Source of the DNA: Naegleria gruberi
Taxonomy: Eukaryota
Direction: 5' to 3' (one strand)
Length of the DNA: 64,000 nucleotides
Assembly (NCBI GenBank): GCA_000004985.1
Contig: GG738852.1
Below the pieces are notes generated by a model that searched no databases, was not told the origin of the DNA, and saw nothing but the letters and a program-made list of their open reading frames with translations. Positions within the stretch are counted from its first letter, which is position 1. Every line of letters starts with the position of its first letter. Below, piece by piece: positions 1 to 64,000 of this stretch. A program made the position numbers and the translations under genes.

Positions 1-3000
1 ATGAAAGTTAGTGATGAAATTCAACAACAACTTTCTGAACATATTGCCCTCACCCAAACTATCAGCTTCTCTTCATTCAAGAAGCATTTTGAAGCAGATT
101 TAAAGGCATGGGAAAATCAATTATATCTCGTATCTGAAATCTTTGAAGAATGGGCTAATTGTCAAAGAGAATGGATGGCTTTGGAACCAATCTTCTCTGC
201 TGAAGAAATGCAAAACCAATTGCCTCAACTTTATAAGCAATTTAAACAAGTCGATGTCAAATGGAGAAGAATCATGGATGGCGTATTCAGAAATCCAAAT
301 ATCATGTCTTTCTGTACAACTACTGCAAAGTTGTTAAAGACCTTCCAATCAAACAATTCAATCCTTTCTGTTATTCAAAAGGGCTTGAGCAATTATTTAG
401 AAAAGAAGAGACAACAATTTGCCAGATTGTATTTCCTTGCTGATGAAGAATTACTTGAAATTTTGGCCAAGACAAGAGATCCAACAGCTGTTCAAAAGTA
501 TCTTAGTAAGATCTTTGAAGGTATTGGTGAATTGGACTTTGTAGATATTCCTGAGGAAAGAAAACAACAAACGTCTTCTAAAGGACCTGCTCTTGAAATG
601 GTTGCTATGATGTCAAAGGCTGGCGAAAGAGTTGAATTCAAGGAAAGATTGCAACCAACTGGAAGTGTTGAAGTATGGTTAAAGGAAGTTGAAAGAGTTA
701 TGTGTGGAAGTCTTAAAGAAACTGTTTCCAAATCACTTATTGACTATAATCATACTCCAAGAAATGAATGGGTACTTAAATGGCCTGGTCAAGTTGTTAT
801 TTTGGGCAGTCAAGTATATTGGACAAAGGATATTACACAAGCACTTAATTCTGGAGGTAATAAGGGTTTAAGAGGTTATTTGGATGTTGTTAAAGAACAA
901 CTTTTGGGCTTGATTAGAATTGTAAGAACTGATATTTCCAAGCTTGAAAAGACCAATATTGAAGGTTTGATTACTATTGAAGTCCACGCCAGAGATGTAG
1001 TTGAACAAATGTTACAAGAAGGTATTCAAAGTACTCATGACTTTGAATGGGTATCCCAAATGAGATACTATTGGGAACCTAAAGAAACCTATGATGAAAA
1101 TGGACAAATTGTTAAATCTGATGATTTTACATGTTATGTCAGACAAGTTGAAACTCAATTTGAATATGGTTACGAATATTTGGGTAACACATCTCGTTTA
1201 GTCATTACACCTCTTACTGACAGAATTTATTTAACATTAACAGGTGCTTTGCACTTGGGTCTTGGTGGTGCTCCAGCTGGTCCTGCCGGTACTGGTAAAA
1301 CTGAAACTGTTAAGGATCTTGCAAAGGCTTTGGCCAAGAAGTGTGTTGTTTTGAATTGTCAAGAAGGTATGAGAGAAAATTCAATGGCTCAAATTTTCAA
1401 GGGTCTTGTTCAATCTGGTTCTTGGGGCTGTTTCGACGAATTCAATCGTATTGATGTTGAAGTCCTTTCAGTCGTTGCTCAACAACTTTCTACATTGCAA
1501 GAAGCTGCTAGAGCTCGATTGGCAACTTGTCAATTTGATAACACAACCATTAATGTTGATCCTTCATATGCTGTATTTATTACTATGAACCCTGGCTATG
1601 CTGGTCGTACTGAACTTCCAGATAACTTGAAAGCATTGTTTAGACCTGTCGCATGTATGGTTCCTGACTATAGATTAATTGCTGAAATTCGTTTGATTTC
1701 GTTCGGTTTTGAAAATGCTAAACCACTTTCAAACAAGATGGTTCAATCTTTCAAATTGGCCTCTGAACAATTGTCCTCACAAACTCACTACGATTTTGGT
1801 ATGAGAGCTGTCAATACTGTTATTGCTGCTGCTGGTTTACTTAAGAGAAAACATCTCAAGATGAACGAAGAAGTGCTTGTATTGAGAGCATTGAGAGATT
1901 CCAATATTCCAAAGTTCTTGGTGAATGACGTTATTCTTTTCAATGGTATTGTTTCAGATTTGTTCCCTAAGGTTCAAATTGAAGCCACAGACTATGAAAA
2001 GCTCAATGCAGCACTCCTTGAAGCAACTGAACACTTTGGAATCAAACTTACACCTGTTTTCCATGAAAAATGTTTGCAACTTTATGAAACTACTATTTTG
2101 CGTCACGGTGTCATGTTGGTTGGTAATACAGGAGGTGGTAAGACAATGTGCTACAAGACTCTTGCTCACGCCCTCACAACATGTAGTAAGACCAATAAGG
2201 ATGACTTCCATCCTGTTCACTATAGTGTTATCAATCCAAAGTCTGTAACTATGGAACAACTCTATGGTGAGTACGACAAGAATACAAGAGAATGGAGAAA
2301 TGGTGTTTTGGCTGCAGAATTCAGAAAGTTTGGTGAAGACACAACCTTGGACTGTAAATGGTTAATCTTTGATGGACCTGTTGATGCTTTGTGGATTGAA
2401 TCAATGAATACTGTATTGGACGAAAATAAGAAATTGTGTCTTTCAAACGGTTCTATGATTGAAATGTCAGTTCACATGAATATTGTCTTTGAAGTTGAAG
2501 ACTTGGCTGAAGCTTCTCCTGCTACTGTCAGTCGTTGTGGTATGGTCTACTTGGATCCAAAAGCAACTGTTCCACCTATGGTACACGTAGATTGCTGGTT
2601 GAATAAGGTTTCCTCTCTTCTTAAACCATATCATGACCAATTGAGAAAATTATTTGAAATCTTCTTACCTGAGGGTATTGATTTCATTAGATATAACGTG
2701 TTGGAATATATTCCAACTGTTGATAGCAATTTGGCTCATAGTACTTTCAAGATTTTGGATACTTTATTTGTTGAATATGATCCAAGTCTTGGTAGAAAGA
2801 AAAAGAAGTCATTCAACTTTGAAGAAGAGGATAAGGGTAATGAAGCTAAGATGGCTAAACTCAGTTCTTTAATTGAACCATATTTCCTCTTTGCCATTAC
2901 ATGGGGTATTGGTGCTTCATGTGATTATGATGGTAGAAAGAGCTTTGATAAGTTTATGAGAAAGACAATGAAGGAAAATTCTATTACTTCTGTCTATCCA

Positions 3001-6000
3001 GATGAAGGATTAGTCTATGATTACTTCTTTGATTCTGAAGACGTTGTTTGGAAGAATTGGGCTGTTGTTACCCCAGAATTAGAAATTAATAATAATACTC
3101 AATTCAGAGATATGATTGTTCCAACAATTGACACAATGAGAAGTAGTTGGCTTGTTAAGAAGTTGATTCAAAATGATAATCACGTATTGTGTGTTGGTCC
3201 AACTGGTACTGGTAAATCTCAAGTTATTTCCCAAGTATTGTTGAAGGAAATTCCAGAAGAATTTATTCCTCTCGTTATCTTCTTCTCTGCAAGAACTGAA
3301 GCCAATGCTGTTCAAAATATAATTGATGCCAAATTAGATAGAAGAAGACCTGGTGTTTATGGGCCACCACAAGGTAGAAAGTATATTATCTTTATTGACG
3401 ATATTAACATGCCTACCAAGGAACAATATGGTGCTCAACCTCCTATTGAATTGGTAAGACAATGGATGGATCATAGTGGTTGGTATGAATATTCCAACGA
3501 AAGATTACCATTCAGAATGGTTGAAAATCTTACATATATTGCTGCTTGCGGTCCTCCTGGAGGTGGTAGAAACACTGTTACTAACAGATTGATGAGACAC
3601 TTTACCTTTATTTCATTCCCTGAAATGCAACATGACAGCTTGAGTAAGATCTTCTCAACAATCCTTAACAAGTCATATATTGAACCAAACACAAGTATCA
3701 AAGACTTTATGACTCAAGAAATTTCTACCAAATTTGTTGATTCAAGTATTGAGCTCTTTAATATTATTAGAAAGGAAATGCTTCCAACTCCATCTAGATC
3801 TCACTATACATTCAACTTGAGAGATTTATCAAAGGTATTCCAAGGTATCCTTCAAGCCAATCCAAAGAAGATTCTTAATATGACTGATATTCTCAAGTTA
3901 TGGACTCACGAAAGTTCAAGAGTGTTTAAGGATCGTTTGGTAGATAATCCAGACAGAAGAAAGTTTGAAGAAATTCAAGAACAATTATTGACCAAATTCT
4001 TCCCTGAAGCTGATGCTAATACCATTGTTCATCAAAGATTAATTTATTCTGATATTTTGAGTCATGGTAATGAAGTTAGAACATATGACCAAGTATCTGA
4101 CCATATTGAATTGCTTAGAATTGTTAATGAGCAATTGGGTGAATACAACATTAACAATAACGAAAAGAAGATGGACTTGGTTATGTTCTTGGATGCCATT
4201 GAACATGTATGTAAGATTGGAAGAATTATTAGACAACCAGGTGGTAATGCTTTATTACTTGGTGTTGGTGGTAGTGGTAGACAAAGTTTAACAAAACTTG
4301 CCTGCTTTATTGCTTCATACGATATGATGCAACTTGAAATTAGAAAATCCTTCTCACTGAAGGATTGGAAGGAATTCCTTAAGGTTCTTTTGCTGAACGC
4401 TGGTAAAAAGAATGGAAAGGGTGAAAATACTGTTTTCTTATTGGCAGATACTCAAATTATCTACGAATCATTCCTTGAAGATATCAACAACTTATTGAAC
4501 AGTGGTGAAGTTCCAAATCTATTTGAAGCTCAAGATTTTGATGAAATTTACACTGCTATGAAGCCAATTTGTGCCATTGAAAAGCTTCCTGCAACGCCAT
4601 TATCTTGGTATAATAGGTTTATCAAGTGTGTTCAAGATAACTTGCACATTGTTTTGGCTATGAGTCCAATTGGTGAGACCTTCAGAAGCAGACTCAGAAT
4701 GTTCCCTTCATTGGTAAATTGCTGTACAATCGATTGGTTCAGTGAATGGCCAAAGGATGCTTTATTGAGTGTTGCAAACGAAAAGTTATCAAACTTGAGA
4801 ATGATTTCAGTTGAGCATGACTCTCAAATTGAGGAGACTAGAGAAGCAGAGGAAGATTTGAAAGAAAGAGTTAATCAAATGTTTGTCTACATCCATCAAT
4901 CTGTTGAAAAAGCATCCGTCGATTACTTGAGACACGCAGGTAGAACCAACTATGTCACTCCAACTAGTTATCTTGAACTTTTGAACTCATTCAATAGTGT
5001 TCTTGATGTGAACAGAAAGAATTTGGAAAAGGAGAAGAGAACATTACAAATTGGTTTGAAGATTTTGAGAGAAACCGAAGAATATGTTCACAAACTCCAA
5101 GAAGACTTGAAGATCAAGAGACCTCAATTGGATCACACAAGAACTGAAATTGATAAGAACATGATTACTTTGAATAAGGAAAGAGAAGAAGCTCAAAAGA
5201 CTCAAGAAATTGTTCAAATAGAAAATGCTGAGGCTAACAAGATTGAAACTGAAGCTAAGGGTATGAAGCAATCTGCTGAAGAAGAATTGAGTCAGGTCGA
5301 ACCATTGTTGGAAAAGGCCGTAGAAACAGTTAAGAACATCAAAGTCAACCAAATTCGTGAAGTTGCTAACTATAAGGTTCCTCCATCTGGTGCTCTTAAA
5401 GTTTTGGAAGCTGTCTTGATCATGTTTGGTGAAACCAACGGTGTTAAGAGAGTTAAGGATGGTGTTACTGTTTACGATTGGTGGGAAACTGCCAAGACTT
5501 ATCTTAACAATGCGCCAAAACTTAAGGACGATATGATTGGTTATGATAAGGAAAATATTCAAGAAAGTATTATTAGAAGAATTACCAAATATTACAACGA
5601 TCCTGAATTCCAAGTCAACAGAGTTAAGGAAGTTTCATTGGCCTTGGTTGCTATGTGTCAATGGGTCAGAGCCATGTATGATTTTTATTGGGTTAATAAG
5701 GAAGTTGAACCAAAGAGAGAAAAGGCAAGAGGTGCCGAAGCACAATGGGCTATTGCTAGACAAAAGGCCGATGAATCCCAAAGAAAATTGGCTGAAGTCA
5801 TGAGACAACTTCAAGAATTGGAAGATGCAAACAATAGAGCATTGAAAGAAAAGGAAGAATTAGAAACCATGATTGATATTTGTGAAAAGAAACTTGAAAG
5901 AGCTTCCAAATTGCTTAACGGACTTTCAGATGAAAAAGTCAGATGGCAAGAAATGCTTGAAACTTACGAAAGACAGCAGTCCGATATGCTTGGTAACATG

Positions 6001-9000
6001 ATTGTCAATGCTGGTACTGTTGCTTACTTGGGTGCTTTCACCAAACCATTCAGAGAACGTTTGATAGCTGAATGGCGTAATGAACTTTCAAGACATGTCA
6101 TTCCTTACACTGAAAATACTGATGTCTATACATCATTGGGTGATCCTATTACCATTAGAATTTGGAATCAATTTGGTTTACCATCAGACAATCTCTCTAT
6201 TGAAAATGCTATCATTATGAACAATTCTAGAAGATGGCCTCTCATGATTGACCCTCAATTACAAGCATCACAATGGATTAAGAATATGGAGAAAGACAAG
6301 AGCTTAAAGGTACTAAGTGCTACAAAGAAGGACTATATGGGAGAATTGATTAGAGCAGTTCAATTCGGTAATCCAGTATTGATTGAAAATATTGGTGAAG
6401 ATTTAGATCCAGCACTTGAACCAATCTTGCTCAAACAAACCTTTGTTCAAAATGGTTCTAACTATATCAAGATTGGTGAAGAGTCTGTTCCATATAGTAA
6501 TGATTTCAGATTGTATTTGTGCACAAAGTTCAGAAATCCAAGATATACACCAGAAACCTGTGTTAAGGTTACATTGTTGAACTTTTTCATTACGCCACTT
6601 GGTTTGGAAGATCAATTATTGGCAGAAGTTGTTAAAATGGAAAAGCCTGAATTACAAAGACTTAAGAATGACTTGATGCAAAAGAACTCCAAGATGAGAA
6701 AAGATTTGAAAGAACTTCAAGCTAACATTCTTAGAATGCTTTCTGAAAATACTGGTGACATTCTTGAAAATGAAAAACTTATTAATGCTTTGGGCGAATC
6801 AAAGGTTGCCAGTAAGGACATTCAAGAAAAGGTCGAAGAAGCAGAAACAACAGAAAGAGAAATCGACGTTACTCGTAACAAGTATAGACCTGTTGCAGAA
6901 AGAGGTTCATTGCTCTTCTTCTGTGCTTCAGATATGACAAATGTTGATCCTATGTATCAATATTCTTTGCAATGGTTCATTCATCTTTACAAATCTGTTA
7001 TTGAAACAAGTGAGCAAAATGATGACTTGGAAATTCGTATGAAGACTCTTATTTATAATCACACATTATCATTGTATAACAACGTTTGTCAATCCTTGTT
7101 TGAAAAGGACAAATTACTCTTCTCCTTTGTACTTTGTATTAGAATTATGCAAGGAAGAAATGAAATTGACGAACATGAATGGAGACATTTCCTCACTGGC
7201 GGTATTAAGACAGAAGAAGATGAAAAACAAATTGCTAGAAAGCCACAATCTAGTACATGGTTAACTGATAATTGCTGGAGTGAAATTGTATTGCTTAACA
7301 AGTTACCAACATTTAAGGGATTCTTAGATTCATTCATTCAACATGCTGGAGACTTTAAGACATTCTTTGAAGATCCAAAGCCAAATATTTTACCAATTCC
7401 AGGTGGATGGGATCCTAAACTCACCGAATTCCAAAAGATTATGGCACTTAAGGTCATTAGACCTGACAAGGTTATAGAAAGTATTCAAACCTTTGTCGAA
7501 GCCAAGTTAGATAAGAATTTCATTACACCACCTCGTTTCGATTTGAGTCGTTCATTCAAGGATTCAAATTGTGTAACTCCACTCATTTTCATCTTATCTC
7601 AAGGTGCTGATCCTAAATCAGAACTCAACAAGTTTGCTGAGCAAATGAGAGTTAGGCAATTGCTTAGTGTTTCTTTGGGTAGTGGTACTGAAAATGCAGC
7701 TAAACAAGCTGTTAAGGATGCTTTACAAAATGGAAGTTGGGTTATTCTTCAAAATTGTCACTTGGCTCTTGGTTTCATGCCAATGCTTGAACAAATTGTA
7801 GAAGGATTCTCTCTTGAACAAAATCATGCCGACTTTAGATTGTGGTTAACAAGTATGCCAACTCCTAAATTCCCTACATCTGTTCTTCAAAATTCTGTAA
7901 AGATGACATTAGAACCTCCAAAAGGTTTGTCAACCAACTTGAAAGGCTCATTCGATAACTATGATGATACATTTATGGAACATTCATCCAAGCCAGTTGA
8001 ATTTAAGAAACTCTTATTCAGTTTAACATTCTTCCATGCAGTTATTCAAGAACGTAGAAAGTTTGGTCCACTTGGTTGGAACATTTTCTATGAATTCACT
8101 GCAGGTGACTTGGATGTTTGTATTAAGCAATTGAGAATTTTCCTTGAAAAGTATGAAGAAATTCCTTACAAGGTTATCAAATTCTTAACAGGCCAAATTA
8201 ACTATGGTGGTCGTGTAACTGATGACTGGGATAGAAGAAACCTCATGACAATGATTGAAGATTATATCACTCCTAATACTCTTAGGGATGATTATAAATT
8301 CTCTCCAAACTTGGATGAATACGTATCTATCAAGGCAGGTGATTCCAATGAATATAAGGAATATTTGGAATCTTTACCTAATGTTGCTCACCCAGAAATA
8401 TTCGGTTTGCATGAAAATGCTGAAATTACATATAATACCGCTGAATTGTCCAATATTACTGATACAATTGTTGCATTGGAAGGAAGTGGAGGTAAAGCAT
8501 CTGATGATAAGGATATTGTTGTTGGAAATATTGCCAATGATATCCTTGGTAAGCTTCCTCAAGCATATGACCAAGAATTGGTTGGTAAGAAATATCAAAC
8601 TGATTATAATGAAAGCATGAATACTGTCATTACACAAGAAGTAACAAGATATAACAAACTCTTGAAAGAAGTTAGATCCTCATTAGAAAATATTCTCAAA
8701 GCATTGAAGGGTCAAGTAGTTATGTCTGCACAACTTGAAAGCATTGCCAACTCTTTGTATAATAACTATGTTCCTGATGTTTGGGGCAAAGCTTATCCTT
8801 CTATCATGCCTTTGTCTGAATGGGTTCTTGATTTCCTTAGACGTCTTGAATTTATTAGAGATTGGATTGATAACGGAATTCCAAATGTATTTTGGATCAA
8901 TGGATTCTTCTTCCCTCAAGGTTTCTTGACTGGTCAATTACAAAATTATGCCAGAAAACATCAAGTTGCTATTGATCAAGTTTCCTTCACTTTCAAGATT

Positions 9001-9372
9001 TTGAATAAGGCAGAAGAAGAACAAGCCAAGACAAAGAAACCAGAAGATGGTTGCTACCTCAAAGGTCTCTATATGGAAGGTGCCAGATGGGACAGAGAAA
9101 ATGAATGTGTTACTGAATCTAATCCAAAGGAATTATACTCTGAAATGCCAATTATTTGGTTCAAACCAGTGGCAAACAAGCAACCTGCAAAGGGATGTTA
9201 TGAATGTCCTGTTTACAAGACTTTGAGAAGAGCAGGTACTTTGAGTACAACTGGTCACTCTACCAACTATATTCTTGCAATGGATTTACCATCAAAGATG
9301 CCTCCAGAACATTGGATTAAGAGAGGTGTTGCCTTGATTTGTGCCCTCAAATACGTTACATCAGAATTGTAA
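1..9372 (+). CDS. Dynein heavy chain, C-terminal about 3123 aa (motor domain), 5' partial because the ORF is open at the window start
   Basis: Single uninterrupted ORF ending TAA at 9370-9372. Four Walker-A P-loops at the expected spacing: GPAGTGKT (nt 1279-1302, AAA1), GNTGGGKT (about 2122-2145, AAA2), GPTGTGKS (3196-3219, AAA3), GVGGSGRQS (4261-4287, AAA4). A long heptad-rich stalk region (about 5040-6000) is followed by AAA5/AAA6 and a C-terminal domain. Spacing after AAA1 (about 2700 aa) fits a full-length dynein heavy chain. Axonemal versus cytoplasmic cannot be settled from sequence alone; CEP76 in the same window favours a ciliated organism. Confidence 0.9.
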   Translation: MKVSDEIQQQLSEHIALTQTISFSSFKKHFEADLKAWENQLYLVSEIFEEWANCQREWMALEPIFSAEEMQNQLPQLYKQFKQVDVKWRRIMDGVFRNPNIMSFCTTTAKLLKTFQSNNSILSVIQKGLSNYLEKKRQQFARLYFLADEELLEILAKTRDPTAVQKYLSKIFEGIGELDFVDIPEERKQQTSSKGPALEMVAMMSKAGERVEFKERLQPTGSVEVWLKEVERVMCGSLKETVSKSLIDYNHTPRNEWVLKWPGQVVILGSQVYWTKDITQALNSGGNKGLRGYLDVVKEQLLGLIRIVRTDISKLEKTNIEGLITIEVHARDVVEQMLQEGIQSTHDFEWVSQMRYYWEPKETYDENGQIVKSDDFTCYVRQVETQFEYGYEYLGNTSRLVITPLTDRIYLTLTGALHLGLGGAPAGPAGTGKTETVKDLAKALAKKCVVLNCQEGMRENSMAQIFKGLVQSGSWGCFDEFNRIDVEVLSVVAQQLSTLQEAARARLATCQFDNTTINVDPSYAVFITMNPGYAGRTELPDNLKALFRPVACMVPDYRLIAEIRLISFGFENAKPLSNKMVQSFKLASEQLSSQTHYDFGMRAVNTVIAAAGLLKRKHLKMNEEVLVLRALRDSNIPKFLVNDVILFNGIVSDLFPKVQIEATDYEKLNAALLEATEHFGIKLTPVFHEKCLQLYETTILRHGVMLVGNTGGGKTMCYKTLAHALTTCSKTNKDDFHPVHYSVINPKSVTMEQLYGEYDKNTREWRNGVLAAEFRKFGEDTTLDCKWLIFDGPVDALWIESMNTVLDENKKLCLSNGSMIEMSVHMNIVFEVEDLAEASPATVSRCGMVYLDPKATVPPMVHVDCWLNKVSSLLKPYHDQLRKLFEIFLPEGIDFIRYNVLEYIPTVDSNLAHSTFKILDTLFVEYDPSLGRKKKKSFNFEEEDKGNEAKMAKLSSLIEPYFLFAITWGIGASCDYDGRKSFDKFMRKTMKENSITSVYPDEGLVYDYFFDSEDVVWKNWAVVTPELEINNNTQFRDMIVPTIDTMRSSWLVKKLIQNDNHVLCVGPTGTGKSQVISQVLLKEIPEEFIPLVIFFSARTEANAVQNIIDAKLDRRRPGVYGPPQGRKYIIFIDDINMPTKEQYGAQPPIELVRQWMDHSGWYEYSNERLPFRMVENLTYIAACGPPGGGRNTVTNRLMRHFTFISFPEMQHDSLSKIFSTILNKSYIEPNTSIKDFMTQEISTKFVDSSIELFNIIRKEMLPTPSRSHYTFNLRDLSKVFQGILQANPKKILNMTDILKLWTHESSRVFKDRLVDNPDRRKFEEIQEQLLTKFFPEADANTIVHQRLIYSDILSHGNEVRTYDQVSDHIELLRIVNEQLGEYNINNNEKKMDLVMFLDAIEHVCKIGRIIRQPGGNALLLGVGGSGRQSLTKLACFIASYDMMQLEIRKSFSLKDWKEFLKVLLLNAGKKNGKGENTVFLLADTQIIYESFLEDINNLLNSGEVPNLFEAQDFDEIYTAMKPICAIEKLPATPLSWYNRFIKCVQDNLHIVLAMSPIGETFRSRLRMFPSLVNCCTIDWFSEWPKDALLSVANEKLSNLRMISVEHDSQIEETREAEEDLKERVNQMFVYIHQSVEKASVDYLRHAGRTNYVTPTSYLELLNSFNSVLDVNRKNLEKEKRTLQIGLKILRETEEYVHKLQEDLKIKRPQLDHTRTEIDKNMITLNKEREEAQKTQEIVQIENAEANKIETEAKGMKQSAEEELSQVEPLLEKAVETVKNIKVNQIREVANYKVPPSGALKVLEAVLIMFGETNGVKRVKDGVTVYDWWETAKTYLNNAPKLKDDMIGYDKENIQESIIRRITKYYNDPEFQVNRVKEVSLALVAMCQWVRAMYDFYWVNKEVEPKREKARGAEAQWAIARQKADESQRKLAEVMRQLQELEDANNRALKEKEELETMIDICEKKLERASKLLNGLSDEKVRWQEMLETYERQQSDMLGNMIVNAGTVAYLGAFTKPFRERLIAEWRNELSRHVIPYTENTDVYTSLGDPITIRIWNQFGLPSDNLSIENAIIMNNSRRWPLMIDPQLQASQWIKNMEKDKSLKVLSATKKDYMGELIRAVQFGNPVLIENIGEDLDPALEPILLKQTFVQNGSNYIKIGEESVPYSNDFRLYLCTKFRNPRYTPETCVKVTLLNFFITPLGLEDQLLAEVVKMEKPELQRLKNDLMQKNSKMRKDLKELQANILRMLSENTGDILENEKLINALGESKVASKDIQEKVEEAETTEREIDVTRNKYRPVAERGSLLFFCASDMTNVDPMYQYSLQWFIHLYKSVIETSEQNDDLEIRMKTLIYNHTLSLYNNVCQSLFEKDKLLFSFVLCIRIMQGRNEIDEHEWRHFLTGGIKTEEDEKQIARKPQSSTWLTDNCWSEIVLLNKLPTFKGFLDSFIQHAGDFKTFFEDPKPNILPIPGGWDPKLTEFQKIMALKVIRPDKVIESIQTFVEAKLDKNFITPPRFDLSRSFKDSNCVTPLIFILSQGADPKSELNKFAEQMRVRQLLSVSLGSGTENAAKQAVKDALQNGSWVILQNCHLALGFMPMLEQIVEGFSLEQNHADFRLWLTSMPTPKFPTSVLQNSVKMTLEPPKGLSTNLKGSFDNYDDTFMEHSSKPVEFKKLLFSLTFFHAVIQERRKFGPLGWNIFYEFTAGDLDVCIKQLRIFLEKYEEIPYKVIKFLTGQINYGGRVTDDWDRRNLMTMIEDYITPNTLRDDYKFSPNLDEYVSIKAGDSNEYKEYLESLPNVAHPEIFGLHENAEITYNTAELSNITDTIVALEGSGGKASDDKDIVVGNIANDILGKLPQAYDQELVGKKYQTDYNESMNTVITQEVTRYNKLLKEVRSSLENILKALKGQVVMSAQLESIANSLYNNYVPDVWGKAYPSIMPLSEWVLDFLRRLEFIRDWIDNGIPNVFWINGFFFPQGFLTGQLQNYARKHQVAIDQVSFTFKILNKAEEEQAKTKKPEDGCYLKGLYMEGARWDRENECVTESNPKELYSEMPIIWFKPVANKQPAKGCYECPVYKTLRRAGTLSTTGHSTNYILAMDLPSKMPPEHWIKRGVALICALKYVTSEL

Positions 9373-9410
9373 ATAAATTGTATTATTTAATTATTTGAAT
9401 GTTATTTATT

Positions 9411-9821
9411 CTATTCGTTTGAATCCAAATATAATTTACAGAGAGCTGCCAAAATCCAATCTGCAGATTCTTTCTTTTGAATTACTCTTTTGCTTACACG
9501 TTTTTCCAAATATTCCTCTTGCTTCTTGAGAGTTTCATCCATTCGGGTACTCAATTCTTTCATTCTCTGCTCTATCTCGTCACAAAAATCAGGATTTAAT
9601 TGAATGGATTGAAGCGAATGAGTAGAATCTTCATTGGTTGCATCTTTAAGTATTATTTTGTTAGGGAAATATCTTGTATCTGTGGTCAATTTTCTCTTTT
9701 TTGATGAAGGACTATTCACATGTTCGGAAAGAAGATAATTATTAAGGAGAACTAGATGATCCAAATCAGAGTTGGATTTACCGTCTTTCATACAATTGTT
9801 GGTTCTTCTCTTTGTATTCAT
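9411..9821 (-). CDS. Hypothetical protein, 136 aa, convergent with the dynein 3' end
   Basis: ATG-initiated ORF (reverse complement of cat at 9819-9821), basic/charged and lysine-rich. It lies 39 nt beyond the dynein stop. No recognisable domain. Confidence 0.35.
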   Translation of the reverse strand: MNTKRRTNNCMKDGKSNSDLDHLVLLNNYLLSEHVNSPSSKKRKLTTDTRYFPNKIILKDATNEDSTHSLQSIQLNPDFCDEIEQRMKELSTRMDETLKKQEEYLEKRVSKRVIQKKESADWILAALCKLYLDSNE

Positions 9822-10142
9822 ATTGATTATTTTGTTAATTGAATGATATTGACAACATCATTCACTGATTGTTTAAATAATTAACAAGCCATGATGGATA
9901 CATCCTGTGGGTTTGATGCAATTGCTGTGGTGAATAACGATACATGATGTGAAGCCAATTTTCTTGTCGCTCTGAAAAGGTACACTACAATATTTTTCTA
10001 GCTACTTTCTTATTAAACGACTTGAGGGAAGTGCTTATTTTCAACAACAAATGAGCCGTACTGTTGTCGTTTAGTGGGATGAAATATTGTGGTGCTTAAT
10101 ATTCCTTACCAAGTAAGTCAAATTGATAGTAGTTATTTATTT

Positions 10143-12404
10143 TCACAGATTATTATTTGCCCAAAATTCCTCTAAATCCTTTAGCCTTTGTAATTCTCCT
10201 TGTGGTAACGATTGATGAGATTCAACAGACCCAATCCTAAATACCTTTTCAATAAAAGTTCTATCAGATGCATATTGATAAAACTCTAACCATTTTTCAT
10301 TTTCTTGTAAAAGAGCTAATTGCTTATCACCAATAATTTGACCAAACACTGTCAGATATCCTGAAATGGCTAGACTAAATCTTTGTTCTCTTTGAAGTTG
10401 TTGATTCAAGTCGTGTGCTTTCAGAATTTTATCTACAATATTGTACTTTGTAAAGAGTGCCTCGAAGAATGGTTCAATATTTTGTTCTAAAATATCTAGT
10501 AAGAGTCTTGTTATCATTTGATGTAATAAACTGCTTTGATATTGGAACAATAATCTTATTAATTCTTCCAAAATGTCACAATTTAAAATAATCTGTGATA
10601 AACTTCTCTCATTCGTAGAATAAATATTATCTAAACTTTCTAAATGTTTAAAAAGAATAACAAAAAGTTCAATAATTTTCAATCTGTAAATACCCAAAGG
10701 AGGGAATGAAATTAATGGATTAAAATTAAGACATTCAATAGCTCTATCTACACTTAGTAATTGACCTCTCTTTTTATCAATTAACATTGATTGAAGAGGA
10801 TGATACTGTTCTACATAGATTATTGTTGGATCTTTCTTTAAAATTTCTCTAGCACTTTCATCATTGAGTAATTTAACAAAAACTTGAATCTTTTCAATAA
10901 CCAATATCAAAACCATCTTCCAATCAATATTTGATATTGAATCTTCCAAAATGAATAAACGTTGTGAATTATTAGAAATGTATAAAATCAAATTCATAAT
11001 AAAATTCATATTATCTACAAAACTTGGTGAATTTGATGTAATTTTTAAAGTATTCTCTATAATTAACTCCATTTGTTTTCTATTTAAAATATATTGTACA
11101 ATTGTTGGTGGTTTTTTAGTTGTTGGTTTTCTATATTGAATTATTGTTGTTAATATAAATGTTACGCTTCTACTATAATTTTGTTCACATTGTAATGAAC
11201 ATAATTGTTGAATTATCATTTGTTTCAATTTTAGAACTTGATTATTCTTGTGAATTTGACTTTCATCAGTTTGATTTAAAATTTGTAAAAATGAATCTTG
11301 AATTATATTTCCAGATGGAATTATTGAGAATGAATTTTCAATTTCTTCATCTTCATATAATAAACACATTAATAACAATTCACTAATCTCATCAGATGAA
11401 TCAATATGTTTTAACATTTGCAATATATGACTCGATGCTACCATTGTTGTTGTTGTTGATCCAACAGCAGTACTGCCACCACTACTACCATTCACAGTAG
11501 CAGTAGCACTACTACTAGTACCACTGCTAGTACCATTGGTGCTGCTATTGTTACTACTACTATTACTACTGCTGTTACTACTAGTACTAGTACCATTAGA
11601 TGATGAAATAGAAGTAGTACTTGTTGTAAAAGTTAATGATGATAATGAATTTTCTTGATAAATATAATCCATAACTAGATGTGTTAGATGAGGTATTTTC
11701 ATCATTGCAATGATAACTCTAACAAAACATTTAACTTGAAATGAATTGAGAGGTTTAGTTTGATAAATGAATGAAAATAATTTTCTCCTAATAACTTCAC
11801 CATTTAAATTACTTTTAAAAGTTGAACGAGGAGAAGTTGAATGGTTGGATGTCAAGTCATTATTAGAATTACTTTTTAATTGATTATTGTTGTTATTATT
11901 ATTATTATTACTAGTTGCACTACTTAAAGGTGAAGTTGAATTATTTAAATTATTATTAGATGATTGTAAATTATTATTTATCATGATTAAAGGTAATATA
12001 TGATATTGTCCAATAGTTGATATTAAAATTTCCGTCGCAATAAAAGGATATTTAAAATTCAATTTTTGTAACAAGTAATCCCTTTGATCTCCAATTAATG
12101 ATTGATTATTTGATATTTGATTTTCCAATCCATTTGTTGTTTGAGATGATTCACTTATCGTATCAACTTGTTCACCTCTCAAATATTCTTCTTTCTGTTT
12201 TTCGTACAGCAATAATTCATCATCAGTAGCAGTTGTAGAAGAAGAAGAAGAAGAAACACCTCCAATTCCCATTGGTATCGAAGATGATGATTCTTGTAAT
12301 TGATTTAATTTATATTCCAAATAGGCTGGTATTTCATCATGAAATGTTATAACATAATCTATTAATTTAGATATAATCTCTTCTTGTGTCAAACTATTCA
12401 TCAT
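10143..12404 (-). CDS. SAPS-domain protein (SIT4/PP6 phosphatase regulatory subunit-like), 753 aa, with a long Ser/Thr/Asn low-complexity insert
   Basis: Starts with two ATGs (12404-12399). N-terminal region includes KLNFKYPFIATEILISTIGQ, matching the conserved SAPS motif (human PPP6R: RYKYPSVACEILTSDVPQI). The remainder has the helical-repeat character of PP6R/Sap proteins. I saw no introns. Confidence 0.7.
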   Translation of the reverse strand: MMNSLTQEEIISKLIDYVITFHDEIPAYLEYKLNQLQESSSSIPMGIGGVSSSSSSTTATDDELLLYEKQKEEYLRGEQVDTISESSQTTNGLENQISNNQSLIGDQRDYLLQKLNFKYPFIATEILISTIGQYHILPLIMINNNLQSSNNNLNNSTSPLSSATSNNNNNNNNNQLKSNSNNDLTSNHSTSPRSTFKSNLNGEVIRRKLFSFIYQTKPLNSFQVKCFVRVIIAMMKIPHLTHLVMDYIYQENSLSSLTFTTSTTSISSSNGTSTSSNSSSNSSSNNSSTNGTSSGTSSSATATVNGSSGGSTAVGSTTTTMVASSHILQMLKHIDSSDEISELLLMCLLYEDEEIENSFSIIPSGNIIQDSFLQILNQTDESQIHKNNQVLKLKQMIIQQLCSLQCEQNYSRSVTFILTTIIQYRKPTTKKPPTIVQYILNRKQMELIIENTLKITSNSPSFVDNMNFIMNLILYISNNSQRLFILEDSISNIDWKMVLILVIEKIQVFVKLLNDESAREILKKDPTIIYVEQYHPLQSMLIDKKRGQLLSVDRAIECLNFNPLISFPPLGIYRLKIIELFVILFKHLESLDNIYSTNERSLSQIILNCDILEELIRLLFQYQSSLLHQMITRLLLDILEQNIEPFFEALFTKYNIVDKILKAHDLNQQLQREQRFSLAISGYLTVFGQIIGDKQLALLQENEKWLEFYQYASDRTFIEKVFRIGSVESHQSLPQGELQRLKDLEEFWANNNL
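11455..11960. repeat. Coding low-complexity tract (poly-Ser/Thr/Asn; AGT/ACT/AAT-rich trinucleotide repeats) inside the SAPS gene
   Basis: On the coding strand it translates to SSSNGTSTSSNSSSNSSSNNSSTNGTSSGTSSS and NNNNNNNNNQLKSNSNN. Nucleotide-level imperfect trinucleotide repeats. Confidence 0.6.
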
Positions 12405-12503
12405 TTAAATGTTTTTGTAATGTTATTAAATATATTACATTAAATATATTGTTATTGTTGTATAAAAAATTCAAAGTTTAGGCTTGTTTTAAAAAACAAC
12501 AAC

Positions 12504-12818
12504 CTACAATTCAATTAAATTCAAATCTTCAGCCTCCCTACACATCACCTCAATTCCCTCCAAATCAAAAACATCTTCCAAATTTAATTTTGCATAGTCG
12601 ATGGAATTTCCACCATTGGAATTTGAAGAGTCCTGCGATTCATCATCAGCGCCACCGCCATTATCGTAAATTTTTTTAGAAATTATGGAGGGAGAATTTG
12701 TTCGGTTGGGTTTGTTTTTTGATGATGAAGAAGAGGTGGAAATGTTGGATGGTGTGATGGTATCATCTCCTTCTTCATTCCTTCGCACACTTTTGAATAG
12801 TTTGGACCAAAAGCGCAT
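12504..12818 (-). CDS. Small Ser-rich ORF (104 aa) immediately upstream of the SAPS gene; possibly a separate small gene or non-coding
   Basis: ORF MRFWSKLFKS...; no canonical GT..AG intron connects it in frame to the SAPS ATG at 12404. Low-complexity S/N-rich. Confidence 0.2.
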   Translation of the reverse strand: MRFWSKLFKSVRRNEEGDDTITPSNISTSSSSSKNKPNRTNSPSIISKKIYDNGGGADDESQDSSNSNGGNSIDYAKLNLEDVFDLEGIEVMCREAEDLNLIEL

Positions 12819-13192
12819 TTTTTTTTAAATTGTTTGACAAGTGAAAGGGCAAATCAGTGATGGTGAAAATGTTTGGAAATGATGGATTTCAACACGTTTT
12901 TTTTTATGATAATAACTTTGTGTGGCTGTGTGCAGTTAGTGTTGTACTTGACTGGACTTTCCATTGGAAGGTATTGATGACATATTTCAAGTTTCGAATA
13001 ATAATTAAAAACTAAAGTAACTGTAGTATGTGGACCGAATAATGAGCTGTGATTCGTTGACAATAAGATGGCCCCAAAATAGTCAAATTAACTGTTTGAA
13101 AAAACACTTCTTTTTTGGTTTGGTTAAATTAAACTTCAATTCTTTTTTCTTCTCTTATTCGACATGAAACTAGTTTGTTAAAAAAGAAATAT

Positions 13193-14595
13193 CTAAACAA
13201 TAATATTATCAATACAAGTAGTGGTGAGAGGTGAAATTATCAAATTCAAATCATAGACAAACACTTGACCATCCAAACATTGAATAAATATTCTATCCAA
13301 TACCTCATCATAGGTTGTTCCAATGATACATTGATTTTGTGTTTGAGCAGATGGCAGACAAGTAATTGGTATGAGTGAATAGCAATGTTCATTTAGAGGT
13401 GGTGGTGCTATGATTGTTGATGAATTTTCACTTGTTGAGTTCACTTCTGTTTTCACTTCTCCTGAATGAATTGAGTGAACCAATCTGAATAGTATAACCT
13501 TATTATCATTCTGTTTAGCAATGAGTACAAGATTATATTTTGGAATGACTCTACAAACTGAAACTCTATCCAATGATTCATAAATATATTGAGGTATGTG
13601 TGAGAGACCTCTGAATGGTTTGTAAAATATTTTAAATAGAACTGTATCGAGAGTATCATTAAGCAAATAAATATAATTCTGTGTTCCAATAATGAAAATA
13701 TCAGAGCATGTTTCACTTGTTTTTTGAATGTGTTCATTGGAGCTCATTTCAAAGCTAGTTGAATCGGATGTAGAAGTAGTAGTTGAAGTATTAGTAGTAG
13801 AAGTAGATTTGATGGAATTAAATGTTTTGCATTGACATGTTCTCCCATCCAACACCATTCATCAAAATCATGTGAATATAAAATCTTTCTCTCCTCAACA
13901 TCCCAAACTTTACAACTCTGATCAATACTACATGATAACAATCTACTTGTAGAATATAAATTCAAATGAGGTAAATTATGTTTGTGTCCAATTAATGTAA
14001 ATGGTTCTTTTTGATCAAAATTAGGTAAATGAATCTTAATCACATGAGAATTATCACCCAAAACCCAAACACCCCCAAAATAAGAAATTGACCATGTTGA
14101 TTCATTTCTATTTTGATATAAATTAATTAATTTTAATCCCAATTTCTCCAATCTTACCAAACTATTCGAAGAATTAGACTGTTCTGTTATTAAATTTCCT
14201 TCACTCTCTTCAATAATTGAAGTTTTAATTAACATTCTTGTCATTCCCTTCTCTCCAACAATGAAAATCTTATCATGATCCGATTTAGTCATGTAATTAA
14301 TTTCCGATTCCAATTTATGAGTCATTAAATGTTTATATGATACATTCTCCCTAGCTGAATTAATATTTCCAACTTGTATTTGATAGATTATTAAATGTTT
14401 TTTACAACCAACAATCAAGTAGGGATAAAAGGCTTCGACACAATTTAATTTATATAAATTTAATTCATAATCAGAGGTTGTTAAATCAGTCATTAATCTA
14501 ACAGTGGTCGTATCAAATGATGGTAATGCCATCCTCCCATTCAATAATGATGAGGAATTAAGCCCATTATGATGCTGATGAGGTTGTGTGGACAT
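13193..14595 (-). CDS. WD40/beta-propeller-like protein, probably two exons (14595..13856 and 13754..13193) joined across a 101-nt intron (13855..13755)
   Basis: Two long overlapping ORFs in different frames. Donor GATGAATG|GTGTTG and acceptor CAACTAG|CTTTGAAATG restore the frame (..DFDEC FEMSSNEHIQ..). A WD-like motif SCSIDQSCKVWDVEERK is present. Alternatively the Thr/Ser-rich tract (TSTTNTSTTTSTS) is coding and the frame change is a sequencing frameshift. Confidence 0.5.
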
Positions 14596-14833
14596 TTTTC
14601 AATTTTTTCAATTTTTAAAAAAAAAATAAATAAAAAATATTCGTGATGATGATCGGAATGGAAAATGATGAATTGGTTGTTGTGATTCAAAATAGATAAA
14701 GTTCAATTCTAGTTCAAAAATTTGGATCTAACTTAATAAAAGAACAATCATAATGAACTGTCTTTGCAATTTGAAAAAACATTTTTCCTTTAGACTGCTG
14801 TCAACAATCAACTTGTCAAAAAAAAATATCAAA
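14596..14833. promoter_or_regulatory. Putative bidirectional promoter/5'-UTR region between the divergent WD gene (minus) and PH gene (plus)
   Basis: 238-bp AT-rich spacer with an A-tract (aaaaaaaaataaataaaaaatat) between two divergently oriented start codons. Inferred from position only. Confidence 0.25.
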
Positions 14834-16597
14834 ATGCCTTCTGTTAAATTTCTTCTCGATCACCCAAAGTTTAGAAAAAGTGGATGGTTATACAAACAAG
14901 GAGGATCCTATCGTTCAGTTAAAAAACGTTTTGTTGTCCTCCTAGCCAATGAATTATTTTACTTTACAAAAGAAGATGATGAAGAACATAAAGGAAGTAT
15001 TGTAATCAGAGGACCTGTTAATAGAAGTTCTCTTTCTGTTGAAGTTAAAGGTTTAAATTTAAAGAATTGTATTGAAATTCCATCAGATAAAAGAACTTAC
15101 TTAATTTGGACTGATTCAGAATATTTAGCAGGAGAATGGACAGATGCATTAAATAATGCTTATAAGGAATTTTCATTAGGTCAATCATCTCATTCATCTA
15201 ATCATCATCATCATCAGGTAGCAGATGATTTATCAGATGGAGGTGATGAATTTTCTGAAGATAATGCTCCATCATTTGATGAAAATAATTCCACTACTAA
15301 AATATCAAGTAAGCAAATGATTGAAAGGAGTATTGATAAGAAGGATAAATTTGAGAATACTAATTATACATTTGAGAATAATTGTTGCGTTCATCCAACT
15401 TTAATTTCAAATATTCACATTGTTGAACCGTTACAAACTTTGAATAGTTCAAATGCATCCATTTCAAGCATTTCTAAATATTTGGTTACTAAAAAGAGAC
15501 AATTTGGAAACAAACTAACACTTGAAAATGCACTAGCACTTTCTAAAACTGGTGATTCTATTGTTTTAAGACCAGGTAAACATTACATTCCATCAACCTT
15601 AATTGTCAATCAATCAATTTATTTAATTGGAGAATCAGACAAACAAAACAAGTGTGAAGTGATCATTTTACAAGATTCCTCAACAACAAGTCAATATTTA
15701 CCATGTATTTGTTTCAATGCTCCATTTACCTATTGTAAAAATATTGATTTTGTTCACTTTTCAGATTTGAATGTGAATAATAATCTCATTAATAATTCTA
15801 CAGATATTTCTGCAACAAGTGCTGGAGTTTCACAATCCAATATTGCAAAAGGTAGAATTGAAGCTTCAGATAGTATTCTCTCGCCAAATGTATGTCAATT
15901 TCTAACTGGTCAGACAGTCATGTTAAATTGTACCTTCCAAGTGATGAGTGTCAGAGATAATGATAATGGTAATGTAGATCCAAATTCTCTATTCGATTGT
16001 TGTTGGGTCACTGGTTCAAAGACATGTGTACAATTTAGGAAGTGTAATTTTTTGGGAGGGAAGAATGGACTCGTCGGTTCTATTAATTCCAATATTTTAG
16101 TGGAAAATAATTGTCAATTTAAAGATCAATTGAATCATTCTATTACTCTATCTCAACATTCTAAATTGGAATGTAAAAATAGTAATTCAATTTATGGAAA
16201 TATTTGTTTACTACATCAATCAAGTGCTGAAATATCCTCAAGTCATATTTATTCTCAATCCATAACTATTCTTGATGATTCATCTTTAAATATGCATCAT
16301 AATACTTTATATTTACAAAATTTGAAATTTATTACATTTAATCATCAACAACAAACACAAAAGAACAAATTAATTCATAATACTTTCAAGATTGAATCTT
16401 CTAATATAGATGCACCATGTAAAATATCAATGTTAAATAATTCATGTCCAATTATTGATGATAATCAATTTGAAACAAAATGTAATGATTTATCTCTTAT
16501 TTACATTTTCCAAAATAAGAATAATATGAAAAATATGTTGATGAATACTTCAACTAGTAATACATCTATTCTGGTAGTCTCTGACTATTTGAATTAA
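14834..16597 (+). CDS. PH-domain protein with a C-terminal region resembling parallel beta-helix repeats (587 aa from first ATG)
   Basis: The ORF track starts upstream at 14753, but the first strong ATG is at 14834 (MPSVKFLLDHPKFRKSGWLYKQGG..KRFVVL..LFYF = PH-domain signature). Downstream there are repeated ~22-aa segments rich in N/I/S, typical of a beta-helix. Confidence 0.6.
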   Translation: MPSVKFLLDHPKFRKSGWLYKQGGSYRSVKKRFVVLLANELFYFTKEDDEEHKGSIVIRGPVNRSSLSVEVKGLNLKNCIEIPSDKRTYLIWTDSEYLAGEWTDALNNAYKEFSLGQSSHSSNHHHHQVADDLSDGGDEFSEDNAPSFDENNSTTKISSKQMIERSIDKKDKFENTNYTFENNCCVHPTLISNIHIVEPLQTLNSSNASISSISKYLVTKKRQFGNKLTLENALALSKTGDSIVLRPGKHYIPSTLIVNQSIYLIGESDKQNKCEVIILQDSSTTSQYLPCICFNAPFTYCKNIDFVHFSDLNVNNNLINNSTDISATSAGVSQSNIAKGRIEASDSILSPNVCQFLTGQTVMLNCTFQVMSVRDNDNGNVDPNSLFDCCWVTGSKTCVQFRKCNFLGGKNGLVGSINSNILVENNCQFKDQLNHSITLSQHSKLECKNSNSIYGNICLLHQSSAEISSSHIYSQSITILDDSSLNMHHNTLYLQNLKFITFNHQQQTQKNKLIHNTFKIESSNIDAPCKISMLNNSCPIIDDNQFETKCNDLSLIYIFQNKNNMKNMLMNTSTSNTSILVVSDYLN

Positions 16598-17057
16598 ACA
16601 TGGCAAATACTGATCCAATTACTGGAATGTTACTTAAATATGAAATAATAGTTGGAATAAAATTAAAGAATAAAACATAATATCCATATAATTCAAATAA
16701 CGTTCCAATAATGGCATGACCATAAATTACAATTAAAAAACCAATAAAGAAACAAATAGTTCCTTTCAATCTGTTTTTAGATAATATAAAAGAATTAATA
16801 CTAGGTCTAATTCCTATCAATAGTACAATTCCAAATACAAAGGAGATATTTCCAATAGCAATAAAGCCTCTATCAAAGAATAACAAAACTCCCAAAAGAT
16901 TTGCCAAAACACCAATTAATACCAATCCGATACCAATTTTCTGAAAATCAGATAAATTAAATGGATTGATCGAAGTTGTAGTATCGCTATTATAGCTTGA
17001 GCGATTGTTATTATTGTTACCGTTACCACTGTATGAACGGAATGATGAAGAGAACAT
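16566..17057 (-). CDS. GOT1: Got1/GOLT1-family Golgi transport protein (163 aa, 4 TM)
   Basis: FFDRGFIAIGNISFVFGIVLLIG...RLKGTICFFIGFLIVIYGHAIIGTLFELYGYYVLFFNFIPTIISYLSNIPVIG aligns with the yeast Got1 core (FFDRALLALGNILFLIG...KRRGSICFLIGFLVVLL...FGFLNLFKSFFPVVVNFLRSIPFIG). ATG at 17057. The 3' end overlaps the PH gene 3' end by 32 bp. Confidence 0.8.
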   Translation of the reverse strand: MFSSSFRSYSGNGNNNNNRSSYNSDTTTSINPFNLSDFQKIGIGLVLIGVLANLLGVLLFFDRGFIAIGNISFVFGIVLLIGIRPSINSFILSKNRLKGTICFFIGFLIVIYGHAIIGTLFELYGYYVLFFNFIPTIISYLSNIPVIGSVFAMFNSNSQRLPE

Positions 17058-17291
17058 TTTTTTAAAATATTTAATAAAAATTTAAAAAAATTAATGAAAA
17101 CACTGTTTGACGCACAATTGCCACGATTTTATCAGCAATTGTATCAGGTTCTGGATGATGTAATATTCACCTTGTAAATAGAACAAGGTGATTTTTTTGT
17201 TGATCGCCCGTGTTCTTTGTTCGTAGGACCGTGGGTATGTTAAAATTTTCATAGTAGATGTCTGTAGATCAGTAAGTTGTTCTCTATGTAA

Positions 17292-17363
17292 GGGACCATG
17301 GTCTAGTGGTATGATTCTCGCTTTGGGTGCGAGAGGCCGTGGGTTCGATTCCCACTGGTCCCC
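17292..17363 (+). tRNA. tRNA-Pro (anticodon TGG), 72 nt
   Basis: GGGACCATGGTCTAGTGGTATGATTCTCGCTTTGGGTGCGAGAGGCCGTGGGTTCGATTCCCACTGGTCCCC. 7-bp acceptor stem GGGACCA/TGGTCCC; D-loop AGTGGTA; anticodon stem CTCGC/GCGAG with loop TTTGGGT (anticodon TGG); T-arm GTGGG-TTCGATT-CCCAC; discriminator C. Confidence 0.85.
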
Positions 17364-17373
17364 TTTCCTTTTA
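17364..17373 (+). terminator. Putative RNA polymerase III terminator T-tract (TTTCCTTTTA) directly after tRNA-Pro
   Basis: T-rich run immediately 3' of the tRNA discriminator base. Confidence 0.35.
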
Positions 17374-17914
17374 TATCTTTGCCAACTTAATATTTATTTT
17401 GACCTCGATAAACATAAAATTATGAAGAAGATGAAAGAAACCCTAAGTCAAATTATACTCAGAGAATCAACATTGAAACCTCCTCCATAATGCAATCAGG
17501 AGGAAGCAGTGGTTAATCTCTATCAAGAAACATTATTGTAAGCACGAGATATTTTACACAGAACCTTATTTACAGTTAATTTTTCAACGAGTGGCTTTCA
17601 TTGTTCCAATCTTTCTTTTAAAGTTCCTTAATCATCTTCATCACTGCCTCACACACCTAGCAAGCAATCAACTCATTTTGCTATCAAAGCCTGCTTCAGA
17701 TGAGCAAAGGAACTTGTCCCCCTCAAATAGAAACACGATGTCGTTGTTGAACAAGTGCGTCAAGTAAATTCAGTGTTGCGGGTTTTCAAGATTTCTTTTT
17801 AAAAAAATTGCTCCAACTCTCGCAGAAGCATCATTGTAAATTAAAAGGGTGTTGTTTTTTGTATTGACCGAATAATTATCATCATAGTAATAATACAACA
17901 CACATATAACAAAG

Positions 17915-19981
17915 ATGATTAGATATTTTAAAGTAGTTTTGAGTGATTTTAAATGTACTGGATTACCTCCTGCAGATAGAAATGGTCTGTCAGACCCATA
18001 TATCAAGGGTAACTTTGATAACTTTCGTACTTTTAAATCACCAACAAAGAAAAAGACATTGAATCCGCAGTGGGACGGTTTTACAGTTGAATTTGACTAT
18101 CACACAAAATACGGATCTAAACTTCACTTGAAGAAGCTCTTGTTGGATGTTTATGATCACGATGTGCTCGGAAAGGATAACTTTTTGGGTTGTTGTGCCT
18201 TGGATTTATTCTCTCTTGCTTGTGGACCTACAAAACAAATAATTACCCTTCGTTCTCAACTCAATGCTAAGGATAATAACGGTACAATAGAATTTAATTG
18301 TGTGATGGAGGAAGTAACCAAGTCATTCATGATTTGTTTATCGAATGTAAAGGTTAATTTTAATCCTCCTTTGGAAGAACCTAAAAATTTGAGGTGTATT
18401 GTATTAGCAGAGGATATCAATGCTCCAGAGACTAATACATTAACCTGTAGAGCAGTACAATCAGAAGCTGTTTGGTCACAATTTGCCAATTTGGAACTTA
18501 AAAATGTTTCTCTCAAAACCATCTTGGATGACAGAATCATTATTAAGATTAAACAAGAAAAGACTGGTATTGACCCAACTATTGCTCGTATTAATATTGA
18601 TTTGTCAAAGATTTTAGATAAATTTTTGGATGAAAATAGAACCATGTCAGCTGGAGATGGTCTCACTGAAGATATGCTTCCAGTAAAGATTACTGGTCTC
18701 AAAGTTGAATATAAGAATGCAGACAATATGTCATTCAAGAAATCTCCAAAGAAATCAGGTGGATTTGGTCTTAAGAGTTCAACTCAGGAATATGATGATG
18801 AATTGTTAGGAAATCCTAGTAACAGTATCAAGACTGCTTTTGATAGATCTTTAGGTGTTGCTGAATTGGAAATTGGATTTATTGGTATTCCAATGTATGC
18901 CCAAATGGTTAGTGGTTCTGCTAAGGATAAGATTGTAACTGGTACTCCCCTTCTTGAAAACTTGCCAGTGCCTTCTGGTTTTGTTCCATCTGCCAATAGA
19001 GATGAAAAGAGAAAGCTTTCATCTTCTCCAACTAGTACAACTAGTACAGAGAATGGAAGTGGATCAAGAAGAGCTTCAGTTGCTCTCGAACCTCAAACTT
19101 TACCAACAACTGCAGGTCTACCATACGGTTGGGAAAAGAAGGTTGATAAGAGAACAAATAAGGAATACTATGTTGATCACAATACAAGAACTACTCATTG
19201 GCATTTCCCAACCAGTGATTCAAAGTCTCAATTGGATGAAGAAGAACACTCTGAAATGGAAGAAGTTGAAATGTCTATCAAACCAGTCCAACAAGAAAGA
19301 CGTCAATCTGTACAAAGTGGTAATTCTCAAGTTTATCAAATCCCTGTATCCCCAAGCCAAAAGCAAACATATCAAACTGTACCTCAAAATGTAGTACCAC
19401 AAGTAATGCCACAACAAACTTATCCTCAAAACTATCCACAACAATCTCCACAATCACCACAAAACTATCCTCAAAATCAACCATACATTCCTCAAAATGT
19501 TCCACAACAACAAGCTTATCAAACCATGCCTCAAGTCATGCCACAACAACCTTCCTTACCAACAACACCTGGTTTACCATATGGTTGGGAAGAAAGAGTA
19601 GATCCTGGTTCTGGTCGTGCTTATTATTTAAATCATACTACTAAGAGCACTCAATGGGAAAGACCAGGTCAACCAACAGTTAATAATACTCAACAATCTC
19701 TTATTCAAGGTTTCAATAATCTTCGTGTCTCCCCACAAAACCCACAAACCTACCAAACAAATCCACAAGCTTATCAAACAAGTCCACAACAACAACAACA
19801 AGCCTATCCAACCATGTCTCAATATCCGACAAATCCTCAACCACAAACTTACCAAACCATGCCTCAACAGAAACAACCACTTCCAAATGGTTGGGAAGAG
19901 AGAGTTGATCCAAGCTCTGGTCGTTCTTACTATCTTAACCATTTTACAAAGACAACACAATGGGATAGACCAACTTATTAA
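17915..19981 (+). CDS. C2-domain plus three WW-domain protein (NEDD4/Rsp5-like N-terminal architecture without a HECT domain), 688 aa, with Q/P-rich linkers
   Basis: C2 signature: GLSDPYIKGNF...LLLDVYDHDVLGKDNFLGCCALDL. Three WW domains: LPYGWEKKVDKRTNKEYYVDHNTRTTHWHFP, LPYGWEERVDPGSGRAYYLNHTTKSTQWERP, LPNGWEERVDPSSGRSYYLNHFTKTTQWDRP. Stop at 19979-19981 with no room for a HECT exon before the next gene. Confidence 0.8.
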   Translation: MIRYFKVVLSDFKCTGLPPADRNGLSDPYIKGNFDNFRTFKSPTKKKTLNPQWDGFTVEFDYHTKYGSKLHLKKLLLDVYDHDVLGKDNFLGCCALDLFSLACGPTKQIITLRSQLNAKDNNGTIEFNCVMEEVTKSFMICLSNVKVNFNPPLEEPKNLRCIVLAEDINAPETNTLTCRAVQSEAVWSQFANLELKNVSLKTILDDRIIIKIKQEKTGIDPTIARINIDLSKILDKFLDENRTMSAGDGLTEDMLPVKITGLKVEYKNADNMSFKKSPKKSGGFGLKSSTQEYDDELLGNPSNSIKTAFDRSLGVAELEIGFIGIPMYAQMVSGSAKDKIVTGTPLLENLPVPSGFVPSANRDEKRKLSSSPTSTTSTENGSGSRRASVALEPQTLPTTAGLPYGWEKKVDKRTNKEYYVDHNTRTTHWHFPTSDSKSQLDEEEHSEMEEVEMSIKPVQQERRQSVQSGNSQVYQIPVSPSQKQTYQTVPQNVVPQVMPQQTYPQNYPQQSPQSPQNYPQNQPYIPQNVPQQQAYQTMPQVMPQQPSLPTTPGLPYGWEERVDPGSGRAYYLNHTTKSTQWERPGQPTVNNTQQSLIQGFNNLRVSPQNPQTYQTNPQAYQTSPQQQQQAYPTMSQYPTNPQPQTYQTMPQQKQPLPNGWEERVDPSSGRSYYLNHFTKTTQWDRPTY

Positions 19982-20025
19982 ATACCACCAATAAAATCTA
20001 TTGTTAATAATATTATTTGAAGAGT

Positions 20026-21135
20026 TTATTCTAAAGGTGAAATTGGACTAGTGACATAAACTAAAAAGTCACAATCTTTCAAACTTCCAGAACAGTAAGT
20101 TGCTGCAAAGTAAGCACCTTTTGGAGTTGGAGGAGAAAATGATAAATTGTTCTTTGAAATTTCAAATCCATAAATGAAATGAGATCTGACAGCATCTAAA
20201 AGTTTAGAAGCAACACCACCTCTTCTGTGTTCTTCCTTAACCCAAATTCTATTTACACCACAATAAACATTTACACTCCTCTTATCATCCCATGAAAGAA
20301 TTGATTTCTTGTCATCATATGCTGAATCAATACTTGTAGTTGACAAGATGACATCCAAATTATTTGATGGACAATTTTCATCTTCCACAAATGAATTAGA
20401 AAGAGTACTTTCATTCAAATCCTTCTTTTCCACAAATGAAGGATGAGCTTTACTAACTCTCTCTACAACTACACAACCCATAATTTCATCATTTTCTGTA
20501 TTAATATATAAAAACATGGTATGAGTAGATATTGAAAATGGTAATGTACATTGAAGTGAACTTGTATCAATAAATTCAACAATTTGTTCTGCCTTCTTAT
20601 GAAGAGCCTTAGGTGATTGAGCATTAATTACAATAATCTTATTTGGATAATCATCTTCCTTCACATTATCCTAATATTATAATATAATATCATAATAATG
20701 AATCAATCAATAAAGATCAATACTATTCAAATCATTGTAAAAACATACTTTTGATGTAACTTTGTATTTCATCAACTTTTTAAAAGATTGACAAAATTTG
20801 TTATGAACCTTTTCATCTTGAAAATCACCATTCATATAAACCATACCACATGATTTACAACGATTACTGGTAAAACTCTTCTGTCCACAATCCATTACTA
20901 ATTGTTCATACTTTTTCATCTTTTTAGGTTTACTAATTTTGGAGGAGGAAGGTGCAGAGAGTATTTCATGGAGAGGATCAGTGCACTTTGGTGCAGCACT
21001 CTTGGAGATGGTAAGCTTCTTACCTGTACCAAACGAAAGAGTAGCTTGTTTCATATTGAGAGAAGCAGCAGTTGTTGCTTTTTTTTTAATTTGAAAATGT
21101 AACGGATAGAAATTTGGATCCACCAAAACTGTCAT
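20026..21135 (-). CDS. ECO1: Eco1/ESCO-family cohesin acetyltransferase, 2 exons (21135..~20755 and ~20672..20026) joined by a GTATGT...TAG intron of ~80 nt
   Basis: Exon 1 has the Eco1-type zinc finger CKSCGMVYMNGDFQDEKVHNKFC. Exon 2 has the acetyltransferase motif GVNRIWVKEEHRRGGVASKLLD (compare Eco1 GISRIWV..RRKGIA..LLD). Splicing TCAAAA|GTATGT...TATTAG|GATAATGTG keeps the frame (..VTSK|DNVKEDDYP..). The ORF-track start at 21150 is TTG; the first ATG is at 21135. An N-terminal QATLSFG is a PIP-box-like motif. Confidence 0.7.
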
Positions 21136-21313
21136 CAAACGCCTTGCCAATATTTATGTGGTATTGATAATAAAACTTATTCATCGGAACCAATCAAATC
21201 AAATTCCATTATTTTCATCCTTCATATATGAATTTAATATAGCTTGTTTTAATTTTACTTGAAATGTTAGCTCCATCAAATCAAGCCTTCATTCAAATTG
21301 TTCAATTTCTTTG
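21136..21313. promoter_or_regulatory. Putative bidirectional promoter between Eco1 (minus) and PAK1IP1 (plus)
   Basis: 178-bp spacer between divergent ATGs. Inferred from position only. Confidence 0.25.
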
Positions 21314-22795
21314 ATGAAATTAAAAACAAAGCTTGGAAGAAAAATTTCCAGCAGTACGATAAAAAAAATGAAGTCACAATCAGCAGCACAAAAATTGAAA
21401 GCCAAAATCAACAAGGCTAAAGAAGAGAAGAGCAACAAGCAACAAGAACAACAAGAAAAACCTGCTATTGTTGCTCCTCCTAAAAAATCAACACCACCTG
21501 TTGTTGAAAAGGCTAAACAACAAGCTAAAAAATCAAAGCAAGAAAGTCCCGAACAAGATGTAAAGGTTGCTAAAACTCTTGTTGAAAATAATACAAATGA
21601 TAGCCCAATTCGTGAAGTAATGTTTGAAGTTTGTACAGGTTCATATGATTCTAGATTTGTCGGATTTTGTTATAGATATTTTACTAGTAATGATCCAAAA
21701 TTCGAAACAGTACTTGAATTACCACAAGCACAATTAATTAAATTCTCTGAACAACAAAAATTGAAGGAACAACCATTAATTACAACAACATTCGCAACAA
21801 AACCACACGCAGGAAGTATCAATCAATTATTATCAACAAAGAAATATGTTATTACAACAGGTTATGATGAATTGGCTTTAGTTTATGATTTAGTTACAAG
21901 AAGAGAATTGAGATCTATACCTTTACAACAAGGAAATATTCTTGATGTTGGATCATTGAAGGATCAATATACAGCTTTTGCTACTGCTAATGGTGTCATT
22001 TCTTTACACGCAGGAGCTAAATATTCATTCACACCAATTTGGGAAAAGGTAGCTCATAAGGGACCAGTTGCTAGTATTGCAATTCATCCTTCTGGTCGTT
22101 TACTTCTTTCAGTTGGTCAAAATGATAACAAATTGAGAGTGTGGGATATGATTAAGGGTAGTTTAGCTTATACAGTCAACTTGGGTAAACACAGTGCTGA
22201 AAGAGTTAGATTTTCATCAGCAGGTAATCATTTCTTTATTCATTACAGAGAAAAGGTTGTTATACATGATACTGAATCATTAGAAGTTATTTATACACTT
22301 GCTCACGAATCAAATGTTACATATTCAATTTATGTCGGTAATGATTATGTTGCCACTGGTACACAAGATGGTAAAATCACTATATGGGATTTGGAAAATG
22401 GTGAATGTTTACAAGTTTTGGATTTGCACGAAACTAGAATCAAATCTTTGGATGTTAAGGAAGTTAACGTTGGTGAATATTGTCTTTGTGCTGTTTCATC
22501 TGATGGTGGTTTATCATTGTGGCGTTTATATTTGTTGGATGAAGAAGTTCCTCCTGCTTTATTATTCTATGAAGTATTTAATGTAAGATTGACAAGTTGT
22601 TGTTTGTGGACTCACTTTGCTTCTGAACATCAACAATTTATGAAAGAACGTAAACTTGCCTTACAAAAGAAACTTGGAGTTGAAGGTGACATGCAAGAAG
22701 ATGAGATGATTGAAGATTCAGATTCAGATGATGATTATGAATATGTTATGGAAGGAGGTGAAGAAGAAGGTGATGAAATGCAAGATGATGAATAA
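21314..22795 (+). CDS. PAK1IP1: PAK1IP1/Mak11-like WD40 protein (ribosome-biogenesis factor), about 493 aa, with a Lys-rich N-terminus and an acidic C-terminus
   Basis: GRLLLSVGQNDNKLRVWDMIKGSLA matches human PAK1IP1 GKLALSVGTDKTLRTWNLVEGRSA. VSSDGGLSLWRLYLLDEEVPPALLFYEVFNVRLTSCCLW matches ASSDGFIKMWKLKQDKKVPPSLLCEINTNARLTCLGVW. The ORF-track start at 21311 is TTG; the first ATG is at 21314. Confidence 0.7.
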   Translation: MKLKTKLGRKISSSTIKKMKSQSAAQKLKAKINKAKEEKSNKQQEQQEKPAIVAPPKKSTPPVVEKAKQQAKKSKQESPEQDVKVAKTLVENNTNDSPIREVMFEVCTGSYDSRFVGFCYRYFTSNDPKFETVLELPQAQLIKFSEQQKLKEQPLITTTFATKPHAGSINQLLSTKKYVITTGYDELALVYDLVTRRELRSIPLQQGNILDVGSLKDQYTAFATANGVISLHAGAKYSFTPIWEKVAHKGPVASIAIHPSGRLLLSVGQNDNKLRVWDMIKGSLAYTVNLGKHSAERVRFSSAGNHFFIHYREKVVIHDTESLEVIYTLAHESNVTYSIYVGNDYVATGTQDGKITIWDLENGECLQVLDLHETRIKSLDVKEVNVGEYCLCAVSSDGGLSLWRLYLLDEEVPPALLFYEVFNVRLTSCCLWTHFASEHQQFMKERKLALQKKLGVEGDMQEDEMIEDSDSDDDYEYVMEGGEEEGDEMQDDE

Positions 22796-22832
22796 ACCAA
22801 TTCCAATAATCATTTTTACTATTTACAATAAT

Positions 22833-23177
22833 TTAATTTTTAAAAAATTCAGGATGTAAATCCTTATTAGGATAGAAAAATGGCGTTATCTTGAGTTTCT
22901 TTCCTTCAAATTCCTTCTCATGAAAAAAAGCTACTTGTTTTCTCAAATTTTTAGAAAATGTTTTAAATTGAACAACAGCATATCGGGTTTGTGTATTTTG
23001 TACCATTGTAATTCCATTAATTTGTAAATGTAAATTATTACTCGTCATGACAAAAAATTCCTCAAGTTTACTCCTCATCACTTGATCCTCTACAGAGAAA
23101 TTTTCGGGAAGTCCCTTCACCACAAAACTACACGGTGCTCGAAAAGTCTTTACAATTGCTCTAACATTTGGTGGCAT
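22833..23177 (-). CDS. Small hypothetical protein (114 aa), possibly RRM-like
   Basis: ATG-initiated ORF. It has weak RNP-like segments (FVVKGLPENF; RYAVVQF). No confident family assignment. Confidence 0.3.
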   Translation of the reverse strand: MPPNVRAIVKTFRAPCSFVVKGLPENFSVEDQVMRSKLEEFFVMTSNNLHLQINGITMVQNTQTRYAVVQFKTFSKNLRKQVAFFHEKEFEGKKLKITPFFYPNKDLHPEFFKN

Positions 23178-23369
23178 TTTTTTTTACTTTTTTTAGGCTT
23201 TTTTAAAACATGGCCAATTTTTTCAATGTTTTAATTTACTCAACCATAGATGAAGAGGAATTAAGGATGCAATTAAGAATTACAGATTTTTGTAACAGAT
23301 AGATTCAATTTCAAAATGGAGTCATAAAATGGATCTTGGAACATTGTTCTTCTTTCACCAATCAAAAAA

Positions 23370-23930
23370 ATGTCATCATCATCAGCCACTTCTTCTTCAT
23401 CAACATCATCGGAAAAACAATATTTGTGTGATGCAACCAAGTATTCTAAATTCTTCTTCTTCTGGAATGAAGAAACCTGTTTCTCTCAATGGGTCAAAGC
23501 ACCAATGAAAGTAAATGATCAAACCTTTTCAAATTGTGAACAATTCATGATGTATCAAAAGGCTTTATTATTCAATGATCAAGAAATTGCCAAGCGAATT
23601 TTACAATCCACAAATCCAAAGAATACAAAAGCCTTGGGAAGAAAAGTTTCAAACTTTAATGAAAAGATTTGGGAAGATAATAAGGTGAGAATTGTTTATG
23701 AGGGAAATTATGCAAAATTCGCTCAAAATGATGATTTGAGAAAGGATTTATTATCGAGACCTGATGTTGAATATGTTGAGGCAAGTCCATATGATAAGAT
23801 TTGGGGAATTGGATTGGAAGAGAAGGATCCTAGAGCAAAACAAAGAAATGAATGGCAAGGTCAGAATCTTTTGGGAAGAATTATTACCCAAGTTAGAGAT
23901 GATTTGATGATGGCTGAAATGAATAATTAA
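23370..23930 (+). CDS. NADAR-domain (YbiA/DUF1768-like) protein, 186 aa
   Basis: FFFWNEETCFSQW...FSNCEQFMMYQKALLFND...LGRKVSNFNEKIWEDNKVRIVYEGNYAKFAQNDDLRKDLL...VEASPYDKIWGIGL matches the conserved YbiA/NADAR motifs (F..W....FS.EQ.MM..KA..F.D... VEAS..D..WGIG). ATG at 23370. Ser-rich N-terminus. Confidence 0.75.
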   Translation: MSSSSATSSSSTSSEKQYLCDATKYSKFFFFWNEETCFSQWVKAPMKVNDQTFSNCEQFMMYQKALLFNDQEIAKRILQSTNPKNTKALGRKVSNFNEKIWEDNKVRIVYEGNYAKFAQNDDLRKDLLSRPDVEYVEASPYDKIWGIGLEEKDPRAKQRNEWQGQNLLGRIITQVRDDLMMAEMNN

Positions 23931-24908
23931 AATTTTAAAACTTGTTGTTACTCAGTTATTAATATTATTAGAAATTTCATCAATTCATGACATTGGAAAG
24001 GTTTAGTCCAATAATGATAAGCTCACCTGGGTTTAGTCCACATTCAGTATTGGCAATTTAAAGTCTTATGTTGAACAAAGACCAAATTAATAAACTCCTC
24101 CTAATAGCCATCCAATCATCATCATGTACAATTTAATTCTCTCTTTCCATCCCAACCAATGGAAAATTCAATATTCCAACCACACCACACCCCAAACTAA
24201 CAAATCTTCATCATCAAGAACACAAAGAATATCGGAATCATTAAATATGAAGGATCCTTTCTTGTTCTTCACCAATGCACTCTCATTCTAAATAAAAAGG
24301 AAGAACAAGAAATCAACTACTTGGAACAAACTAACTTTAGCCAACCAACATTTTAATTCTTTAGTTCCAATCACACCCAACAACACACAGGTTCATCATC
24401 TATTGAATACCGCTATCACAAGAAGAAAAGCAAAGGCTTGTTTTGTCTTTCAAAAATATTTTAAAAAACTTTACAAAAAAACGTTTTTCCGTTAGCTAGC
24501 TAATTGGCGCCAAAGTCAATCACTCAACCACCAAGGTCTTCATCTATCGTCCAATCAATTGTCATAAAAAAAACCGAAACTTTTTGCCTTGTCAAAACCC
24601 TTTGAAAACATCATTTTAACTGTCATTTATTATTATTACCTGACAGTTAATTAGAGTTGTGAAGAATCTAGAAGCGATATTCTTTCTTCATATCAACCAT
24701 CAATCTATTGAATATCATCACCCGATATAATATTATTTATTAATTATTCATCATCATTCATCAAATAGATTGTTATTCATCATCATCATCATAATACTAC
24801 AGCATATAGCAATAATAATATTATTCTTCTACTTCTACTTCATTGAATATTGGTCATTAACTTGTTCTCAATAGTATAAATAAAACTAAAGTATAAAAAA
24901 CTAAAAGG

Positions 24909-27128
24909 ATGACACTACCAAATAGATTAGGATACAATTCTAAACAACATGCTTTACAGAAGAGATATCTTCAACAACAACAGCAACAACAAACACTTGT
25001 TGCTGCTCATCAATTTGCTGCTGATCCAAATTATGCAGCACTTTCTCAACAACAATTAAGTTATGGAACTCAAATGCAAGCTAATCAATATGGAGCAGCA
25101 TTTAATAGTCAACCACATTATCAAGCACAACAATTACAAATGTTTAATAATCAAGCAGCTGCTGGTATGATGGCAAATCAAGGAATGATGCAAACTCAAA
25201 TGATGTCTCCACAAATGTCACCTGCCATGTCTCAAACAAATCAAATGATGCCTTCTCCTGCTCCAAAGAAATCTAAAAAGAGAAAGAGTCAAGCAGCTAG
25301 TTCAAACGATGTCAGTCAACAAACTTTTTCAACTCCAGAAATTCAAAAAAAGAAGAAACCTAAAAAGAAAACCGAAACTCCAGAAAATGAAGAAAGTTCA
25401 GCAAATATTTCTTCAACTCCAACACCACCTTCCATTCAATTTGGTAATTCAGGTATAATCAAATCACCTAAAGTAATTAAGGAAGAAATTACTCAAATTA
25501 ATGAAGTTTTTGAAAAGGCAATTGTTTCTCTAATTGACAGATTTAAAAATGTCAAAATTAGAGAAAAGACACATTTATTTGCCATTCAACCATCTTTATT
25601 AACTTATAAGGAAGAAGAAAAGTATAAACCTAAGGAAGAAGAAATTATTACAACATTTCCTTCAAATAATGCAACATCTAGTCAGGATGGAGGTACTGAA
25701 GAAGGATCAGCTTCTACTTCAGTTGCTCCACAACAATCTCTTTTCAATGCAACTCAACAAGTCAAGCTAATTCAAAATTATCCAGTATTTTCTGTAAATA
25801 GACAAAATGATGTATCATTGATTGATAATTCACAATCAACATTGCAAGAAGAAGAAAAGAGTAGAAGAAGATTATTCTACAAGGATGGTCAATCAGAATA
25901 TTTAACCTCAGAAGATGTAATTGATGAAATTGTTCGTGATACTGATTGTTACTTTAAGAGAGAAATGTTAATTCATAATGGATTGAGTGAAACTCAGAAT
26001 AATATCATTTCATTCCTTCACGCTAGAACTATTCAATTCATTGAAAATAATAGATCAAAATTTGAGAAATTCCTTTCAAGTGCTGATAATGTAACTCAAT
26101 TGACCATGTTTTTGAATCAACATGAAGAATTCCAACCACTCATGCATCAATTACGTTCTGTTATTGAACATGCAGGTCATATCTTTGAAGAAAGGACAAG
26201 AGAAGAAGCATCTTCAATTATTTTACAATCAGGTTCAACAGCTGATGTTACAGATGAAGCAATTGATCAATTCCAATCAACACAAGATGATATGAATCAA
26301 GACAAGAATGTAGCTCTCATTGAAATGACACCTAGAGATATTTTACTTGTTTTCCTTGGTAAAGATGCAAATAGTGAAAGACATGAAGACGTTACAACAT
26401 TCTTGGACAGATTCAAAGAACTTCAAAAGCAATACAGAGTAGAGTGTAGTTATATTGATGATGCCTTAAAGAAATGGCAAGAAACTTTTGAGAGAGTGTT
26501 AAATAATCAATCATCTTTCAGAGTTGTTAGTTTTGAGGAAAAACACAGATGTAAGAAATCACTTGAAGCTCGTTTTGGTTTAATGAAACAACTCTTGAAG
26601 GACAAGTATCTCACAAAGATTTTAAGTACACAAGAAAATACATTGATGAGATCAAAGAGAAGAGGCAACCTTCCAAGACATGCAACCAATGTTTTGAAAT
26701 CATGGTTATACTCTCACTTCCTTCATCCATATCCAACTGAAAGCGAAAAGAAAGATTTGTGTATGGAAACTGGTCTCACTCTCACTCAAGTTAACAATTG
26801 GTTCATTAATCAACGTGTGAGAACTTGGAGACCAATGTTAGAATCCATGTTAGATGGTGATCAAAAGGATAAGGCAACACCATCCTCCTCCAAACCTCAA
26901 GAAGGAAAGAAGAGAGGAAAGAGGAATCAACAATCACCAGTTCAGCAACAACCAATTCAACAACAAATTCAACAACAGGTTCAACCCCAAATGATGAATC
27001 CAAATTTAATGGGAATTCCAGATTCGATGGGATCTCCAAATTATGCCTATGCCAATTGGTCTTCAAATCAATATGGTGATCCAAACTTTCCATTTTTCCC
27101 TGGTGATGTAACAGATGAACAGCAATAA
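24909..27128 (+). CDS. TALE-class homeobox transcription factor (MEIS/KNOX-like), 739 aa, Q-rich N-terminus
   Basis: Homeodomain [59 protein letters not shown], with the three-residue TALE insertion (HPY) and the WFINQR recognition helix. Compare MEIS ..[40 protein letters not shown]. Preceded by about 1 kb of non-coding sequence. Confidence 0.85.
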
Positions 27129-27143
27129 TTGTAAATAAATTTA

Positions 27144-29148
27144 TTAAACATTTAGGTAAACATTACAAATCATAATCCAAACAGCTTGAATATCTTCAGG
27201 ATATGTGAAAACTTTGACTCGTAACCCAAACCTCACTCGGTCACCAATACATTCTAAAATGGATTTAAAGTTCTTATGTCTTTGACATGTATTGATAATT
27301 CGCTTAGCAGATGTATGGTTGACTTGGATTGGAAATGCTCTAAAAGTATGTTTTGGAGGAATTATATTCTTAATGACCTCATTGAATTCGTTCATTAATG
27401 TGTTACTTGATGAATTGCTAACATGTGAAATTTCGTATGCCTGCAATGAGGTTGAAAGAACATAACTCAAATTATCATCCCATGATGTATTTAATCCAAG
27501 ATCTTTTCTCAAATCTCCTATTGCTTTTTTGAGGGTAACTTCCAAATCTTTTTCAAGTTGTGTTGAGTTCATTCTTGGAGGGATGAACGTCACCGAGTCG
27601 AGCTTCTTTACCAGTGATAATTTCATTTGACTCATACTCTTCCACAATGTTTCATTTTCCAAATCAAAGGCACAATCACTCACGTTATCAGTCTTTTGAA
27701 TATTTGCATAATAGCTGTTGTGGTTGAAAACACAACCAACGGTAAGTAATTTGTGTTTGTCAGAATGATGTTCGAATCTCTGCCCTGTAATACTATTCCA
27801 GAATGTAATTTCATTGTCTTTTGATCTTGTCATGACCCAAATTTTGGCTCCTTTTTCATCTGTACCAACACAAACATATGCATCCAAACTGAACCCTAAA
27901 AATAAGGAACACAATAACAAGGCATGATTTTCCACATCTCCTTTTTTCTTTGCCAAGAAAGCATGAGGACTCCACCAAATTTCCTTACTATGGAAGTTTA
28001 GAATGAATCAGGCATTAAAAACTTACTTTGATGTTGCTCCAACAGCACTGTCACTATGTTCATACGCGAACAGAGAGACAAATCTAGCAGCCTCAGAAGG
28101 AGAATTTATCATTCTGTCCGCTCTTAGTGGCATTAAAAAGCTAACAACAGGAATGCTGCTTCCGTCCTCTGTCTCTGCGTAGAGTTTCACAATTCTTCTC
28201 TTATGAGAATCTCTAATCTGACTGAATTCTTCAAACCATTGTTTGCAATACATATAAAACTCTCTTTCTGCTTGTAGATCTCTATTTCTTTCGATACTCA
28301 ATTGTTGAGATATTTCGTTGGCCGTCACAAAAGAGTTTGGTCTAGGAAGTAATTCCAATCTGATTTCCAAAATACCTTTTGAAACTTTTGATTCTATTCC
28401 AGATCCACCTCCTAATTCTATTGTCATTAAAATTACTCCTTTCTTTAAAACTCTTCTCCATTCTAGTCTGTGACCACCAATGTATTTTGTTCTTCCTTCA
28501 CTGTCCACTGAAAGAATAATGATATCAATAGGAGTGCTAATTTGAAGAAGGGCTCCAACACCATCATCAGCATCCTCTTGTTGATCTGTGAATACATTTC
28601 TAATGTTTTCAATTTCCAAATCTATTATAAAATCTTCCTCAAAAATTGGATTGCAACAACAAGACACAGGTTGTGATACAAATCGTTGATCCTTATAATT
28701 TAAAAAGCAAATCATCTTTTCATCAGTTTTTACATTATCATCATATTCCATGAAAGCATTTCCTCCTAGTAATCTCATATGTAAGATTTTGTTTTTCTTT
28801 AAATCTTTCTTTGCGTTGAGTGCAACTGTTGAATCCTTATTAAATACTGAAGTTTTGTTTGTATGTGAATGCAGAGATTTGATAATTTCCTCAACAACTC
28901 CTCTTTCCTTAAGTGATTGAAGAACCTTTTAATACAAATCGTCACCACAATGAAGAAATAAATAACAGCAATTATTGTATGAAACCTACATGCTCTTCAG
29001 AGTGCACATCATCCGATCGAGTCGGATCCAAATTCAAGTAATCCGAGAGAATTTCTCTTATCTGATTGTATACATCTTTGGTTCTTAATTGTTGGTCAAT
29101 GATTCTTCTCAAGTCTTTGATTTGTTCTGGTGAGACTTGTTTAAACAT
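27144..29148 (-). CDS. CEP76: CEP76 (centrosomal protein 76) homologue, 3 exons: 29148..28987, ~28921..28026, ~27986..27144
   Basis: Exon 1: LRRIIDQQLRTKDVYNQIREIL vs human LKQLIHQQLSKMDVHGRIREIL. Exon 2 (CEP76-C2 region): LRLLGGNAFMEYDD...NYKDQRFVSQPVSCCCNPIFEEDF vs human LQVLGGKAFLEH...HYRNQRFRSKPVPCACEPDFHDGF; also ELGGGSGIESKVSKGILEIRLELLP vs ELMGVGTESKVSVGILNIKLEMYP. Exon 3 (transglutaminase-like): NHALLLCSLFLGFSLDAYVCVGTDEKGAKIWVMT..ITFWNSITGQRF vs DHANLLCSLLLGYGLEAFVCVGTKAKG..AWVMT..ITFWESLTGHRY; C-terminus RVRFGLRVKVFTYPEDIQAVWIM vs QVRLAVRVRVFTYPESACAVWIM. Introns: GTAGGT...AAAAG (~65 nt) and GTAAGT...CATAG (~39 nt), both frame-preserving. First ATG at 29148. Confidence 0.8.
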
Positions 29149-29549
29149 TTTTTTGTACTTGTTTTGGCGCCAAACAATTCCACTCAAATACAACATCTAG
29201 CTTTGATTTCATCATCAGTATACAATTAATTATTATTTAATTGCAATTTGAACTTAAGTTTAGATTAGGAAACTTCAAATCATAAAGAAATAATCGCACC
29301 CAGTATTCGGATCATAACCATCCAATTTTTCAAATCATGTTTTTTATTGTTTTGTACCACGCCAAGTTTCTACTATTTTAGTATGATTGTGGATGGTAAA
29401 GCATTAGGAAAGTGGACGTACTTTTATTTAACCCCTCCTTCAGCTATCCAGTGCCCATGTAACTTCTCAAATCTATGATACATTCCATAGAGCTTTTTTA
29501 AATCTCACACTCAACCCTTTTACAAAAAACATTTTGAAAAAAAAACAGT

Positions 29550-30803
29550 ATGAATAGTCGTTTCTTATTAACTATTGTTTTATTGAGTGTCTTTTTATTG
29601 GCATGTGGTATTAACCAAACACATGCAAGAAAGCTCCCAAGAGATTCACTTGTTTACTATGAAAAAGTTGGTAATCAACACAGAGATTCAGTCATTCAAA
29701 GATTGCGTCAATTGTTCAAGGAATTATCTGATCAACAACAACAAATTGAATTGTTAGCTGATAGTCAATCTGATGATGATTTCCCATGTCCATCTCCATA
29801 TGTTAGAAAAGATGAAGATGTTAATGGTTTTGTTGCCAAACTTCAATCTATCAAGTGTTTAGATGACAAGTTGGTTGAATTTGATACTTATATCAAATCA
29901 TCTGCTATTTTGTTTACTGTTAGTCAATCTATGAAGATTATTGAACAATTTAGCAAGATTTTGTTTGTTAAGAAGCATGTCACTACTCAATTGATTAGTC
30001 GCTTGTCAACTCTTACTGGAAGTGAAGCAGTTACTCTCTTGAAGACTGCATCTGATTCTACATTGGAAAGACTCAAGTTATTGGATAATGTTAAGACTAA
30101 CATTATTGATATTCAAACATCCAAGGCAACTATTGTTTCTTCTCTCTTTGACGCTGAAACCAAGACTAAAGCAACCGAAAGTTTGGATCAAGTCAAGTAT
30201 CACGATTGTGTTTTCGGTTCTATCAGCGGTGATAATATCTTGTTCACTATCGATACTAGTCCTTCCATGGATTACAAGATTGCTCCAGATTCCAAATTCT
30301 CTCGTTTGGATTTCGTCAAGAAACATTTCGAATTGGTTTTGAGAAAGTTGACTCCAAACCAAAAGTTCAACATTGACCTTTTCAATAAGGATGCTAAATT
30401 GTTATATTCTGAATTCATTCAAGCAACTCCTGAAAACATTGAAAAAGCAGTTCAATATGTCAAGAATTCCATCCAGACTAGTTCTTATACTAATTTGGAA
30501 GCTGCTATGCGTTCATCCTTCTCTGCATTCCAATCCAAAGATTCTGGATCTAAAGTCGTCTACTTGTTGAGTGATGGTGTCCCAACTGCTGGTGAACAAA
30601 ATCCACAAGCTTTGATTAGAATCATTGATCAATTATCTCACTATTCCAATGTTAAAGTCAACTCAATTTCTTTCAATATGGGTAATGAATATAATAATAA
30701 GCAATATCAAGAAACTGACTTGGATAAGAATAATGCTGCTTTGATTTTGAGTAAGGTTGCTGAAGTCACTGGTGGTGTTTTCAAGCGTATTCAACAACTT
30801 TAA
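29550..30803 (+). CDS. Secreted von Willebrand factor type-A (vWA) domain protein, 417 aa
   Basis: N-terminal signal peptide MNSRFLLTIVLLSVFLLACG. vWA/MIDAS-like segment ILFTIDTSPSMDY...(DxSxS)...YLLSDGVPTAGE. Confidence 0.6.
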   Translation: MNSRFLLTIVLLSVFLLACGINQTHARKLPRDSLVYYEKVGNQHRDSVIQRLRQLFKELSDQQQQIELLADSQSDDDFPCPSPYVRKDEDVNGFVAKLQSIKCLDDKLVEFDTYIKSSAILFTVSQSMKIIEQFSKILFVKKHVTTQLISRLSTLTGSEAVTLLKTASDSTLERLKLLDNVKTNIIDIQTSKATIVSSLFDAETKTKATESLDQVKYHDCVFGSISGDNILFTIDTSPSMDYKIAPDSKFSRLDFVKKHFELVLRKLTPNQKFNIDLFNKDAKLLYSEFIQATPENIEKAVQYVKNSIQTSSYTNLEAAMRSSFSAFQSKDSGSKVVYLLSDGVPTAGEQNPQALIRIIDQLSHYSNVKVNSISFNMGNEYNNKQYQETDLDKNNAALILSKVAEVTGGVFKRIQQL

Positions 30804-30871
30804 ACATTATGTGGAATAGATTAAGTAGATTGTGAAAATAAAGCAATTTAGTATTTACCACAACTTGAATG

Positions 30872-32647
30872 TTAATGTGTACACATGCGATTGTTCGTAA
30901 TCCTATCTGTTTTAAATTTGTTATAGTTTACCATGCACATGGAATAAACATAGTGTCCTTTCTTCTGGTTTTGGACCACTATATAAAAATAATCCTCAAC
31001 GTTTCCAATAACTTGTGTTTTGTTTCCAATCTTTTCCTTAATATTATCTTTAAGGGTATCTTCTAAAAAATACTTGATTGACCAATCGATATCTGAGTAT
31101 CTCCACGAATCGAAAACATTTGTAAAGCTTAAATATTCCCAGTAATCTGTTGCACTCAAATCATCAATATAATTAATAAGTCCATTTAAATAATTGTAAT
31201 AGTAGAAACTTGTTGAGAGTTTAAACTTCCTTCCTTGATCCATAAAAGTAACCTTATTTTGTAATTCACCAATTGTTACAAAATAGGTTGAACATGGATT
31301 ACTAATTCTTCTCACATCAATTTCCAACATGCCATCATATCCAATTCTTTTAGAAACTTTCCACATGATCGAGTAGGGATTATTATTTGTAATAAATTCC
31401 TCATTCTTCTTTGCTATTAAAACATAGAAAGTATCAATAAATAATTTACACTCAAAACCTGGATCCATATTTTCATAACACAATTTCAATTCATAGATTG
31501 AAAAGTTGCAATACTTTTCAGAATCAATCAGTGCTAGACCTTCTTTCATTAATGGTTTTGTAATATTTGTAATGTTTGCTGCAATCACTCTACTACCAAT
31601 TTTCCAATTATTGAAATGAATTGGAATTATTGGATAATTTCCATTCTTTGGAATGTTGTTATTATTGACATTTCCATCAAAAACAAATGAAATACGATAA
31701 TTATCTTCAAGTAATAATGAAACATAATCTCTAGTATTGAAAAGCAAGACATCCAAAGTGTTGCAATCCCAATCACAAGCTGTTATATAATGAGAGAGCC
31801 ATAGTGGTAAAGGATCTTGTAAATAGGTGCAATCTTCAAAACACTGTATGTCATCTTTCAAGTTATCAATGAATAGAAATTTCTTTACAATTCCATCATT
31901 ATTAGGTAATTTACCAAGTAAATAGAGTGAATAAATATAGCATTCACTGGTAGAATCTATTCTTAATTTGGATTTGTAATATTGTTGCATTTGTGAATGA
32001 AATTTAAATTGTAATTGGTCAACTACAATTTTAGATTCAAAAACATGTTTACAAAATTCAATTCCACTCACAAGCGACACTAATGTCATTACATTCTTTG
32101 TATTATCTACACAAACCATGAAAGGATAATAAACAGCAAATTGAACAGATGTTTGATTAATAAAATTATTCGAATCTAATTTGAAATTCAACTTATTGGA
32201 AATATAAAATTGCTTAATTGATCCCATTGCCTCTCTTTGATAAGGAATAAACTCACATTCCTTATTGAGTGTAATTAATTTTCTTTTTCTATTATTTTTC
32301 TTTTTACATTCCTTTTTTAAAAGTTGATGAAATAAATTTCCATTTTTAGAATCATCACGAATAAAATCCAATTTAATTTCATCAAATTGAGAATAAATTG
32401 AATCGTCGGACCCGAATAATTCTCTATATTGTTCATTCAAGTTTAATCTTCCACTTGTCGAATTTAAATAACAAATTTTAATTAATGCATGATGAAATGA
32501 TGAAGTTGATGAAAAGAAAGTTGAATTCCAATAATTGCATACAAGCGAACACGATTTAAAAAGTGTGCTGACATCCAAGTGAGAAAATATGATCAATAAC
32601 ACATAGGGATCATCAATGTGTGAAATTGATATGGTCAATTTGTGCAT
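30872..32647 (-). CDS. Hypothetical protein with an N-terminal F-box-like motif, 591 aa
   Basis: ATG at 32647. LLIIFSHLDVSTLFKSCSLVCNYWNS resembles an F-box (L..I..HL....L.....VCK.W). The rest is Asn/Tyr-rich with no recognised domain. Confidence 0.5.
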   Translation of the reverse strand: MHKLTISISHIDDPYVLLIIFSHLDVSTLFKSCSLVCNYWNSTFFSSTSSFHHALIKICYLNSTSGRLNLNEQYRELFGSDDSIYSQFDEIKLDFIRDDSKNGNLFHQLLKKECKKKNNRKRKLITLNKECEFIPYQREAMGSIKQFYISNKLNFKLDSNNFINQTSVQFAVYYPFMVCVDNTKNVMTLVSLVSGIEFCKHVFESKIVVDQLQFKFHSQMQQYYKSKLRIDSTSECYIYSLYLLGKLPNNDGIVKKFLFIDNLKDDIQCFEDCTYLQDPLPLWLSHYITACDWDCNTLDVLLFNTRDYVSLLLEDNYRISFVFDGNVNNNNIPKNGNYPIIPIHFNNWKIGSRVIAANITNITKPLMKEGLALIDSEKYCNFSIYELKLCYENMDPGFECKLFIDTFYVLIAKKNEEFITNNNPYSIMWKVSKRIGYDGMLEIDVRRISNPCSTYFVTIGELQNKVTFMDQGRKFKLSTSFYYYNYLNGLINYIDDLSATDYWEYLSFTNVFDSWRYSDIDWSIKYFLEDTLKDNIKEKIGNKTQVIGNVEDYFYIVVQNQKKGHYVYSMCMVNYNKFKTDRITNNRMCTH

Positions 32648-32751
32648 TTTTTTGAAATAGTTTTTATCTAGATGGTATTCGAAGAAATTATAAGATAATG
32701 CAGTTCATACGAATCCAATTGATATTTCAATCCACATTGTTACTTCTTTAT

Positions 32752-33677
32752 TTATCTAATCAAAAGCAAACTCATAACAAAACCAACAGTAATATAAATA
32801 ATCATTACTAAGGAGAAAGTAGATGAAGATTCACTTTCCTTTCTATCCATATAATCATAATAATTGGATGGAAGTGGAGTAATGTAATCTGGAATTTTTC
32901 CAATCATTTCAACAGTCTTACTACATGAGCTAGGTGCAAAAAAGTCAACCTTCATAATCTTGGCGTCATTATGTCTACACATATCATCCAATCCAGCTGG
33001 TCTTGGAGATTTAAAGTTGGTTTTGGCAAATAATATACTACTCTTATCTCCTTGTTTGAAATTGTAATACTTTTCGTATCCAGTTCCAGACATAACCAAT
33101 GGTCTTTCAAAGACAATATTAATATTGGATGAGGTATTAGTGGTTCTCGAATATCCTGCTCCTTTGAGTTGAGGAACAAGCTTATCAGGAATAGCATCGG
33201 AACCAGCAATGTATTCATGGAAGTAATGATTATAGTAGACATCTCTGTATCCAACATAGATTAAGCTGTTTAGCATTTTGGAATTATCTACACCTCCATC
33301 AACTGGAACTGGATCTAAATACTCATATCCCTATTTAATAATAGTAATATTTAAATATTAAAATTGAAGAAATTAATAATCTAAATAATTAATTATAAAC
33401 GTACACTTCTGAATCCGATGCCAGCCCACCCATTAGCAGCATCAGTAAAAACAGCTCTTCCATCTATCCATCATTTAATAATAATATATTAATTTCCAAT
33501 CTTTAAATACCATCAAATATTAAACCTACAAATCTTTGAATCCTTAATCGTCCAGAAGAAGTAATTATTATTGTACTCCACACAATTCTCATACACAACA
33601 TCAGCATCAACAAACAAAATACTTCCGAGCAGGAGGACTATCACCACAGCTGCAAATCCCAATCTAAGGCTCATCAT
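32752..33677 (-). CDS. Predicted type-I membrane protein (signal peptide plus C-terminal TM), 3 exons: 33677..33530, 33463..33404, 33314..32752
   Basis: Exon 1 encodes MMSLRLGFAAVVIVLLLGSILFVDA (signal peptide) ..FFWTIKDSKI with donor GTAGGT. Exon 2 is 60 nt with donor GTACGT. Exon 3 is in frame only with acceptor TATTTAG|ATCCAG (..YPVPVDGGVDNSKMLNSLIYVGYRD..). C-terminal TM FSLVMIIYITVGFVMSLLLIR. I first thought this was a DOMON domain but could not sustain that after re-reading the bases. Confidence 0.45.
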
Positions 33678-34206
33678 CAACAGCTAAGATTTTTTCTAAA
33701 TAAAAGAACAATATTTTCAGAGGGGAAATCAAGATAAGGTGATCAGTCTGATCTTACGGCGTTTTGAAACGCCCTTAAACATAACTAACTGTTGTATCGG
33801 AGGTTTTTGAGAAGATCCTCGAAATGAAATATTTCTTCAGGTGGTTATGATCTGACATCTAATCCATTATAATAGATAATACTTGTACGGTAACAATTCC
33901 ATTAAACCTGATATTGTTTCTAATAATTTTTCAGTTTGTTGAAGTTCGAATAAACTTATCCTTTAGAGGAAAACAAACACTCAAATTCCGAGCCAATGAG
34001 TAGCCCACAAATAGATGAATCTTATAAATGTTGTGAAATATTCACACAACCCATTCGATATCTCAACATCAGTAATGTAACATTCTTTGAAGATTCCTCC
34101 AAATTGACAACTTTTTTTGCATGAAACACCTTCAACCTCGCAGGGATCTAGCCGCAAACTGGATTTGGCGCGGTTTTGAAAACCAATTAAAATCCTCCTC
34201 GAAAAA

Positions 34207-35380
34207 ATGTCCAAAAAGCAAAGAATGGATCCACAAGGTTATCTCTTGGCCACTGATGAAATATCCGTTGTCCTATCATTCATCAATGATCACAAGACAT
34301 TAAATAATTTATCATTGTGTAACAAGGCCATACACAGTCAAATCGATCACATTGTGAATGGTTTGGTAGAAAGTCCACAGAAATTAATAGATTTTTGGAG
34401 AAGTAAATCGATTGATCCTGTTCTTGCATTCACCTATTTGAAGGAGACAAAAATCAAGTTACCATCCTATTCAGAAACTTTATTGAAATCATGCAATATG
34501 CATGTTGATTTGTTTTACAAAGCTTTCAAGTAAGTAGTTGTAGTATTGTTAATCATTATTTCACACATTTTAAAACCAAAACCTACTAAAATCATGATAA
34601 TGAAACAGTCGTTGTCCAGGAGGAAATGTTGATGCATTTATTCTAATGTGGAGACTTTTATTCACACATGATGAAGGACTCAAAGTTTGGCGTTGTTCTG
34701 CAAGAAACTGGGATGGCTCTTATTATGCATATAATCCATTTTGGAGTGAAGAAAAGAAGCCAAATTGGCCACAACTTTTGAAATGTATTATGAAGCAATC
34801 CATCAAGCATAAATCAGTTCTTTTCACCGAATTGATTCCTGAATTTGATAGTGATGAGTATGATACTGATTGGGCTCAAGTTCAAGCTCAAGTTTTTGTT
34901 AATAATGCCAAATTACTTGATTTTAAAAAGAAACTTGTAACAAACAAGAAGGAAAATACTAATCCAATCAAGACAGCTAAGAAATCTAAAAAGTCTAAAA
35001 AATCTGATACACCAACCTTAATTGACCACTCCAATCCATTAACTCTTCTAGATGAAATCAAAGAATTTTGTCAAGTCAAACTTCCTGTAAATGAATCAGA
35101 TGATTTTGAAGATGAGTATGGATCCATGTCAAAATCTGGAAAGGAGTTCAGAAGAGGTGCAAAATCAACTAGTCTTGCTGAAAATGATGGTGATTGTGAT
35201 GACGATTATCATGATGTTTTTGCATCTCATTTGGAAAATATTATTGAGAGAATTAAAAAGATTGAACCAGTTCCACCTAAACAAGTATTGAATCAAGATG
35301 ATGATGATCTAATGATAATGAAGACAATGATGAAGAACAAGATGAAGAGGAAGAGGATGAGGATGAATAAATCATCTTGA
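34207..35380 (+). CDS. Hypothetical protein, 2 exons (34207..34529, 34609..35380), Lys-rich and acidic C-terminal half
   Basis: Donor TTCAA|GTAAGT at 34530 and acceptor GAAACAG|TCG at 34608 (79-nt intron) join the two ORFs in frame (..KAFN RCPGGNVD..). N-terminus resembles an F-box-like helix (GYLLATDEISVVLSFINDHKTLNNLSLCNKAIHSQID). Confidence 0.45.
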
Positions 35381-35475
35381 ATTTTACTGTATTTCCAATA
35401 AATACAAATTCAAACAACATTGATCTTGCAACAATTAAGTGGTTGTCAATTTTCTTTCAAGTTATTATTAAAAAA

Positions 35476-38400
35476 ATGAATAAATTGCGTTCTGTTGTGT
35501 CAAAGAAGAAACAACGTTACCAAAAGGAAGGTTTTGACCTCGACTTGACGTACATTAGTGATCGTGTCATTAGGTAAGTTTCTACTCGAAAGACAATAGT
35601 TTCGAATAAAGAATAGTATGGGTTTCCCTTCAACAGGTGCAGAAAGTTTGTACAGAAATCCTTTGGAAGAAGTAAAATCCTTTTTCCAGTCCAAACACGA
35701 CGACCACTACAAGATTTATAATTTGTGTTCGGAGAAGAATTATGATCCTAGTGTATTTTCGAATCGTGTTGCTAGGTAAGTTTCGAATAGAATAATAATA
35801 GTAACACCTTTTATAGATTCCCATTTGATGACCACAATGCTCCACATTTTTCATTAATTTTGGATTTTTGTGAAGGTGAGTTTAAAGTTTCGAATTGTTT
35901 GATGGAATTGTATAGATGCTTGTCGTTACTTGATGGAAGATAAACAAAATACTCTTGCTGTTCACTGTAAAGGTAAGTCTAAATTGCTATGAATTCATTC
36001 CATTGACATGTGACTTTAGCCGGCAAAGGAAGAACTGTATGTTTTTCTAATAGTATTTGAAAATTAATGTTTTAACAACAAAAAATATCCATTAACAATT
36101 ATCATCAACACACAACCGATATTTCATCATCAATCATACCAATTATGTCATTGCACAAATTTCTCTCTCAAATAGGGTACTATGGTTTCATCTTTGATGA
36201 TTTATACTGGTTTCTGCTCAACTGCATCCGAAGCTATGGAATTATTTGGTAGAATCAGATGTAATGATTCTAAAGGTGTGACTATTCCTTCTCAGAAGAG
36301 GTAAGTTTTGATGCATTTTTCTTCATTTACTAAAGATTTTCAATGTTAATCATTCGATCATTGTGAAATCTCTGAAATAGATATGTTCAATATTTTGAGG
36401 AATGTGTTGTTCATAGAGGAATGAGATTTCCAACAAAAGATGCGAAAATTACACTCAAAGCTGTTCATATGAATTCAGTTCCACACTTTGATAGAGATGA
36501 AGGAAGTGATCCATACTTTGTCATTCATCAACCTTTCTATGATAAGGAAACAAGAGATAATTATCGTATGGAAAAGTTATTTGATTATTCGGTAAGTTGA
36601 TCATTTTACATAATTTGCTGAAATTCACACAATTTGTAGCAAAATGAAAAAGTTAAACATTTAAAGAAGGGAGAGGAAGTTTGGATTAAAAATTTGAATA
36701 TTGACCTTTCTGGTGACTTTAGAATGATTTTCTATGATATGGATAAAGTCAAGAAGGATGAAAAAATGTTCATGCTTTGGTTGAATACAAACTTTTTACA
36801 CTTGCACCAACCTTACAATTCTTCCAATTCAATTCCACATAGAAAATTTTTGGGTCCTAATGATATTGTTGTTAGAATTCCAAAAGTTGAATTGGATAAA
36901 GCTGTAAAAGACAAGAAGAATCAAGCATTTGATGCTGATTTTTATGTTGACTTGATTATTGAAGTGAAGGAACCAAGTCAATATTCTGAACCACACAAAT
37001 TTGTGTACAATACACCAGACAGTGGAAAGGAATTGTTTGGAGAAATTCAACAATACGCTAAAACTGAAGCTTCAAGCAAGGAAAAGGAAAAAGCCAGAAA
37101 ACAATACGAACAAGGTAGAGAATTCTTTGCATTGAAACAATATTCCAATGCTGTTACATCTTTCTCGAATGCTATTTTGATTGATAGTGGATTTGAGGAA
37201 GCTTACATGTCAAGAGGTTTAGCTAACATGAATTTGAAACGTTTCCCTGAAGCAATTTACGATTTCACAACTGTTTTGAATATTCTGGCTAAGGGAACTA
37301 CAAGTTTGGGTGAAGATATTCCAATTCAAGATAGTATTACAATTACTTTAAGAGCATATCACTCCAGAGGTAAATGTCATACTAAAATGAAGGAATATGA
37401 ATTTGCCATCAAGGATTATGATAGTGCCACTTCAATTTTAGAACATGCTCAACATATTGGAAACGATGGATGTTCTACCACTACTGTATCCAACAATAAT
37501 CACTCTACATCTCCTTTCACTGATTCACTCTTCCAAACATTCTTTAGAGTTTATCTCGATAGAGGTCTCATTAACGATGCTCTTCAAAAATACTCTGACT
37601 GTATTATTGATTATACTAACTTTATCAAATATATGGATCCACTCTCTGAATCTCTAGTTGTTAAATTGAGAGAAGGTAAAATAACTGCAAACAAGTATGA
37701 ACAATACTTGTTTGAATTGTTCCAAGCCTTTTACAATAAGGCAATTGCTATTGGAAAGGTCGATAATTATCCTAACAAGGAAACTCAAGTATTCCATGAC
37801 TTGAACAAGGCAGTTGATTATATTGAAAAGATGTCTGACCCAATTAACAGTCCAGATGCTCTAGTATTTGGTCAAGTCTACCTTGCCAGAGGTGATAGAC
37901 AAACAGATAAGGAAGCTGCCATTAACGATTTCCTTAAATGTCTCTTATATGATAAGACTAACAGGATAGCTACAAAGAGATTGGCTGTTTTACTCTATGA
38001 ACAAAAGCAGTACAAGAGAGCTGTTCTCTATTTTTCAAAACTCATCAAGGATGAACCACAAAATGTCAAAATGCTTACCAATAGAGCTATTTGTTATTTA
38101 AAATTGGAACTTTATGAAAATGCCATTGTTGATTTTAAGGCAGCTCAGAATTTATCACCTGATACTATGAATTTATATGTACAATGTGCCAGATGCTACA
38201 GAAGAAAACACGAACTCTCAGACCCAGCTCAAATACCTCAAAAAGAATTGGAAGATTGTGAAATTCAATATTCAACAGCTATTGATTATCTTCAAAAGAG
38301 AAAGAAGGCAGCTACTCCATCCACTCCAAGCACACCAACTCTCTCTTCATCCTCAACTATTAAGGACGATGATCTTAAAACTCTCTACTTTGAACGTGGT

Positions 38401-38724
38401 ATGACTAGATTCGCTCTGAAAAAATACGAAAGTGCTATTCTCGATTATAGTCATTGTCTTGAACTCGACCCAAATCATTCCCTAGCTCTCTACAATAGAG
38501 CTTACACTCGTCAAAAATTCTTGAAACAATACGACAAGGCCATCACTGACTATGAACAAGTTCTGACCTTCAATTCATCTGATCTAAAGGCACGTCTTGA
38601 AAAGGGATGTTGCCTCTACTATTTAAAGAAAGATGAAGAAGCAATTATGGAATGGCAATTAGTATTGAAAAAAGATCCAAACAATGAAGCTGCCAAAGTG
38701 TATCTTTCCCAATTAGCTAAATAA
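35476..38724 (+). CDS. PTEN-like lipid/protein phosphatase with a C2 domain and a C-terminal TPR-repeat region, about 938 aa, 8 exons: 35476..35573, 35617..35775, 35817..35875, 35916..35972, 36020..36036, 36176..36300, 36381..36591, 36640..38724
   Basis: Exon-by-exon match to human PTEN. KKKQRYQKEGFDLDLTYISDRVI | SMGFPSTGAESLYRNPLEEVKSFFQSKHDDHYKIYNLCSEKNYDPSVFSNRVAR | FPFDDHNAPHFSLILDFCE | DACRYLMEDKQNTLAVHCK | AGKGRT | GTMVSSLMIYTGF...GVTIPSQKR | YVQYFEE... | C2-like FRMIFYDMDKVKKDEKMFMLWLNTNF (PTEN [25 protein letters not shown]). After that, about 10 TPR-like repeats (e.g. AVTSFSNAILIDSGFEEAYMSRGLANMNLKRFPEAIYDFTTVL). All introns are GTAAGT/GTGAGT/GTATGT...YAG, 40-139 nt, and all phases are consistent. 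Confidence 0.75.
36020..36036 (+). CDS. 17-nt microexon of the PTEN-like gene encoding the catalytic P-loop residues A-G-K-G-R-T (phase 1 in, phase 0 out)
   Basis: CCGGCAAAGGAAGAACT, flanked by acceptor TGACTTTAG| and donor |GTATGT. Without it the CX5R arginine is missing; with it the protein reads HCKAGKGRTG, identical to the PTEN signature. Confidence 0.6.
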
Positions 38725-38808
38725 ATATTCACTCCATTTTAACTCAATTCAACAAAGTTTTTAAAAAAAAAATCAACAAATTTTCTCGCTTTTTAAAAAT
38801 AGAAAAAA

Positions 38809-41800
38809 ATGAATAAACGACTAGAGGAATTTTCTCCTAAGCCAGTTGTTCGGAGCAGTAGAACAGCTGCTGCATCATCAAGTAATAGTAATATGGATGC
38901 TGATGATGATCAATTAATGGTAATTGATGAAAAAATCCTTCAAGAATTTAAACAATTTCACTCATCAGAAATGATTGAATATAATTCTAAAAAGTTTATT
39001 GAAAAGTATTGGAGCAATACACAAGAGAAGAACGAAAAGACCATGTATTTGGTAACCTTTTTACGTGATGTGATATATAAAGTACCAGAACATGAAGAAA
39101 AGGAATTACAAGTTTCGGAGAGGACACAAACAAACAGACAAAGATTAGAAGATTTGTTGGGAGGCTTGACCGGAGGAAATACTCCTACCATTAACAATTT
39201 TATGCAGCTATTGTCTGGATTGAGAGATCAACCAATGCCCATCACTACTTATTCTGAAGTTATAGTAAATCCTGATGAAACGGTAGAGATTGGATCCGAT
39301 TGGTTGTCTTGCTTGTTATGTTATGGACAAATGCAAAAGGAAGCACAGTACAAGAGAATATTAACAACAAATAGAGGAGTTTGTGGTAAAACTTGGACAG
39401 TTGGACAAATTGCATTCAAATGTAAAACTTGTCAGATGGATCCAACTTGTGCTATTTGTGAAGAATGTTTCAAGAAGGGAAATCATGAAGGACATGATTA
39501 TTCCATGACTAGAAATTCTAATGGTATGTGTGATTGTGGTGATGTTGAAGCTTGGAGTGTATCAGGTTTTTGTTGTGATCATACTGGAAGAAGTGATCCT
39601 CTGGCCCACTTGACCCCTGATTATTTGGAACTTTTGAAAGCCATCACCAAAGGATTATTCTCTAAAGAGGGTGTCATTAATAATTACATTCGAGAAATTA
39701 CAACCAAGTACAAATCGTTAAAAGATGAAGGTTCCAGAAAAAAGTCATTCCAACTGCAAACTCTCTACCAAAATTTCAAACAAGTTCTAGAAACTGTTTT
39801 GGAAAATTTTGATTCATCACCTTGTCTCAAAAAGTTAGCATATTTGGAACTTAAAGAGTTGAAAAAGGGATCGACGTCTCTAGATGAAATATTACTGAGC
39901 ATACCATCAATGACTCAACCAATCAAGTATTTGTATTCTGATATCTTTATGTCTTTCATAACAGACATTGATTTTAAAACATTTTTCTCGGAGAGATTTA
40001 TTGCTCATTACTCCATAATTATTGAAGACTACAAGGAATATTTGAAAACAAAAAATAAGGAAAATCGTGAAGATGATGAGAGAAAGTCAGTCCACATCTC
40101 TTCTCTTTCTGTTCAGCTATTAACTACTCCAACCGTAGCTGCCCACTTGATAGAAAATTGCAACTTGGTCTCAGTTCTTTTAGATACGTTAATAGAAACT
40201 GTAGAGGATGAATCTATAATGGATGAGACTAGAAATAATAGATTAGTTTATAATCCTGAAGCCAATTCTAAAAAAGTAGAAGCTCTGTATCATATCATTT
40301 TTGATATTAACTATTGTGTTATGCATCAAAAATTCAGTGATCATGTTTTACTCAATGAAGATTGCTACCACAAATTTTTAACATTCCTCTCCTATCTTCA
40401 AGCAACAATTGATATTAATAGAAAAGATAGCGATGACTCTCAATGGTATACGGCCTTCAATTTGGAGATGGGTACTTTACCTAAAATCATTAGATCCATT
40501 ACCAGTTTTATCGAAGGATATGCTAATGATTCAAAATATAAGACTATCCTCCGTCAATTAATTATGAATCTCAGCAAGATCATTTTGGATGATAACTTTG
40601 AAATTGAAACAGATGGTACTGTAAAAGTTAATCCATTCAATATTCCAATTACATACAACTTACCATTGCACAGGTTTGCAACAACCATATTCAAACAATT
40701 AATGTCAATATTCCCAACTGTTTCTCTCAAGTCATCTATTTCTGAAATTTTAGAACAAACATCACCAAACTCGCCACAAGTAACAAATCAATTCTTAATA
40801 CAGTTACTTGAACAGCCACTCAAAATTTTTGTTACTTCAGCCCAAATTACTGCTAGACTTTGGCAAAGAAATCATGAACATAGTAAGTAATTTAAATTTG
40901 AAAATCTTAAGATCAATTTTTCCAGTTCTTGAGCAATCTTATAATTATAATTCTGAAGCTTTTGGTGATTACACCTATTGTAATGACATATTCTTGATTC
41001 AAATTATTAGTGGACTCATGGATAATCATGATTTAATATTTAGAACACTTATCAAAAAGTTCAACAACTCCTTGGATGAATTGAAATTGTTTACCAAGGA
41101 AAAGCTAAAAGAAGATGAAGATAAAAGATCCATTTTGGAAGAAGAGTTTGCAAGACTCTTAGTTTGCATAAGTACCAACAGAGTATTTATGGATTCAATG
41201 AGCAACTTTGATATTTGTAGAAAATATGTTCTTCATTACTTGTTTACTGAGGAAAAATGCAAATTTTCAGATATTGTTTCGGCAGTTCCAAAATCCTTCA
41301 GAGCAGCTGGTATTGATCTCAAAGTTATTGTAAACGAAGTTGCTAATTTCCACAAGCCAAAAGGATCTCACGATCAGGGTTATTTTACTGTAAAATCAAA
41401 TTATTGGGATGAATTGGATCCATACTTTATTGGTATGAGCTCTCAATTATTTTATCAAGCTACAGAACAATACAAGACACAAACAGGGCTAAAACAACCT
41501 CCACCAATTTGTCTGGAAAAGCCAATATTTGCTGCCAATCAACAACTTGAAAGTGGGCTTACAGGATTAATGCTCAGTAATTCACTTTACAAGATAATTT
41601 TCTTTATCATGTATAGAACGATAATTTGGAGAAAGGATTCTAGCCAAGAACAGTTACCAGCTTTTGTTCTTCATTTACTCTTACTCTCACTGAATCATGT
41701 TCCTACTGGTACAGCAGAAGTTTCCCAAATAACTGTTCCTTCTAAACAATCCTTGCTCTCACCAATTAATAGTTATTTGGACATTCCATTTAAAGATGGT

Positions 41801-44080
41801 GAATCTCCAGTCAAGCTCATTCTTCGACCAATAGAAGATAGTGAAGGCAATGAATATTCTATCATTAGAATGCTTTTCGAATTTGGAAATCAAGGTGAAC
41901 TTGTTAATAAGATTTTCAATAGATTGATTGAATTGAACGAAGCTTGTGATAAAATTGTTGTTGAGGCTAGATTAAAGAAAGAAAACACCAGTAATAAGGA
42001 AGAGAAGGAAGCCAAGAAGAAGAGAGCTTTAGCCAATCGTCAAAAATTGTTGGAAAAGATGAATGCCAGTCAGAAAATGTTTGCCCAGAGCTTGGAAGAA
42101 GAGGAAGACACTGTTGACGATTCCGACAAATTGAAATGTGCCCTCTGTCATGACCACAAGTCACCAGAAGGAAACGAGTCTCTTTCTCTCCTCTGCCAAA
42201 TTGTTAACAACCCATTCCCTCAAATCACTAGAAACAAGGAAAATGTATCCCTCTTTGGAAATATTAGAAACAAACCAATTGTTGATATTGGAGAATTAAC
42301 AGAAGCATTTGCTGATGTCAATAAGGAACACAATGTTCAAATTAATTTCTGCTCTCATGCTTGCCATGCCGATTGTTTTGATAGATACTATACAAATCTT
42401 GTTCAAGAAGAATCTAGACGAAGAAGATTTAAAGGTTTTGGTCAAATAGATTTGGAAAGTATGGAAATACTCTGTCCAATTTGTTCTAGAGTGGCAAATT
42501 GTCTCTGCCCAATTGTTTCAAATCATGCCAATTTGCTCCAATCATCCAATTCTGTATCAACAGAATTACCATCACTTGAAACAATCGCTTCATTCATGAA
42601 GGATATTAAGGTTAAGGACAAGGCAGAAGATGTGAAAACTTCCACTACTCTTTCAACTATTTGTGAGAAAATTATTAATAAGAAGAAAGAAGACTTGGGT
42701 GATACTCTCGATCCAATGCCAGTTGATATTGAACCTTTTGAGTTGATTGATTCGGCATACTTTTCCAATACGTTTAGTTCGGAGATCGCTGTAGAGGAAA
42801 TACTTCAAAGAAGTCAACCACATTTACAAGTATTGCCTGAAGCAGTCAGAAAATCCCTCAGCCACGTATTTGGTCTTCTCATTTCATTCCAACAACTTAA
42901 TGAAAAGAATAGAGGAAAGACTCTTCAAGAAATTAATGCAGTAGTTGGTTCAATGATGGGCTTGAAATCCTATGCAAATTTGAGCCTTTATGATGAAGGA
43001 TTTAGAGAAAGAAAGATGTATCTTCCATTCTTGAGTGGAGACATGTTTACACTATTTGTGAGGTTAACAACCTTGCTTTTCTCATCTGAAAGAAAGATGG
43101 ATTCAGCAATGTTCAGAGATTTGTTAATGGTATTCTATACATCACATATCATTCAGATAATTATGCAATGCAACTTGAGACTTCAACAATCATTTAGTAC
43201 AGGCATTCCATCTATTGATAAGGAAATCTCCACAATAGAGAATATTCCAATATTTGAAAGATTTGAACTCAGAACCCTTGAAACTGACATTATTTTATCT
43301 GAAGATGAAATTGCTAAAATGTCCTGCGGTTTCTTAAGAAGAGTTGCTCTGTATTATTCGTTACTTTTCCCAGAAGAAGAAATTCCAACCTCAAGCTCTG
43401 AACATGTAAATTTGACGAATTATCTCCACCTTCCAACAGTAGATAACCTTTTGGTAATGATTAGAGAATCTAACCCTTATTCTGAGTTGATAACTAAATG
43501 GATTGATCAAGTTAAATTGTCCATGCAAAGTCTTTCAAAAGCCCTCAATGAAGAAACACAAGATGAAGATGATGAAGATTTGTATGCTAGTCAAGCTGAT
43601 TCTTTGATACCTTGCTTTGCAACTCCAAAACCTTTCAGCTTTATTGAGCTACCAAGATTATACGAAGATCTCATTCTCAAGCATAACAATGAAAGATGCC
43701 CACTCTGTTCCAAGAAATTGGAAAATCCTGCCATTTGTTTAATCACTGGAGAATTAGTATGGCTGAAGCAATGCACATGTGAGAAGCACATTTGTGGTAA
43801 GCTTACAAGATATACCAGGGAGAAATATTCTGGATTTGGACTCTTCCTTGTTATTAAATCATCGAGAATTTTGCTTATGCACGAAAGTAGATCAGGAATT
43901 TTGCATTCCCCATACCTAGATAGTCATGGAGAAGAAGATAAGAACCTTAAAAGAGGTGTTCCTTTATTCTTCCACAAAGAAAGACTCGATGAAAACATTC
44001 AAAAGTTAGGAAGAATGAATTGGGATCATGATACCATCATTTTGGAAAAATGTTCTAATTTGCAAACTCATGTTTTGTAA
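38809..44080 (+). CDS. UBR-box E3 ubiquitin ligase (N-recognin, UBR1/2/3-like), about 1740 aa, 2 exons (38809..40882, 40926..44080)
   Basis: UBR box: CGKTWTVGQIAFKCKTCQMDPTCAICEECFKKGNHEGHDYSMTRNSNGMCDCGDVEAWSVSGFCCDHTG. Downstream RING-like region: CALCHD...CSHACHADCFDRYY...CPICSRVANCLCP. A 43-nt intron (GTAAGT...TTTCCAG at 40883..40925) joins the two overlapping ORFs in frame (..NHEH ILEQSYNYN..). Confidence 0.8.
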
Positions 44081-44101
44081 ATCTAATTTATTTTCGATAA
44101 A

Positions 44102-45832
44102 TTAATTATATTTTGTTCCTTTGAACTCTTCTTCATTTTGAGTGCTACTTTGAATATTTCCATACTTTCTCTCATAAACTCTAAAGACTGCAACAATAGG
44201 AACAATGTAAATTGTTCTCATCAAGAAGAAGAGATAAACCAAAAGGTAACCAGCTGTAATTCCACCTCTTACACCAAGATCACTAATGTCAAGAATTTTG
44301 AGGGTAGCACTCCAAAGAATGAAAACAACTGGAGCCATAATAACAACAAGCAATACCTTAACCCAGAATAATTTTGGTCTAAAGTTGGCAACCTTTGCAA
44401 GTGGATGTTCTTCACCTGATTTGGAGATGAATGGCTTTTGTTCTTTCTTAGTCTTTTTCTTGGCATCTTGGCTTTCCAAATCGACAGCATCATCGTCACT
44501 TTCTTCATCACTAACCATTTCTACTGAATTAGTGGAAGCTTGTTGCTTATTACTCAAGTCAAGAGTTATTTCAGCAATAATAAACTTGTAGAAGAATAAA
44601 AGTACAACTGAAACAGTTGATGTCACCCAAGCATAACAAATAGTCCATCTGAGGAGAATGTCCCATTCATTTGATTGAATGGCATTGAAGAATAAAACTG
44701 AAATAAATGAAGTTAATGCCATCAAAATACAAGATATATATCCGATTCCTCTAATCTTTGAAGAAGTATTCATATTTGAGAAAAAAACTCTTCTCAAAAA
44801 GTTTCCACAAAAACCACAAGTGAAATCGTAAAGAGCAGACTTGTTGAAAAAGCTTTGTCTTCCAATAAAGTTGAAACATAGAGCAGCAACAATAATTGGC
44901 AAGATCAAGAGGAAGAATGGTGTAAAGTCAGGTGTGATTGATTGAACTGGCAATCTATTAAAGTAAGAAACCCATTCTTGACTCAAACCAAGGAATGGAT
45001 AAGAGTACCAATCCCAAGGTTTGACATACAAGTTATAGTTAATGATTCTCATACCTTGATTAACCATGTAATCCCAACTTGGCCTGTATGTATAATAAAG
45101 AGGTTCAAATCCATTCCAGTGAACTGGTAATCTAACAAGACCATCTGCCTTGGTATTACCCTCTTCAAGCATTGTATCATCAGCATATTCCGCAATTCTC
45201 CAATTATAATAAGTATTCAAGAAAGCTTGAGCGTTTCTATCGTAGGCCTTCTTGAGAACCTCTTCTTCTCTAGCAATCATATCATCAAAAGTAGCAATAC
45301 TTGGTTTAATAGCCATAAAGAAGGTATCCAAGTCATCAGGAATGGTCATTGAATTTGTTCCGCAAACCTTTCCTTTACACTTGAATAAACTATCAATATT
45401 ACGTTTAACTAGAACGTCTGTACTCAAGAAGATGACATTGTTAAAGCCATACTTTTCCAAATACCACAAAAAGATGTATGGGTAAATTTGTCCCTTTGAT
45501 GAAGGAATTTCATGAATAATAGTAATCTTGTCCTCCTTAAGAACTTTCTTACTTCTCTCGCTAACTCTATCTGTTACGATTGCAACAAATGGATGGGTTG
45601 ATTTAGTCTCTCGTACGCTTTTATGAATAACACGTACAGCAGCTAAATGTGAATCATCATCAAGTATTGTTACAAAGGCTTCTGATGATTTTTCTGTTGG
45701 TAAATTATCAATTGGATAAAGTAAACTAGATTGAGTATTTGCTCTCACAAATCCCGAATTTAAAACTACCACTACAAGAGCAAGACACAATAAAATTGTA
45801 TATAAAATCGATGAAGTTCTGGGTATTATCAT
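44102..45832 (-). CDS. GT8 glycogenin-like glycosyltransferase fused to a C-terminal polytopic membrane region, 576 aa
   Basis: N-terminal signal/TM, then GT8 motifs: AFVTILDDD..AAVRVIHKSVRE..PFVAIVTDRVS..VIFLSTDVLVKRNIDSLF, ..AFLNTYY.. (glycogenin ILNTFF), YVKPWDW (glycogenin VKPWNY). The C-terminal half has at least 6 hydrophobic helices and a charged Lys/Asp-rich loop. Confidence 0.7.
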   Translation of the reverse strand: MIIPRTSSILYTILLCLALVVVVLNSGFVRANTQSSLLYPIDNLPTEKSSEAFVTILDDDSHLAAVRVIHKSVRETKSTHPFVAIVTDRVSERSKKVLKEDKITIIHEIPSSKGQIYPYIFLWYLEKYGFNNVIFLSTDVLVKRNIDSLFKCKGKVCGTNSMTIPDDLDTFFMAIKPSIATFDDMIAREEEVLKKAYDRNAQAFLNTYYNWRIAEYADDTMLEEGNTKADGLVRLPVHWNGFEPLYYTYRPSWDYMVNQGMRIINYNLYVKPWDWYSYPFLGLSQEWVSYFNRLPVQSITPDFTPFFLLILPIIVAALCFNFIGRQSFFNKSALYDFTCGFCGNFLRRVFFSNMNTSSKIRGIGYISCILMALTSFISVLFFNAIQSNEWDILLRWTICYAWVTSTVSVVLLFFYKFIIAEITLDLSNKQQASTNSVEMVSDEESDDDAVDLESQDAKKKTKKEQKPFISKSGEEHPLAKVANFRPKLFWVKVLLVVIMAPVVFILWSATLKILDISDLGVRGGITAGYLLVYLFFLMRTIYIVPIVAVFRVYERKYGNIQSSTQNEEEFKGTKYN

Positions 45833-46122
45833 TTTCCCACTATACTAATTAATAAAAAATTATTAATGGCCAAGTTGTTCGTATTGTTGTTGTTTTTAAA
45901 CGTTTCTCTCGTTTCCGTTGTTGTTATCTGTTAGCAATCGAACAAATTTTCCTTTACCAACTTGGCGCAATTTTTTTTTTAAAGTATTTTGGAACGTTGG
46001 CTTGCAAACGTTCATAATCCTAATCCAACTCAGCAAGTTGATGACGAATGGAAAAGTGCAACGTTCGAATTGGATATGGATTAATGAGCGAAGGAAATGT
46101 TTAAAAACTATGGGCTGTATGG

Positions 46123-47298
46123 TCAATCACGATTATGGTGTGTTTTATGGTGTTGATGATGGTCAAGTACTTTTTCATTCATGGATTGGAAATTCATTTG
46201 GATGGAATGAAGGAGAGCTAGTTGTGCTCTTGTTCTGATGAGATTGTGTTGTGGATAGGTAGTTTTGTAATAGGTATCACCGTTGATGTAATCTGTTAGA
46301 AATCTCAATGCCTGCTCAAAGGTAATATACTTGGCACTGAAAGCTAGATATTCAATTTCGATATCTGTGAGGAATTTGTAACCCTCAGAGAGATATCCAT
46401 TGGTAAAGCTTTCGAATATGTCCATTTTGAGATGAATGTTTTGAGTATTTGGATCATCTTCTGTAGATGTGTTACAATACGAACGAATGGCATCTCCAAA
46501 ATCATTCAATACTGTACTGCACATTACAGTGTCAAGGTCAATTAAGCAACATGCCTTATTGGTCTCAGTATCGAATAAAATATTACTTAATTTCGTATCG
46601 TTATGAGTAATTCTCAGTGGAATTTTGTTACTTTCTACCAATTCCCAAAAATCAATCATTTCCTTTCTATAATTTTCCACAATTCCAATTTCATCTTTCA
46701 CTTCCTCCAATCTGTTAACAATATTCCTTTCAATGGCTTGATCAAATTGTTCAAATCTGAATTTAATATTGTGAAATCCAGGTAACACATCCTTAATAAT
46801 GCATTCTCTATTTTCATAGGTGATATTTCCATGGCTCTCAGAAACCAAATCAGAAAGCATATTCTGGAATTTTCCAATCATTTTACCTCCTTCAAACGCC
46901 AACTCTTCCGAATCAGCCTTTTCATGAGTAGTGGTATTTTCTATAAACTTAAACATGGTCCAATATTGAGAGTTTTCCGAATCTTGATTCTCAATCAATT
47001 TGTAAAATAATTTTCCATCATTGATGGTAGGAACAATAGAAAGAGTCTCCCTATCCGGATTTCCTCCCAATTTTGCAATTTTCCCTCTCAAATGTTCAAT
47101 CACGAGGGAAATATTATTCATCATGAGTTGAATGTTTTTAAATATTTTGTGATTCTTTCGTTGGAGAATGTATTTATTGTTCGGAGAGGGAATGTTAAGT
47201 TCTACCAGATAGGTATCATTGATGAGTCCACTCGGAATTGGTTCGATATTTATATTTCCAAGATTTGGACCTAAAAATTGGCTTACGATTTCATTCAT
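46123..47298 (-). CDS. Phosphotransferase-family (APH/choline-kinase fold) kinase-like protein, 391 aa
   Basis: Catalytic-loop/Brenner motif ITHNDTKLSNILFD, followed by CCLIDLDTV (metal-binding D), typical of aminoglycoside-phosphotransferase-like small-molecule kinases. ATG at 47298. Confidence 0.6.
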   Translation of the reverse strand: MNEIVSQFLGPNLGNINIEPIPSGLINDTYLVELNIPSPNNKYILQRKNHKIFKNIQLMMNNISLVIEHLRGKIAKLGGNPDRETLSIVPTINDGKLFYKLIENQDSENSQYWTMFKFIENTTTHEKADSEELAFEGGKMIGKFQNMLSDLVSESHGNITYENRECIIKDVLPGFHNIKFRFEQFDQAIERNIVNRLEEVKDEIGIVENYRKEMIDFWELVESNKIPLRITHNDTKLSNILFDTETNKACCLIDLDTVMCSTVLNDFGDAIRSYCNTSTEDDPNTQNIHLKMDIFESFTNGYLSEGYKFLTDIEIEYLAFSAKYITFEQALRFLTDYINGDTYYKTTYPQHNLIRTRAQLALLHSIQMNFQSMNEKVLDHHQHHKTHHNRD

Positions 47299-47340
47299 TT
47301 TTTTTTGTTGAAATACTTTACAATGACTATTATTTAATAA

Positions 47341-48516
47341 TTATTCTTGATCATCTTCTGCTTGATAATTTTCATCATTAGCATCTTCCTCTTCGTAATA
47401 TTCATCATCTTCATCAATATCTTCCTCATAATCCTCATCATCATCTTCCTCATCTTCTTCCTCATCATCGTCATCATCCATGTAAAGTGAAATTGGTCTT
47501 CTAATTCCAATGAGAACTGTTTTCATTTGAGTGACAAAGGCAACATTATTGGCCTCATCTCCCTCAATGCAGAATGCAAGTGTGAAATCATCCGTCTTGT
47601 CTGAGATAAATTGATTCGTTTCAAAGGTATTTCTTTGTAAAATCAAATTGATAGAGTGTTTCTTTTCCTGCTCTGAAACATATTCCTGTAATTTGCTGAC
47701 ATAGAGACAAATTTCAATTATCTTTTCTTTGAGTTCCTTTTTAATGTTTGCATGATTGGCTTCAATACTGTCCATGAAACTTAAATATGATCTCGATGTC
47801 AAGTACCAAATCATTTTTGGAGTTGAAGTTGTAACATCATGTTTCGAATAGGAAGCACTCATACCAAGATTTGGAATATTTTGCTTTGGAATAATTGAAA
47901 AACTCAATGTAAATGTTGAGCTTTGTCCCATTCCCAAATCTTTTGTAACTTGTTGACCTTTAAATGTTGAGAGAAATCTGTTTTGAAACCAATTCACATG
48001 TTTGACTTGTTCCAAAGGATAATACCTCGATGCCAATTCAAATGCCTTGCTCACTCTCATCATTTGAATGATTTCTCTCAATGTAAGAAATGGAAATATG
48101 TGATTATTAATAATTTTGAATGGAATTTGCTTTTTACAAATAGAATACTTTAACTTTTCAAGATCGGACCTGAAAGATTCATGATTTTGTGTTTTCTTTC
48201 TTTCCTTGATGAGTGATGATCTCATCTGACGAGCAAATTCTTCAATTTTTCCAATATTTAATTTTCTGTCTTCTGATGATGAGGTTTCGTCTGTTGGATT
48301 TTCGTTTTCTTGTTGAGGAGGATTGGCTGCCTCTTCATTATCGTCATCATTGGTTGATTCGTCATCTCGGGATTTAGTTTTCAACATGTCGTTGAATAGT
48401 TTCTCCTTCTCATGATATTCCTTTAGTCTTTGTTCAGTTTCTCCTAACAAATCACTATCGAATAAATTTTCAAAATTACCCAGAAGAGAAAGGTTCTTAA
48501 ATTGTTGTGGAAGCAT
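47341..48516 (-). CDS. Hypothetical protein with an F-box-like segment and an extremely acidic (D/E) C-terminal tail, 391 aa
   Basis: ATG at 48516. QIPFKIINNHIFPFLTLREIIQMMRVSKAF is F-box-like. C-terminal DDDDDEEEDEEDDDEDYEEDIDEDDEYYEEEDANDENYQAEDDQE. Confidence 0.45.
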   Translation of the reverse strand: MLPQQFKNLSLLGNFENLFDSDLLGETEQRLKEYHEKEKLFNDMLKTKSRDDESTNDDDNEEAANPPQQENENPTDETSSSEDRKLNIGKIEEFARQMRSSLIKERKKTQNHESFRSDLEKLKYSICKKQIPFKIINNHIFPFLTLREIIQMMRVSKAFELASRYYPLEQVKHVNWFQNRFLSTFKGQQVTKDLGMGQSSTFTLSFSIIPKQNIPNLGMSASYSKHDVTTSTPKMIWYLTSRSYLSFMDSIEANHANIKKELKEKIIEICLYVSKLQEYVSEQEKKHSINLILQRNTFETNQFISDKTDDFTLAFCIEGDEANNVAFVTQMKTVLIGIRRPISLYMDDDDDEEEDEEDDDEDYEEDIDEDDEYYEEEDANDENYQAEDDQE

Positions 48517-48677
48517 TTTTTTGTAATTGGTTAATTGGTTTTTGATGTGAAATATCCAGTTAGTTTATTATTGAAATAGAGCTTCATTTTGAGTTAATTG
48601 CTTTCACATCAAATGTTTAGTCTTCAAATGCCTCAATTTTGTTGATGTCTTAAATTTCTTAATATATCATCTTGTTA

Positions 48678-50483
48678 TTAGTAATCATTCCATAATCCAA
48701 TATCCAATTTTTTCTCATTAAGTTCAAATCTTGCACTGTTGTGTCCACAAAGACATTTGCAAATATCATTGAAACAGAATGATTGAATTCCATCAAACAT
48801 ATCTCTTGGAATGATTGGGGAATGATTGGCAATTCCTAGTAAATTTGGAATATCAAAATGCTTTGGAATATTGATATTTAGTGGAGAATCTCTTTCAAGG
48901 TATAAACTAATAATTTGAAGAGCTGTTTCTTTTGTAATTGGTAATTTTCCTGTTTTGAATAGCTCAATATCATACCAAGCTAACATTTGCTCTGGATGGT
49001 AACCTCTTCTTGCAATATCCAAAATTTCTGCATACGCATCTCCTTCTTTTAGTTTGATTGCAACCTCCATTGAAATTTCTTCGCTATTCTTTGAGTCATA
49101 TCTCACAGAATACAAGACAGGAAGGAATATTGTAACAAATTGTTCAATGGTACAATAGAATAACATGCAAGTACCAAAAGGAAAGAAATAGTCAACCAAT
49201 TGGACTATAATATCAATTTGACTAGTAATAATATAAATAAGACAAAAGATGAGTTGGACAACCACTACAGCTAGAGTTTCTTTCTTAATATACCAAATAT
49301 CCTTATCAGTCCTAATAGAAAGAATGACAAATATTGTCTCAATAATTATATAAATAACGGCCTCACATGTAACCAAAATAGAGGTATTCTTCTCCACAGA
49401 ACATCCTCTATCAAATAAAAAGGTTCCTCCATCTACAAAGAAAAGTTTTGTTTCCACAAGCTCATCCGAAACTCCAACTGAGACCCAAAGAGCTACATGT
49501 ATAAAAACAATCAAAATAAGTGCCGGTATTAAGAATTTTGAGCTCAAAAGAAATGAGTAAATTTTGATAAACCTCTTCTTGCGTTCAATGTCCCTGTTTG
49601 ATATTGCAGATGCATTTGTTGTTTTGTTTTCCGAATAAATACTTTGATCATGCATTTCATGTTCATTGCCTAATTCTTTCTGCAATGTAAACAGTTCAAT
49701 TTTTTTCTTACAGAGCTTAAATTTAAAGAAGAGTCTAAAGCATTTGTAAATGGTAGGAAGAAAAATACTTGCAGGAAATAAAAAGTAAATGCTCGAGTAC
49801 AAAATGCATGGAAATGCAGATCTCCCAACTATGAATCTAATACTAAGAATTGATTCAAATATCACATTTCCAGTTAGTGAAAATAATAGAGACAATGGAT
49901 GCCTCTCCTTAATGTGCCTACTCTTCCATTTCCACACTAGGCCAATAAAAGTCAAGAATGTTATCAGTAAATAGATCAAGTAAAATATTGCAGATAGAAT
50001 TGGTGTGAAAATAGTGTCAGGACACAGCCCATAAATCTCTGTAGGCCTCTCCTCTCTCGAATAGCCTCCATTAAACAGAAAAGGATCGCAACTCGTCGCT
50101 ACAGATGCATTATAATTTGGAGTTGTTGAGAGTATGGTATGAAATATTTGGTCCATGTATTCCTTAACTACATGGTCATGCAAGCCTAGATGTTGTGCTA
50201 TTGATTGCACAAACGTATTTTCATTTACAGACGATGATGAAGATGTCAATTCCAAATCATGTTCCGAACAAGTCACAACATTTATCAAAGTACTCATCAA
50301 GGCCACCATTATCAATGTATTTAGAAAAAGCCAGTTAGTTTGTTTCATCTTTTTAAAGCCAAAGTTTATGTTATATTGATGTTGCTGTTGATGTTGTTCT
50401 TCTTTTCGTTGGTGAGTTGATGAAATTGCTTTTGATGTCATTGTGCGTTCATTCTTTTTTTTATGGGATTCAAAAATGTTCAT
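48678..50483 (-). CDS. Seven-transmembrane protein with a C-terminal RGS-like domain (7TM-RGS architecture), 601 aa
   Basis: Signal/anchor near the N-terminus, an extracellular Cys-containing region of about 100 aa, then seven hydrophobic helices (IFTPILSAIFYLIYLLITFL... to FPFGTCMLFYCTIEQFVTIFLPVLY). C-terminal region PEQMLAWYDIELFK...ALQIISLYLERDSPLNINIPKHFD resembles the two halves of an RGS box (EENLEFWLACEDYK ... A..IY..YI......VNID). Domain assignment is by eye only. Confidence 0.5.
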   Translation of the reverse strand: MNIFESHKKKNERTMTSKAISSTHQRKEEQHQQQHQYNINFGFKKMKQTNWLFLNTLIMVALMSTLINVVTCSEHDLELTSSSSSVNENTFVQSIAQHLGLHDHVVKEYMDQIFHTILSTTPNYNASVATSCDPFLFNGGYSREERPTEIYGLCPDTIFTPILSAIFYLIYLLITFLTFIGLVWKWKSRHIKERHPLSLLFSLTGNVIFESILSIRFIVGRSAFPCILYSSIYFLFPASIFLPTIYKCFRLFFKFKLCKKKIELFTLQKELGNEHEMHDQSIYSENKTTNASAISNRDIERKKRFIKIYSFLLSSKFLIPALILIVFIHVALWVSVGVSDELVETKLFFVDGGTFLFDRGCSVEKNTSILVTCEAVIYIIIETIFVILSIRTDKDIWYIKKETLAVVVVQLIFCLIYIITSQIDIIVQLVDYFFPFGTCMLFYCTIEQFVTIFLPVLYSVRYDSKNSEEISMEVAIKLKEGDAYAEILDIARRGYHPEQMLAWYDIELFKTGKLPITKETALQIISLYLERDSPLNINIPKHFDIPNLLGIANHSPIIPRDMFDGIQSFCFNDICKCLCGHNSARFELNEKKLDIGLWNDY

Positions 50484-50779
50484 AACAATTTACTAATAAA
50501 TAAACTGAAGCACCGTATTGTGGATTTCTTAAATAGTCCTTCAGTGATGAAAATGGTAAAATGAACGATTTTCTTGTTACTTTGTGTTGGCATTTATAAC
50601 ACACTAGTTGAGAAAGTAAACAAGTGATTAAAAATCATTTCAACAATATTGCCAGTTCTCAGCCCGTAAAGAGTTACCTTAATGGAACAGTTTACAAGCA
50701 ACTCAGTAATTGTTTGCGTAAACAACTTTATTCTCTGATTTTCACGTGAGGATGGCTTACATGAACCTGTGTTTTATCT

Positions 50780-52491
50780 TCGTGTTGCTTCAACAGGCTC
50801 ACAATTTTTGTGTGCCCTTCTGTTAGTGCTATTTCCATTGGTGACTGAATTGTTAATGCTGACCAGAGCTGGCAGACAACTTACCAGCTTTTGGTTGTTT
50901 AAAAAAAGTGTTTCAGAGCCAATAATTTTAAATAGTACTTACTTCATCCTTATTTTGTTATAATGGCTTGTAAGGTGGAGAATACATACATTTTTAAAAA
51001 CCCACTACATAATAGAGCTTTAACATGCTTTGTGTTCCTCAACTTACATCCTTAAATAATCGTAAACATCATGTTGATGTGATTATCACATACGAAACTT
51101 ACAGTCTGCATGTTGTTAAACATCATCACACATGCCAGAAACTTACAAACTTTAGGACGTAAAAACAACATTTAACGGAAAATGGACTTACTTGCTTAAT
51201 AATATCACACAACATTATTTACATCAACATCTTAAATACATACTCCTCTTTTAACATCAACTCCTACAACATTCACTAATAATTGAGGAGTCTTCATCAA
51301 TGCATCCATGTTCAATGTTAAAAAAAGCTTACCTCCTATTACATCTTTCAAATGTAAATATTACAAGAAATACTTACATACTAATAATCAAGGTCATTAA
51401 AATTGATTCTTGAAAGCATGTAAAACATACAATCTATGTACATTTAGAAAATCAAATAAGCTGATCACTTACATCCTACATGGAGTGAGATCACTAATTC
51501 ATACTGCATACTTACATACTGGATGGCAAGTGAGTATTCAAATAACGAACATACGTACAGACTTGAATCATTCAAATAATAAGACTATATACATCGAAAG
51601 GTACTCACATACTATCGGATTATTTAAGTGGAGAAAATGGGAGTAACTTACACTCTGACAAATTGTAAAACAAGTTCAAAAGAAGCTCACTTACTCCTTT
51701 GTTGACATCAATCCTTTTTGATTTTAACAATATTTCTACAATGGCTAAATTTTCACTCTTACATGCAACATGAAGGGGACTCTTTTGATCTGTTAGAATG
51801 TCTTCAATCCATGCTACATACATACTAAACAAAAGGAAGAGACAATGGAACAATACGAATTGGAAATGAAACTTACGTAGTTCTATTAGATTGAAAGTCA
51901 ATTTTCCTTGTCAAAAAATTGAAATTGCTTACATTCTTATTACAATAATATTACAGAATAACAAGGATTGAATCTTACATTTTCCTATTTGGAATACTTC
52001 ATGTAATCTTGATTCTGAACTTACATACTAACATTATTATTTCTGATATATTGTTCAAATGCCTAAGACAACTTACTCCTCTATTTACATCAACTTCATC
52101 CCTTTCCACCAATAGTTTTACTATATTGACATGCCCGAACGTACATGCTGTATGTAAGGGAGACTTTTGAGAGATTAATTTCTGGTCTTTCCTCAAACTA
52201 CACTTACATTCTAATCACGCCAAATTCAATTCCTCAGATTATTGATAACTACGTACAGCCTTTTTAATAGAATCCAGTAAATTTTGATATCCACAAACTT
52301 ACTCCTTTATTTACATCAATTCCTTTTATTCCCAACAGAAATTGTACATAATCTGTATCACCTCTCTCACAAGCCTCAATCAATAATGTTTTCCCTTCAA
52401 CTTCATCATTGATAAAGCTTTCAAAATTCCGAATCTGACAAAATTGATGAAAGTTTCCGCTTCTAAGAATATTGAATGCCTTTTGAGCCAT
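50780..52491 (-). CDS. Ankyrin-repeat protein gene with a fragmented, not fully resolved exon structure. Clear ANK exons at 52491..52303, ~52180..52067 and ~51815..51695, and a further ANK-like exon at ~50858..50780
   Basis: Exon translations: ..GKTLLIEACERGDTDYVQFLLGIKGIDVNKG | ..DQKLISQKSPLHTACTFGHVNIVKLLVERDEVDVNRG | ..EDILTDQKSPLHVACKSENLAIVEILLKSKRIDVNKG | ..ALTEGHTKIVSLLKQHEDKTQ. Each ANK exon ends ..GGAG|GTAAGT (phase 0). The connecting phases could not be reconciled using only the large exons (see finding 2). Confidence 0.45.
50950..51690 (-). repeat. Array of about 15 short intron-like units (GTAAGT/GTGAGT ... YAG, 35-100 nt each) separated by 3-6-nt spacers (TAT, GAT, GAG, ACT, AGT, GAAAAT, AACTAC...) within the ankyrin locus. 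A shorter copy of the same architecture lies at 51830-52060
   Basis: On the plus strand it appears as recurrent ACTTAC/ACTCAC (reverse complement of GTAAGT/GTGAGT) every 40-100 nt. Decayed ANK-exon ends are recognisable between units (GTTGATGTTAAAAGAGGAG|TATGTA; GATGTTGATGTAAATAAT). Confidence 0.5.
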
Positions 52492-52582
52492 TTTTTAAGA
52501 GATGATTCATCTCCTCTATTGAGGCTCATCATTATATTTTCAAATGTAATGTAATTCAGTAGTGACAGATGGAAATTACATT

Positions 52583-53185
52583 CTATTCAATTTCGCTCTT
52601 CAATTTTTCATAGATTGTCAAGGCTACTGAATCAGAGTCAATCTTATCCTTTCCCTTGCAGAGTGATTTGGCCATTTCCTTATCAACCTCCACGAGAAGA
52701 AGTTTATGTCTCGATTTACCTCCTCTATCTAAAGTTACTCTTGATTTTGAAACTCCCAAAACACCTGATACGTAATCACATAATTCCTTGTTGGCTTCTC
52801 CTTCTTTTGGTGGTGCAGCAATGTGTACTCCAATTTCTTCATCATTAATATTAGCTATTTGACTTGATGAGCTGTTAGGCTTAGCCAATATTGTCAATCG
52901 GATTGAATAGGGTAAATTTGCAGAGGCAATACTAATTGATTTTGGAATGGCAGTGCTGCTGCTACTTGATGAATTGCTACTACTGGCACTGCTGCTACTT
53001 GTTTCCGTCTTTTTCTTAGGAGCCATGATGGTAGTGAATGACGATGAATTAAATCTTTGATATGAACAGTGAGTGTGATATTCTGAGAGTGAACTAATCG
53101 GTGGTGAATAGATTAATGATGATGAGCCAATAATAATATTGTTATGTTTCTGATGAAGATGTCTTATCAAGCCTCTCTTCAACAT
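52583..53185 (-). CDS. DUF167/UPF0235-family (YggU-like) protein. Core CDS probably 52583..53026 (ATG MAPKKK..), with the ORF open to 53185
   Basis: [45 protein letters not shown] matches the DUF167 consensus (V.A.P..G.AN..L...L...L.V.KS.V.L..G..SR.K.L...). The upstream in-frame extension [14 protein letters not shown]... is basic and amphipathic. Confidence 0.65.
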
Positions 53186-53676
53186 GAATTATTTTTTCCA
53201 ATTTCTATCAATTAATAAACAATCACGATGAACAATAATTTCATCTTCATCATTTAAAATTCAGTCCAATATATGAGAGTATTAAACCATTTGATTCAGA
53301 AATTAGAATGAGAATAATATTCATCTTTTGATCCGACTAATCGCAATAGAAGACATTAGATTGTAGCACATTTGCAGCGCTGCAATCTTTCGCATCCAAC
53401 GGCTAACAAAAAAACAAGGGAAAATCAAACTCTATCTTCATCAAGTAAATCGGAAATACATCAAAGCCTCCATTAAGAATATTATCATCACCAACAACAA
53501 TTAATTGGATGAATAATAATTAAATAGAATAGTATTAATGAATATTCCTTCCTGGTAATAATATAATTATACAATGCCACCAAATATACCAATAGTTACA
53601 GTCACAACATCGACTACTTTAATTCCCAAACACAGATCATCAGCTGCTGTTCATAATACAAGTGGAGAAGGCTCGG

Positions 53677-55214
53677 ATGAATCACCAATTCCTCATCTCG
53701 ATCACAAGATATCTTCACCATTCCGTACGGATGACGTCGAACAGACAACAACAATTGAATAATAATAACAATGGTCAACAATCATCCTCTCCTAACATGA
53801 TGAATTCGAATAATTCTATATTCTTTGTAATTTGCTTTTGTTATTCATTCTTTTGTTCTGGATTGTCTATTAGCATGATTGGACCTCTATTGCCATCCTT
53901 TGTTGCTCAAATTAATTTATCAAAGTATAGAGAAGGTGACATGACAAAAGTCTCATTAGAGGATTTAGGATTGGTATTTCCGAGCAGAGGTTTAGGAACA
54001 ATGTTGGGAAGCTTGTTAGGAGGATTCTTATTGAATTATTCAATCAAACATTGCTCGAGACAACAACATTTAATTCCACTCTTATTTAGTACTACTGGAG
54101 CTATTTTCATGTTATGTGCAAAAGTTTCATTACTTTTGGCTTCACAAGTTCAAGTTTTTGCAATTATTTACTTTGTAGTTGGTTTTTGTAAGTGATTTAT
54201 TTTACAATTATTGAAATAATCCCAACAATTACAGCACATGGATTAATTAATGTCAGTTCTAGTAGTTATATTTTGGCCAAATTCCCTAAAGAGAAGGTTA
54301 CTTTTTATTTTCAATTATTGAATGCATTGTTTGGATTGGGAGCTGTATTTGGACCATTCTTGACAGCCATAACAAAAAAGTATTATTCTAAATCTATTCA
54401 AACCAATGTAGTTGCAGTAGCTATTCTTTCAGATAGTGCCACTACAAAGGCAATTATTATTACATTAATGCTATTATCTATTTCTATTTTCCTTTATATT
54501 TCCGAGATTAAAAAGACCAAGCCAATCAATTCATCATCACCACAAAAAGAGTCCAATAGTGTCACTAATTGGAGTTCTAGAAATATCAAGATTATTGTAT
54601 TTATTTGTTTGGGAATTGTTTGCGTGACAGGTGTTGAACATGGAGTTGGTGGTACTTTGTATTCTTTTATTCATACAAAGAATTTAACAACAGAATCAGA
54701 GGCCAGTATGATAAATTCATCCTTCTGGCTTTCATTTACATTGGGAAGAATTATTAGCATTTTCCTTTCCTACCACATGAGATCATCATCAATTTTGGTT
54801 ATGGACCTTGTTGGTTCATTATTGAGCTCAGTCCTCTTTTTACTTTTCAATGATAATGTTTCAGCAATATGGGCAGCTACTGTGCTTCTTGGTCTTTCAC
54901 TTTCTTCTCAATATCCAACATTGCTTTCATTCCCTTCCTCATACTTAGACATCAAAGTTTCGAGCATTATCACATCATTATTTATTGTGTGTGGAGGTGT
55001 TGGATCAATGGTATTGCCTTACATTATGATTTCACTTTTCAAGTTGAAGGGACCTGAGAGCATGTTTTATGTCTTGTTCTTTACCCTCATCGTGGTTTCA
55101 TTTATTTATTCATATCTGATTCTTGGTTTCAAAAAGAAGATTCTTGACCCATATTTAGGAGGTATTATTAGCGATACAGTCTATGAAGATGATTCATTAA
55201 AGAGAAGAAAATAA
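53677..55214 (+). CDS. Major facilitator superfamily (MFS) transporter, 2 exons (53677..54187, 54235..55214)
   Basis: Twelve-helix topology across both ORFs. MFS-like segments GLSISMIGPLLPSF and GLVFPSRGLGTMLGSLLGGFLLN. Donor GGTTTTT|GTAAGT (54188) and acceptor CAATTACAG|CA (54234), a 47-nt intron, restore the frame (..VVGF SHGLINVSS..). The ORF-track start at 53662 is GTG; the first ATG is at 53677. Confidence 0.7.
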
Positions 55215-55244
55215 CACGTAATTTTTCACAATTTTAAGAATTGT

Positions 55245-56630
55245 TTAAATGGATGATCTAGAGGATACACTCTTTCTTGATGTTTGATTTTCCATCATGG
55301 CTTCAATAGCTTGCTTTACCTTATTGTATTGATCTGGATTCTTTTCAAAGTACATTTCCAAAACTCTTGGTTCAGTTTTAGTACCTGGCTTAAAGGTGCA
55401 TGTGAGAATTAATGTTTGATTGAGTGTATCTTCTTCAAGTTCCAAAGTATCAGTGGATGAATTATCATCTTTAGAATGTGGAGCAAAAATAAATTCTTGC
55501 TTGGACAAAAATCCAGATCTTCTATTCAAGAGCAAGAGATCTGTGAAAACGTATAAATCTAAAATACCAGTCTTTCCATTTGATCTCTTATAGTTGACTT
55601 CATTGTCTCCCTCAAAATAATAGAGTAATCTTCTGGTTGGAATGAAAAAGTCCTTCAATTTGAAAGTTTCTCCCAATTCCAAGCTCTTATGAATGTTAGA
55701 ATATTCAAGTTGTCTATTATTCAATTCTGATGCAATTTCCTTAATGAGACTCAATGCATTCTCAATCAATACAAATGATTCATCATTATGATCAGTAAAT
55801 TCTTTCAATTGTTGTAATAAGAGTTGATATCTTGGAATTCTCTGAAGTGGCAATACAAGATGTCCATCAATGGTAAAATCTGATGATACAGTAGCCTCAT
55901 CACTCAATTTCTCTGCAATTTTATCCAACATTTTTCTCAATTTTCCATTCTTTTTCTTTTCCTCTTCAAGTGTTGAAACAGCAATTCCATAATTTCCAAT
56001 AAATCTCGTATAAAGTTTAAAAGAGTGAGCATAATGTAACATTAACTTGGCAACAGCTAGACAGGACAATCCATCAACTCCAAAATAAATCTTTTTCAAT
56101 TCTTGGAGGAAATTCTCATTAACACCCTTAATAATAGCAATATCATTAAATATTAAATCAAATGTTTCCTTTTGAAGAATTTCCTTGATTGGTTTCAAAT
56201 AATTTTCTTCCAAAGTTCTCAAACCTTTAACATAGCTCTCTTCAGTGGTCAAAATTTCTTCCAAAATTCGATCTCTTTTCTTTTCGATTGGTGACTTTTC
56301 AATAACCATTTTAATGTCATCAACCATTTCATCATCATTAATTGTTGTATTCATAATTTCATCAAAAATACTTTCATTACTCTTGACTGTTAAACTATCT
56401 TCTCTGGAGTGTTTCTTTGCAGGTGATGATAAATCTTCCTTGATCAAATTGTCAGTTGACATTTTGACTGGCATCTCCTTCTTCACAACTTCGGCTTCTT
56501 GTTCATCAAATAAATTATTATCAGCTTGTTGATTATTGGTTGATGATGTCTCGCTGGCTTGCTTGTAATACATCAAGACACCAGTCACTATCAACACCAG
56601 CACGTAGAATAATACTTCGAGTAATAACAT
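55245..56630 (-). CDS. RhoGEF (Dbl-homology DH domain followed by a PH-like region) with an N-terminal transmembrane anchor, about 461 aa
   Basis: DH start RDRILEEILTTEESYVKGLRTLEENYLKPI and the hallmark LVLPLQRIPRYQLLLQQLKEFT. N-terminal hydrophobic MLLLEVLFYVLVLIVTGVLMYY. First ATG at 56630 (the track start at 56648 is TTG). Confidence 0.75.
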   Translation of the reverse strand: MLLLEVLFYVLVLIVTGVLMYYKQASETSSTNNQQADNNLFDEQEAEVVKKEMPVKMSTDNLIKEDLSSPAKKHSREDSLTVKSNESIFDEIMNTTINDDEMVDDIKMVIEKSPIEKKRDRILEEILTTEESYVKGLRTLEENYLKPIKEILQKETFDLIFNDIAIIKGVNENFLQELKKIYFGVDGLSCLAVAKLMLHYAHSFKLYTRFIGNYGIAVSTLEEEKKKNGKLRKMLDKIAEKLSDEATVSSDFTIDGHLVLPLQRIPRYQLLLQQLKEFTDHNDESFVLIENALSLIKEIASELNNRQLEYSNIHKSLELGETFKLKDFFIPTRRLLYYFEGDNEVNYKRSNGKTGILDLYVFTDLLLLNRRSGFLSKQEFIFAPHSKDDNSSTDTLELEEDTLNQTLILTCTFKPGTKTEPRVLEMYFEKNPDQYNKVKQAIEAMMENQTSRKSVSSRSSI

Positions 56631-56752
56631 TTTTTTCTTCTGCGCCAATTTAATATCCTAAATTTACTTTTAAAGGAAGAAACTTGTCAGCATTCGAATA
56701 ATTGTTATCTGCTTAACCTACCACACGAGTTTGAACTATTTTGGTTATTGAA

Positions 56753-58072
56753 TCAATTTTGAATAAAATTCAAGACACCAGTCATGCATCTCTTGAAATG
56801 TTGTGGAAGAATGTCAGAAATGAGGTGGAATGCATGGATTGGGATTTTTTCTACATGTTTGGAGAGTTTTACGCCACTATTGTTGAGCTTGTTGATGAAT
56901 GATTCAATTTCATCGACAAATCTTTCCCTCTCACTATATGAAATGAATATTCCCTTAGAAATGGTTTGGTTTACAATTTGATTGACACGTTCTTGACTCC
57001 AATAGAATGGAGAGAGATTTCTAGCTCTTTCTTGTTGGTTTAAACCACATGGTACTCCATTGGATTTCCAAGTACGAATTAATTTGTTAGAGATGGCTCT
57101 ATCTTGGTGATCGAGATCCATAATTGAGGAAGTTCCTTTCAGAGTTAAATCCAACCATGGTGAGAAGAGAATGGCTCCTTTCAAAATGGATTTGTAATTC
57201 ATTTCCTGCTCTCCTGTCAAGTTGGCAATCTTTTCACAAAGTAAAAGTCCCAAATTACCTCCAGATGATTCTCCAATAATGTAAATTTCATCCATTTTCT
57301 TTTCATTAACCAACCATTCAAAAGCACGAAATGCTTCCTCAACAATATCTTCAATTTGTGCATGTGGATAGAGTGAATATTCCAATCCTAATAAATTAAT
57401 TCCATTCCTCTTACAAAACTTTTCATAAATGTGACAAGTCCTGGCATTTCCCACAATATAGGCTCCTCCATGTAAATGCAAAAAACAACTTGTACTCTCG
57501 GATTTGTTCTTCTTTTTAAAATTGAAATATAACGACTTGTTTCCTTTCAATAAAACAGGTTGTTCAATCATTGTTTTGAAATTCACCTCCTCACTTGGTA
57601 CATAGAATGGACCAGCAAGCAGTACATGAGGAGAGGCAGGAGATTGTTGCTGAATTTCCAACAAGTCATGAATAATTAATTCCTTTGATTTTGTCTTATC
57701 AATAAAGTAATCATCTACATCGGGATGAGGTTGTGGCTTTCCATTCAATAATTCAAACCACCTCAGGCAAGCCAATTCTCTCGAATCCAATCCTTGCAAG
57801 GCAGCTTTCTTTTTATAAAGTGGTGTATCCTCATCCTCTTCATCATCATCCTCTCCTTCAGTATTATCCATCATCATGATTGGATCTACTCGAGTCTTGT
57901 AAATATTCCTCTCTACAAAATAAAAGGCTTTGAATAAGAGTTGGAGAATTGTGGCTGGAATGGATAATCTAAATAATAACCATGACATGGCAAAGAAAAT
58001 TGCCCAAAATATTATACTGAAAAGAATTAACCATTTAAGCCACCACGGAATTAATTGTACAATATAATTCAT
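56753..58072 (-). CDS. Alpha/beta-hydrolase fold-3 esterase/lipase (arylacetamide-deacetylase/HSL-like) with an N-terminal TM, about 439 aa
   Basis: Oxyanion-hole HGGAY motif (LHLHGGAYIVGN) and nucleophile elbow GESSGGNLG (G-X-S-X-G). N-terminal hydrophobic helices (LIPWWLKWLILFSIIFWAIFFAMSWLLF). First ATG at 58072 (the track start at 58078 is TTG). Confidence 0.7.
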   Translation of the reverse strand: MNYIVQLIPWWLKWLILFSIIFWAIFFAMSWLLFRLSIPATILQLLFKAFYFVERNIYKTRVDPIMMMDNTEGEDDDEEDEDTPLYKKKAALQGLDSRELACLRWFELLNGKPQPHPDVDDYFIDKTKSKELIIHDLLEIQQQSPASPHVLLAGPFYVPSEEVNFKTMIEQPVLLKGNKSLYFNFKKKNKSESTSCFLHLHGGAYIVGNARTCHIYEKFCKRNGINLLGLEYSLYPHAQIEDIVEEAFRAFEWLVNEKKMDEIYIIGESSGGNLGLLLCEKIANLTGEQEMNYKSILKGAILFSPWLDLTLKGTSSIMDLDHQDRAISNKLIRTWKSNGVPCGLNQQERARNLSPFYWSQERVNQIVNQTISKGIFISYSERERFVDEIESFINKLNNSGVKLSKHVEKIPIHAFHLISDILPQHFKRCMTGVLNFIQN

Positions 58073-58549
58073 TTCCAAATGTATTAATTAATAATTATTG
58101 TGATGATGAATTTTTTGTTTTTTTTAAAAAAAATGAATGAACATTATTTTCAACATTTTGTTTTTCATATTGGAGAATGGAGTGATAATTTTGGTGTTAT
58201 TTTAATATTTTTGGAGAATATTGTTAATAATAATTTACAATTTTATCAATTTTTATTTTTTAAACTTTCTTTTTTTGAGGATATGGAAATGAAATATTAT
58301 AATAACTTCCAAATCTTACTAGAATTTTTGAAAACCTGTCATCTAATTCAAATTCACGTAGGTAGCTTATGATACATTTTCAATATTATTGTATCACCAA
58401 CTTTATGGTTATATCTAATCTCCTTGATGATACTTAGATCCTAATGTTTACCAGTGAAATCCTCATCAGCGGATTCCTTATTAGAGTCTTCATCAAGTTG
58501 ATTAGCTTGTTGCAGAATAGATGAAACAGCTTCAAGATGCTTTATTCTC

Positions 58550-58882
58550 TCACCCAAAGAAGTGATGTTGAGCTACCATTATCAGTAACTGGGATGTAAC
58601 TTGACTTGTAGAAGTTGAAGACTTGTTTGCTGAAACTCTTTGACGATGCTTGTGACTATTGGAATGGTATGAGTGATATAGGATAAAGTGGTTAGATTTT
58701 TGATTAAATCTTCTCTTTTGAAAGTTGCCACTACTTTTCTTTGGTCTTTCTTCTCTCAATTTCTCACCTTTCTTAATGGCCTTTTGTTGTTGCTTGGATA
58801 TAATATCATTGATTGTGCCATCAGATTTATAAGTATTGATAAATTCTTTTGCAGCTTCAAAACCACCAGAACCGGCACTCAA
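58550..58882 (-). CDS. Small basic hypothetical protein (110 aa). The C-terminus probably continues in another frame (about 58440-58560) after an unresolved intron or frameshift
   Basis: ORF MSAGSGGFEAAKEFINTYKSDG...KKGEKLREERPKKSS... A second open frame just downstream encodes ..LGERIKHLEAVSSILQQANQLDEDSNKESADEDFTGKH. No clean GT..AG junction was found. Confidence 0.3.
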   Translation of the reverse strand: MSAGSGGFEAAKEFINTYKSDGTINDIISKQQQKAIKKGEKLREERPKKSSGNFQKRRFNQKSNHFILYHSYHSNSHKHRQRVSANKSSTSTSQVTSQLLIMVAQHHFFG

Positions 58883-59620
58883 TTTAATGGCAATACAATT
58901 TAAGTCAGCAATATTCTGTTACATTGTAAATTAATAAAAACAAGATTGAGAACAAGTAATTATACTAATGAATATTAAAGCTCAAAGACTGTTTCACTTT
59001 TATTGATGAAGAATAAGTATGAAAAAATATTCAACTTATATTAAGTTTACAATAAAAACAAATCCATTCTTTACTTCGCTCAGAATTAGACATTATATCC
59101 TCAAATACTACTGCTCTCACTAATTCTTAATCTTAAACAATCTGATTCATCATTTGAGAGATATATCATTATACTCTCGTAAAATACAAGTTGAAAAAAT
59201 TGTAACACTTTAATTATGAGTTAATCAATAATTCAAGAAACCATTGTCTACATATGGAAGAACTAGTGTATTATTATAACAAAATTATTAAAATATTTTA
59301 AAAATTATCCTCAAAAAATAAGTCTCAACATCATGTCTTCATCATTATTAAGACAAAAAAAACCACTACTCCACCCTAAATCGAAAATATCTGTAAGTAT
59401 TGTATTTGCTTAATAAATTGGCTGGATGGTTGAATGAAAAGAGGATAAAATGTATACAATTTGTGTAGTAGAAAAATAAATTCACTGTTTTCAAAATCTG
59501 TTGTCCCATTGTTTTTACAAAAAAATTGATTATTTCAAAAGATTCATTCAAACTATCAATATGAAATACCAAATCAATATTACACATTTTTTTTAATTTT
59601 AAAAAAAAAACAAAATTATC

Positions 59621-61960
59621 ATGTTATCATTTACTTCTATTCAATTACAAAAGAATTTTAATTCCATCCAAGAAAATTTAATGACAAGGAATATACTATT
59701 AACTCCTGGAGAGACGATTCAAATTAATTCTCAAGTATTTTCAGTGAATTTATATTCATCATCGGATCAAAATAATTTAAATGATGAATTTCAAAAATCA
59801 ATTAGTGGACAAGTAGAAAACACAGAATTTATTCAATGTAAAGATCATTTGTTTACAATTGATAATTTATTACACGCTGATGAGTGTAGAGAAATTTTAC
59901 GCATGGAAGATTCCATTTACTTTACACCAATTTCGTCCGAATATCCTGAAGAGTATAGAAATAGCAAACGAATTGTTTATAATGATAAAGAACTTTCACA
60001 GAGATTATGGCGACGATTGAAAAAGTTTCTAGTTGATTGCAATTTCATGAAACCGTATGGTTTAGACACGGATGGATATTGGATTCCAATTGGTGTGAAT
60101 GAATGTTTGAGATTGAGTAAATATGAACCAGGGAATTATTTCAAACCTCACACAGATGGTCAATTTCTCAGAAATGATAATGAGAGAAGTATTTATACTT
60201 TACTAATCTATTTGAACGATGATTTTAAAGGAGGAGAAACCGAATTCTTACAAAGAGTAGATCCAACAGAGGAGTCTATCACCAAATTCAAACATATTTG
60301 TGCAATTAATCCAAGAATGGGATCTGCTGCAATATTTAATCATGAATTGTATCATCAGGGATGTATGGTCACTTCAGGGATCAAGTATATTTTGAGAACT
60401 GAGATAATGTTCAAGAGAATTGATTCAACAGAACAATTGGTGAATAAGAAGAATGATTTGCTTCACAATCAAATTATGAATCTCTTGAAAACAAGTGATG
60501 ATCTAGAAAAGAAAGGTGAAGTGATGGAATCTACCTATTACTATAGAAAAGCACAAGAGCTGTTAATTCAATATGGACATTCCACCTCATTATTGCTGGT
60601 ACCTACCTTTTCCAAGTCAAAAATCAGTTCCGAAGATTATTCTCTGAAAAGTACATTTTCTCAATTACCTGATGAGCTACTCATTCACATTTTCAAATAT
60701 TTGATGGATTGGGAAATTTGCCAACTCATTCTTCCACTCGATAGGTATTTCAATTATATTGGCAGAGACTTACAATTATGGGAATGGATGTATATGAACA
60801 AATGGGGAAATTCTATCACAAATTTATTGAAACAATTTAATGCAAGAAATACTGAGGAACTAAGAGAATTCAATTCACAAGACAATACGAGCTCACTTGA
60901 GGAAACACCAGCTGAGGAACAAGATTGGTTTCATATCTATATTATGAAACGTTATTTTGAAAAGGAATTTGAGCCAGTCTTTATTGATTATGGAAGTAAC
61001 CTATATGCAAACACCTATTTTTCATCAATTGATGGTCCTGTTCAAACTACTTTAACTAAAGTTCTTAGACCTCCAGCCTCTCAGTAAGTATTTCTATAGT
61101 TCATCTAGTTGATGACCATTATTTCAGCTTTTCACTTCCAAGATTTTCTTCTTATGGATTAATGGGAGATAATATTGATAGAGGACGTACTATAGATATG
61201 TTTGATGGTAATGGATTTAAAAAGCATATTCAAGTATTCACCTTTTTAATATACAAGAAAATGAAAAAGAGTTGTCAACGAAATCCACTTGTTGTCAGCT
61301 TGAATTCTAGAGCAATGGTTGACTTTGCAAAGGTCAAGGAAAGTATTTTGAATTTTTTGGTAAGTAGTATTGAAAATTCAACTATTAAATAATGTGAAAT
61401 AGTTCAGAATTCGTATTCCAGCCGTTTGCATTCTTCCAAGATGTTATCTATTGTCAATTTATTATAATCTTCCAACTTGCATAGTAGTGGATATTGGCAA
61501 ATATGATATTTATGTTCATACAGTTATTCAACATGATAAGGATCAAATAGGTACATTACATGCTGAATTTGATATTTATGGATCAAGTATCAACTTGTTC
61601 GAAACAGCTCAATCTACTGAAGAAAAAATCAAGTACATTGAAAATTGTGAAATTACTAAAGCCATTAATCAATTATTAGATCAGCATCCAAAAGAACTGA
61701 GAGCAGAATTGTTGGATAATATTATTTTCTCTGGAAATCTTGTGGAAATGGAATCATTATCAGACGTTCAACATGAAAGGAATCAAATTCTTAACATGTT
61801 CAATTCACCACATTCCACCTATCGAGTGAAACATCAAACGAGTGGTGAGGAGGCCATTCAGTCAGCCATTAATTTCTCAAAACTTCCAAACTTTAAAGAT
61901 TATTGCTCTTTCTGGTTTGATTGTGAAAAGATTGTTGAGTCAAAAGACACATTTATTTAA
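59621..61960 (+). CDS. Tri-domain protein: 2OG-Fe(II) oxygenase (prolyl-4-hydroxylase-like), F-box and actin-related protein (Arp). About 750 aa, 3 exons (59621..61083, 61128..61359, 61403..61960)
   Basis: Oxygenase HxD...H triad region: YFKPHTDGQF...SIYTLLIYLNDDFKGGETEFL...AIFNHELYHQG. F-box: LPDELLIHIFKYLMDWEICQLILPLDRYF. Actin fold begins in exon 1 (PVFIDYGSNLYANTYFSSIDGP ~ actin [21 protein letters not shown]) and continues through exon 2 (KHIQVFTFLIYKK..RNPLVVSLNSRAM ~ [34 protein letters not shown]) and exon 3 (LLSIYYNLPTCIVVDIG ~ VLSLYASGRTTGIVLDSG; RAELLDNIIFSGNLVEMESL ~ [20 protein letters not shown]; C-terminus ..HSTYRVKHQTSGEEAIQSAINFSKL). Introns GTAAGT..TTTCAG (44 nt) and GTAAGT..AAATAG (43 nt) keep the frame. 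Confidence 0.55.
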
Positions 61961-62138
61961 TTTGGATATTTGAAAGTGGAACTGTGTTTATTTCAGTAAG
62001 GATGAACAGTTTCTTTAGTCTTTTTTCAACATTCGTCTCACTAATTTTAACAGCGCTTAATTTGGTAAACAGTAAAAAACCTGCCCTTAGAGATACAATT
62101 AGAGCAGAGCACTACTTATATGCATATACAAGAAAAAT

Positions 62139-62489
62139 ATGTCTCAACTCATGGTTCGAAGCTATTCATTCCTCCTGTTGATGATGCTCTTGAGTGCAGT
62201 ATTGATGATGTTCATCTCAGCAGCATCACCAATGAATGCTCAATCCACCAGAGCATCCAATGTTCTTTCATTATTGAATGAAAAGAAGGAACAATTAGAG
62301 AAGGTAAATAATGGCTTGTCGGAAACGAGCTTGTTGATGATTGCAAGCAAGAGGGAACAATCTTCCCCTCTCTACACTGCCTACAGTGAGGAAAAGAATA
62401 GAATTTATAATGTATTGGTAGCAACAAAGGCAGAATTGGAATATGAAGTTCAACTTCCTTCAAAAATTATACAATTCATCGATCAATGA
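62139..62489 (+). CDS. Hypothetical ORF with a signal-peptide-like N-terminus (116 aa), overlapping the start of the TLDc gene in another frame. It may be the true N-terminus if a frameshift is present
   Basis: MSQLMVRSYSFLLLMMLLSAVLMMFISAASP... The frame differs by +1 from the 62443 ORF, and no canonical intron joins them. Confidence 0.25.
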   Translation: MSQLMVRSYSFLLLMMLLSAVLMMFISAASPMNAQSTRASNVLSLLNEKKEQLEKVNNGLSETSLLMIASKREQSSPLYTAYSEEKNRIYNVLVATKAELEYEVQLPSKIIQFIDQ

Positions 62490-63540
62490 ATCAACAACCT
62501 CAACAACAAGTGAAGCAGATTTGAAAAAGCAGATGAAACTTGAGCAAGAAGCTGCTGCTGTCAAGAAAGTAGAACAAGAAAGAAAATTGAAAGAGGAACA
62601 GGAAAAGAAGATTAAGGAAGAACAAGAAAAGAAACTGAAATTAGAACAAGAAGCTACTGTTGTTGCTGCCAAGAAAGCAGAACAAGAAAAGAAGATTAAG
62701 GAAGAACAAGAGAGAAAACTCAAAGCTGCTGAAGAAGAAGAAAGAAAGTTGAAAGAAGAAGCTGCTAAAAAAGCTGAACAAGAGAAAAAACTGAAAGAAG
62801 AACAAGAAAAGAAATTGAAATTAGAACAAGAAGCTGCTGCTGTCAAGAAAGCAGAACAAGAAAGAATTCAAAAGGAAGAGCAAGCGAGAAAAGCACTCGA
62901 ACTTGAAAGAAAGGCAGAACAAGAAAGAAAGGCCAAGGAAGAAAAAAGAATCCAAGAAGAAAGAGATAGATTAATCCCAACTATTGGTGAATTGGTCGAT
63001 TCTGATTTATTGACACCTTCTCAATCTGAAAGATTTATGAAAGAAATCATGAAAGGAGTCAACCAACAATTACCTCACAGAATTTGGAAAGCCAAGAAGC
63101 ACGGCTCATCAATTGCTAATTTCCATGCTACATGTGATAACATGGGACCAACCATTGTGTTGGCCAAGACTAGAAATGGAGCTGTATTTGGAGCCTATTC
63201 AAAGATTTCATATTCCCTATCAGGTGATTATGTTTCTGATCCAGCTGCTTTTATGTTTAGTTTGATTTCGGCTGAGGGAGAACAAAGATTTGTCAAGTTG
63301 ACCCAAACACCACAAATTGTTGATGGAAAACAAACTTATCCAACTTCAAAGATTCATAACGCAAATCATTTGATTACTTTTGGAGGTGGTTATGACTTGC
63401 TCATATCAGACAATACTGTTAGCTTGAGTTCTTCCCTTGTTTGTCATACTTATTGTGCTCCACAAGTTACAAATCCAAAGACTTACCTTGCTGGTGAAAG
63501 AACATTTATGATTGACGATTTTGAAGTTTATAGAGTTTAA
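62443..63540 (+). CDS. Coiled-coil (E/K-repeat) protein with a C-terminal TLDc domain, 365 aa
   Basis: TLDc motifs: HRIWKAKKHGSSIANFHATCDNMGPTIVLAKTRNGAVFGAYSKISYS...AAFMFSL...FGGGYDLLISDN...FMIDDFEVYRV (compare OXR1/NCOA7 TLDc: LLYRGSRDGFSASDFHSKCDNKGPTLTLIKTENGYIFGGYT). N-terminal 160 aa are KKAEQEKKLKEEQEKKLKLEQEAAAV-type repeats. Confidence 0.7.
   Translation: MKFNFLQKLYNSSINESTTSTTSEADLKKQMKLEQEAAAVKKVEQERKLKEEQEKKIKEEQEKKLKLEQEATVVAAKKAEQEKKIKEEQERKLKAAEEEERKLKEEAAKKAEQEKKLKEEQEKKLKLEQEAAAVKKAEQERIQKEEQARKALELERKAEQERKAKEEKRIQEERDRLIPTIGELVDSDLLTPSQSERFMKEIMKGVNQQLPHRIWKAKKHGSSIANFHATCDNMGPTIVLAKTRNGAVFGAYSKISYSLSGDYVSDPAAFMFSLISAEGEQRFVKLTQTPQIVDGKQTYPTSKIHNANHLITFGGGYDLLISDNTVSLSSSLVCHTYCAPQVTNPKTYLAGERTFMIDDFEVYRV
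62530..62960 (+). repeat. Imperfect tandem repeats of about 80-105 nt encoding E/K-rich coiled-coil units (GAACAAGAAAAGAA / AAGAAGCTGCTGCTGTCAAGAAAG motifs)
   Basis: Three to four recognisable copies at nucleotide level (e.g. 62521-62650 vs 62821-62880, with identical 'ttagaacaagaagctgctgctgtcaagaaag'). Confidence 0.55.
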
Positions 63541-63596
63541 ATTAATACACATTCGAAATATCTTTGTGAAATTTTGTTTGTATTATAGAATGTAAT

Positions 63597-64000
63597 TTAA
63601 GGTCTTCCTCTTCCACTAGTTCGCAAGCATTCACATGTTGGACAACCATGTCTATCTCTCTCAAATCCATTTTCACAAAACATTGTACAAGTGGCACGAT
63701 TACACTTCTTCACTCTCAATGGACGAATAAAATTACATTTACAAATTGGACAACCATTTCTTCTGTTCACTCTGAGTCCATATCGACACTTCTTTACAGT
63801 ACAAGAGGTACTTTGACCATAGCATTTGATGAATTGAAATCTAATCCAACGAACGAAATCATTGAGATCACCCTTGTGTCTTCTGTAGAGGAAACGATCT
63901 TTAGGATAACCAAAGAGTTTTTGATGAGTTTCGGCTTTCTCTTCTTGGAAACTGAATTGAATAAAGAGGCAGAGAATGATAGCAAGCAATGAAAGGGCAA
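63597..64000 (-). CDS. Secreted Cys-rich protein with antistasin-like domain(s); 5' partial because the N-terminus runs off the window end
   Basis: A hydrophobic leader (..ALSLLAIILCLFIQFSF) continues beyond 64000. Two Cys patterns: CTVKKCRYGLRVNRRNGCPICKC and CNRATCTMFCENGFERDRHGCPTCEC, of the form C-x4-C-x3-C-x10-C-x2-C-x-C with G-C-P-x-C-x-C. This resembles antistasin-type serine-protease-inhibitor modules. Assignment is from pattern memory only. Confidence 0.5.
   Translation of the reverse strand, partial: ALSLLAIILCLFIQFSFQEEKAETHQKLFGYPKDRFLYRRHKGDLNDFVRWIRFQFIKCYGQSTSCTVKKCRYGLRVNRRNGCPICKCNFIRPLRVKKCNRATCTMFCENGFERDRHGCPTCECLRTSGRGRP

What the first reader, a model, noticed from the sequence alone, without database searches (positions are those of the whole stretch)
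48678..50483. Seven-transmembrane receptor-like protein with a C-terminal RGS-like box
A signal peptide and an extracellular Cys-bearing segment are followed by seven hydrophobic helices. The cytoplasmic tail then reads like the conserved halves of an RGS domain (PEQMLAWYDIELFK ... ALQIISLYLERDSPLNINI). 7TM-RGS proteins act as receptor-GAPs for G-alpha in plants, fungi and some protists. Finding one here would say something about heterotrimeric G-protein signalling in this organism.
Basis: inference. Interest (0 to 1): 0.5.

Follow-up and report, generated by a model that had tools for sequence, protein, structure and literature searches.

The report
Naegleria seven-helix receptor with RGS tail
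This gene of the amoeba Naegleria gruberi encodes a seven-helix membrane receptor fused to a G-protein "off-switch" (RGS) domain; it belongs to a large family already described in Naegleria, but its off-switch domain is unusually altered and the public annotation records only its last quarter.

Summary
The ORF 48678-50483 (-) encodes 601 aa: a hydrophobic signal-like segment, a short Cys-bearing ectodomain, seven TM helices and a roughly 120-aa helical tail.

The window is Naegleria gruberi. The public model for this locus (XP_002680843.1, 162 aa) covers only TM7 plus the tail.

The protein belongs to a 7TM-RGS family found across Heterolobosea. Bosch et al. 2022 described 28 7TM RGS proteins in N. 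fowleri, three of them tested as GAPs, and a N. fowleri RGS-domain protein is a strong homologue.

The one twist is that this copy's RGS box is selectively degenerate. It keeps the equivalents of RGS4 Glu87 and Asn128. Alone in the family, it has Lys at the Asp163 position and nothing aligned at the Arg167 position. GAP activity is therefore uncertain.

Interest is modest.

The parts
48678..50483 (-). Complete ORF of the 7TM-RGS protein (601 codons plus TAA stop)
   Evidence: ORF list; sequence. Homologues align along its whole length.
50346..50483 (-). Polar N-terminal leader, aa 1-46. It is probably 5' UTR if translation starts at Met45 (50349-50351) or Met47 (50343-50345).
   Evidence: pLDDT below 50. 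It lies upstream of the hydrophobic signal-like segment. A related environmental strain carries an in-frame 6-nt deletion here. The choice of start codon is inference.
50268..50345 (-). Signal-peptide-like hydrophobic segment, aa 47-72 (MKQTNWLFLNTLIMVALMSTLINVVTC)
   Evidence: Hydropathy peak of 2.09 at aa 52-70. Cleavage was not tested.
50022..50267 (-). Short extracellular N-terminal segment, aa 73-154, with family-conserved Cys132 (CDPFL) and Cys154 (CPD) and an N-glycosylation sequon at N124
   Evidence: Family consensus 'CxPxL...CPD'. The model here is low-confidence (pLDDT 40-55).
49092..50021 (-). Seven-transmembrane domain, aa 155-464, with a class C GPCR-like fold. Cys226 (top of TM3) and Cys361 (extracellular loop 2) are conserved, and TM7 carries the motif P455-x-x-Y458.
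49545..49748 (-). Long cytoplasmic TM3-TM4 loop, aa 246-313, modelled as a helical hairpin. Its length varies across the family.
   Evidence: Helices 226-281 and 289-313 in the model, with pLDDT dropping to 56-72 at aa 271-290. 7TM-region lengths range from 264 to 587 aa among homologues.
48738..49082 (-). RGS box, aa 468-582. Glu498 corresponds to RGS4 Glu87, Gln499 to Asn88, Asn536 to Glu126, Asn538 to Asn128 and Lys576 to Asp163. The Arg167 equivalent is missing.
48678..48737 (-). C-terminal 19 residues (aa 583-601) plus the stop codon. They are not aligned to the family RGS model and are predicted to be disordered.
   Evidence: hmmalign leaves CGHNSARFELNEKKLDIGLWNDY unaligned. pLDDT is below 50.
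48678..49166 (-). Extent of the existing public gene model (XP_002680843.1 / NAEGRDRAFT_63794, 162 aa, starting at Met440). It is truncated and omits TM1-TM6.
   Evidence: P0001 is 100% identical to aa 440-601.

Best explanation
The gene encodes a plasma-membrane 7TM-RGS protein of Naegleria gruberi. It is one paralogue of a family found across Heterolobosea, in which a class C-like seven-helix receptor domain is fused to a cytoplasmic RGS box with almost no linker: TM7 ends near aa 464 and the RGS box starts near aa 468.

By analogy with the N. fowleri 7TM RGS proteins and plant AtRGS1, the RGS box would bind the transition state of GTP-bound G-alpha at the membrane and speed up GTP hydrolysis. 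This would hold (partly self-activating) G-alpha subunits off until an extracellular cue sensed by the 7TM and ectodomain changes the position or availability of the RGS box.

Shown here: the ORF, the topology features, the GPCR-like fold, the RGS fold, family membership and the organism.

Inferred: surface localisation, G-alpha binding, GAP activity and ligand control.

This particular copy has an atypical RGS box (Lys for the Asp163 equivalent, no aligned Arg167 equivalent, Asn for the Glu126 equivalent). Its GAP function is therefore likely weakened, retargeted to a divergent G-alpha, or lost.
For: - **Organism and locus.** P0001, a N. gruberi 'predicted protein', is 100% identical to aa 440-601.
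- **Family.** There are 166 homologues at E<=1e-3 and 53 at E<=1e-30. They come from N. gruberi, N. fowleri, N. lovaniensis, Willaertia magna, Acrasis kona and Pharyngomonas kirbyi.
- **RGS identity.**
  - Pfam RGS is found in 41/41 aligned homologues, best 1.4e-14.
  - The family profile hits RGS10 at 3.2e-14 and more than 35 RGS chains in the PDB.
  - The query tail scores 71.7 bits (2e-23) against the family RGS HMM built without it, and RGS4 scores 41.8 bits against the same HMM.
  - hhalign against RGS4 gives 88.7% probability.
- **7TM domain.**
  - The seven helices appear in hydropathy and in the model.
  - P0111 has Pfam 7tm_3 at 41.1 bits, above the gathering score of 33.5, together with RGS.
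- **Topology (read from the sequence; one search gives the helix positions).**
  - The loops at 185-195, 246-261 and 391-402 are rich in Lys/Arg.
  - Cys226 and Cys361 are conserved.
  - N-glycosylation sequons lie at N124 and N366.
- **Function of relatives.** RGS boxes of N. fowleri 7TM RGS2-4 accelerate GTP hydrolysis on NfG-alpha2/3/5/7 and bind the AlF4- state (PMC9283941).
- **Retained catalytic positions.** The query keeps Glu498 (RGS4 Glu87; 105/105 in the family) and Asn538 (RGS4 Asn128; 94/95).
Against: - The query's own RGS box fails Pfam's threshold: 13 bits against 23.9. It appears only when the tail is searched alone.
- Leave-one-out scoring shows that the RGS box is selectively divergent. 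The 7TM region scores 319 bits, which is typical. The RGS region scores 67.6 bits, second lowest of 42, and the RGS/7TM ratio of 0.21 is the lowest.
- At the Asp163 position the family has D or E in 90/92 sequences; the query has Lys. At the Arg167 position the family has R or K in 89/91; nothing in the query aligns there.
- The Asp163 contact with Thr182 of G-alpha is listed among three critical RGS4 contacts (PMC8252600).
- The last helices of the RGS box are not confidently modelled.
- There is no expression, localisation or biochemical evidence for this copy.
- It was not tested whether the biochemically tested Nf 7TM RGS2-4 fall in the same 7TM subfamily as this protein.
Confidence: 0.8

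Rival explanations
1. Pseudo-GAP or scaffold. The protein is a real, expressed 7TM-RGS paralogue, but its RGS box has lost canonical G-alpha transition-state binding. It would then serve as a docking or regulatory module, like the RGS-homology domains of GRKs, axin or sorting nexins. Alternatively the 7TM part signals on its own as a class C-like receptor.
For: - The charge reversal D->K at the Asp163-equivalent position is unique in the family. The conserved Arg is lost and E->N occurs at the Glu126 equivalent.
- The RGS box has the lowest RGS/7TM conservation ratio in the family.
- The C-terminal helices are unaligned and low-confidence.
- De Mendoza et al. note that some RGS domains have lost GAP activity (PMC3971589).
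Against: - The two positions that are strictly invariant in the family and central to catalysis (Glu87 and Asn128 equivalents) are kept.
- N. gruberi has more than 30 G-alpha subunits (PMC5784254). The altered pocket may simply match a divergent switch I.
- No experiment has been done.
Confidence: 0.3
2. Decaying gene copy. The locus is a recently redundant paralogue drifting towards pseudogene status, and the intact ORF is a leftover.
For: - The family is very large (N. gruberi has 229 RGS genes, PMC5784254).
- No orthologue above about 37% identity turned up in N. fowleri, N. lovaniensis or Willaertia.
- The RGS box is degenerate.
- The public annotation kept only 162 aa.
- In an environmental relative that is 95.5% identical, the contigs diverge after codon 97 into unrelated sequence with an in-frame TAA.
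Against: - The 601-codon ORF is intact in AT-rich DNA.
- The 7TM region keeps every family-invariant residue (C361, P455; near-invariant R194, P225, C226, G360, Y378, D395, E402, P435) and scores as a typical member.
- The tail still folds confidently as an RGS box.
- The indel seen in the related strain is in frame.
- The divergent contig ends may be assembly chimeras from one low-coverage metagenome run.
Confidence: 0.1
3. Chance resemblance. The tail is a generic helical bundle and the hydrophobic region a generic multi-pass membrane protein, with no link to G-protein signalling.
For: - The whole protein gives no Pfam or PDB sequence hit.
- BLASTP of the tail against RGS4 gives E=1.5.
Confidence: 0.01

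Closest known systems
Naegleria fowleri 7TM RGS proteins (28 genes; Nf 7TM RGS1-4 studied; Bosch, Jeck & Siderovski 2022, PMC9283941)
   Same: Same genus and same architecture: an N-terminal 7TM domain and a C-terminal RGS box. A N. fowleri RGS-domain protein (P0011, XP_044565902.1) hits the query at 1.4e-60 along both domains.
   Different: - The studied N. fowleri proteins have large ectodomains with EGF repeats, lectin domains and GPS motifs. This one has only about 80 ectodomain residues and no recognisable domain.
- Its RGS box lacks the Asp163 and Arg167 equivalents.
- No biochemistry exists for this copy.
- Direct orthology to Nf 7TM RGS1-4 was not tested.
Arabidopsis AtRGS1 (the plant 7TM-RGS receptor-GAP)
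   Same: A 7TM domain followed by a cytoplasmic RGS box. The proposed logic is also the same: a membrane GAP restraining self-activating G-alpha (PMC3386157, PMC9283941).
   Different: - Here the 7TM is class C GPCR-like. Homology to the AtRGS1 7TM was not tested, and the fusion may be independent.
- The linker between TM7 and the RGS box is only about 3-5 residues.
- Only 19 residues follow the RGS box, with a single Ser (S583). A C-terminal phospho-serine cluster like the one that drives AtRGS1 endocytosis (my recollection of the literature) is therefore absent.
Class C orphan GPCR GPR158/GPR179 with RGS7-Gbeta5 (PMC8611064)
   Different: - In animals the RGS protein is a separate polypeptide recruited in trans. 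Here it is fused in cis.
- Sequence identity is only 10-14%.
- No shared ancestry of the association is implied.
Canonical R4-type RGS boxes (RGS4, RGS3, RGS10)
   Different: - About 15% identity.
- Asn88->Gln, Ser85->His, Glu126->Asn and Asp163->Lys.
- Arg167 is not alignable and the terminal helices are not confidently formed.
Trichomonas vaginalis 7TM-RGS and fungal class VI GPCRs (GprK, MoRgs7)
   Same: The same two-domain architecture in other microbial eukaryotes (PMC3865004, PMC3971589, PMC10184898).
   Different: Homology of their 7TM parts to this protein was not tested. They did not appear among the named hits that were looked up.

Membership tests
RGS domain (Pfam PF00615) | Sequence match to the Pfam RGS HMM at or above the gathering score (23.9 bits) | tested here: not met
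   The whole protein gives no hit at E<=10. The tail alone gives RGS as the top hit, but at 13 bits and E=0.13, covering only profile positions 26-71. All 41 aligned homologues match at E<=0.01 (best 1.4e-14); nine of the ten scored individually exceed 23.9 bits.
RGS domain (Pfam PF00615) | Homology to bona fide RGS boxes shown through a family profile | tested here: met
   The family profile hits RGS10 at 3.2e-14 and RGS4 at 1e-8 over the full box. The query scores 71.7 bits against the family RGS HMM built without it. hhalign against RGS4 gives 88.7% probability and E=2.6e-6 over 112 columns.
RGS domain (Pfam PF00615) | All-helical RGS fold | tested here: met
RGS domain (Pfam PF00615) | G-alpha switch-contact residues (RGS4 Glu87, Asn88, Asn128, Asp163, Arg167) | tested here: inconclusive
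   The Glu87 and Asn128 equivalents are kept (E498, N538). The Asn88 equivalent is Gln, but that position varies across the family. The Asp163 equivalent is Lys, and nothing aligns at the Arg167 position. The importance of these contacts comes from PMC8252600.
RGS domain (Pfam PF00615) | GTPase-accelerating activity on a G-alpha subunit | not testable with these tools
   This needs recombinant protein and G-alpha assays, as done for the N. fowleri relatives (PMC9283941).
7TM-RGS receptor-GAP architecture (Naegleria 7TM RGS, AtRGS1) | Seven TM helices N-terminal to an RGS box in one polypeptide | tested here: met
7TM-RGS receptor-GAP architecture (Naegleria 7TM RGS, AtRGS1) | N-terminus outside, C-terminus inside, so that the RGS box faces the cytoplasm | tested here: inconclusive
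   Sequence features are consistent with this topology: a signal-like segment, positive residues on the inside loops, conserved Cys226-Cys361 in the TM3/ECL2 positions, and sequons at N124 and N366. No dedicated topology predictor or experiment was available.
7TM-RGS receptor-GAP architecture (Naegleria 7TM RGS, AtRGS1) | Full-length homology to Naegleria 7TM + RGS proteins | tested here: met
   Hits span aa 120-590 and include N. fowleri XP_044565902.1 (1.4e-60), N. lovaniensis XP_044554402.1 and N. gruberi paralogues.
7TM-RGS receptor-GAP architecture (Naegleria 7TM RGS, AtRGS1) | Homology of the 7TM domain to that of plant AtRGS1 | not tested
   No AtRGS1 sequence or structure was compared. 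No plant protein was seen among the 20 named hits looked up.
7TM-RGS receptor-GAP architecture (Naegleria 7TM RGS, AtRGS1) | C-terminal Ser/Thr cluster for signal-induced endocytosis (an AtRGS1 feature) | tested here: not met
   Only 19 residues follow the RGS box (HNSARFELNEKKLDIGLWNDY region), with one Ser (sequence). That this feature defines AtRGS1 rests on my own knowledge of the literature.
Class C GPCR 7TM domain (Pfam 7tm_3, PF00003) | Sequence match to the 7tm_3 HMM | tested here: not met
   The query gives no hit at E<=10. Five of 42 family members hit at E<=5, and one (P0111, Pharyngomonas) passes the gathering score with 41.1 bits against 33.5. P0111 hits the query at 1.1e-11.
Class C GPCR 7TM domain (Pfam 7tm_3, PF00003) | 7TM fold closest to class C receptors | tested here: met
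Class C GPCR 7TM domain (Pfam 7tm_3, PF00003) | Large Venus-flytrap / Cys-rich ectodomain | tested here: not met
   The ectodomain is only about 80 residues with no Pfam domain. Some class C orphans (GPR158, GPR156, GPRC5) also lack a flytrap domain.

The most novel reading that the evidence does not exclude
This paralogue may be a natural 'RGS-dead' or retargeted 7TM-RGS. A class C-like receptor would keep its RGS fold fused directly beneath TM7, having swapped the Thr182-binding pocket (Asp163->Lys, Arg167 lost). It would then either pair with one of Naegleria's divergent G-alpha subunits through a non-canonical switch-I contact, or act as a non-catalytic G-alpha trap or scaffold.

More broadly, the 7TM-RGS family across Heterolobosea would be a cis-fused counterpart of the animal GPR158-RGS7 arrangement. 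That point is not made in the Naegleria papers I could read.
Probability: 0.3. Interest if true: 0.45.

Novelty: new member of a known kind. Interest (0 to 1): 0.3.

Why it matters
The finding corrects a public gene model. XP_002680843.1 is a 162-aa fragment, whereas the real product is a 7TM-RGS protein of about 555-601 aa. It adds one member to the known expansion of Naegleria receptor-GAPs.

Two things could be useful to specialists. First, the family's 7TM domain is class C GPCR-like by fold and, for one deep-branching member, by Pfam. Second, this copy is a natural variant at the Asp163/Arg167 pocket of the RGS box. That makes it a ready-made test of how RGS/G-alpha specificity or loss of GAP function evolves within a very large paralogue family.

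It does not change the picture of G-protein signalling in this organism, which was already known to have more than 30 G-alpha and 229 RGS genes.

Tried and rejected
- **Direct sequence searches with the whole protein found nothing.** Pfam gave no RGS or GPCR family hit, only two weak unrelated matches; PDB phmmer and the word-indexed homologue search found nothing. Only the exhaustive HMMER search found the family.
- **Exact-sequence look-ups.** Look-ups of the ORF and of a neighbouring gene failed, because the public model of the target gene is truncated.
- **First guesses at the organism were wrong.** From GC content and gene content I first guessed a dictyostelid or Trichomonas. One search showed N. 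gruberi.
- **Paralogues in the window.** tblastn found none.
- **Orthologue for a selection test.** I looked in metagenome contigs L001/L002. Only the upstream region and codons 1-97 are covered. The contigs then diverge into sequence that matches nothing in the window, so dN/dS could not be computed.
- **Earlier descriptions of the class C-like nature of the Naegleria 7TM-RGS receptors.** I found none in the papers held. Anantharaman et al. 2011 could not be fetched under the PMC id I tried (recalled from memory), so priority on that point is unknown.
- **BLASTP of the tail against RGS4** is not significant (E=1.5).
Full report
**1. What is in the sequence**

The minus strand of 48678-50483 is one uninterrupted reading frame of 601 codons ending in TAA. 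The window averages about 33% GC. By my estimate from base composition, a frame this long would stay open by chance with a probability of about 1e-20.

Hydropathy analysis shows a hydrophobic stretch at aa 51-74, right after Met45/Met47. Seven further hydrophobic segments follow at 155-187, 197-215, 223-245, 305-343, 366-393, 398-431 and 439-458. A hydrophilic tail runs from 460 to 601.

The only correction concerns the start: if the first ATG is used, 46 polar residues precede the signal-like segment, so Met45 or Met47 is the more likely start (inference).

**2. Organism and annotation state**

The window is eukaryotic and gene-dense. It encodes a dynein heavy chain, a TALE homeobox protein, a UBR1-type N-recognin, CEP76, a RhoGEF and others.

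The exhaustive HMMER search returned a 162-aa protein that is 100% identical to aa 440-601 (P0001). This is XP_002680843.1 / EFC48099.1, 'predicted protein' NAEGRDRAFT_63794 of Naegleria gruberi, on a 938,756-bp scaffold. The public model thus begins at Met440 inside TM7 and omits the signal segment, the ectodomain and TM1-TM6. That explains why exact look-ups of the full ORF failed.

**3. Family**

The search found 166 homologues at E<=1e-3, 120 at E<=1e-10 and 53 at E<=1e-30. The best full-length ones are about 37% identical and align from the ectodomain cysteines to the end of the tail.

Named members come from N. gruberi (at least five other paralogues), N. fowleri, N. lovaniensis, Willaertia magna, Acrasis kona and the deep-branching Pharyngomonas kirbyi. 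The family therefore spans Heterolobosea.

In an alignment of the query with 41 homologues (A1):
- the invariant residues are C361, P455, L478 and E498;
- the near-invariant ones include R194, P225, C226, G360, Y378, D395, E402, P435, S494, L529, N538 and R580.

**4. The tail is an RGS box**

The whole protein gave no Pfam RGS hit. The tail searched alone gave RGS as the best family, but at only 13 bits (E=0.13, cut-off 23.9). The indirect evidence is much stronger:
- All 41 homologues hit Pfam RGS, best 1.4e-14.
- The family profile hits RGS10 at 3.2e-14 and more than 35 other RGS chains over the whole box.
- An HMM of the family's RGS region built without the query scores the query at 71.7 bits (2e-23) and rat RGS4 at 41.8 bits.
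- hhalign of the family tails against RGS4 gives 88.7% probability over 112 columns.

**5. The membrane part is a class C-like GPCR fold**

The full-length model (pLDDT 80, pTM 0.73; over 90 across the TM bundle) has seven TM helices and a beta-hairpin in extracellular loop 2. It also has a long helical hairpin in the TM3-TM4 cytoplasmic loop.

The query has no Pfam 7tm_3 hit. However, family member P0111 (Pharyngomonas) passes the 7tm_3 gathering score (41.1 against 33.5 bits) besides RGS at 54.9 bits, and it matches the query at 1.1e-11. Five of 42 members hit 7tm_3 at E<=5.

Several features fit a topology with the N-terminus outside and the RGS box in the cytoplasm (inference from sequence):
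- conserved Cys226 at the top of TM3 and invariant Cys361 in extracellular loop 2, in the positions of the standard GPCR disulfide;
- Lys/Arg-rich inside loops;
- N-glycosylation sequons at N124 and N366.

TM7 runs almost straight into the RGS box: the helix ends near 464 and the next starts at 468.

**6. What is known**

Bosch, Jeck and Siderovski (2022, PMC9283941) reported 28 7TM RGS proteins in N. fowleri. They showed that the RGS boxes of Nf 7TM RGS2-4 accelerate GTP hydrolysis on NfG-alpha2/3/5/7 and bind the AlF4- state selectively. Some of these G-alpha subunits are self-activating, as in plants.

De Mendoza et al. (PMC3971589) list 7TM-RGS architectures in many lineages and note an RGS radiation in heteroloboseans. 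N. gruberi is credited with 229 RGS genes and more than 30 G-alpha subunits (PMC5784254).

The kind is therefore known, and this locus is a further member. The Bosch and de Mendoza papers that I searched for it say nothing about a class C-like 7TM in the Naegleria proteins. I could not obtain Anantharaman et al. 2011.

**7. What is unusual about this copy**

Leave-one-out scoring shows a typical 7TM region (319 bits). The RGS region scores 67.6 bits, the second-weakest of 42. The RGS/7TM ratio of 0.21 is the lowest.

Column by column, the query departs from strongly conserved family residues:

| Query residue | Family residue | RGS4 equivalent |
|---|---|---|
| I490 | F/Y | – |
| G494 | S | Glu83 |
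| H496 | C | Ser85 |
| T517 | R | – |
| N536 | E | Glu126 |
| F569 | H | – |
| K576 | D | Asp163 |
| G580 | R | Arg167 |

Across 111 other family RGS boxes:
- the Glu87 equivalent is E in 105/105;
- the Asn128 equivalent is N in 94/95;
- the Asp163 equivalent is D or E in 90/92;
- the Arg167 equivalent is R or K in 89/91.

The query keeps the first two. It is the only gene with Lys at the third, and nothing in it aligns at the fourth. The family HMM stops aligning at '...DICKCL' and leaves 'CGHNSARFELNEKKLDIGLWNDY' out. Both models give that stretch low confidence.

A review lists Asn128-Gln204, Asn88-Thr182 and Asp163-Thr182 as the three critical RGS4/G-alpha contacts (PMC8252600). Homology and fold are thus secure, but catalytic competence of this copy is an open question.

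**8. Mechanism and rivals**

My best reading (confidence 0.8 for identity and architecture) is a membrane 7TM-RGS protein that places an RGS box under a class C-like receptor bundle. By analogy with N. fowleri and AtRGS1, it would act as a cue-regulated GAP for G-alpha. I put the chance that this particular box is a competent canonical GAP at roughly even.

- **Pseudo-GAP or retargeted RGS box (0.3).** This rests on the unique pocket changes.
- **Decaying copy (0.1).** The supporting points are the lack of any close orthologue and two contigs from one metagenome run. These are 95.5% identical upstream and through codon 97, then switch to unrelated sequence with an in-frame stop. The points against are the intact ORF, the fully conserved 7TM signature and the confident RGS fold.
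- **Chance resemblance.** This is excluded.

**9. Verdict**

This is a new, mis-annotated and atypical member of a known kind. Interest is modest (0.3). It would be higher only if the altered RGS pocket proves to mark a non-canonical G-alpha pairing or a natural pseudo-GAP.

Noticed in passing
window 48678-49166 (-) versus 48678-50483 (-): The public N. gruberi gene model for this locus (XP_002680843.1, NAEGRDRAFT_63794, 162 aa) starts at Met440 inside TM7. The upstream 439 codons, which encode the signal segment, ectodomain and TM1-6, are missing from this public protein model.
   Followed up: yes
L001 1-1262 and L002 1-934 (ERR1078381, PRJEB11402) versus window 50191-51342: Contigs from an environmental metagenome are 95.5% identical to the upstream region and codons 1-97. 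They carry an in-frame 6-nt deletion removing Phe-Gly at aa 41-42. They then diverge into sequence that matches nothing in the window and carries an in-frame TAA. This may be a structural variant or pseudogene in a sister strain, or an assembly chimera.
   Followed up: partly
window 47341-48516 (-): The immediate downstream neighbour is a 391-aa ORF of unknown function. It has only sub-threshold Pfam hits (DUF7295, 0.029) and an extremely acidic Asp/Glu C-terminal tail.
   Followed up: partly
window 38809-40890 (+) and 40808-44080 (+): A UBR-box ORF and a UBR1-wing/PRT6_C ORF overlap by about 80 bases in different frames. They are most likely one N-recognin E3 ligase gene split by a short intron or a frame shift.
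   Followed up: no
window 17915-19981 (+): This ORF has a C2 domain plus three WW domains (Nedd4/Rsp5-like) and ends right after the last WW domain. The expected HECT domain must lie in a downstream exon or be absent.
   Followed up: no
window 55245-56648 (-): A RhoGEF (DH domain) gene lies about 5 kb from the 7TM-RGS gene. No RGS domain was detected in this ORF, so it is not obviously the RGS-RhoGEF G-alpha effector type described in N. fowleri.
   Followed up: partly
window 24909-27128 (+): A TALE-class homeobox protein (Homeobox_KN 3e-19) carries a weak match to the PBC domain (1.9e-4, below threshold). From my own knowledge, that domain is usually regarded as animal-specific.
   Followed up: no
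window 1-9372 (+) and 17292-17363 (+): A dynein heavy chain motor region forms an uninterrupted 3123-codon ORF running off the window start. There is also a single tRNA-Pro(TGG) gene.
   Followed up: no
P0004 and P0008 (N. gruberi EFC37803.1 and EFC37800.1, same 233,110-bp scaffold): Two paralogues of the family have accession numbers three apart on one scaffold. This suggests local tandem duplication as a source of the family's expansion. The gene studied here has no paralogue within its 64-kb window.
   Followed up: partly

What the first reader, a model, noticed from the sequence alone, without database searches (positions are those of the whole stretch)
59621..61960. One predicted protein fuses a prolyl-4-hydroxylase-like 2OG oxygenase, an F-box and a divergent actin-related protein
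Exon 1 is a single ORF containing an HxD...H 2OG-Fe(II) oxygenase core (HTDGQF ... GGETEF ... LYHQG), then a canonical F-box (LPDELLIHIFKYLMDWEICQLILPLDRYF). Without any stop, it continues into the first actin-fold phosphate-binding loop (VFIDYGSNLYANTYF). Two short GTAAGT introns of 44 and 43 nt carry the frame into the rest of an Arp-like domain, whose subdomain 3/4 motifs are recognisable. Cytoplasmic prolyl-4-hydroxylases are known in Dictyostelium and Toxoplasma to hydroxylate Skp1, which is the partner of F-box proteins. A 2OG oxygenase physically joined to an F-box is therefore suggestive. The extra Arp module has no precedent I know of.
Basis: partly seen in the sequence, partly recalled or inferred. 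Interest (0 to 1): 0.7.

Follow-up and report, generated by a model that had tools for sequence, protein, structure and literature searches.

The report
Oxygenase–F-box–actin-like fusion protein gene
This is a real three-exon gene of a Naegleria-like amoeba whose single protein joins a prolyl-hydroxylase-type oxygenase, an F-box and a stripped-down actin-like domain; it belongs to an unstudied family found so far almost only in these amoebae, and probably links oxygen-dependent protein modification to the ubiquitin machinery.

Summary
Window 59621-61960 (+) encodes a 750-aa protein from three exons with two GTAAGT...AG introns of 44 and 43 nt. All three domains are verified.

- **Oxygenase:** Pfam 2OG-FeII_Oxy_3 scores above its threshold, and the HxD...H...K catalytic residues are invariant across the family.
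- **F-box:** the window copy is just below Pfam's threshold. A family profile hits only F-box proteins in the PDB.

The same architecture and the same intron positions occur in N. lovaniensis, and the architecture in N. fowleri, Willaertia magna and metagenomes. Public N. gruberi and ENA models stop at intron 1 and miss the actin-like part.

The oxygenase resembles collagen-type prolyl hydroxylases, not the Skp1 hydroxylase PhyA. The actin-like module lacks subdomain 4 and has degenerate nucleotide-binding motifs.

Each pair of domains has a precedent: KDM2A/B and Dictyostelium JcdI (oxygenase plus F-box), and plant ARP8/SUSA2 (F-box plus actin domain). I found no paper describing the three-way fusion.

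The most likely role is a Skp1-docking adaptor with an active hydroxylase and an actin-fold partner-binding module. That role is inferred, not shown.

The parts
59621..61083 (+). Exon 1 (aa 1-487 plus two bases of codon 488). It encodes the oxygenase, the helical linker, the F-box, the junction helix and the first strands and phosphate-1 loop of the actin-like domain.
   Evidence: Continuous ORF. CDS assembly. tblastn of homologues.
59855..60391 (+). P4H-type 2OG/Fe(II) oxygenase catalytic domain (aa 79-257). Catalytic residues are H177 and D179 (60149-60157), H245 (within 60350-60361) and K255 (60383-60385).
   Evidence: Pfam PF13640 scores 45 bits against a threshold of 27. The alignment to Bacillus anthracis P4H pairs H/D/H/K with the enzyme's own residues. 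These residues are invariant in 9 family members. Profile against the PDB: P4Hs only.
60428..60640 (+). Conserved helical linker (aa 270-340) with family-invariant S292 and G299 and the motif LEKKGxVxEATxxYxxAQEL.
   Evidence: Family alignments. No Pfam match. The TPR-like appearance is my reading only.
60665..60805 (+). F-box (aa 349-395), LPDELLIHIFKYL...LWEWMYMNKW.
   Evidence: Pfam F-box-like scores 20 bits in the window, below the 24.3 threshold. Orthologues P0003, P0004, P0005, P0007 and P0008 pass. With the family profile, all 33 PDB hits are F-box proteins, led by FBXL5 at 1.6e-8.
60920..61957 (+). Actin-related (Arp-like) domain, aa 434-750, spanning both introns. Landmarks: junction helix 60920-60979; phosphate-1 loop FIDYGSN 60980-61006; IPAVC connector 61415-61453; phosphate-2 VVDIGKYD 61484-61516; adenosine motif IIFSGNLV 61718-61744.
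61084..61127 (+). Intron 1, 44 nt, GTAAGT...TTTCAG, phase 2. It splits the codon of invariant His488.
   Evidence: The homologous intron is present in L001 and L002, with lengths differing between loci.
61128..61359 (+). Exon 2 (aa 488-565).
   Evidence: Frame continuity. Homology to orthologues and paralogues.
61360..61402 (+). Intron 2, 43 nt, GTAAGT...AATAG, phase 0.
   Evidence: The homologous intron is present in L001 and L002.
61403..61960 (+). Exon 3 (aa 566-750 plus TAA stop).
   Evidence: P0012 from an ENA contig is 98% identical to this exon.

Best explanation
**Shown.** This is one protein-coding gene of a Naegleria-like heterolobosean amoeba. Its 750-aa product has, in order:
- a catalytically intact prolyl-4-hydroxylase-type 2OG/Fe(II) oxygenase;
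- a conserved helical linker;
- an F-box;
- a reduced actin-fold domain, directly continuous with the F-box region, that lacks subdomain 4 and has degenerate nucleotide-binding loops.

It belongs to a multi-paralogue family with this same architecture in Naegleria and Willaertia.

**Inferred.**
- The F-box docks the protein onto Skp1, and so probably into an SCF-type cullin-RING ligase.
- The actin-like module sits where F-box proteins carry their substrate receptor. It would act as a non-polymerising, probably nucleotide-independent, protein-binding module. Likely partners are actin, an actin-binding protein or an Arp-binding helix.
- The N-terminal oxygenase uses O2 and 2-oxoglutarate to hydroxylate a residue, most likely a proline, on a partner held in that complex.

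The layout parallels KDM2A/B (JmjC, F-box, LRR) and Dictyostelium JcdI. The C-terminal two-thirds parallel plant ARP8/SUSA2. The substrate is unknown.
For: **Gene model and conserved introns:**. The N. lovaniensis orthologue model came from an RNA-seq-guided BRAKER1 annotation (PMC6125883).

**Oxygenase:** Pfam PF13640 above threshold. H177, D179, H245, K255 and R259 are invariant in 9 members and align with the catalytic residues of B. anthracis P4H.

**F-box:** orthologues pass Pfam's threshold. The family profile hits only F-box proteins of known SCF complexes. The LPxE motif and the conserved W are retained.

**Actin fold:**

**No gene boundary at the junction:** the segment DWxxxxIxxRxxxEKxF is among the best-conserved stretches of the C-terminal half and leads directly into the first strand of the actin fold.

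**Family:** four paralogues in N. lovaniensis (P0003, P0014, P0015, P0026), two in N. fowleri (P0004, P0019), one in W. magna, and metagenomic members.

**Precedents:** JcdI binds Skp1 through its F-box and is O2-dependent (PMC9485057). SUSA2/ARP8 binds ASK1 (PMC7562919).
Against: - There is no transcript, protein-interaction or enzyme data for any family member.
- The window's own F-box and actin Pfam scores are below threshold.
- The structure model is of the N. lovaniensis orthologue, which is only 27-28% identical in this domain, not of the window protein.
- In JcdI the F-box was dispensable for the O2 phenotype, so an F-box need not mean the protein is a ligase receptor.
- Loss of subdomain 4 and of the conserved glycines in the nucleotide loops means classical actin or Arp behaviour cannot be assumed.
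Confidence: 0.6

Rival explanations
1. The oxygenase is a Skp1 prolyl hydroxylase tethered to its substrate. The F-box brings the P4H domain onto Skp1 so that it hydroxylates Skp1 itself, as PhyA does in Dictyostelium and Toxoplasma.
For: An F-box would place the enzyme next to Skp1. Skp1 prolyl hydroxylation by a cytoplasmic P4H is established in protists (PMC9485057; abstracts).
Against: The oxygenase profile matches only collagen-type, bacterial, algal and viral P4Hs and P4H-TM. No PHD2 or PhyA-type chain appears even at E<=10. The hydroxylated proline of Skp1 lies in the region that contacts F-boxes (my own knowledge, not tested here), so a bound F-box would be expected to hinder access. 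This idea also does not explain the conserved Arp module.
Confidence: 0.1
2. The protein is a JcdI-like enzyme rather than a ligase receptor. The hydroxylase acts on cytoskeletal or chromatin targets reached through the Arp module. The F-box only subjects the enzyme to Skp1-dependent stabilisation or turnover, and no substrate is ubiquitinated.
For: In Dictyostelium JcdI the F-box mediates Skp1 binding and affects protein level, but it is not needed for the O2-sensing phenotype (PMC9485057). The catalytic residues here are invariant.
Against: The Arp module sits exactly where substrate receptors sit in F-box proteins, as in SUSA2/ARP8, which is proposed to form an SCF complex. Nothing here separates this rival from the main explanation.
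Confidence: 0.2
3. Two adjacent genes have been wrongly joined: a P4H plus F-box gene followed by a separate small Arp gene.
For: The public N. gruberi model (P0002) and the ENA model (P0001) end near intron 1 and contain no Arp part.
Against: Those short models end a few codons after the intron-1 position, which is intron read-through. The first strand and the phosphate-1 loop of the actin fold are in the same ORF as the F-box. Exons 2 and 3 have no conserved start of their own. Nine full-length homologues share the order of domains. The homology alignment crosses both junctions without a break.
Confidence: 0.03
4. The C-terminal part is a decaying, functionless remnant of an actin gene.
For: Subdomain 4 is lost and the nucleotide-binding motifs are degenerate. 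The Pfam Actin score is weak in the window copy.
Against: The reading frame is kept open in the window, L002, N. lovaniensis and N. fowleri. Invariant residues run through the domain. The orthologue gives a confident AF2 model, pLDDT 82.6. Differences from the 99%-identical contig L003 in exon 3 are 3 synonymous to 1 non-synonymous, which is too few to weigh.
Confidence: 0.03

Closest known systems
Uncharacterised Naegleria/Willaertia proteins: N. lovaniensis C9374_004061 (P0003), C9374_013538, C9374_003586 and C9374_010640; N. fowleri FDP41_009829 (P0004) and FDP41_008733; W. magna ABK040_003979
   Same: They share the three-domain order: 2OG-FeII_Oxy_3, F-box-like, Actin. P0003 and P0004 share the reduced Arp module. 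P0003 also shares both intron positions with the window gene.
   Different: They are only 33-37% identical overall (P0003, P0004). The larger paralogues keep a full-size actin domain with TGG and DxGxSG motifs. All are named hypothetical or '...domain-containing protein', and I found no paper on them.
Arabidopsis ARP8 / SUSA2 (At5g56180), an F-box plus actin-domain protein
   Same: The F-box lies immediately N-terminal to a divergent actin-family domain. The protein binds the Skp1 homologue ASK1 and is proposed to form an SCF ligase (PMC7562919; Kandasamy et al. 2008, cited).
   Different: It has no oxygenase domain. It is described as restricted to plants. No protein of ARP8's size (about 470 aa by my recollection) was among the 22 hits of the exhaustive search with the C-terminal profile, so common origin is unsupported. 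The fusion may be convergent.
KDM2A/KDM2B (FBXL11/FBXL10) and Dictyostelium JcdI/Fbxo13
   Same: A 2OG/Fe(II) dioxygenase and an F-box occur in one polypeptide. In KDM2 the order is oxygenase, F-box, then a C-terminal interaction domain (my knowledge). JcdI binds Skp1 through its F-box and is limited by O2. KDM2A/B F-boxes are among the PDB hits of this family's F-box profile.
   Different: Their oxygenases are of the JmjC class, whereas this one is P4H-type (PF13640). In the JcdI/JcdH groups the F-box-like sequence is near the N terminus. Their other domains are LRR, CXXC/PHD or none, not an actin fold.
Collagen-type prolyl 4-hydroxylases (Bacillus anthracis P4H, Chlamydomonas CrP4H-1, PBCV-1 P4H, P4H-TM)
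   Same: These are the closest solved relatives of the oxygenase domain (E=4.7e-7 to 0.1). They share the HxD...H triad and a Lys ten residues after the distal His.
   Different: Those are stand-alone, secreted or ER enzymes (my knowledge). None carries an F-box or an actin domain. The substrate here is unknown.
PhyA / PHD2-type cytoplasmic prolyl hydroxylases
   Same: They belong to the same broad 2OG oxygenase superfamily and have a functional link to Skp1 in protists.
   Different: The family profile does not detect them in the PDB at E<=10. This protein is not a PhyA orthologue.

Membership tests
2OG-Fe(II) oxygenase, P4H type (Pfam PF13640) | Profile match above the curated threshold | tested here: met
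   45 bits against a threshold of 27, aa 164-257.
2OG-Fe(II) oxygenase, P4H type (Pfam PF13640) | Fe(II) facial triad HxD...H and a basic 2OG-binding residue | tested here: met
   H177, D179, H245 and K255 (+10 from H245) are invariant in 9 members and align with H/D/H/K of B. anthracis P4H.
2OG-Fe(II) oxygenase, P4H type (Pfam PF13640) | 2OG-dependent hydroxylase activity, and proline as the target | not testable with these tools
   This needs recombinant enzyme assays.
PhyA / HIF-PHD prolyl hydroxylases (Skp1 or HIF hydroxylases) | Closest sequence relatives are PHD/PhyA-type enzymes | tested here: not met
   Profile A7 against the PDB at E<=10 returns only collagen-type, bacterial, algal and viral P4Hs, P4H-TM and ALKBH1.
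F-box proteins | Pfam F-box or F-box-like above the curated threshold | tested here: inconclusive
   Window: 20 bits against 24.3, and 17.6 against 20.5. Orthologues and relatives pass: P0003 35.9, P0004 29.6, P0005 25.4, P0007 34.9. P0014 and P0026 pass at about 29.
F-box proteins | Homology to structurally defined Skp1-binding F-boxes, with the LPxE start and a conserved hydrophobic core | tested here: met
   With family profile A8, all 33 PDB hits are F-box proteins: FBXL5 1.6e-8, then Cdc4, FBXO4, KDM2B and Skp2. P9, L20, L30 and W46 are invariant.
F-box proteins | Binds Skp1 | not testable with these tools
   This needs co-IP, two-hybrid or co-expression experiments.
Actin / actin-related protein family (Pfam PF00022) | Profile match above the curated threshold | tested here: inconclusive
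   Window: 14 bits against 27. P0003: 24.8. Paralogues P0013, P0014, P0015 and P0019 score 50-63 bits and P0021 29.7. Window C-terminus against the HMM of five larger paralogues (four of them pass Pfam's Actin threshold; P0026 scores 26.5 against 27): 90 bits, E=1e-26.
Actin / actin-related protein family (Pfam PF00022) | Actin fold: two RNase-H-like lobes | tested here: met
Actin / actin-related protein family (Pfam PF00022) | Intact nucleotide-binding motifs (phosphate-1 DxGSG, phosphate-2 DxGxG, adenosine GG) and all four subdomains | tested here: not met
   Window has DYGSN, DIGKY and SGN, and Q137 is replaced by R. About 90 residues corresponding to subdomain 4 are absent.
A named Arp class (Arp1-Arp11) | Consistently closest to one class | tested here: inconclusive
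Plant ARP8/SUSA2-type F-box-actin proteins | F-box directly N-terminal to an actin domain | tested here: met
   The window's domain order is F-box then Arp. ARP8's architecture is taken from PMC7562919.
Plant ARP8/SUSA2-type F-box-actin proteins | Orthology or shared descent with plant ARP8 | not tested
Nothing ARP8-like appeared among the 22 hits of the exhaustive C-terminal search.

The most novel reading that the evidence does not exclude
The family is an oxygen- and 2-oxoglutarate-gated SCF receptor for the actin system. The actin-mimicking module would capture actin or a specific actin-binding protein. The attached prolyl hydroxylase would mark it in an O2-dependent way, and the F-box would deliver it to Skp1/Cul1 for ubiquitination. 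This would couple oxygen or metabolic state directly to cytoskeletal remodelling in an amoeba that switches between crawling and flagellate forms.
Probability: 0.1. Interest if true: 0.8.

Novelty: new variant of a known kind. Interest (0 to 1): 0.5.

Why it matters
F-box proteins that carry their own 2OG oxygenase (KDM2A/B, JcdI) tie oxygen and metabolite sensing to the Skp1/SCF machinery. Plant ARP8/SUSA2 shows that an actin fold can occupy the receptor position of an F-box protein. This heterolobosean family combines both ideas and uses a different oxygenase class, the P4H type.

If the inferred mechanism holds, it would be an independent route by which protists link O2 and 2OG availability to ubiquitin signalling. 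It would also give a new, non-filament role to a stripped-down actin fold.

There is a practical point too. The public N. gruberi model is truncated at intron 1, so surveys of domain architecture that rely on that record would miss the actin-like part.

Tried and rejected
**Searches that led nowhere**
- The search for homologous proteins with alignment queries (C-terminal profiles A2 and A9) returned almost nothing, not even the known orthologues.
- Exact look-ups of the window proteins and of N. gruberi P0002 found no record. The source organism could therefore not be named. The only trace is a 99.3%-identical 1.2-kb contig from run ERR1078381. That contig contains both introns, so it is genomic DNA and gives no splicing evidence.
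- Literature searches for this domain combination, or for the family in Naegleria, found no description.

**Technical dead ends**
- The spliced window protein could not be submitted to the search of protein representatives. I expected the same for structure prediction and did not try it there. I used the N. lovaniensis orthologue with window exon fragments instead.
- MAFFT misplaced the short exon fragments twice before a clean alignment was obtained.
- The first AF2 run, with 5 rows, was poor in the N-terminal half (pLDDT 56). It was superseded by the 9-row run.
- The afdb50 fold library was unavailable.

**Ideas rejected**
- Two separate genes.
- A pseudogene remnant.
- PhyA orthology.

The reasons are given under the rival explanations.
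Full report
**1. Observation**

The region contains a 488-codon ORF starting at ATG 59621. Removing 61084-61127 (GTAAGT...TTTCAG, 44 nt) and 61360-61402 (GTAAGT...AATAG, 43 nt) gives a 2253-nt CDS. It translates without stops to 750 aa and ends at TAA 61958-61960.

The window is 32.7% G+C. Its neighbouring genes are a RhoGEF, an alpha/beta hydrolase, an MFS transporter, DUF167, TLDc and an antistasin-like ORF. The best homologues are all heterolobosean, so the source is a Naegleria-like amoeba. It is not one of the annotated genomes in the protein collection: exact look-ups fail, and the best N. gruberi hit is only 49% identical. A 1215-bp contig from run ERR1078381 matches 60596-61810 at 99.26%, introns included.

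**2. Gene model**

Transcript data were not available, but comparative evidence is strong.

- The N. lovaniensis orthologue (P0003, locus L001 5001-7349) has two introns at the homologous positions. That annotation was made with RNA-seq-guided BRAKER1 (PMC6125883).
- A metagenomic relative (L002) has two introns at the same positions but with lengths of 70 and 47 nt. It is 64% identical in exon 1, 37% in exon 2 and 49% in exon 3.
- In all three loci intron 1 splits the codon of a His (H488) that is invariant across nine family members. Only splicing restores it.
- An HMM built only from five larger paralogues aligns to the spliced window C-terminus at 90 bits (E=1e-26). The best of 2000 shuffles scores 7.2 bits. 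The alignment passes both junctions without a gap.
- The public N. gruberi model P0002 and the ENA model P0001 stop a few codons after the intron-1 position. They are intron read-through truncations.

**3. Oxygenase**

Pfam 2OG-FeII_Oxy_3 scores 45 bits against a threshold of 27. H177-x-D179, H245, K255 and R259 are invariant in the family. In the pairwise alignment they fall on the corresponding H, D, H and K of Bacillus anthracis P4H.

A profile of eight family oxygenase domains finds only prolyl 4-hydroxylases of the collagen, bacterial, algal and viral type in the PDB: B. anthracis 4.7e-7, Chlamydomonas 2.8e-4, PBCV-1 0.024 and P4H-TM 0.11. No PHD2 or PhyA-type enzyme appears even at E<=10. 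The domain therefore looks catalytically competent and P4H-like, but it is not a PhyA orthologue. Its substrate is unknown.

**4. F-box**

The window copy is just below Pfam's threshold (20 against 24.3 bits). Orthologues and relatives pass: P0003 35.9, P0004 29.6 and P0007 34.9, and P0014 and P0026 about 29. A profile of eleven family F-box segments retrieves 33 PDB sequences, all of them F-box proteins. They include FBXL5 (1.6e-8), FBXW12/21, FBXO4, Cdc4, FBXL2, KDM2A/B and Skp2. The LPxE start and the C-terminal Trp are conserved.

**5. Actin-like domain**

- The window-subfamily profile hits Arp4 chains at E=6e-7 to 1e-3, with collinear stretches.
- The nine-member full-length profile hits actins at E=6e-18 to 1e-10 over actin residues about 2-331.
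- An exhaustive HMM search of 1.8 billion representative proteins with the C-terminal profile gave only 22 hits. These were family members plus a few true actins or Arps near E=1e-4.
- The long hits P0013, P0014, P0015, P0019, P0021 and P0026 all show 2OG-FeII_Oxy_3 and Actin, and all but P0019 also show a Pfam F-box-like match. Actin is above Pfam's threshold in five of the six, at up to 63 bits. They come from Willaertia magna, N. lovaniensis, N. fowleri and a JGI metagenome.
- AlphaFold2 on the C-terminal 294 residues of P0003, with a 9-row alignment, gave pLDDT 82.6 and pTM 0.84.
- Foldseek against the PDB returned actin and Arp structures in all top 50 places (E=7e-15, TM about 0.7).

The fold claim is therefore confirmed, with the caveat that the model is of the orthologue.

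Alignment with actins shows that the window subfamily lacks roughly 90 residues corresponding to subdomain 4. Its nucleotide motifs are degenerate: DNGSG becomes DYGSN, DSGDG becomes DIGKY, SGGTT becomes SGNLV, and Q137 becomes R. The larger paralogues retain TGG and DxGxSG. No Arp class is clearly the closest.

**6. One gene, not two**

- The first strand and phosphate-1 loop of the actin fold lie in the same ORF as the F-box.
- The junction motif DWxxxxIxxRxxxEKxF is among the best-conserved stretches of the C-terminal half. In the model it forms a helix that runs into strand 1.
- The domain order is the same in nine full-length homologues.

**7. Mechanism (inferred)**

The layout is oxygenase, then F-box, then a C-terminal interaction domain. 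This mirrors KDM2A/B and resembles Dictyostelium JcdI/Fbxo13. JcdI is a JmjC dioxygenase that binds Skp1 through its F-box and whose activity is limited by physiological O2 (PMC9485057). Sporadic JMJD6-F-box fusions were noted earlier (PMC2938197). The F-box plus actin part mirrors Arabidopsis ARP8/SUSA2, which binds ASK1 (PMC7562919).

I therefore propose a Skp1-docking adaptor. Its reduced actin fold binds a partner, and its P4H domain hydroxylates a component of that complex. Whether it works as a true SCF substrate receptor or, like JcdI, mainly as a Skp1-regulated enzyme cannot be decided here. Direct hydroxylation of Skp1 is less likely given the oxygenase class.

**8. Novelty**

The architecture already exists in public proteomes as 'hypothetical' or '...domain-containing' proteins. 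Each pairwise fusion has a published precedent. I found no paper describing a P4H-type oxygenase fused to an F-box, or the three-way fusion.

It is best rated a new variant of a known kind, namely multidomain F-box proteins. So far it is seen almost only in Heterolobosea. More distant oxygenase plus F-box relatives turn up in metagenomes and in a Rotaria record. Interest is moderate: the family is well defined, testable and unstudied, but its function is purely inferred.

Noticed in passing
Homologues P0002 (N. gruberi) and P0001 (ENA contig L002); window 61084-61127: The public N. gruberi 'predicted protein' (576 aa) and the ENA model (506 aa) end a few codons after the intron-1 position. This is intron read-through, so those records lack the whole actin-like part.
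   Followed up: partly
L003 (= window 60596-61810) and L002: A Logan contig from run ERR1078381 (metagenome PRJEB11402) is 99.26% identical to the window, both introns included. The nine differences are 5 synonymous, 3 non-synonymous and 1 intronic. Another contig from the same run (L002) carries a copy that is 75% identical at the nucleotide level, either a paralogue or a sister species.
   Followed up: partly
window 63597-63989 (-): A 130-aa Cys-rich ORF matches Pfam Antistasin (49.6 bits against a threshold of 21.2). That domain is best known from leeches and other animals, so it is unexpected in a Naegleria-like genome.
   Followed up: no
window 62139-63540 (+): The downstream neighbour is a TLDc-domain protein (77.5 bits) preceded by a long E/K-rich repetitive, probably coiled-coil, region. 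ORF 62139-62489 may be an upstream exon or a separate small gene.
   Followed up: no
window 60428-60640 (aa 270-340): The linker between the oxygenase and the F-box is conserved across the family (S292 and G299 invariant; motif LEKKGxVxEATxxYxxAQEL). It looks like a TPR-like helical hairpin but has no Pfam match.
   Followed up: no
Homologues P0004, P0005: The oxygenase domain of relatives also matches Pfam Pox_C4_C10, the poxvirus C4/C10 family. P0005 scores 28.1 bits, above the threshold of 25.
   Followed up: no
Homologue P0009 (Rotaria sp.): A rotifer record carries a related oxygenase followed by a partial F-box-like motif and an unrelated C-terminus. It could reflect wider distribution, horizontal transfer or contamination.
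   Followed up: no
window 59334-59400 (+): In the 740-nt AT-rich region upstream of the gene, a short ATG-initiated ORF (MSSSLLRQKKPLLHPKSKIS) runs directly into a GTAAGT. It may be a micro-exon of an unannotated gene, or chance.
   Followed up: no
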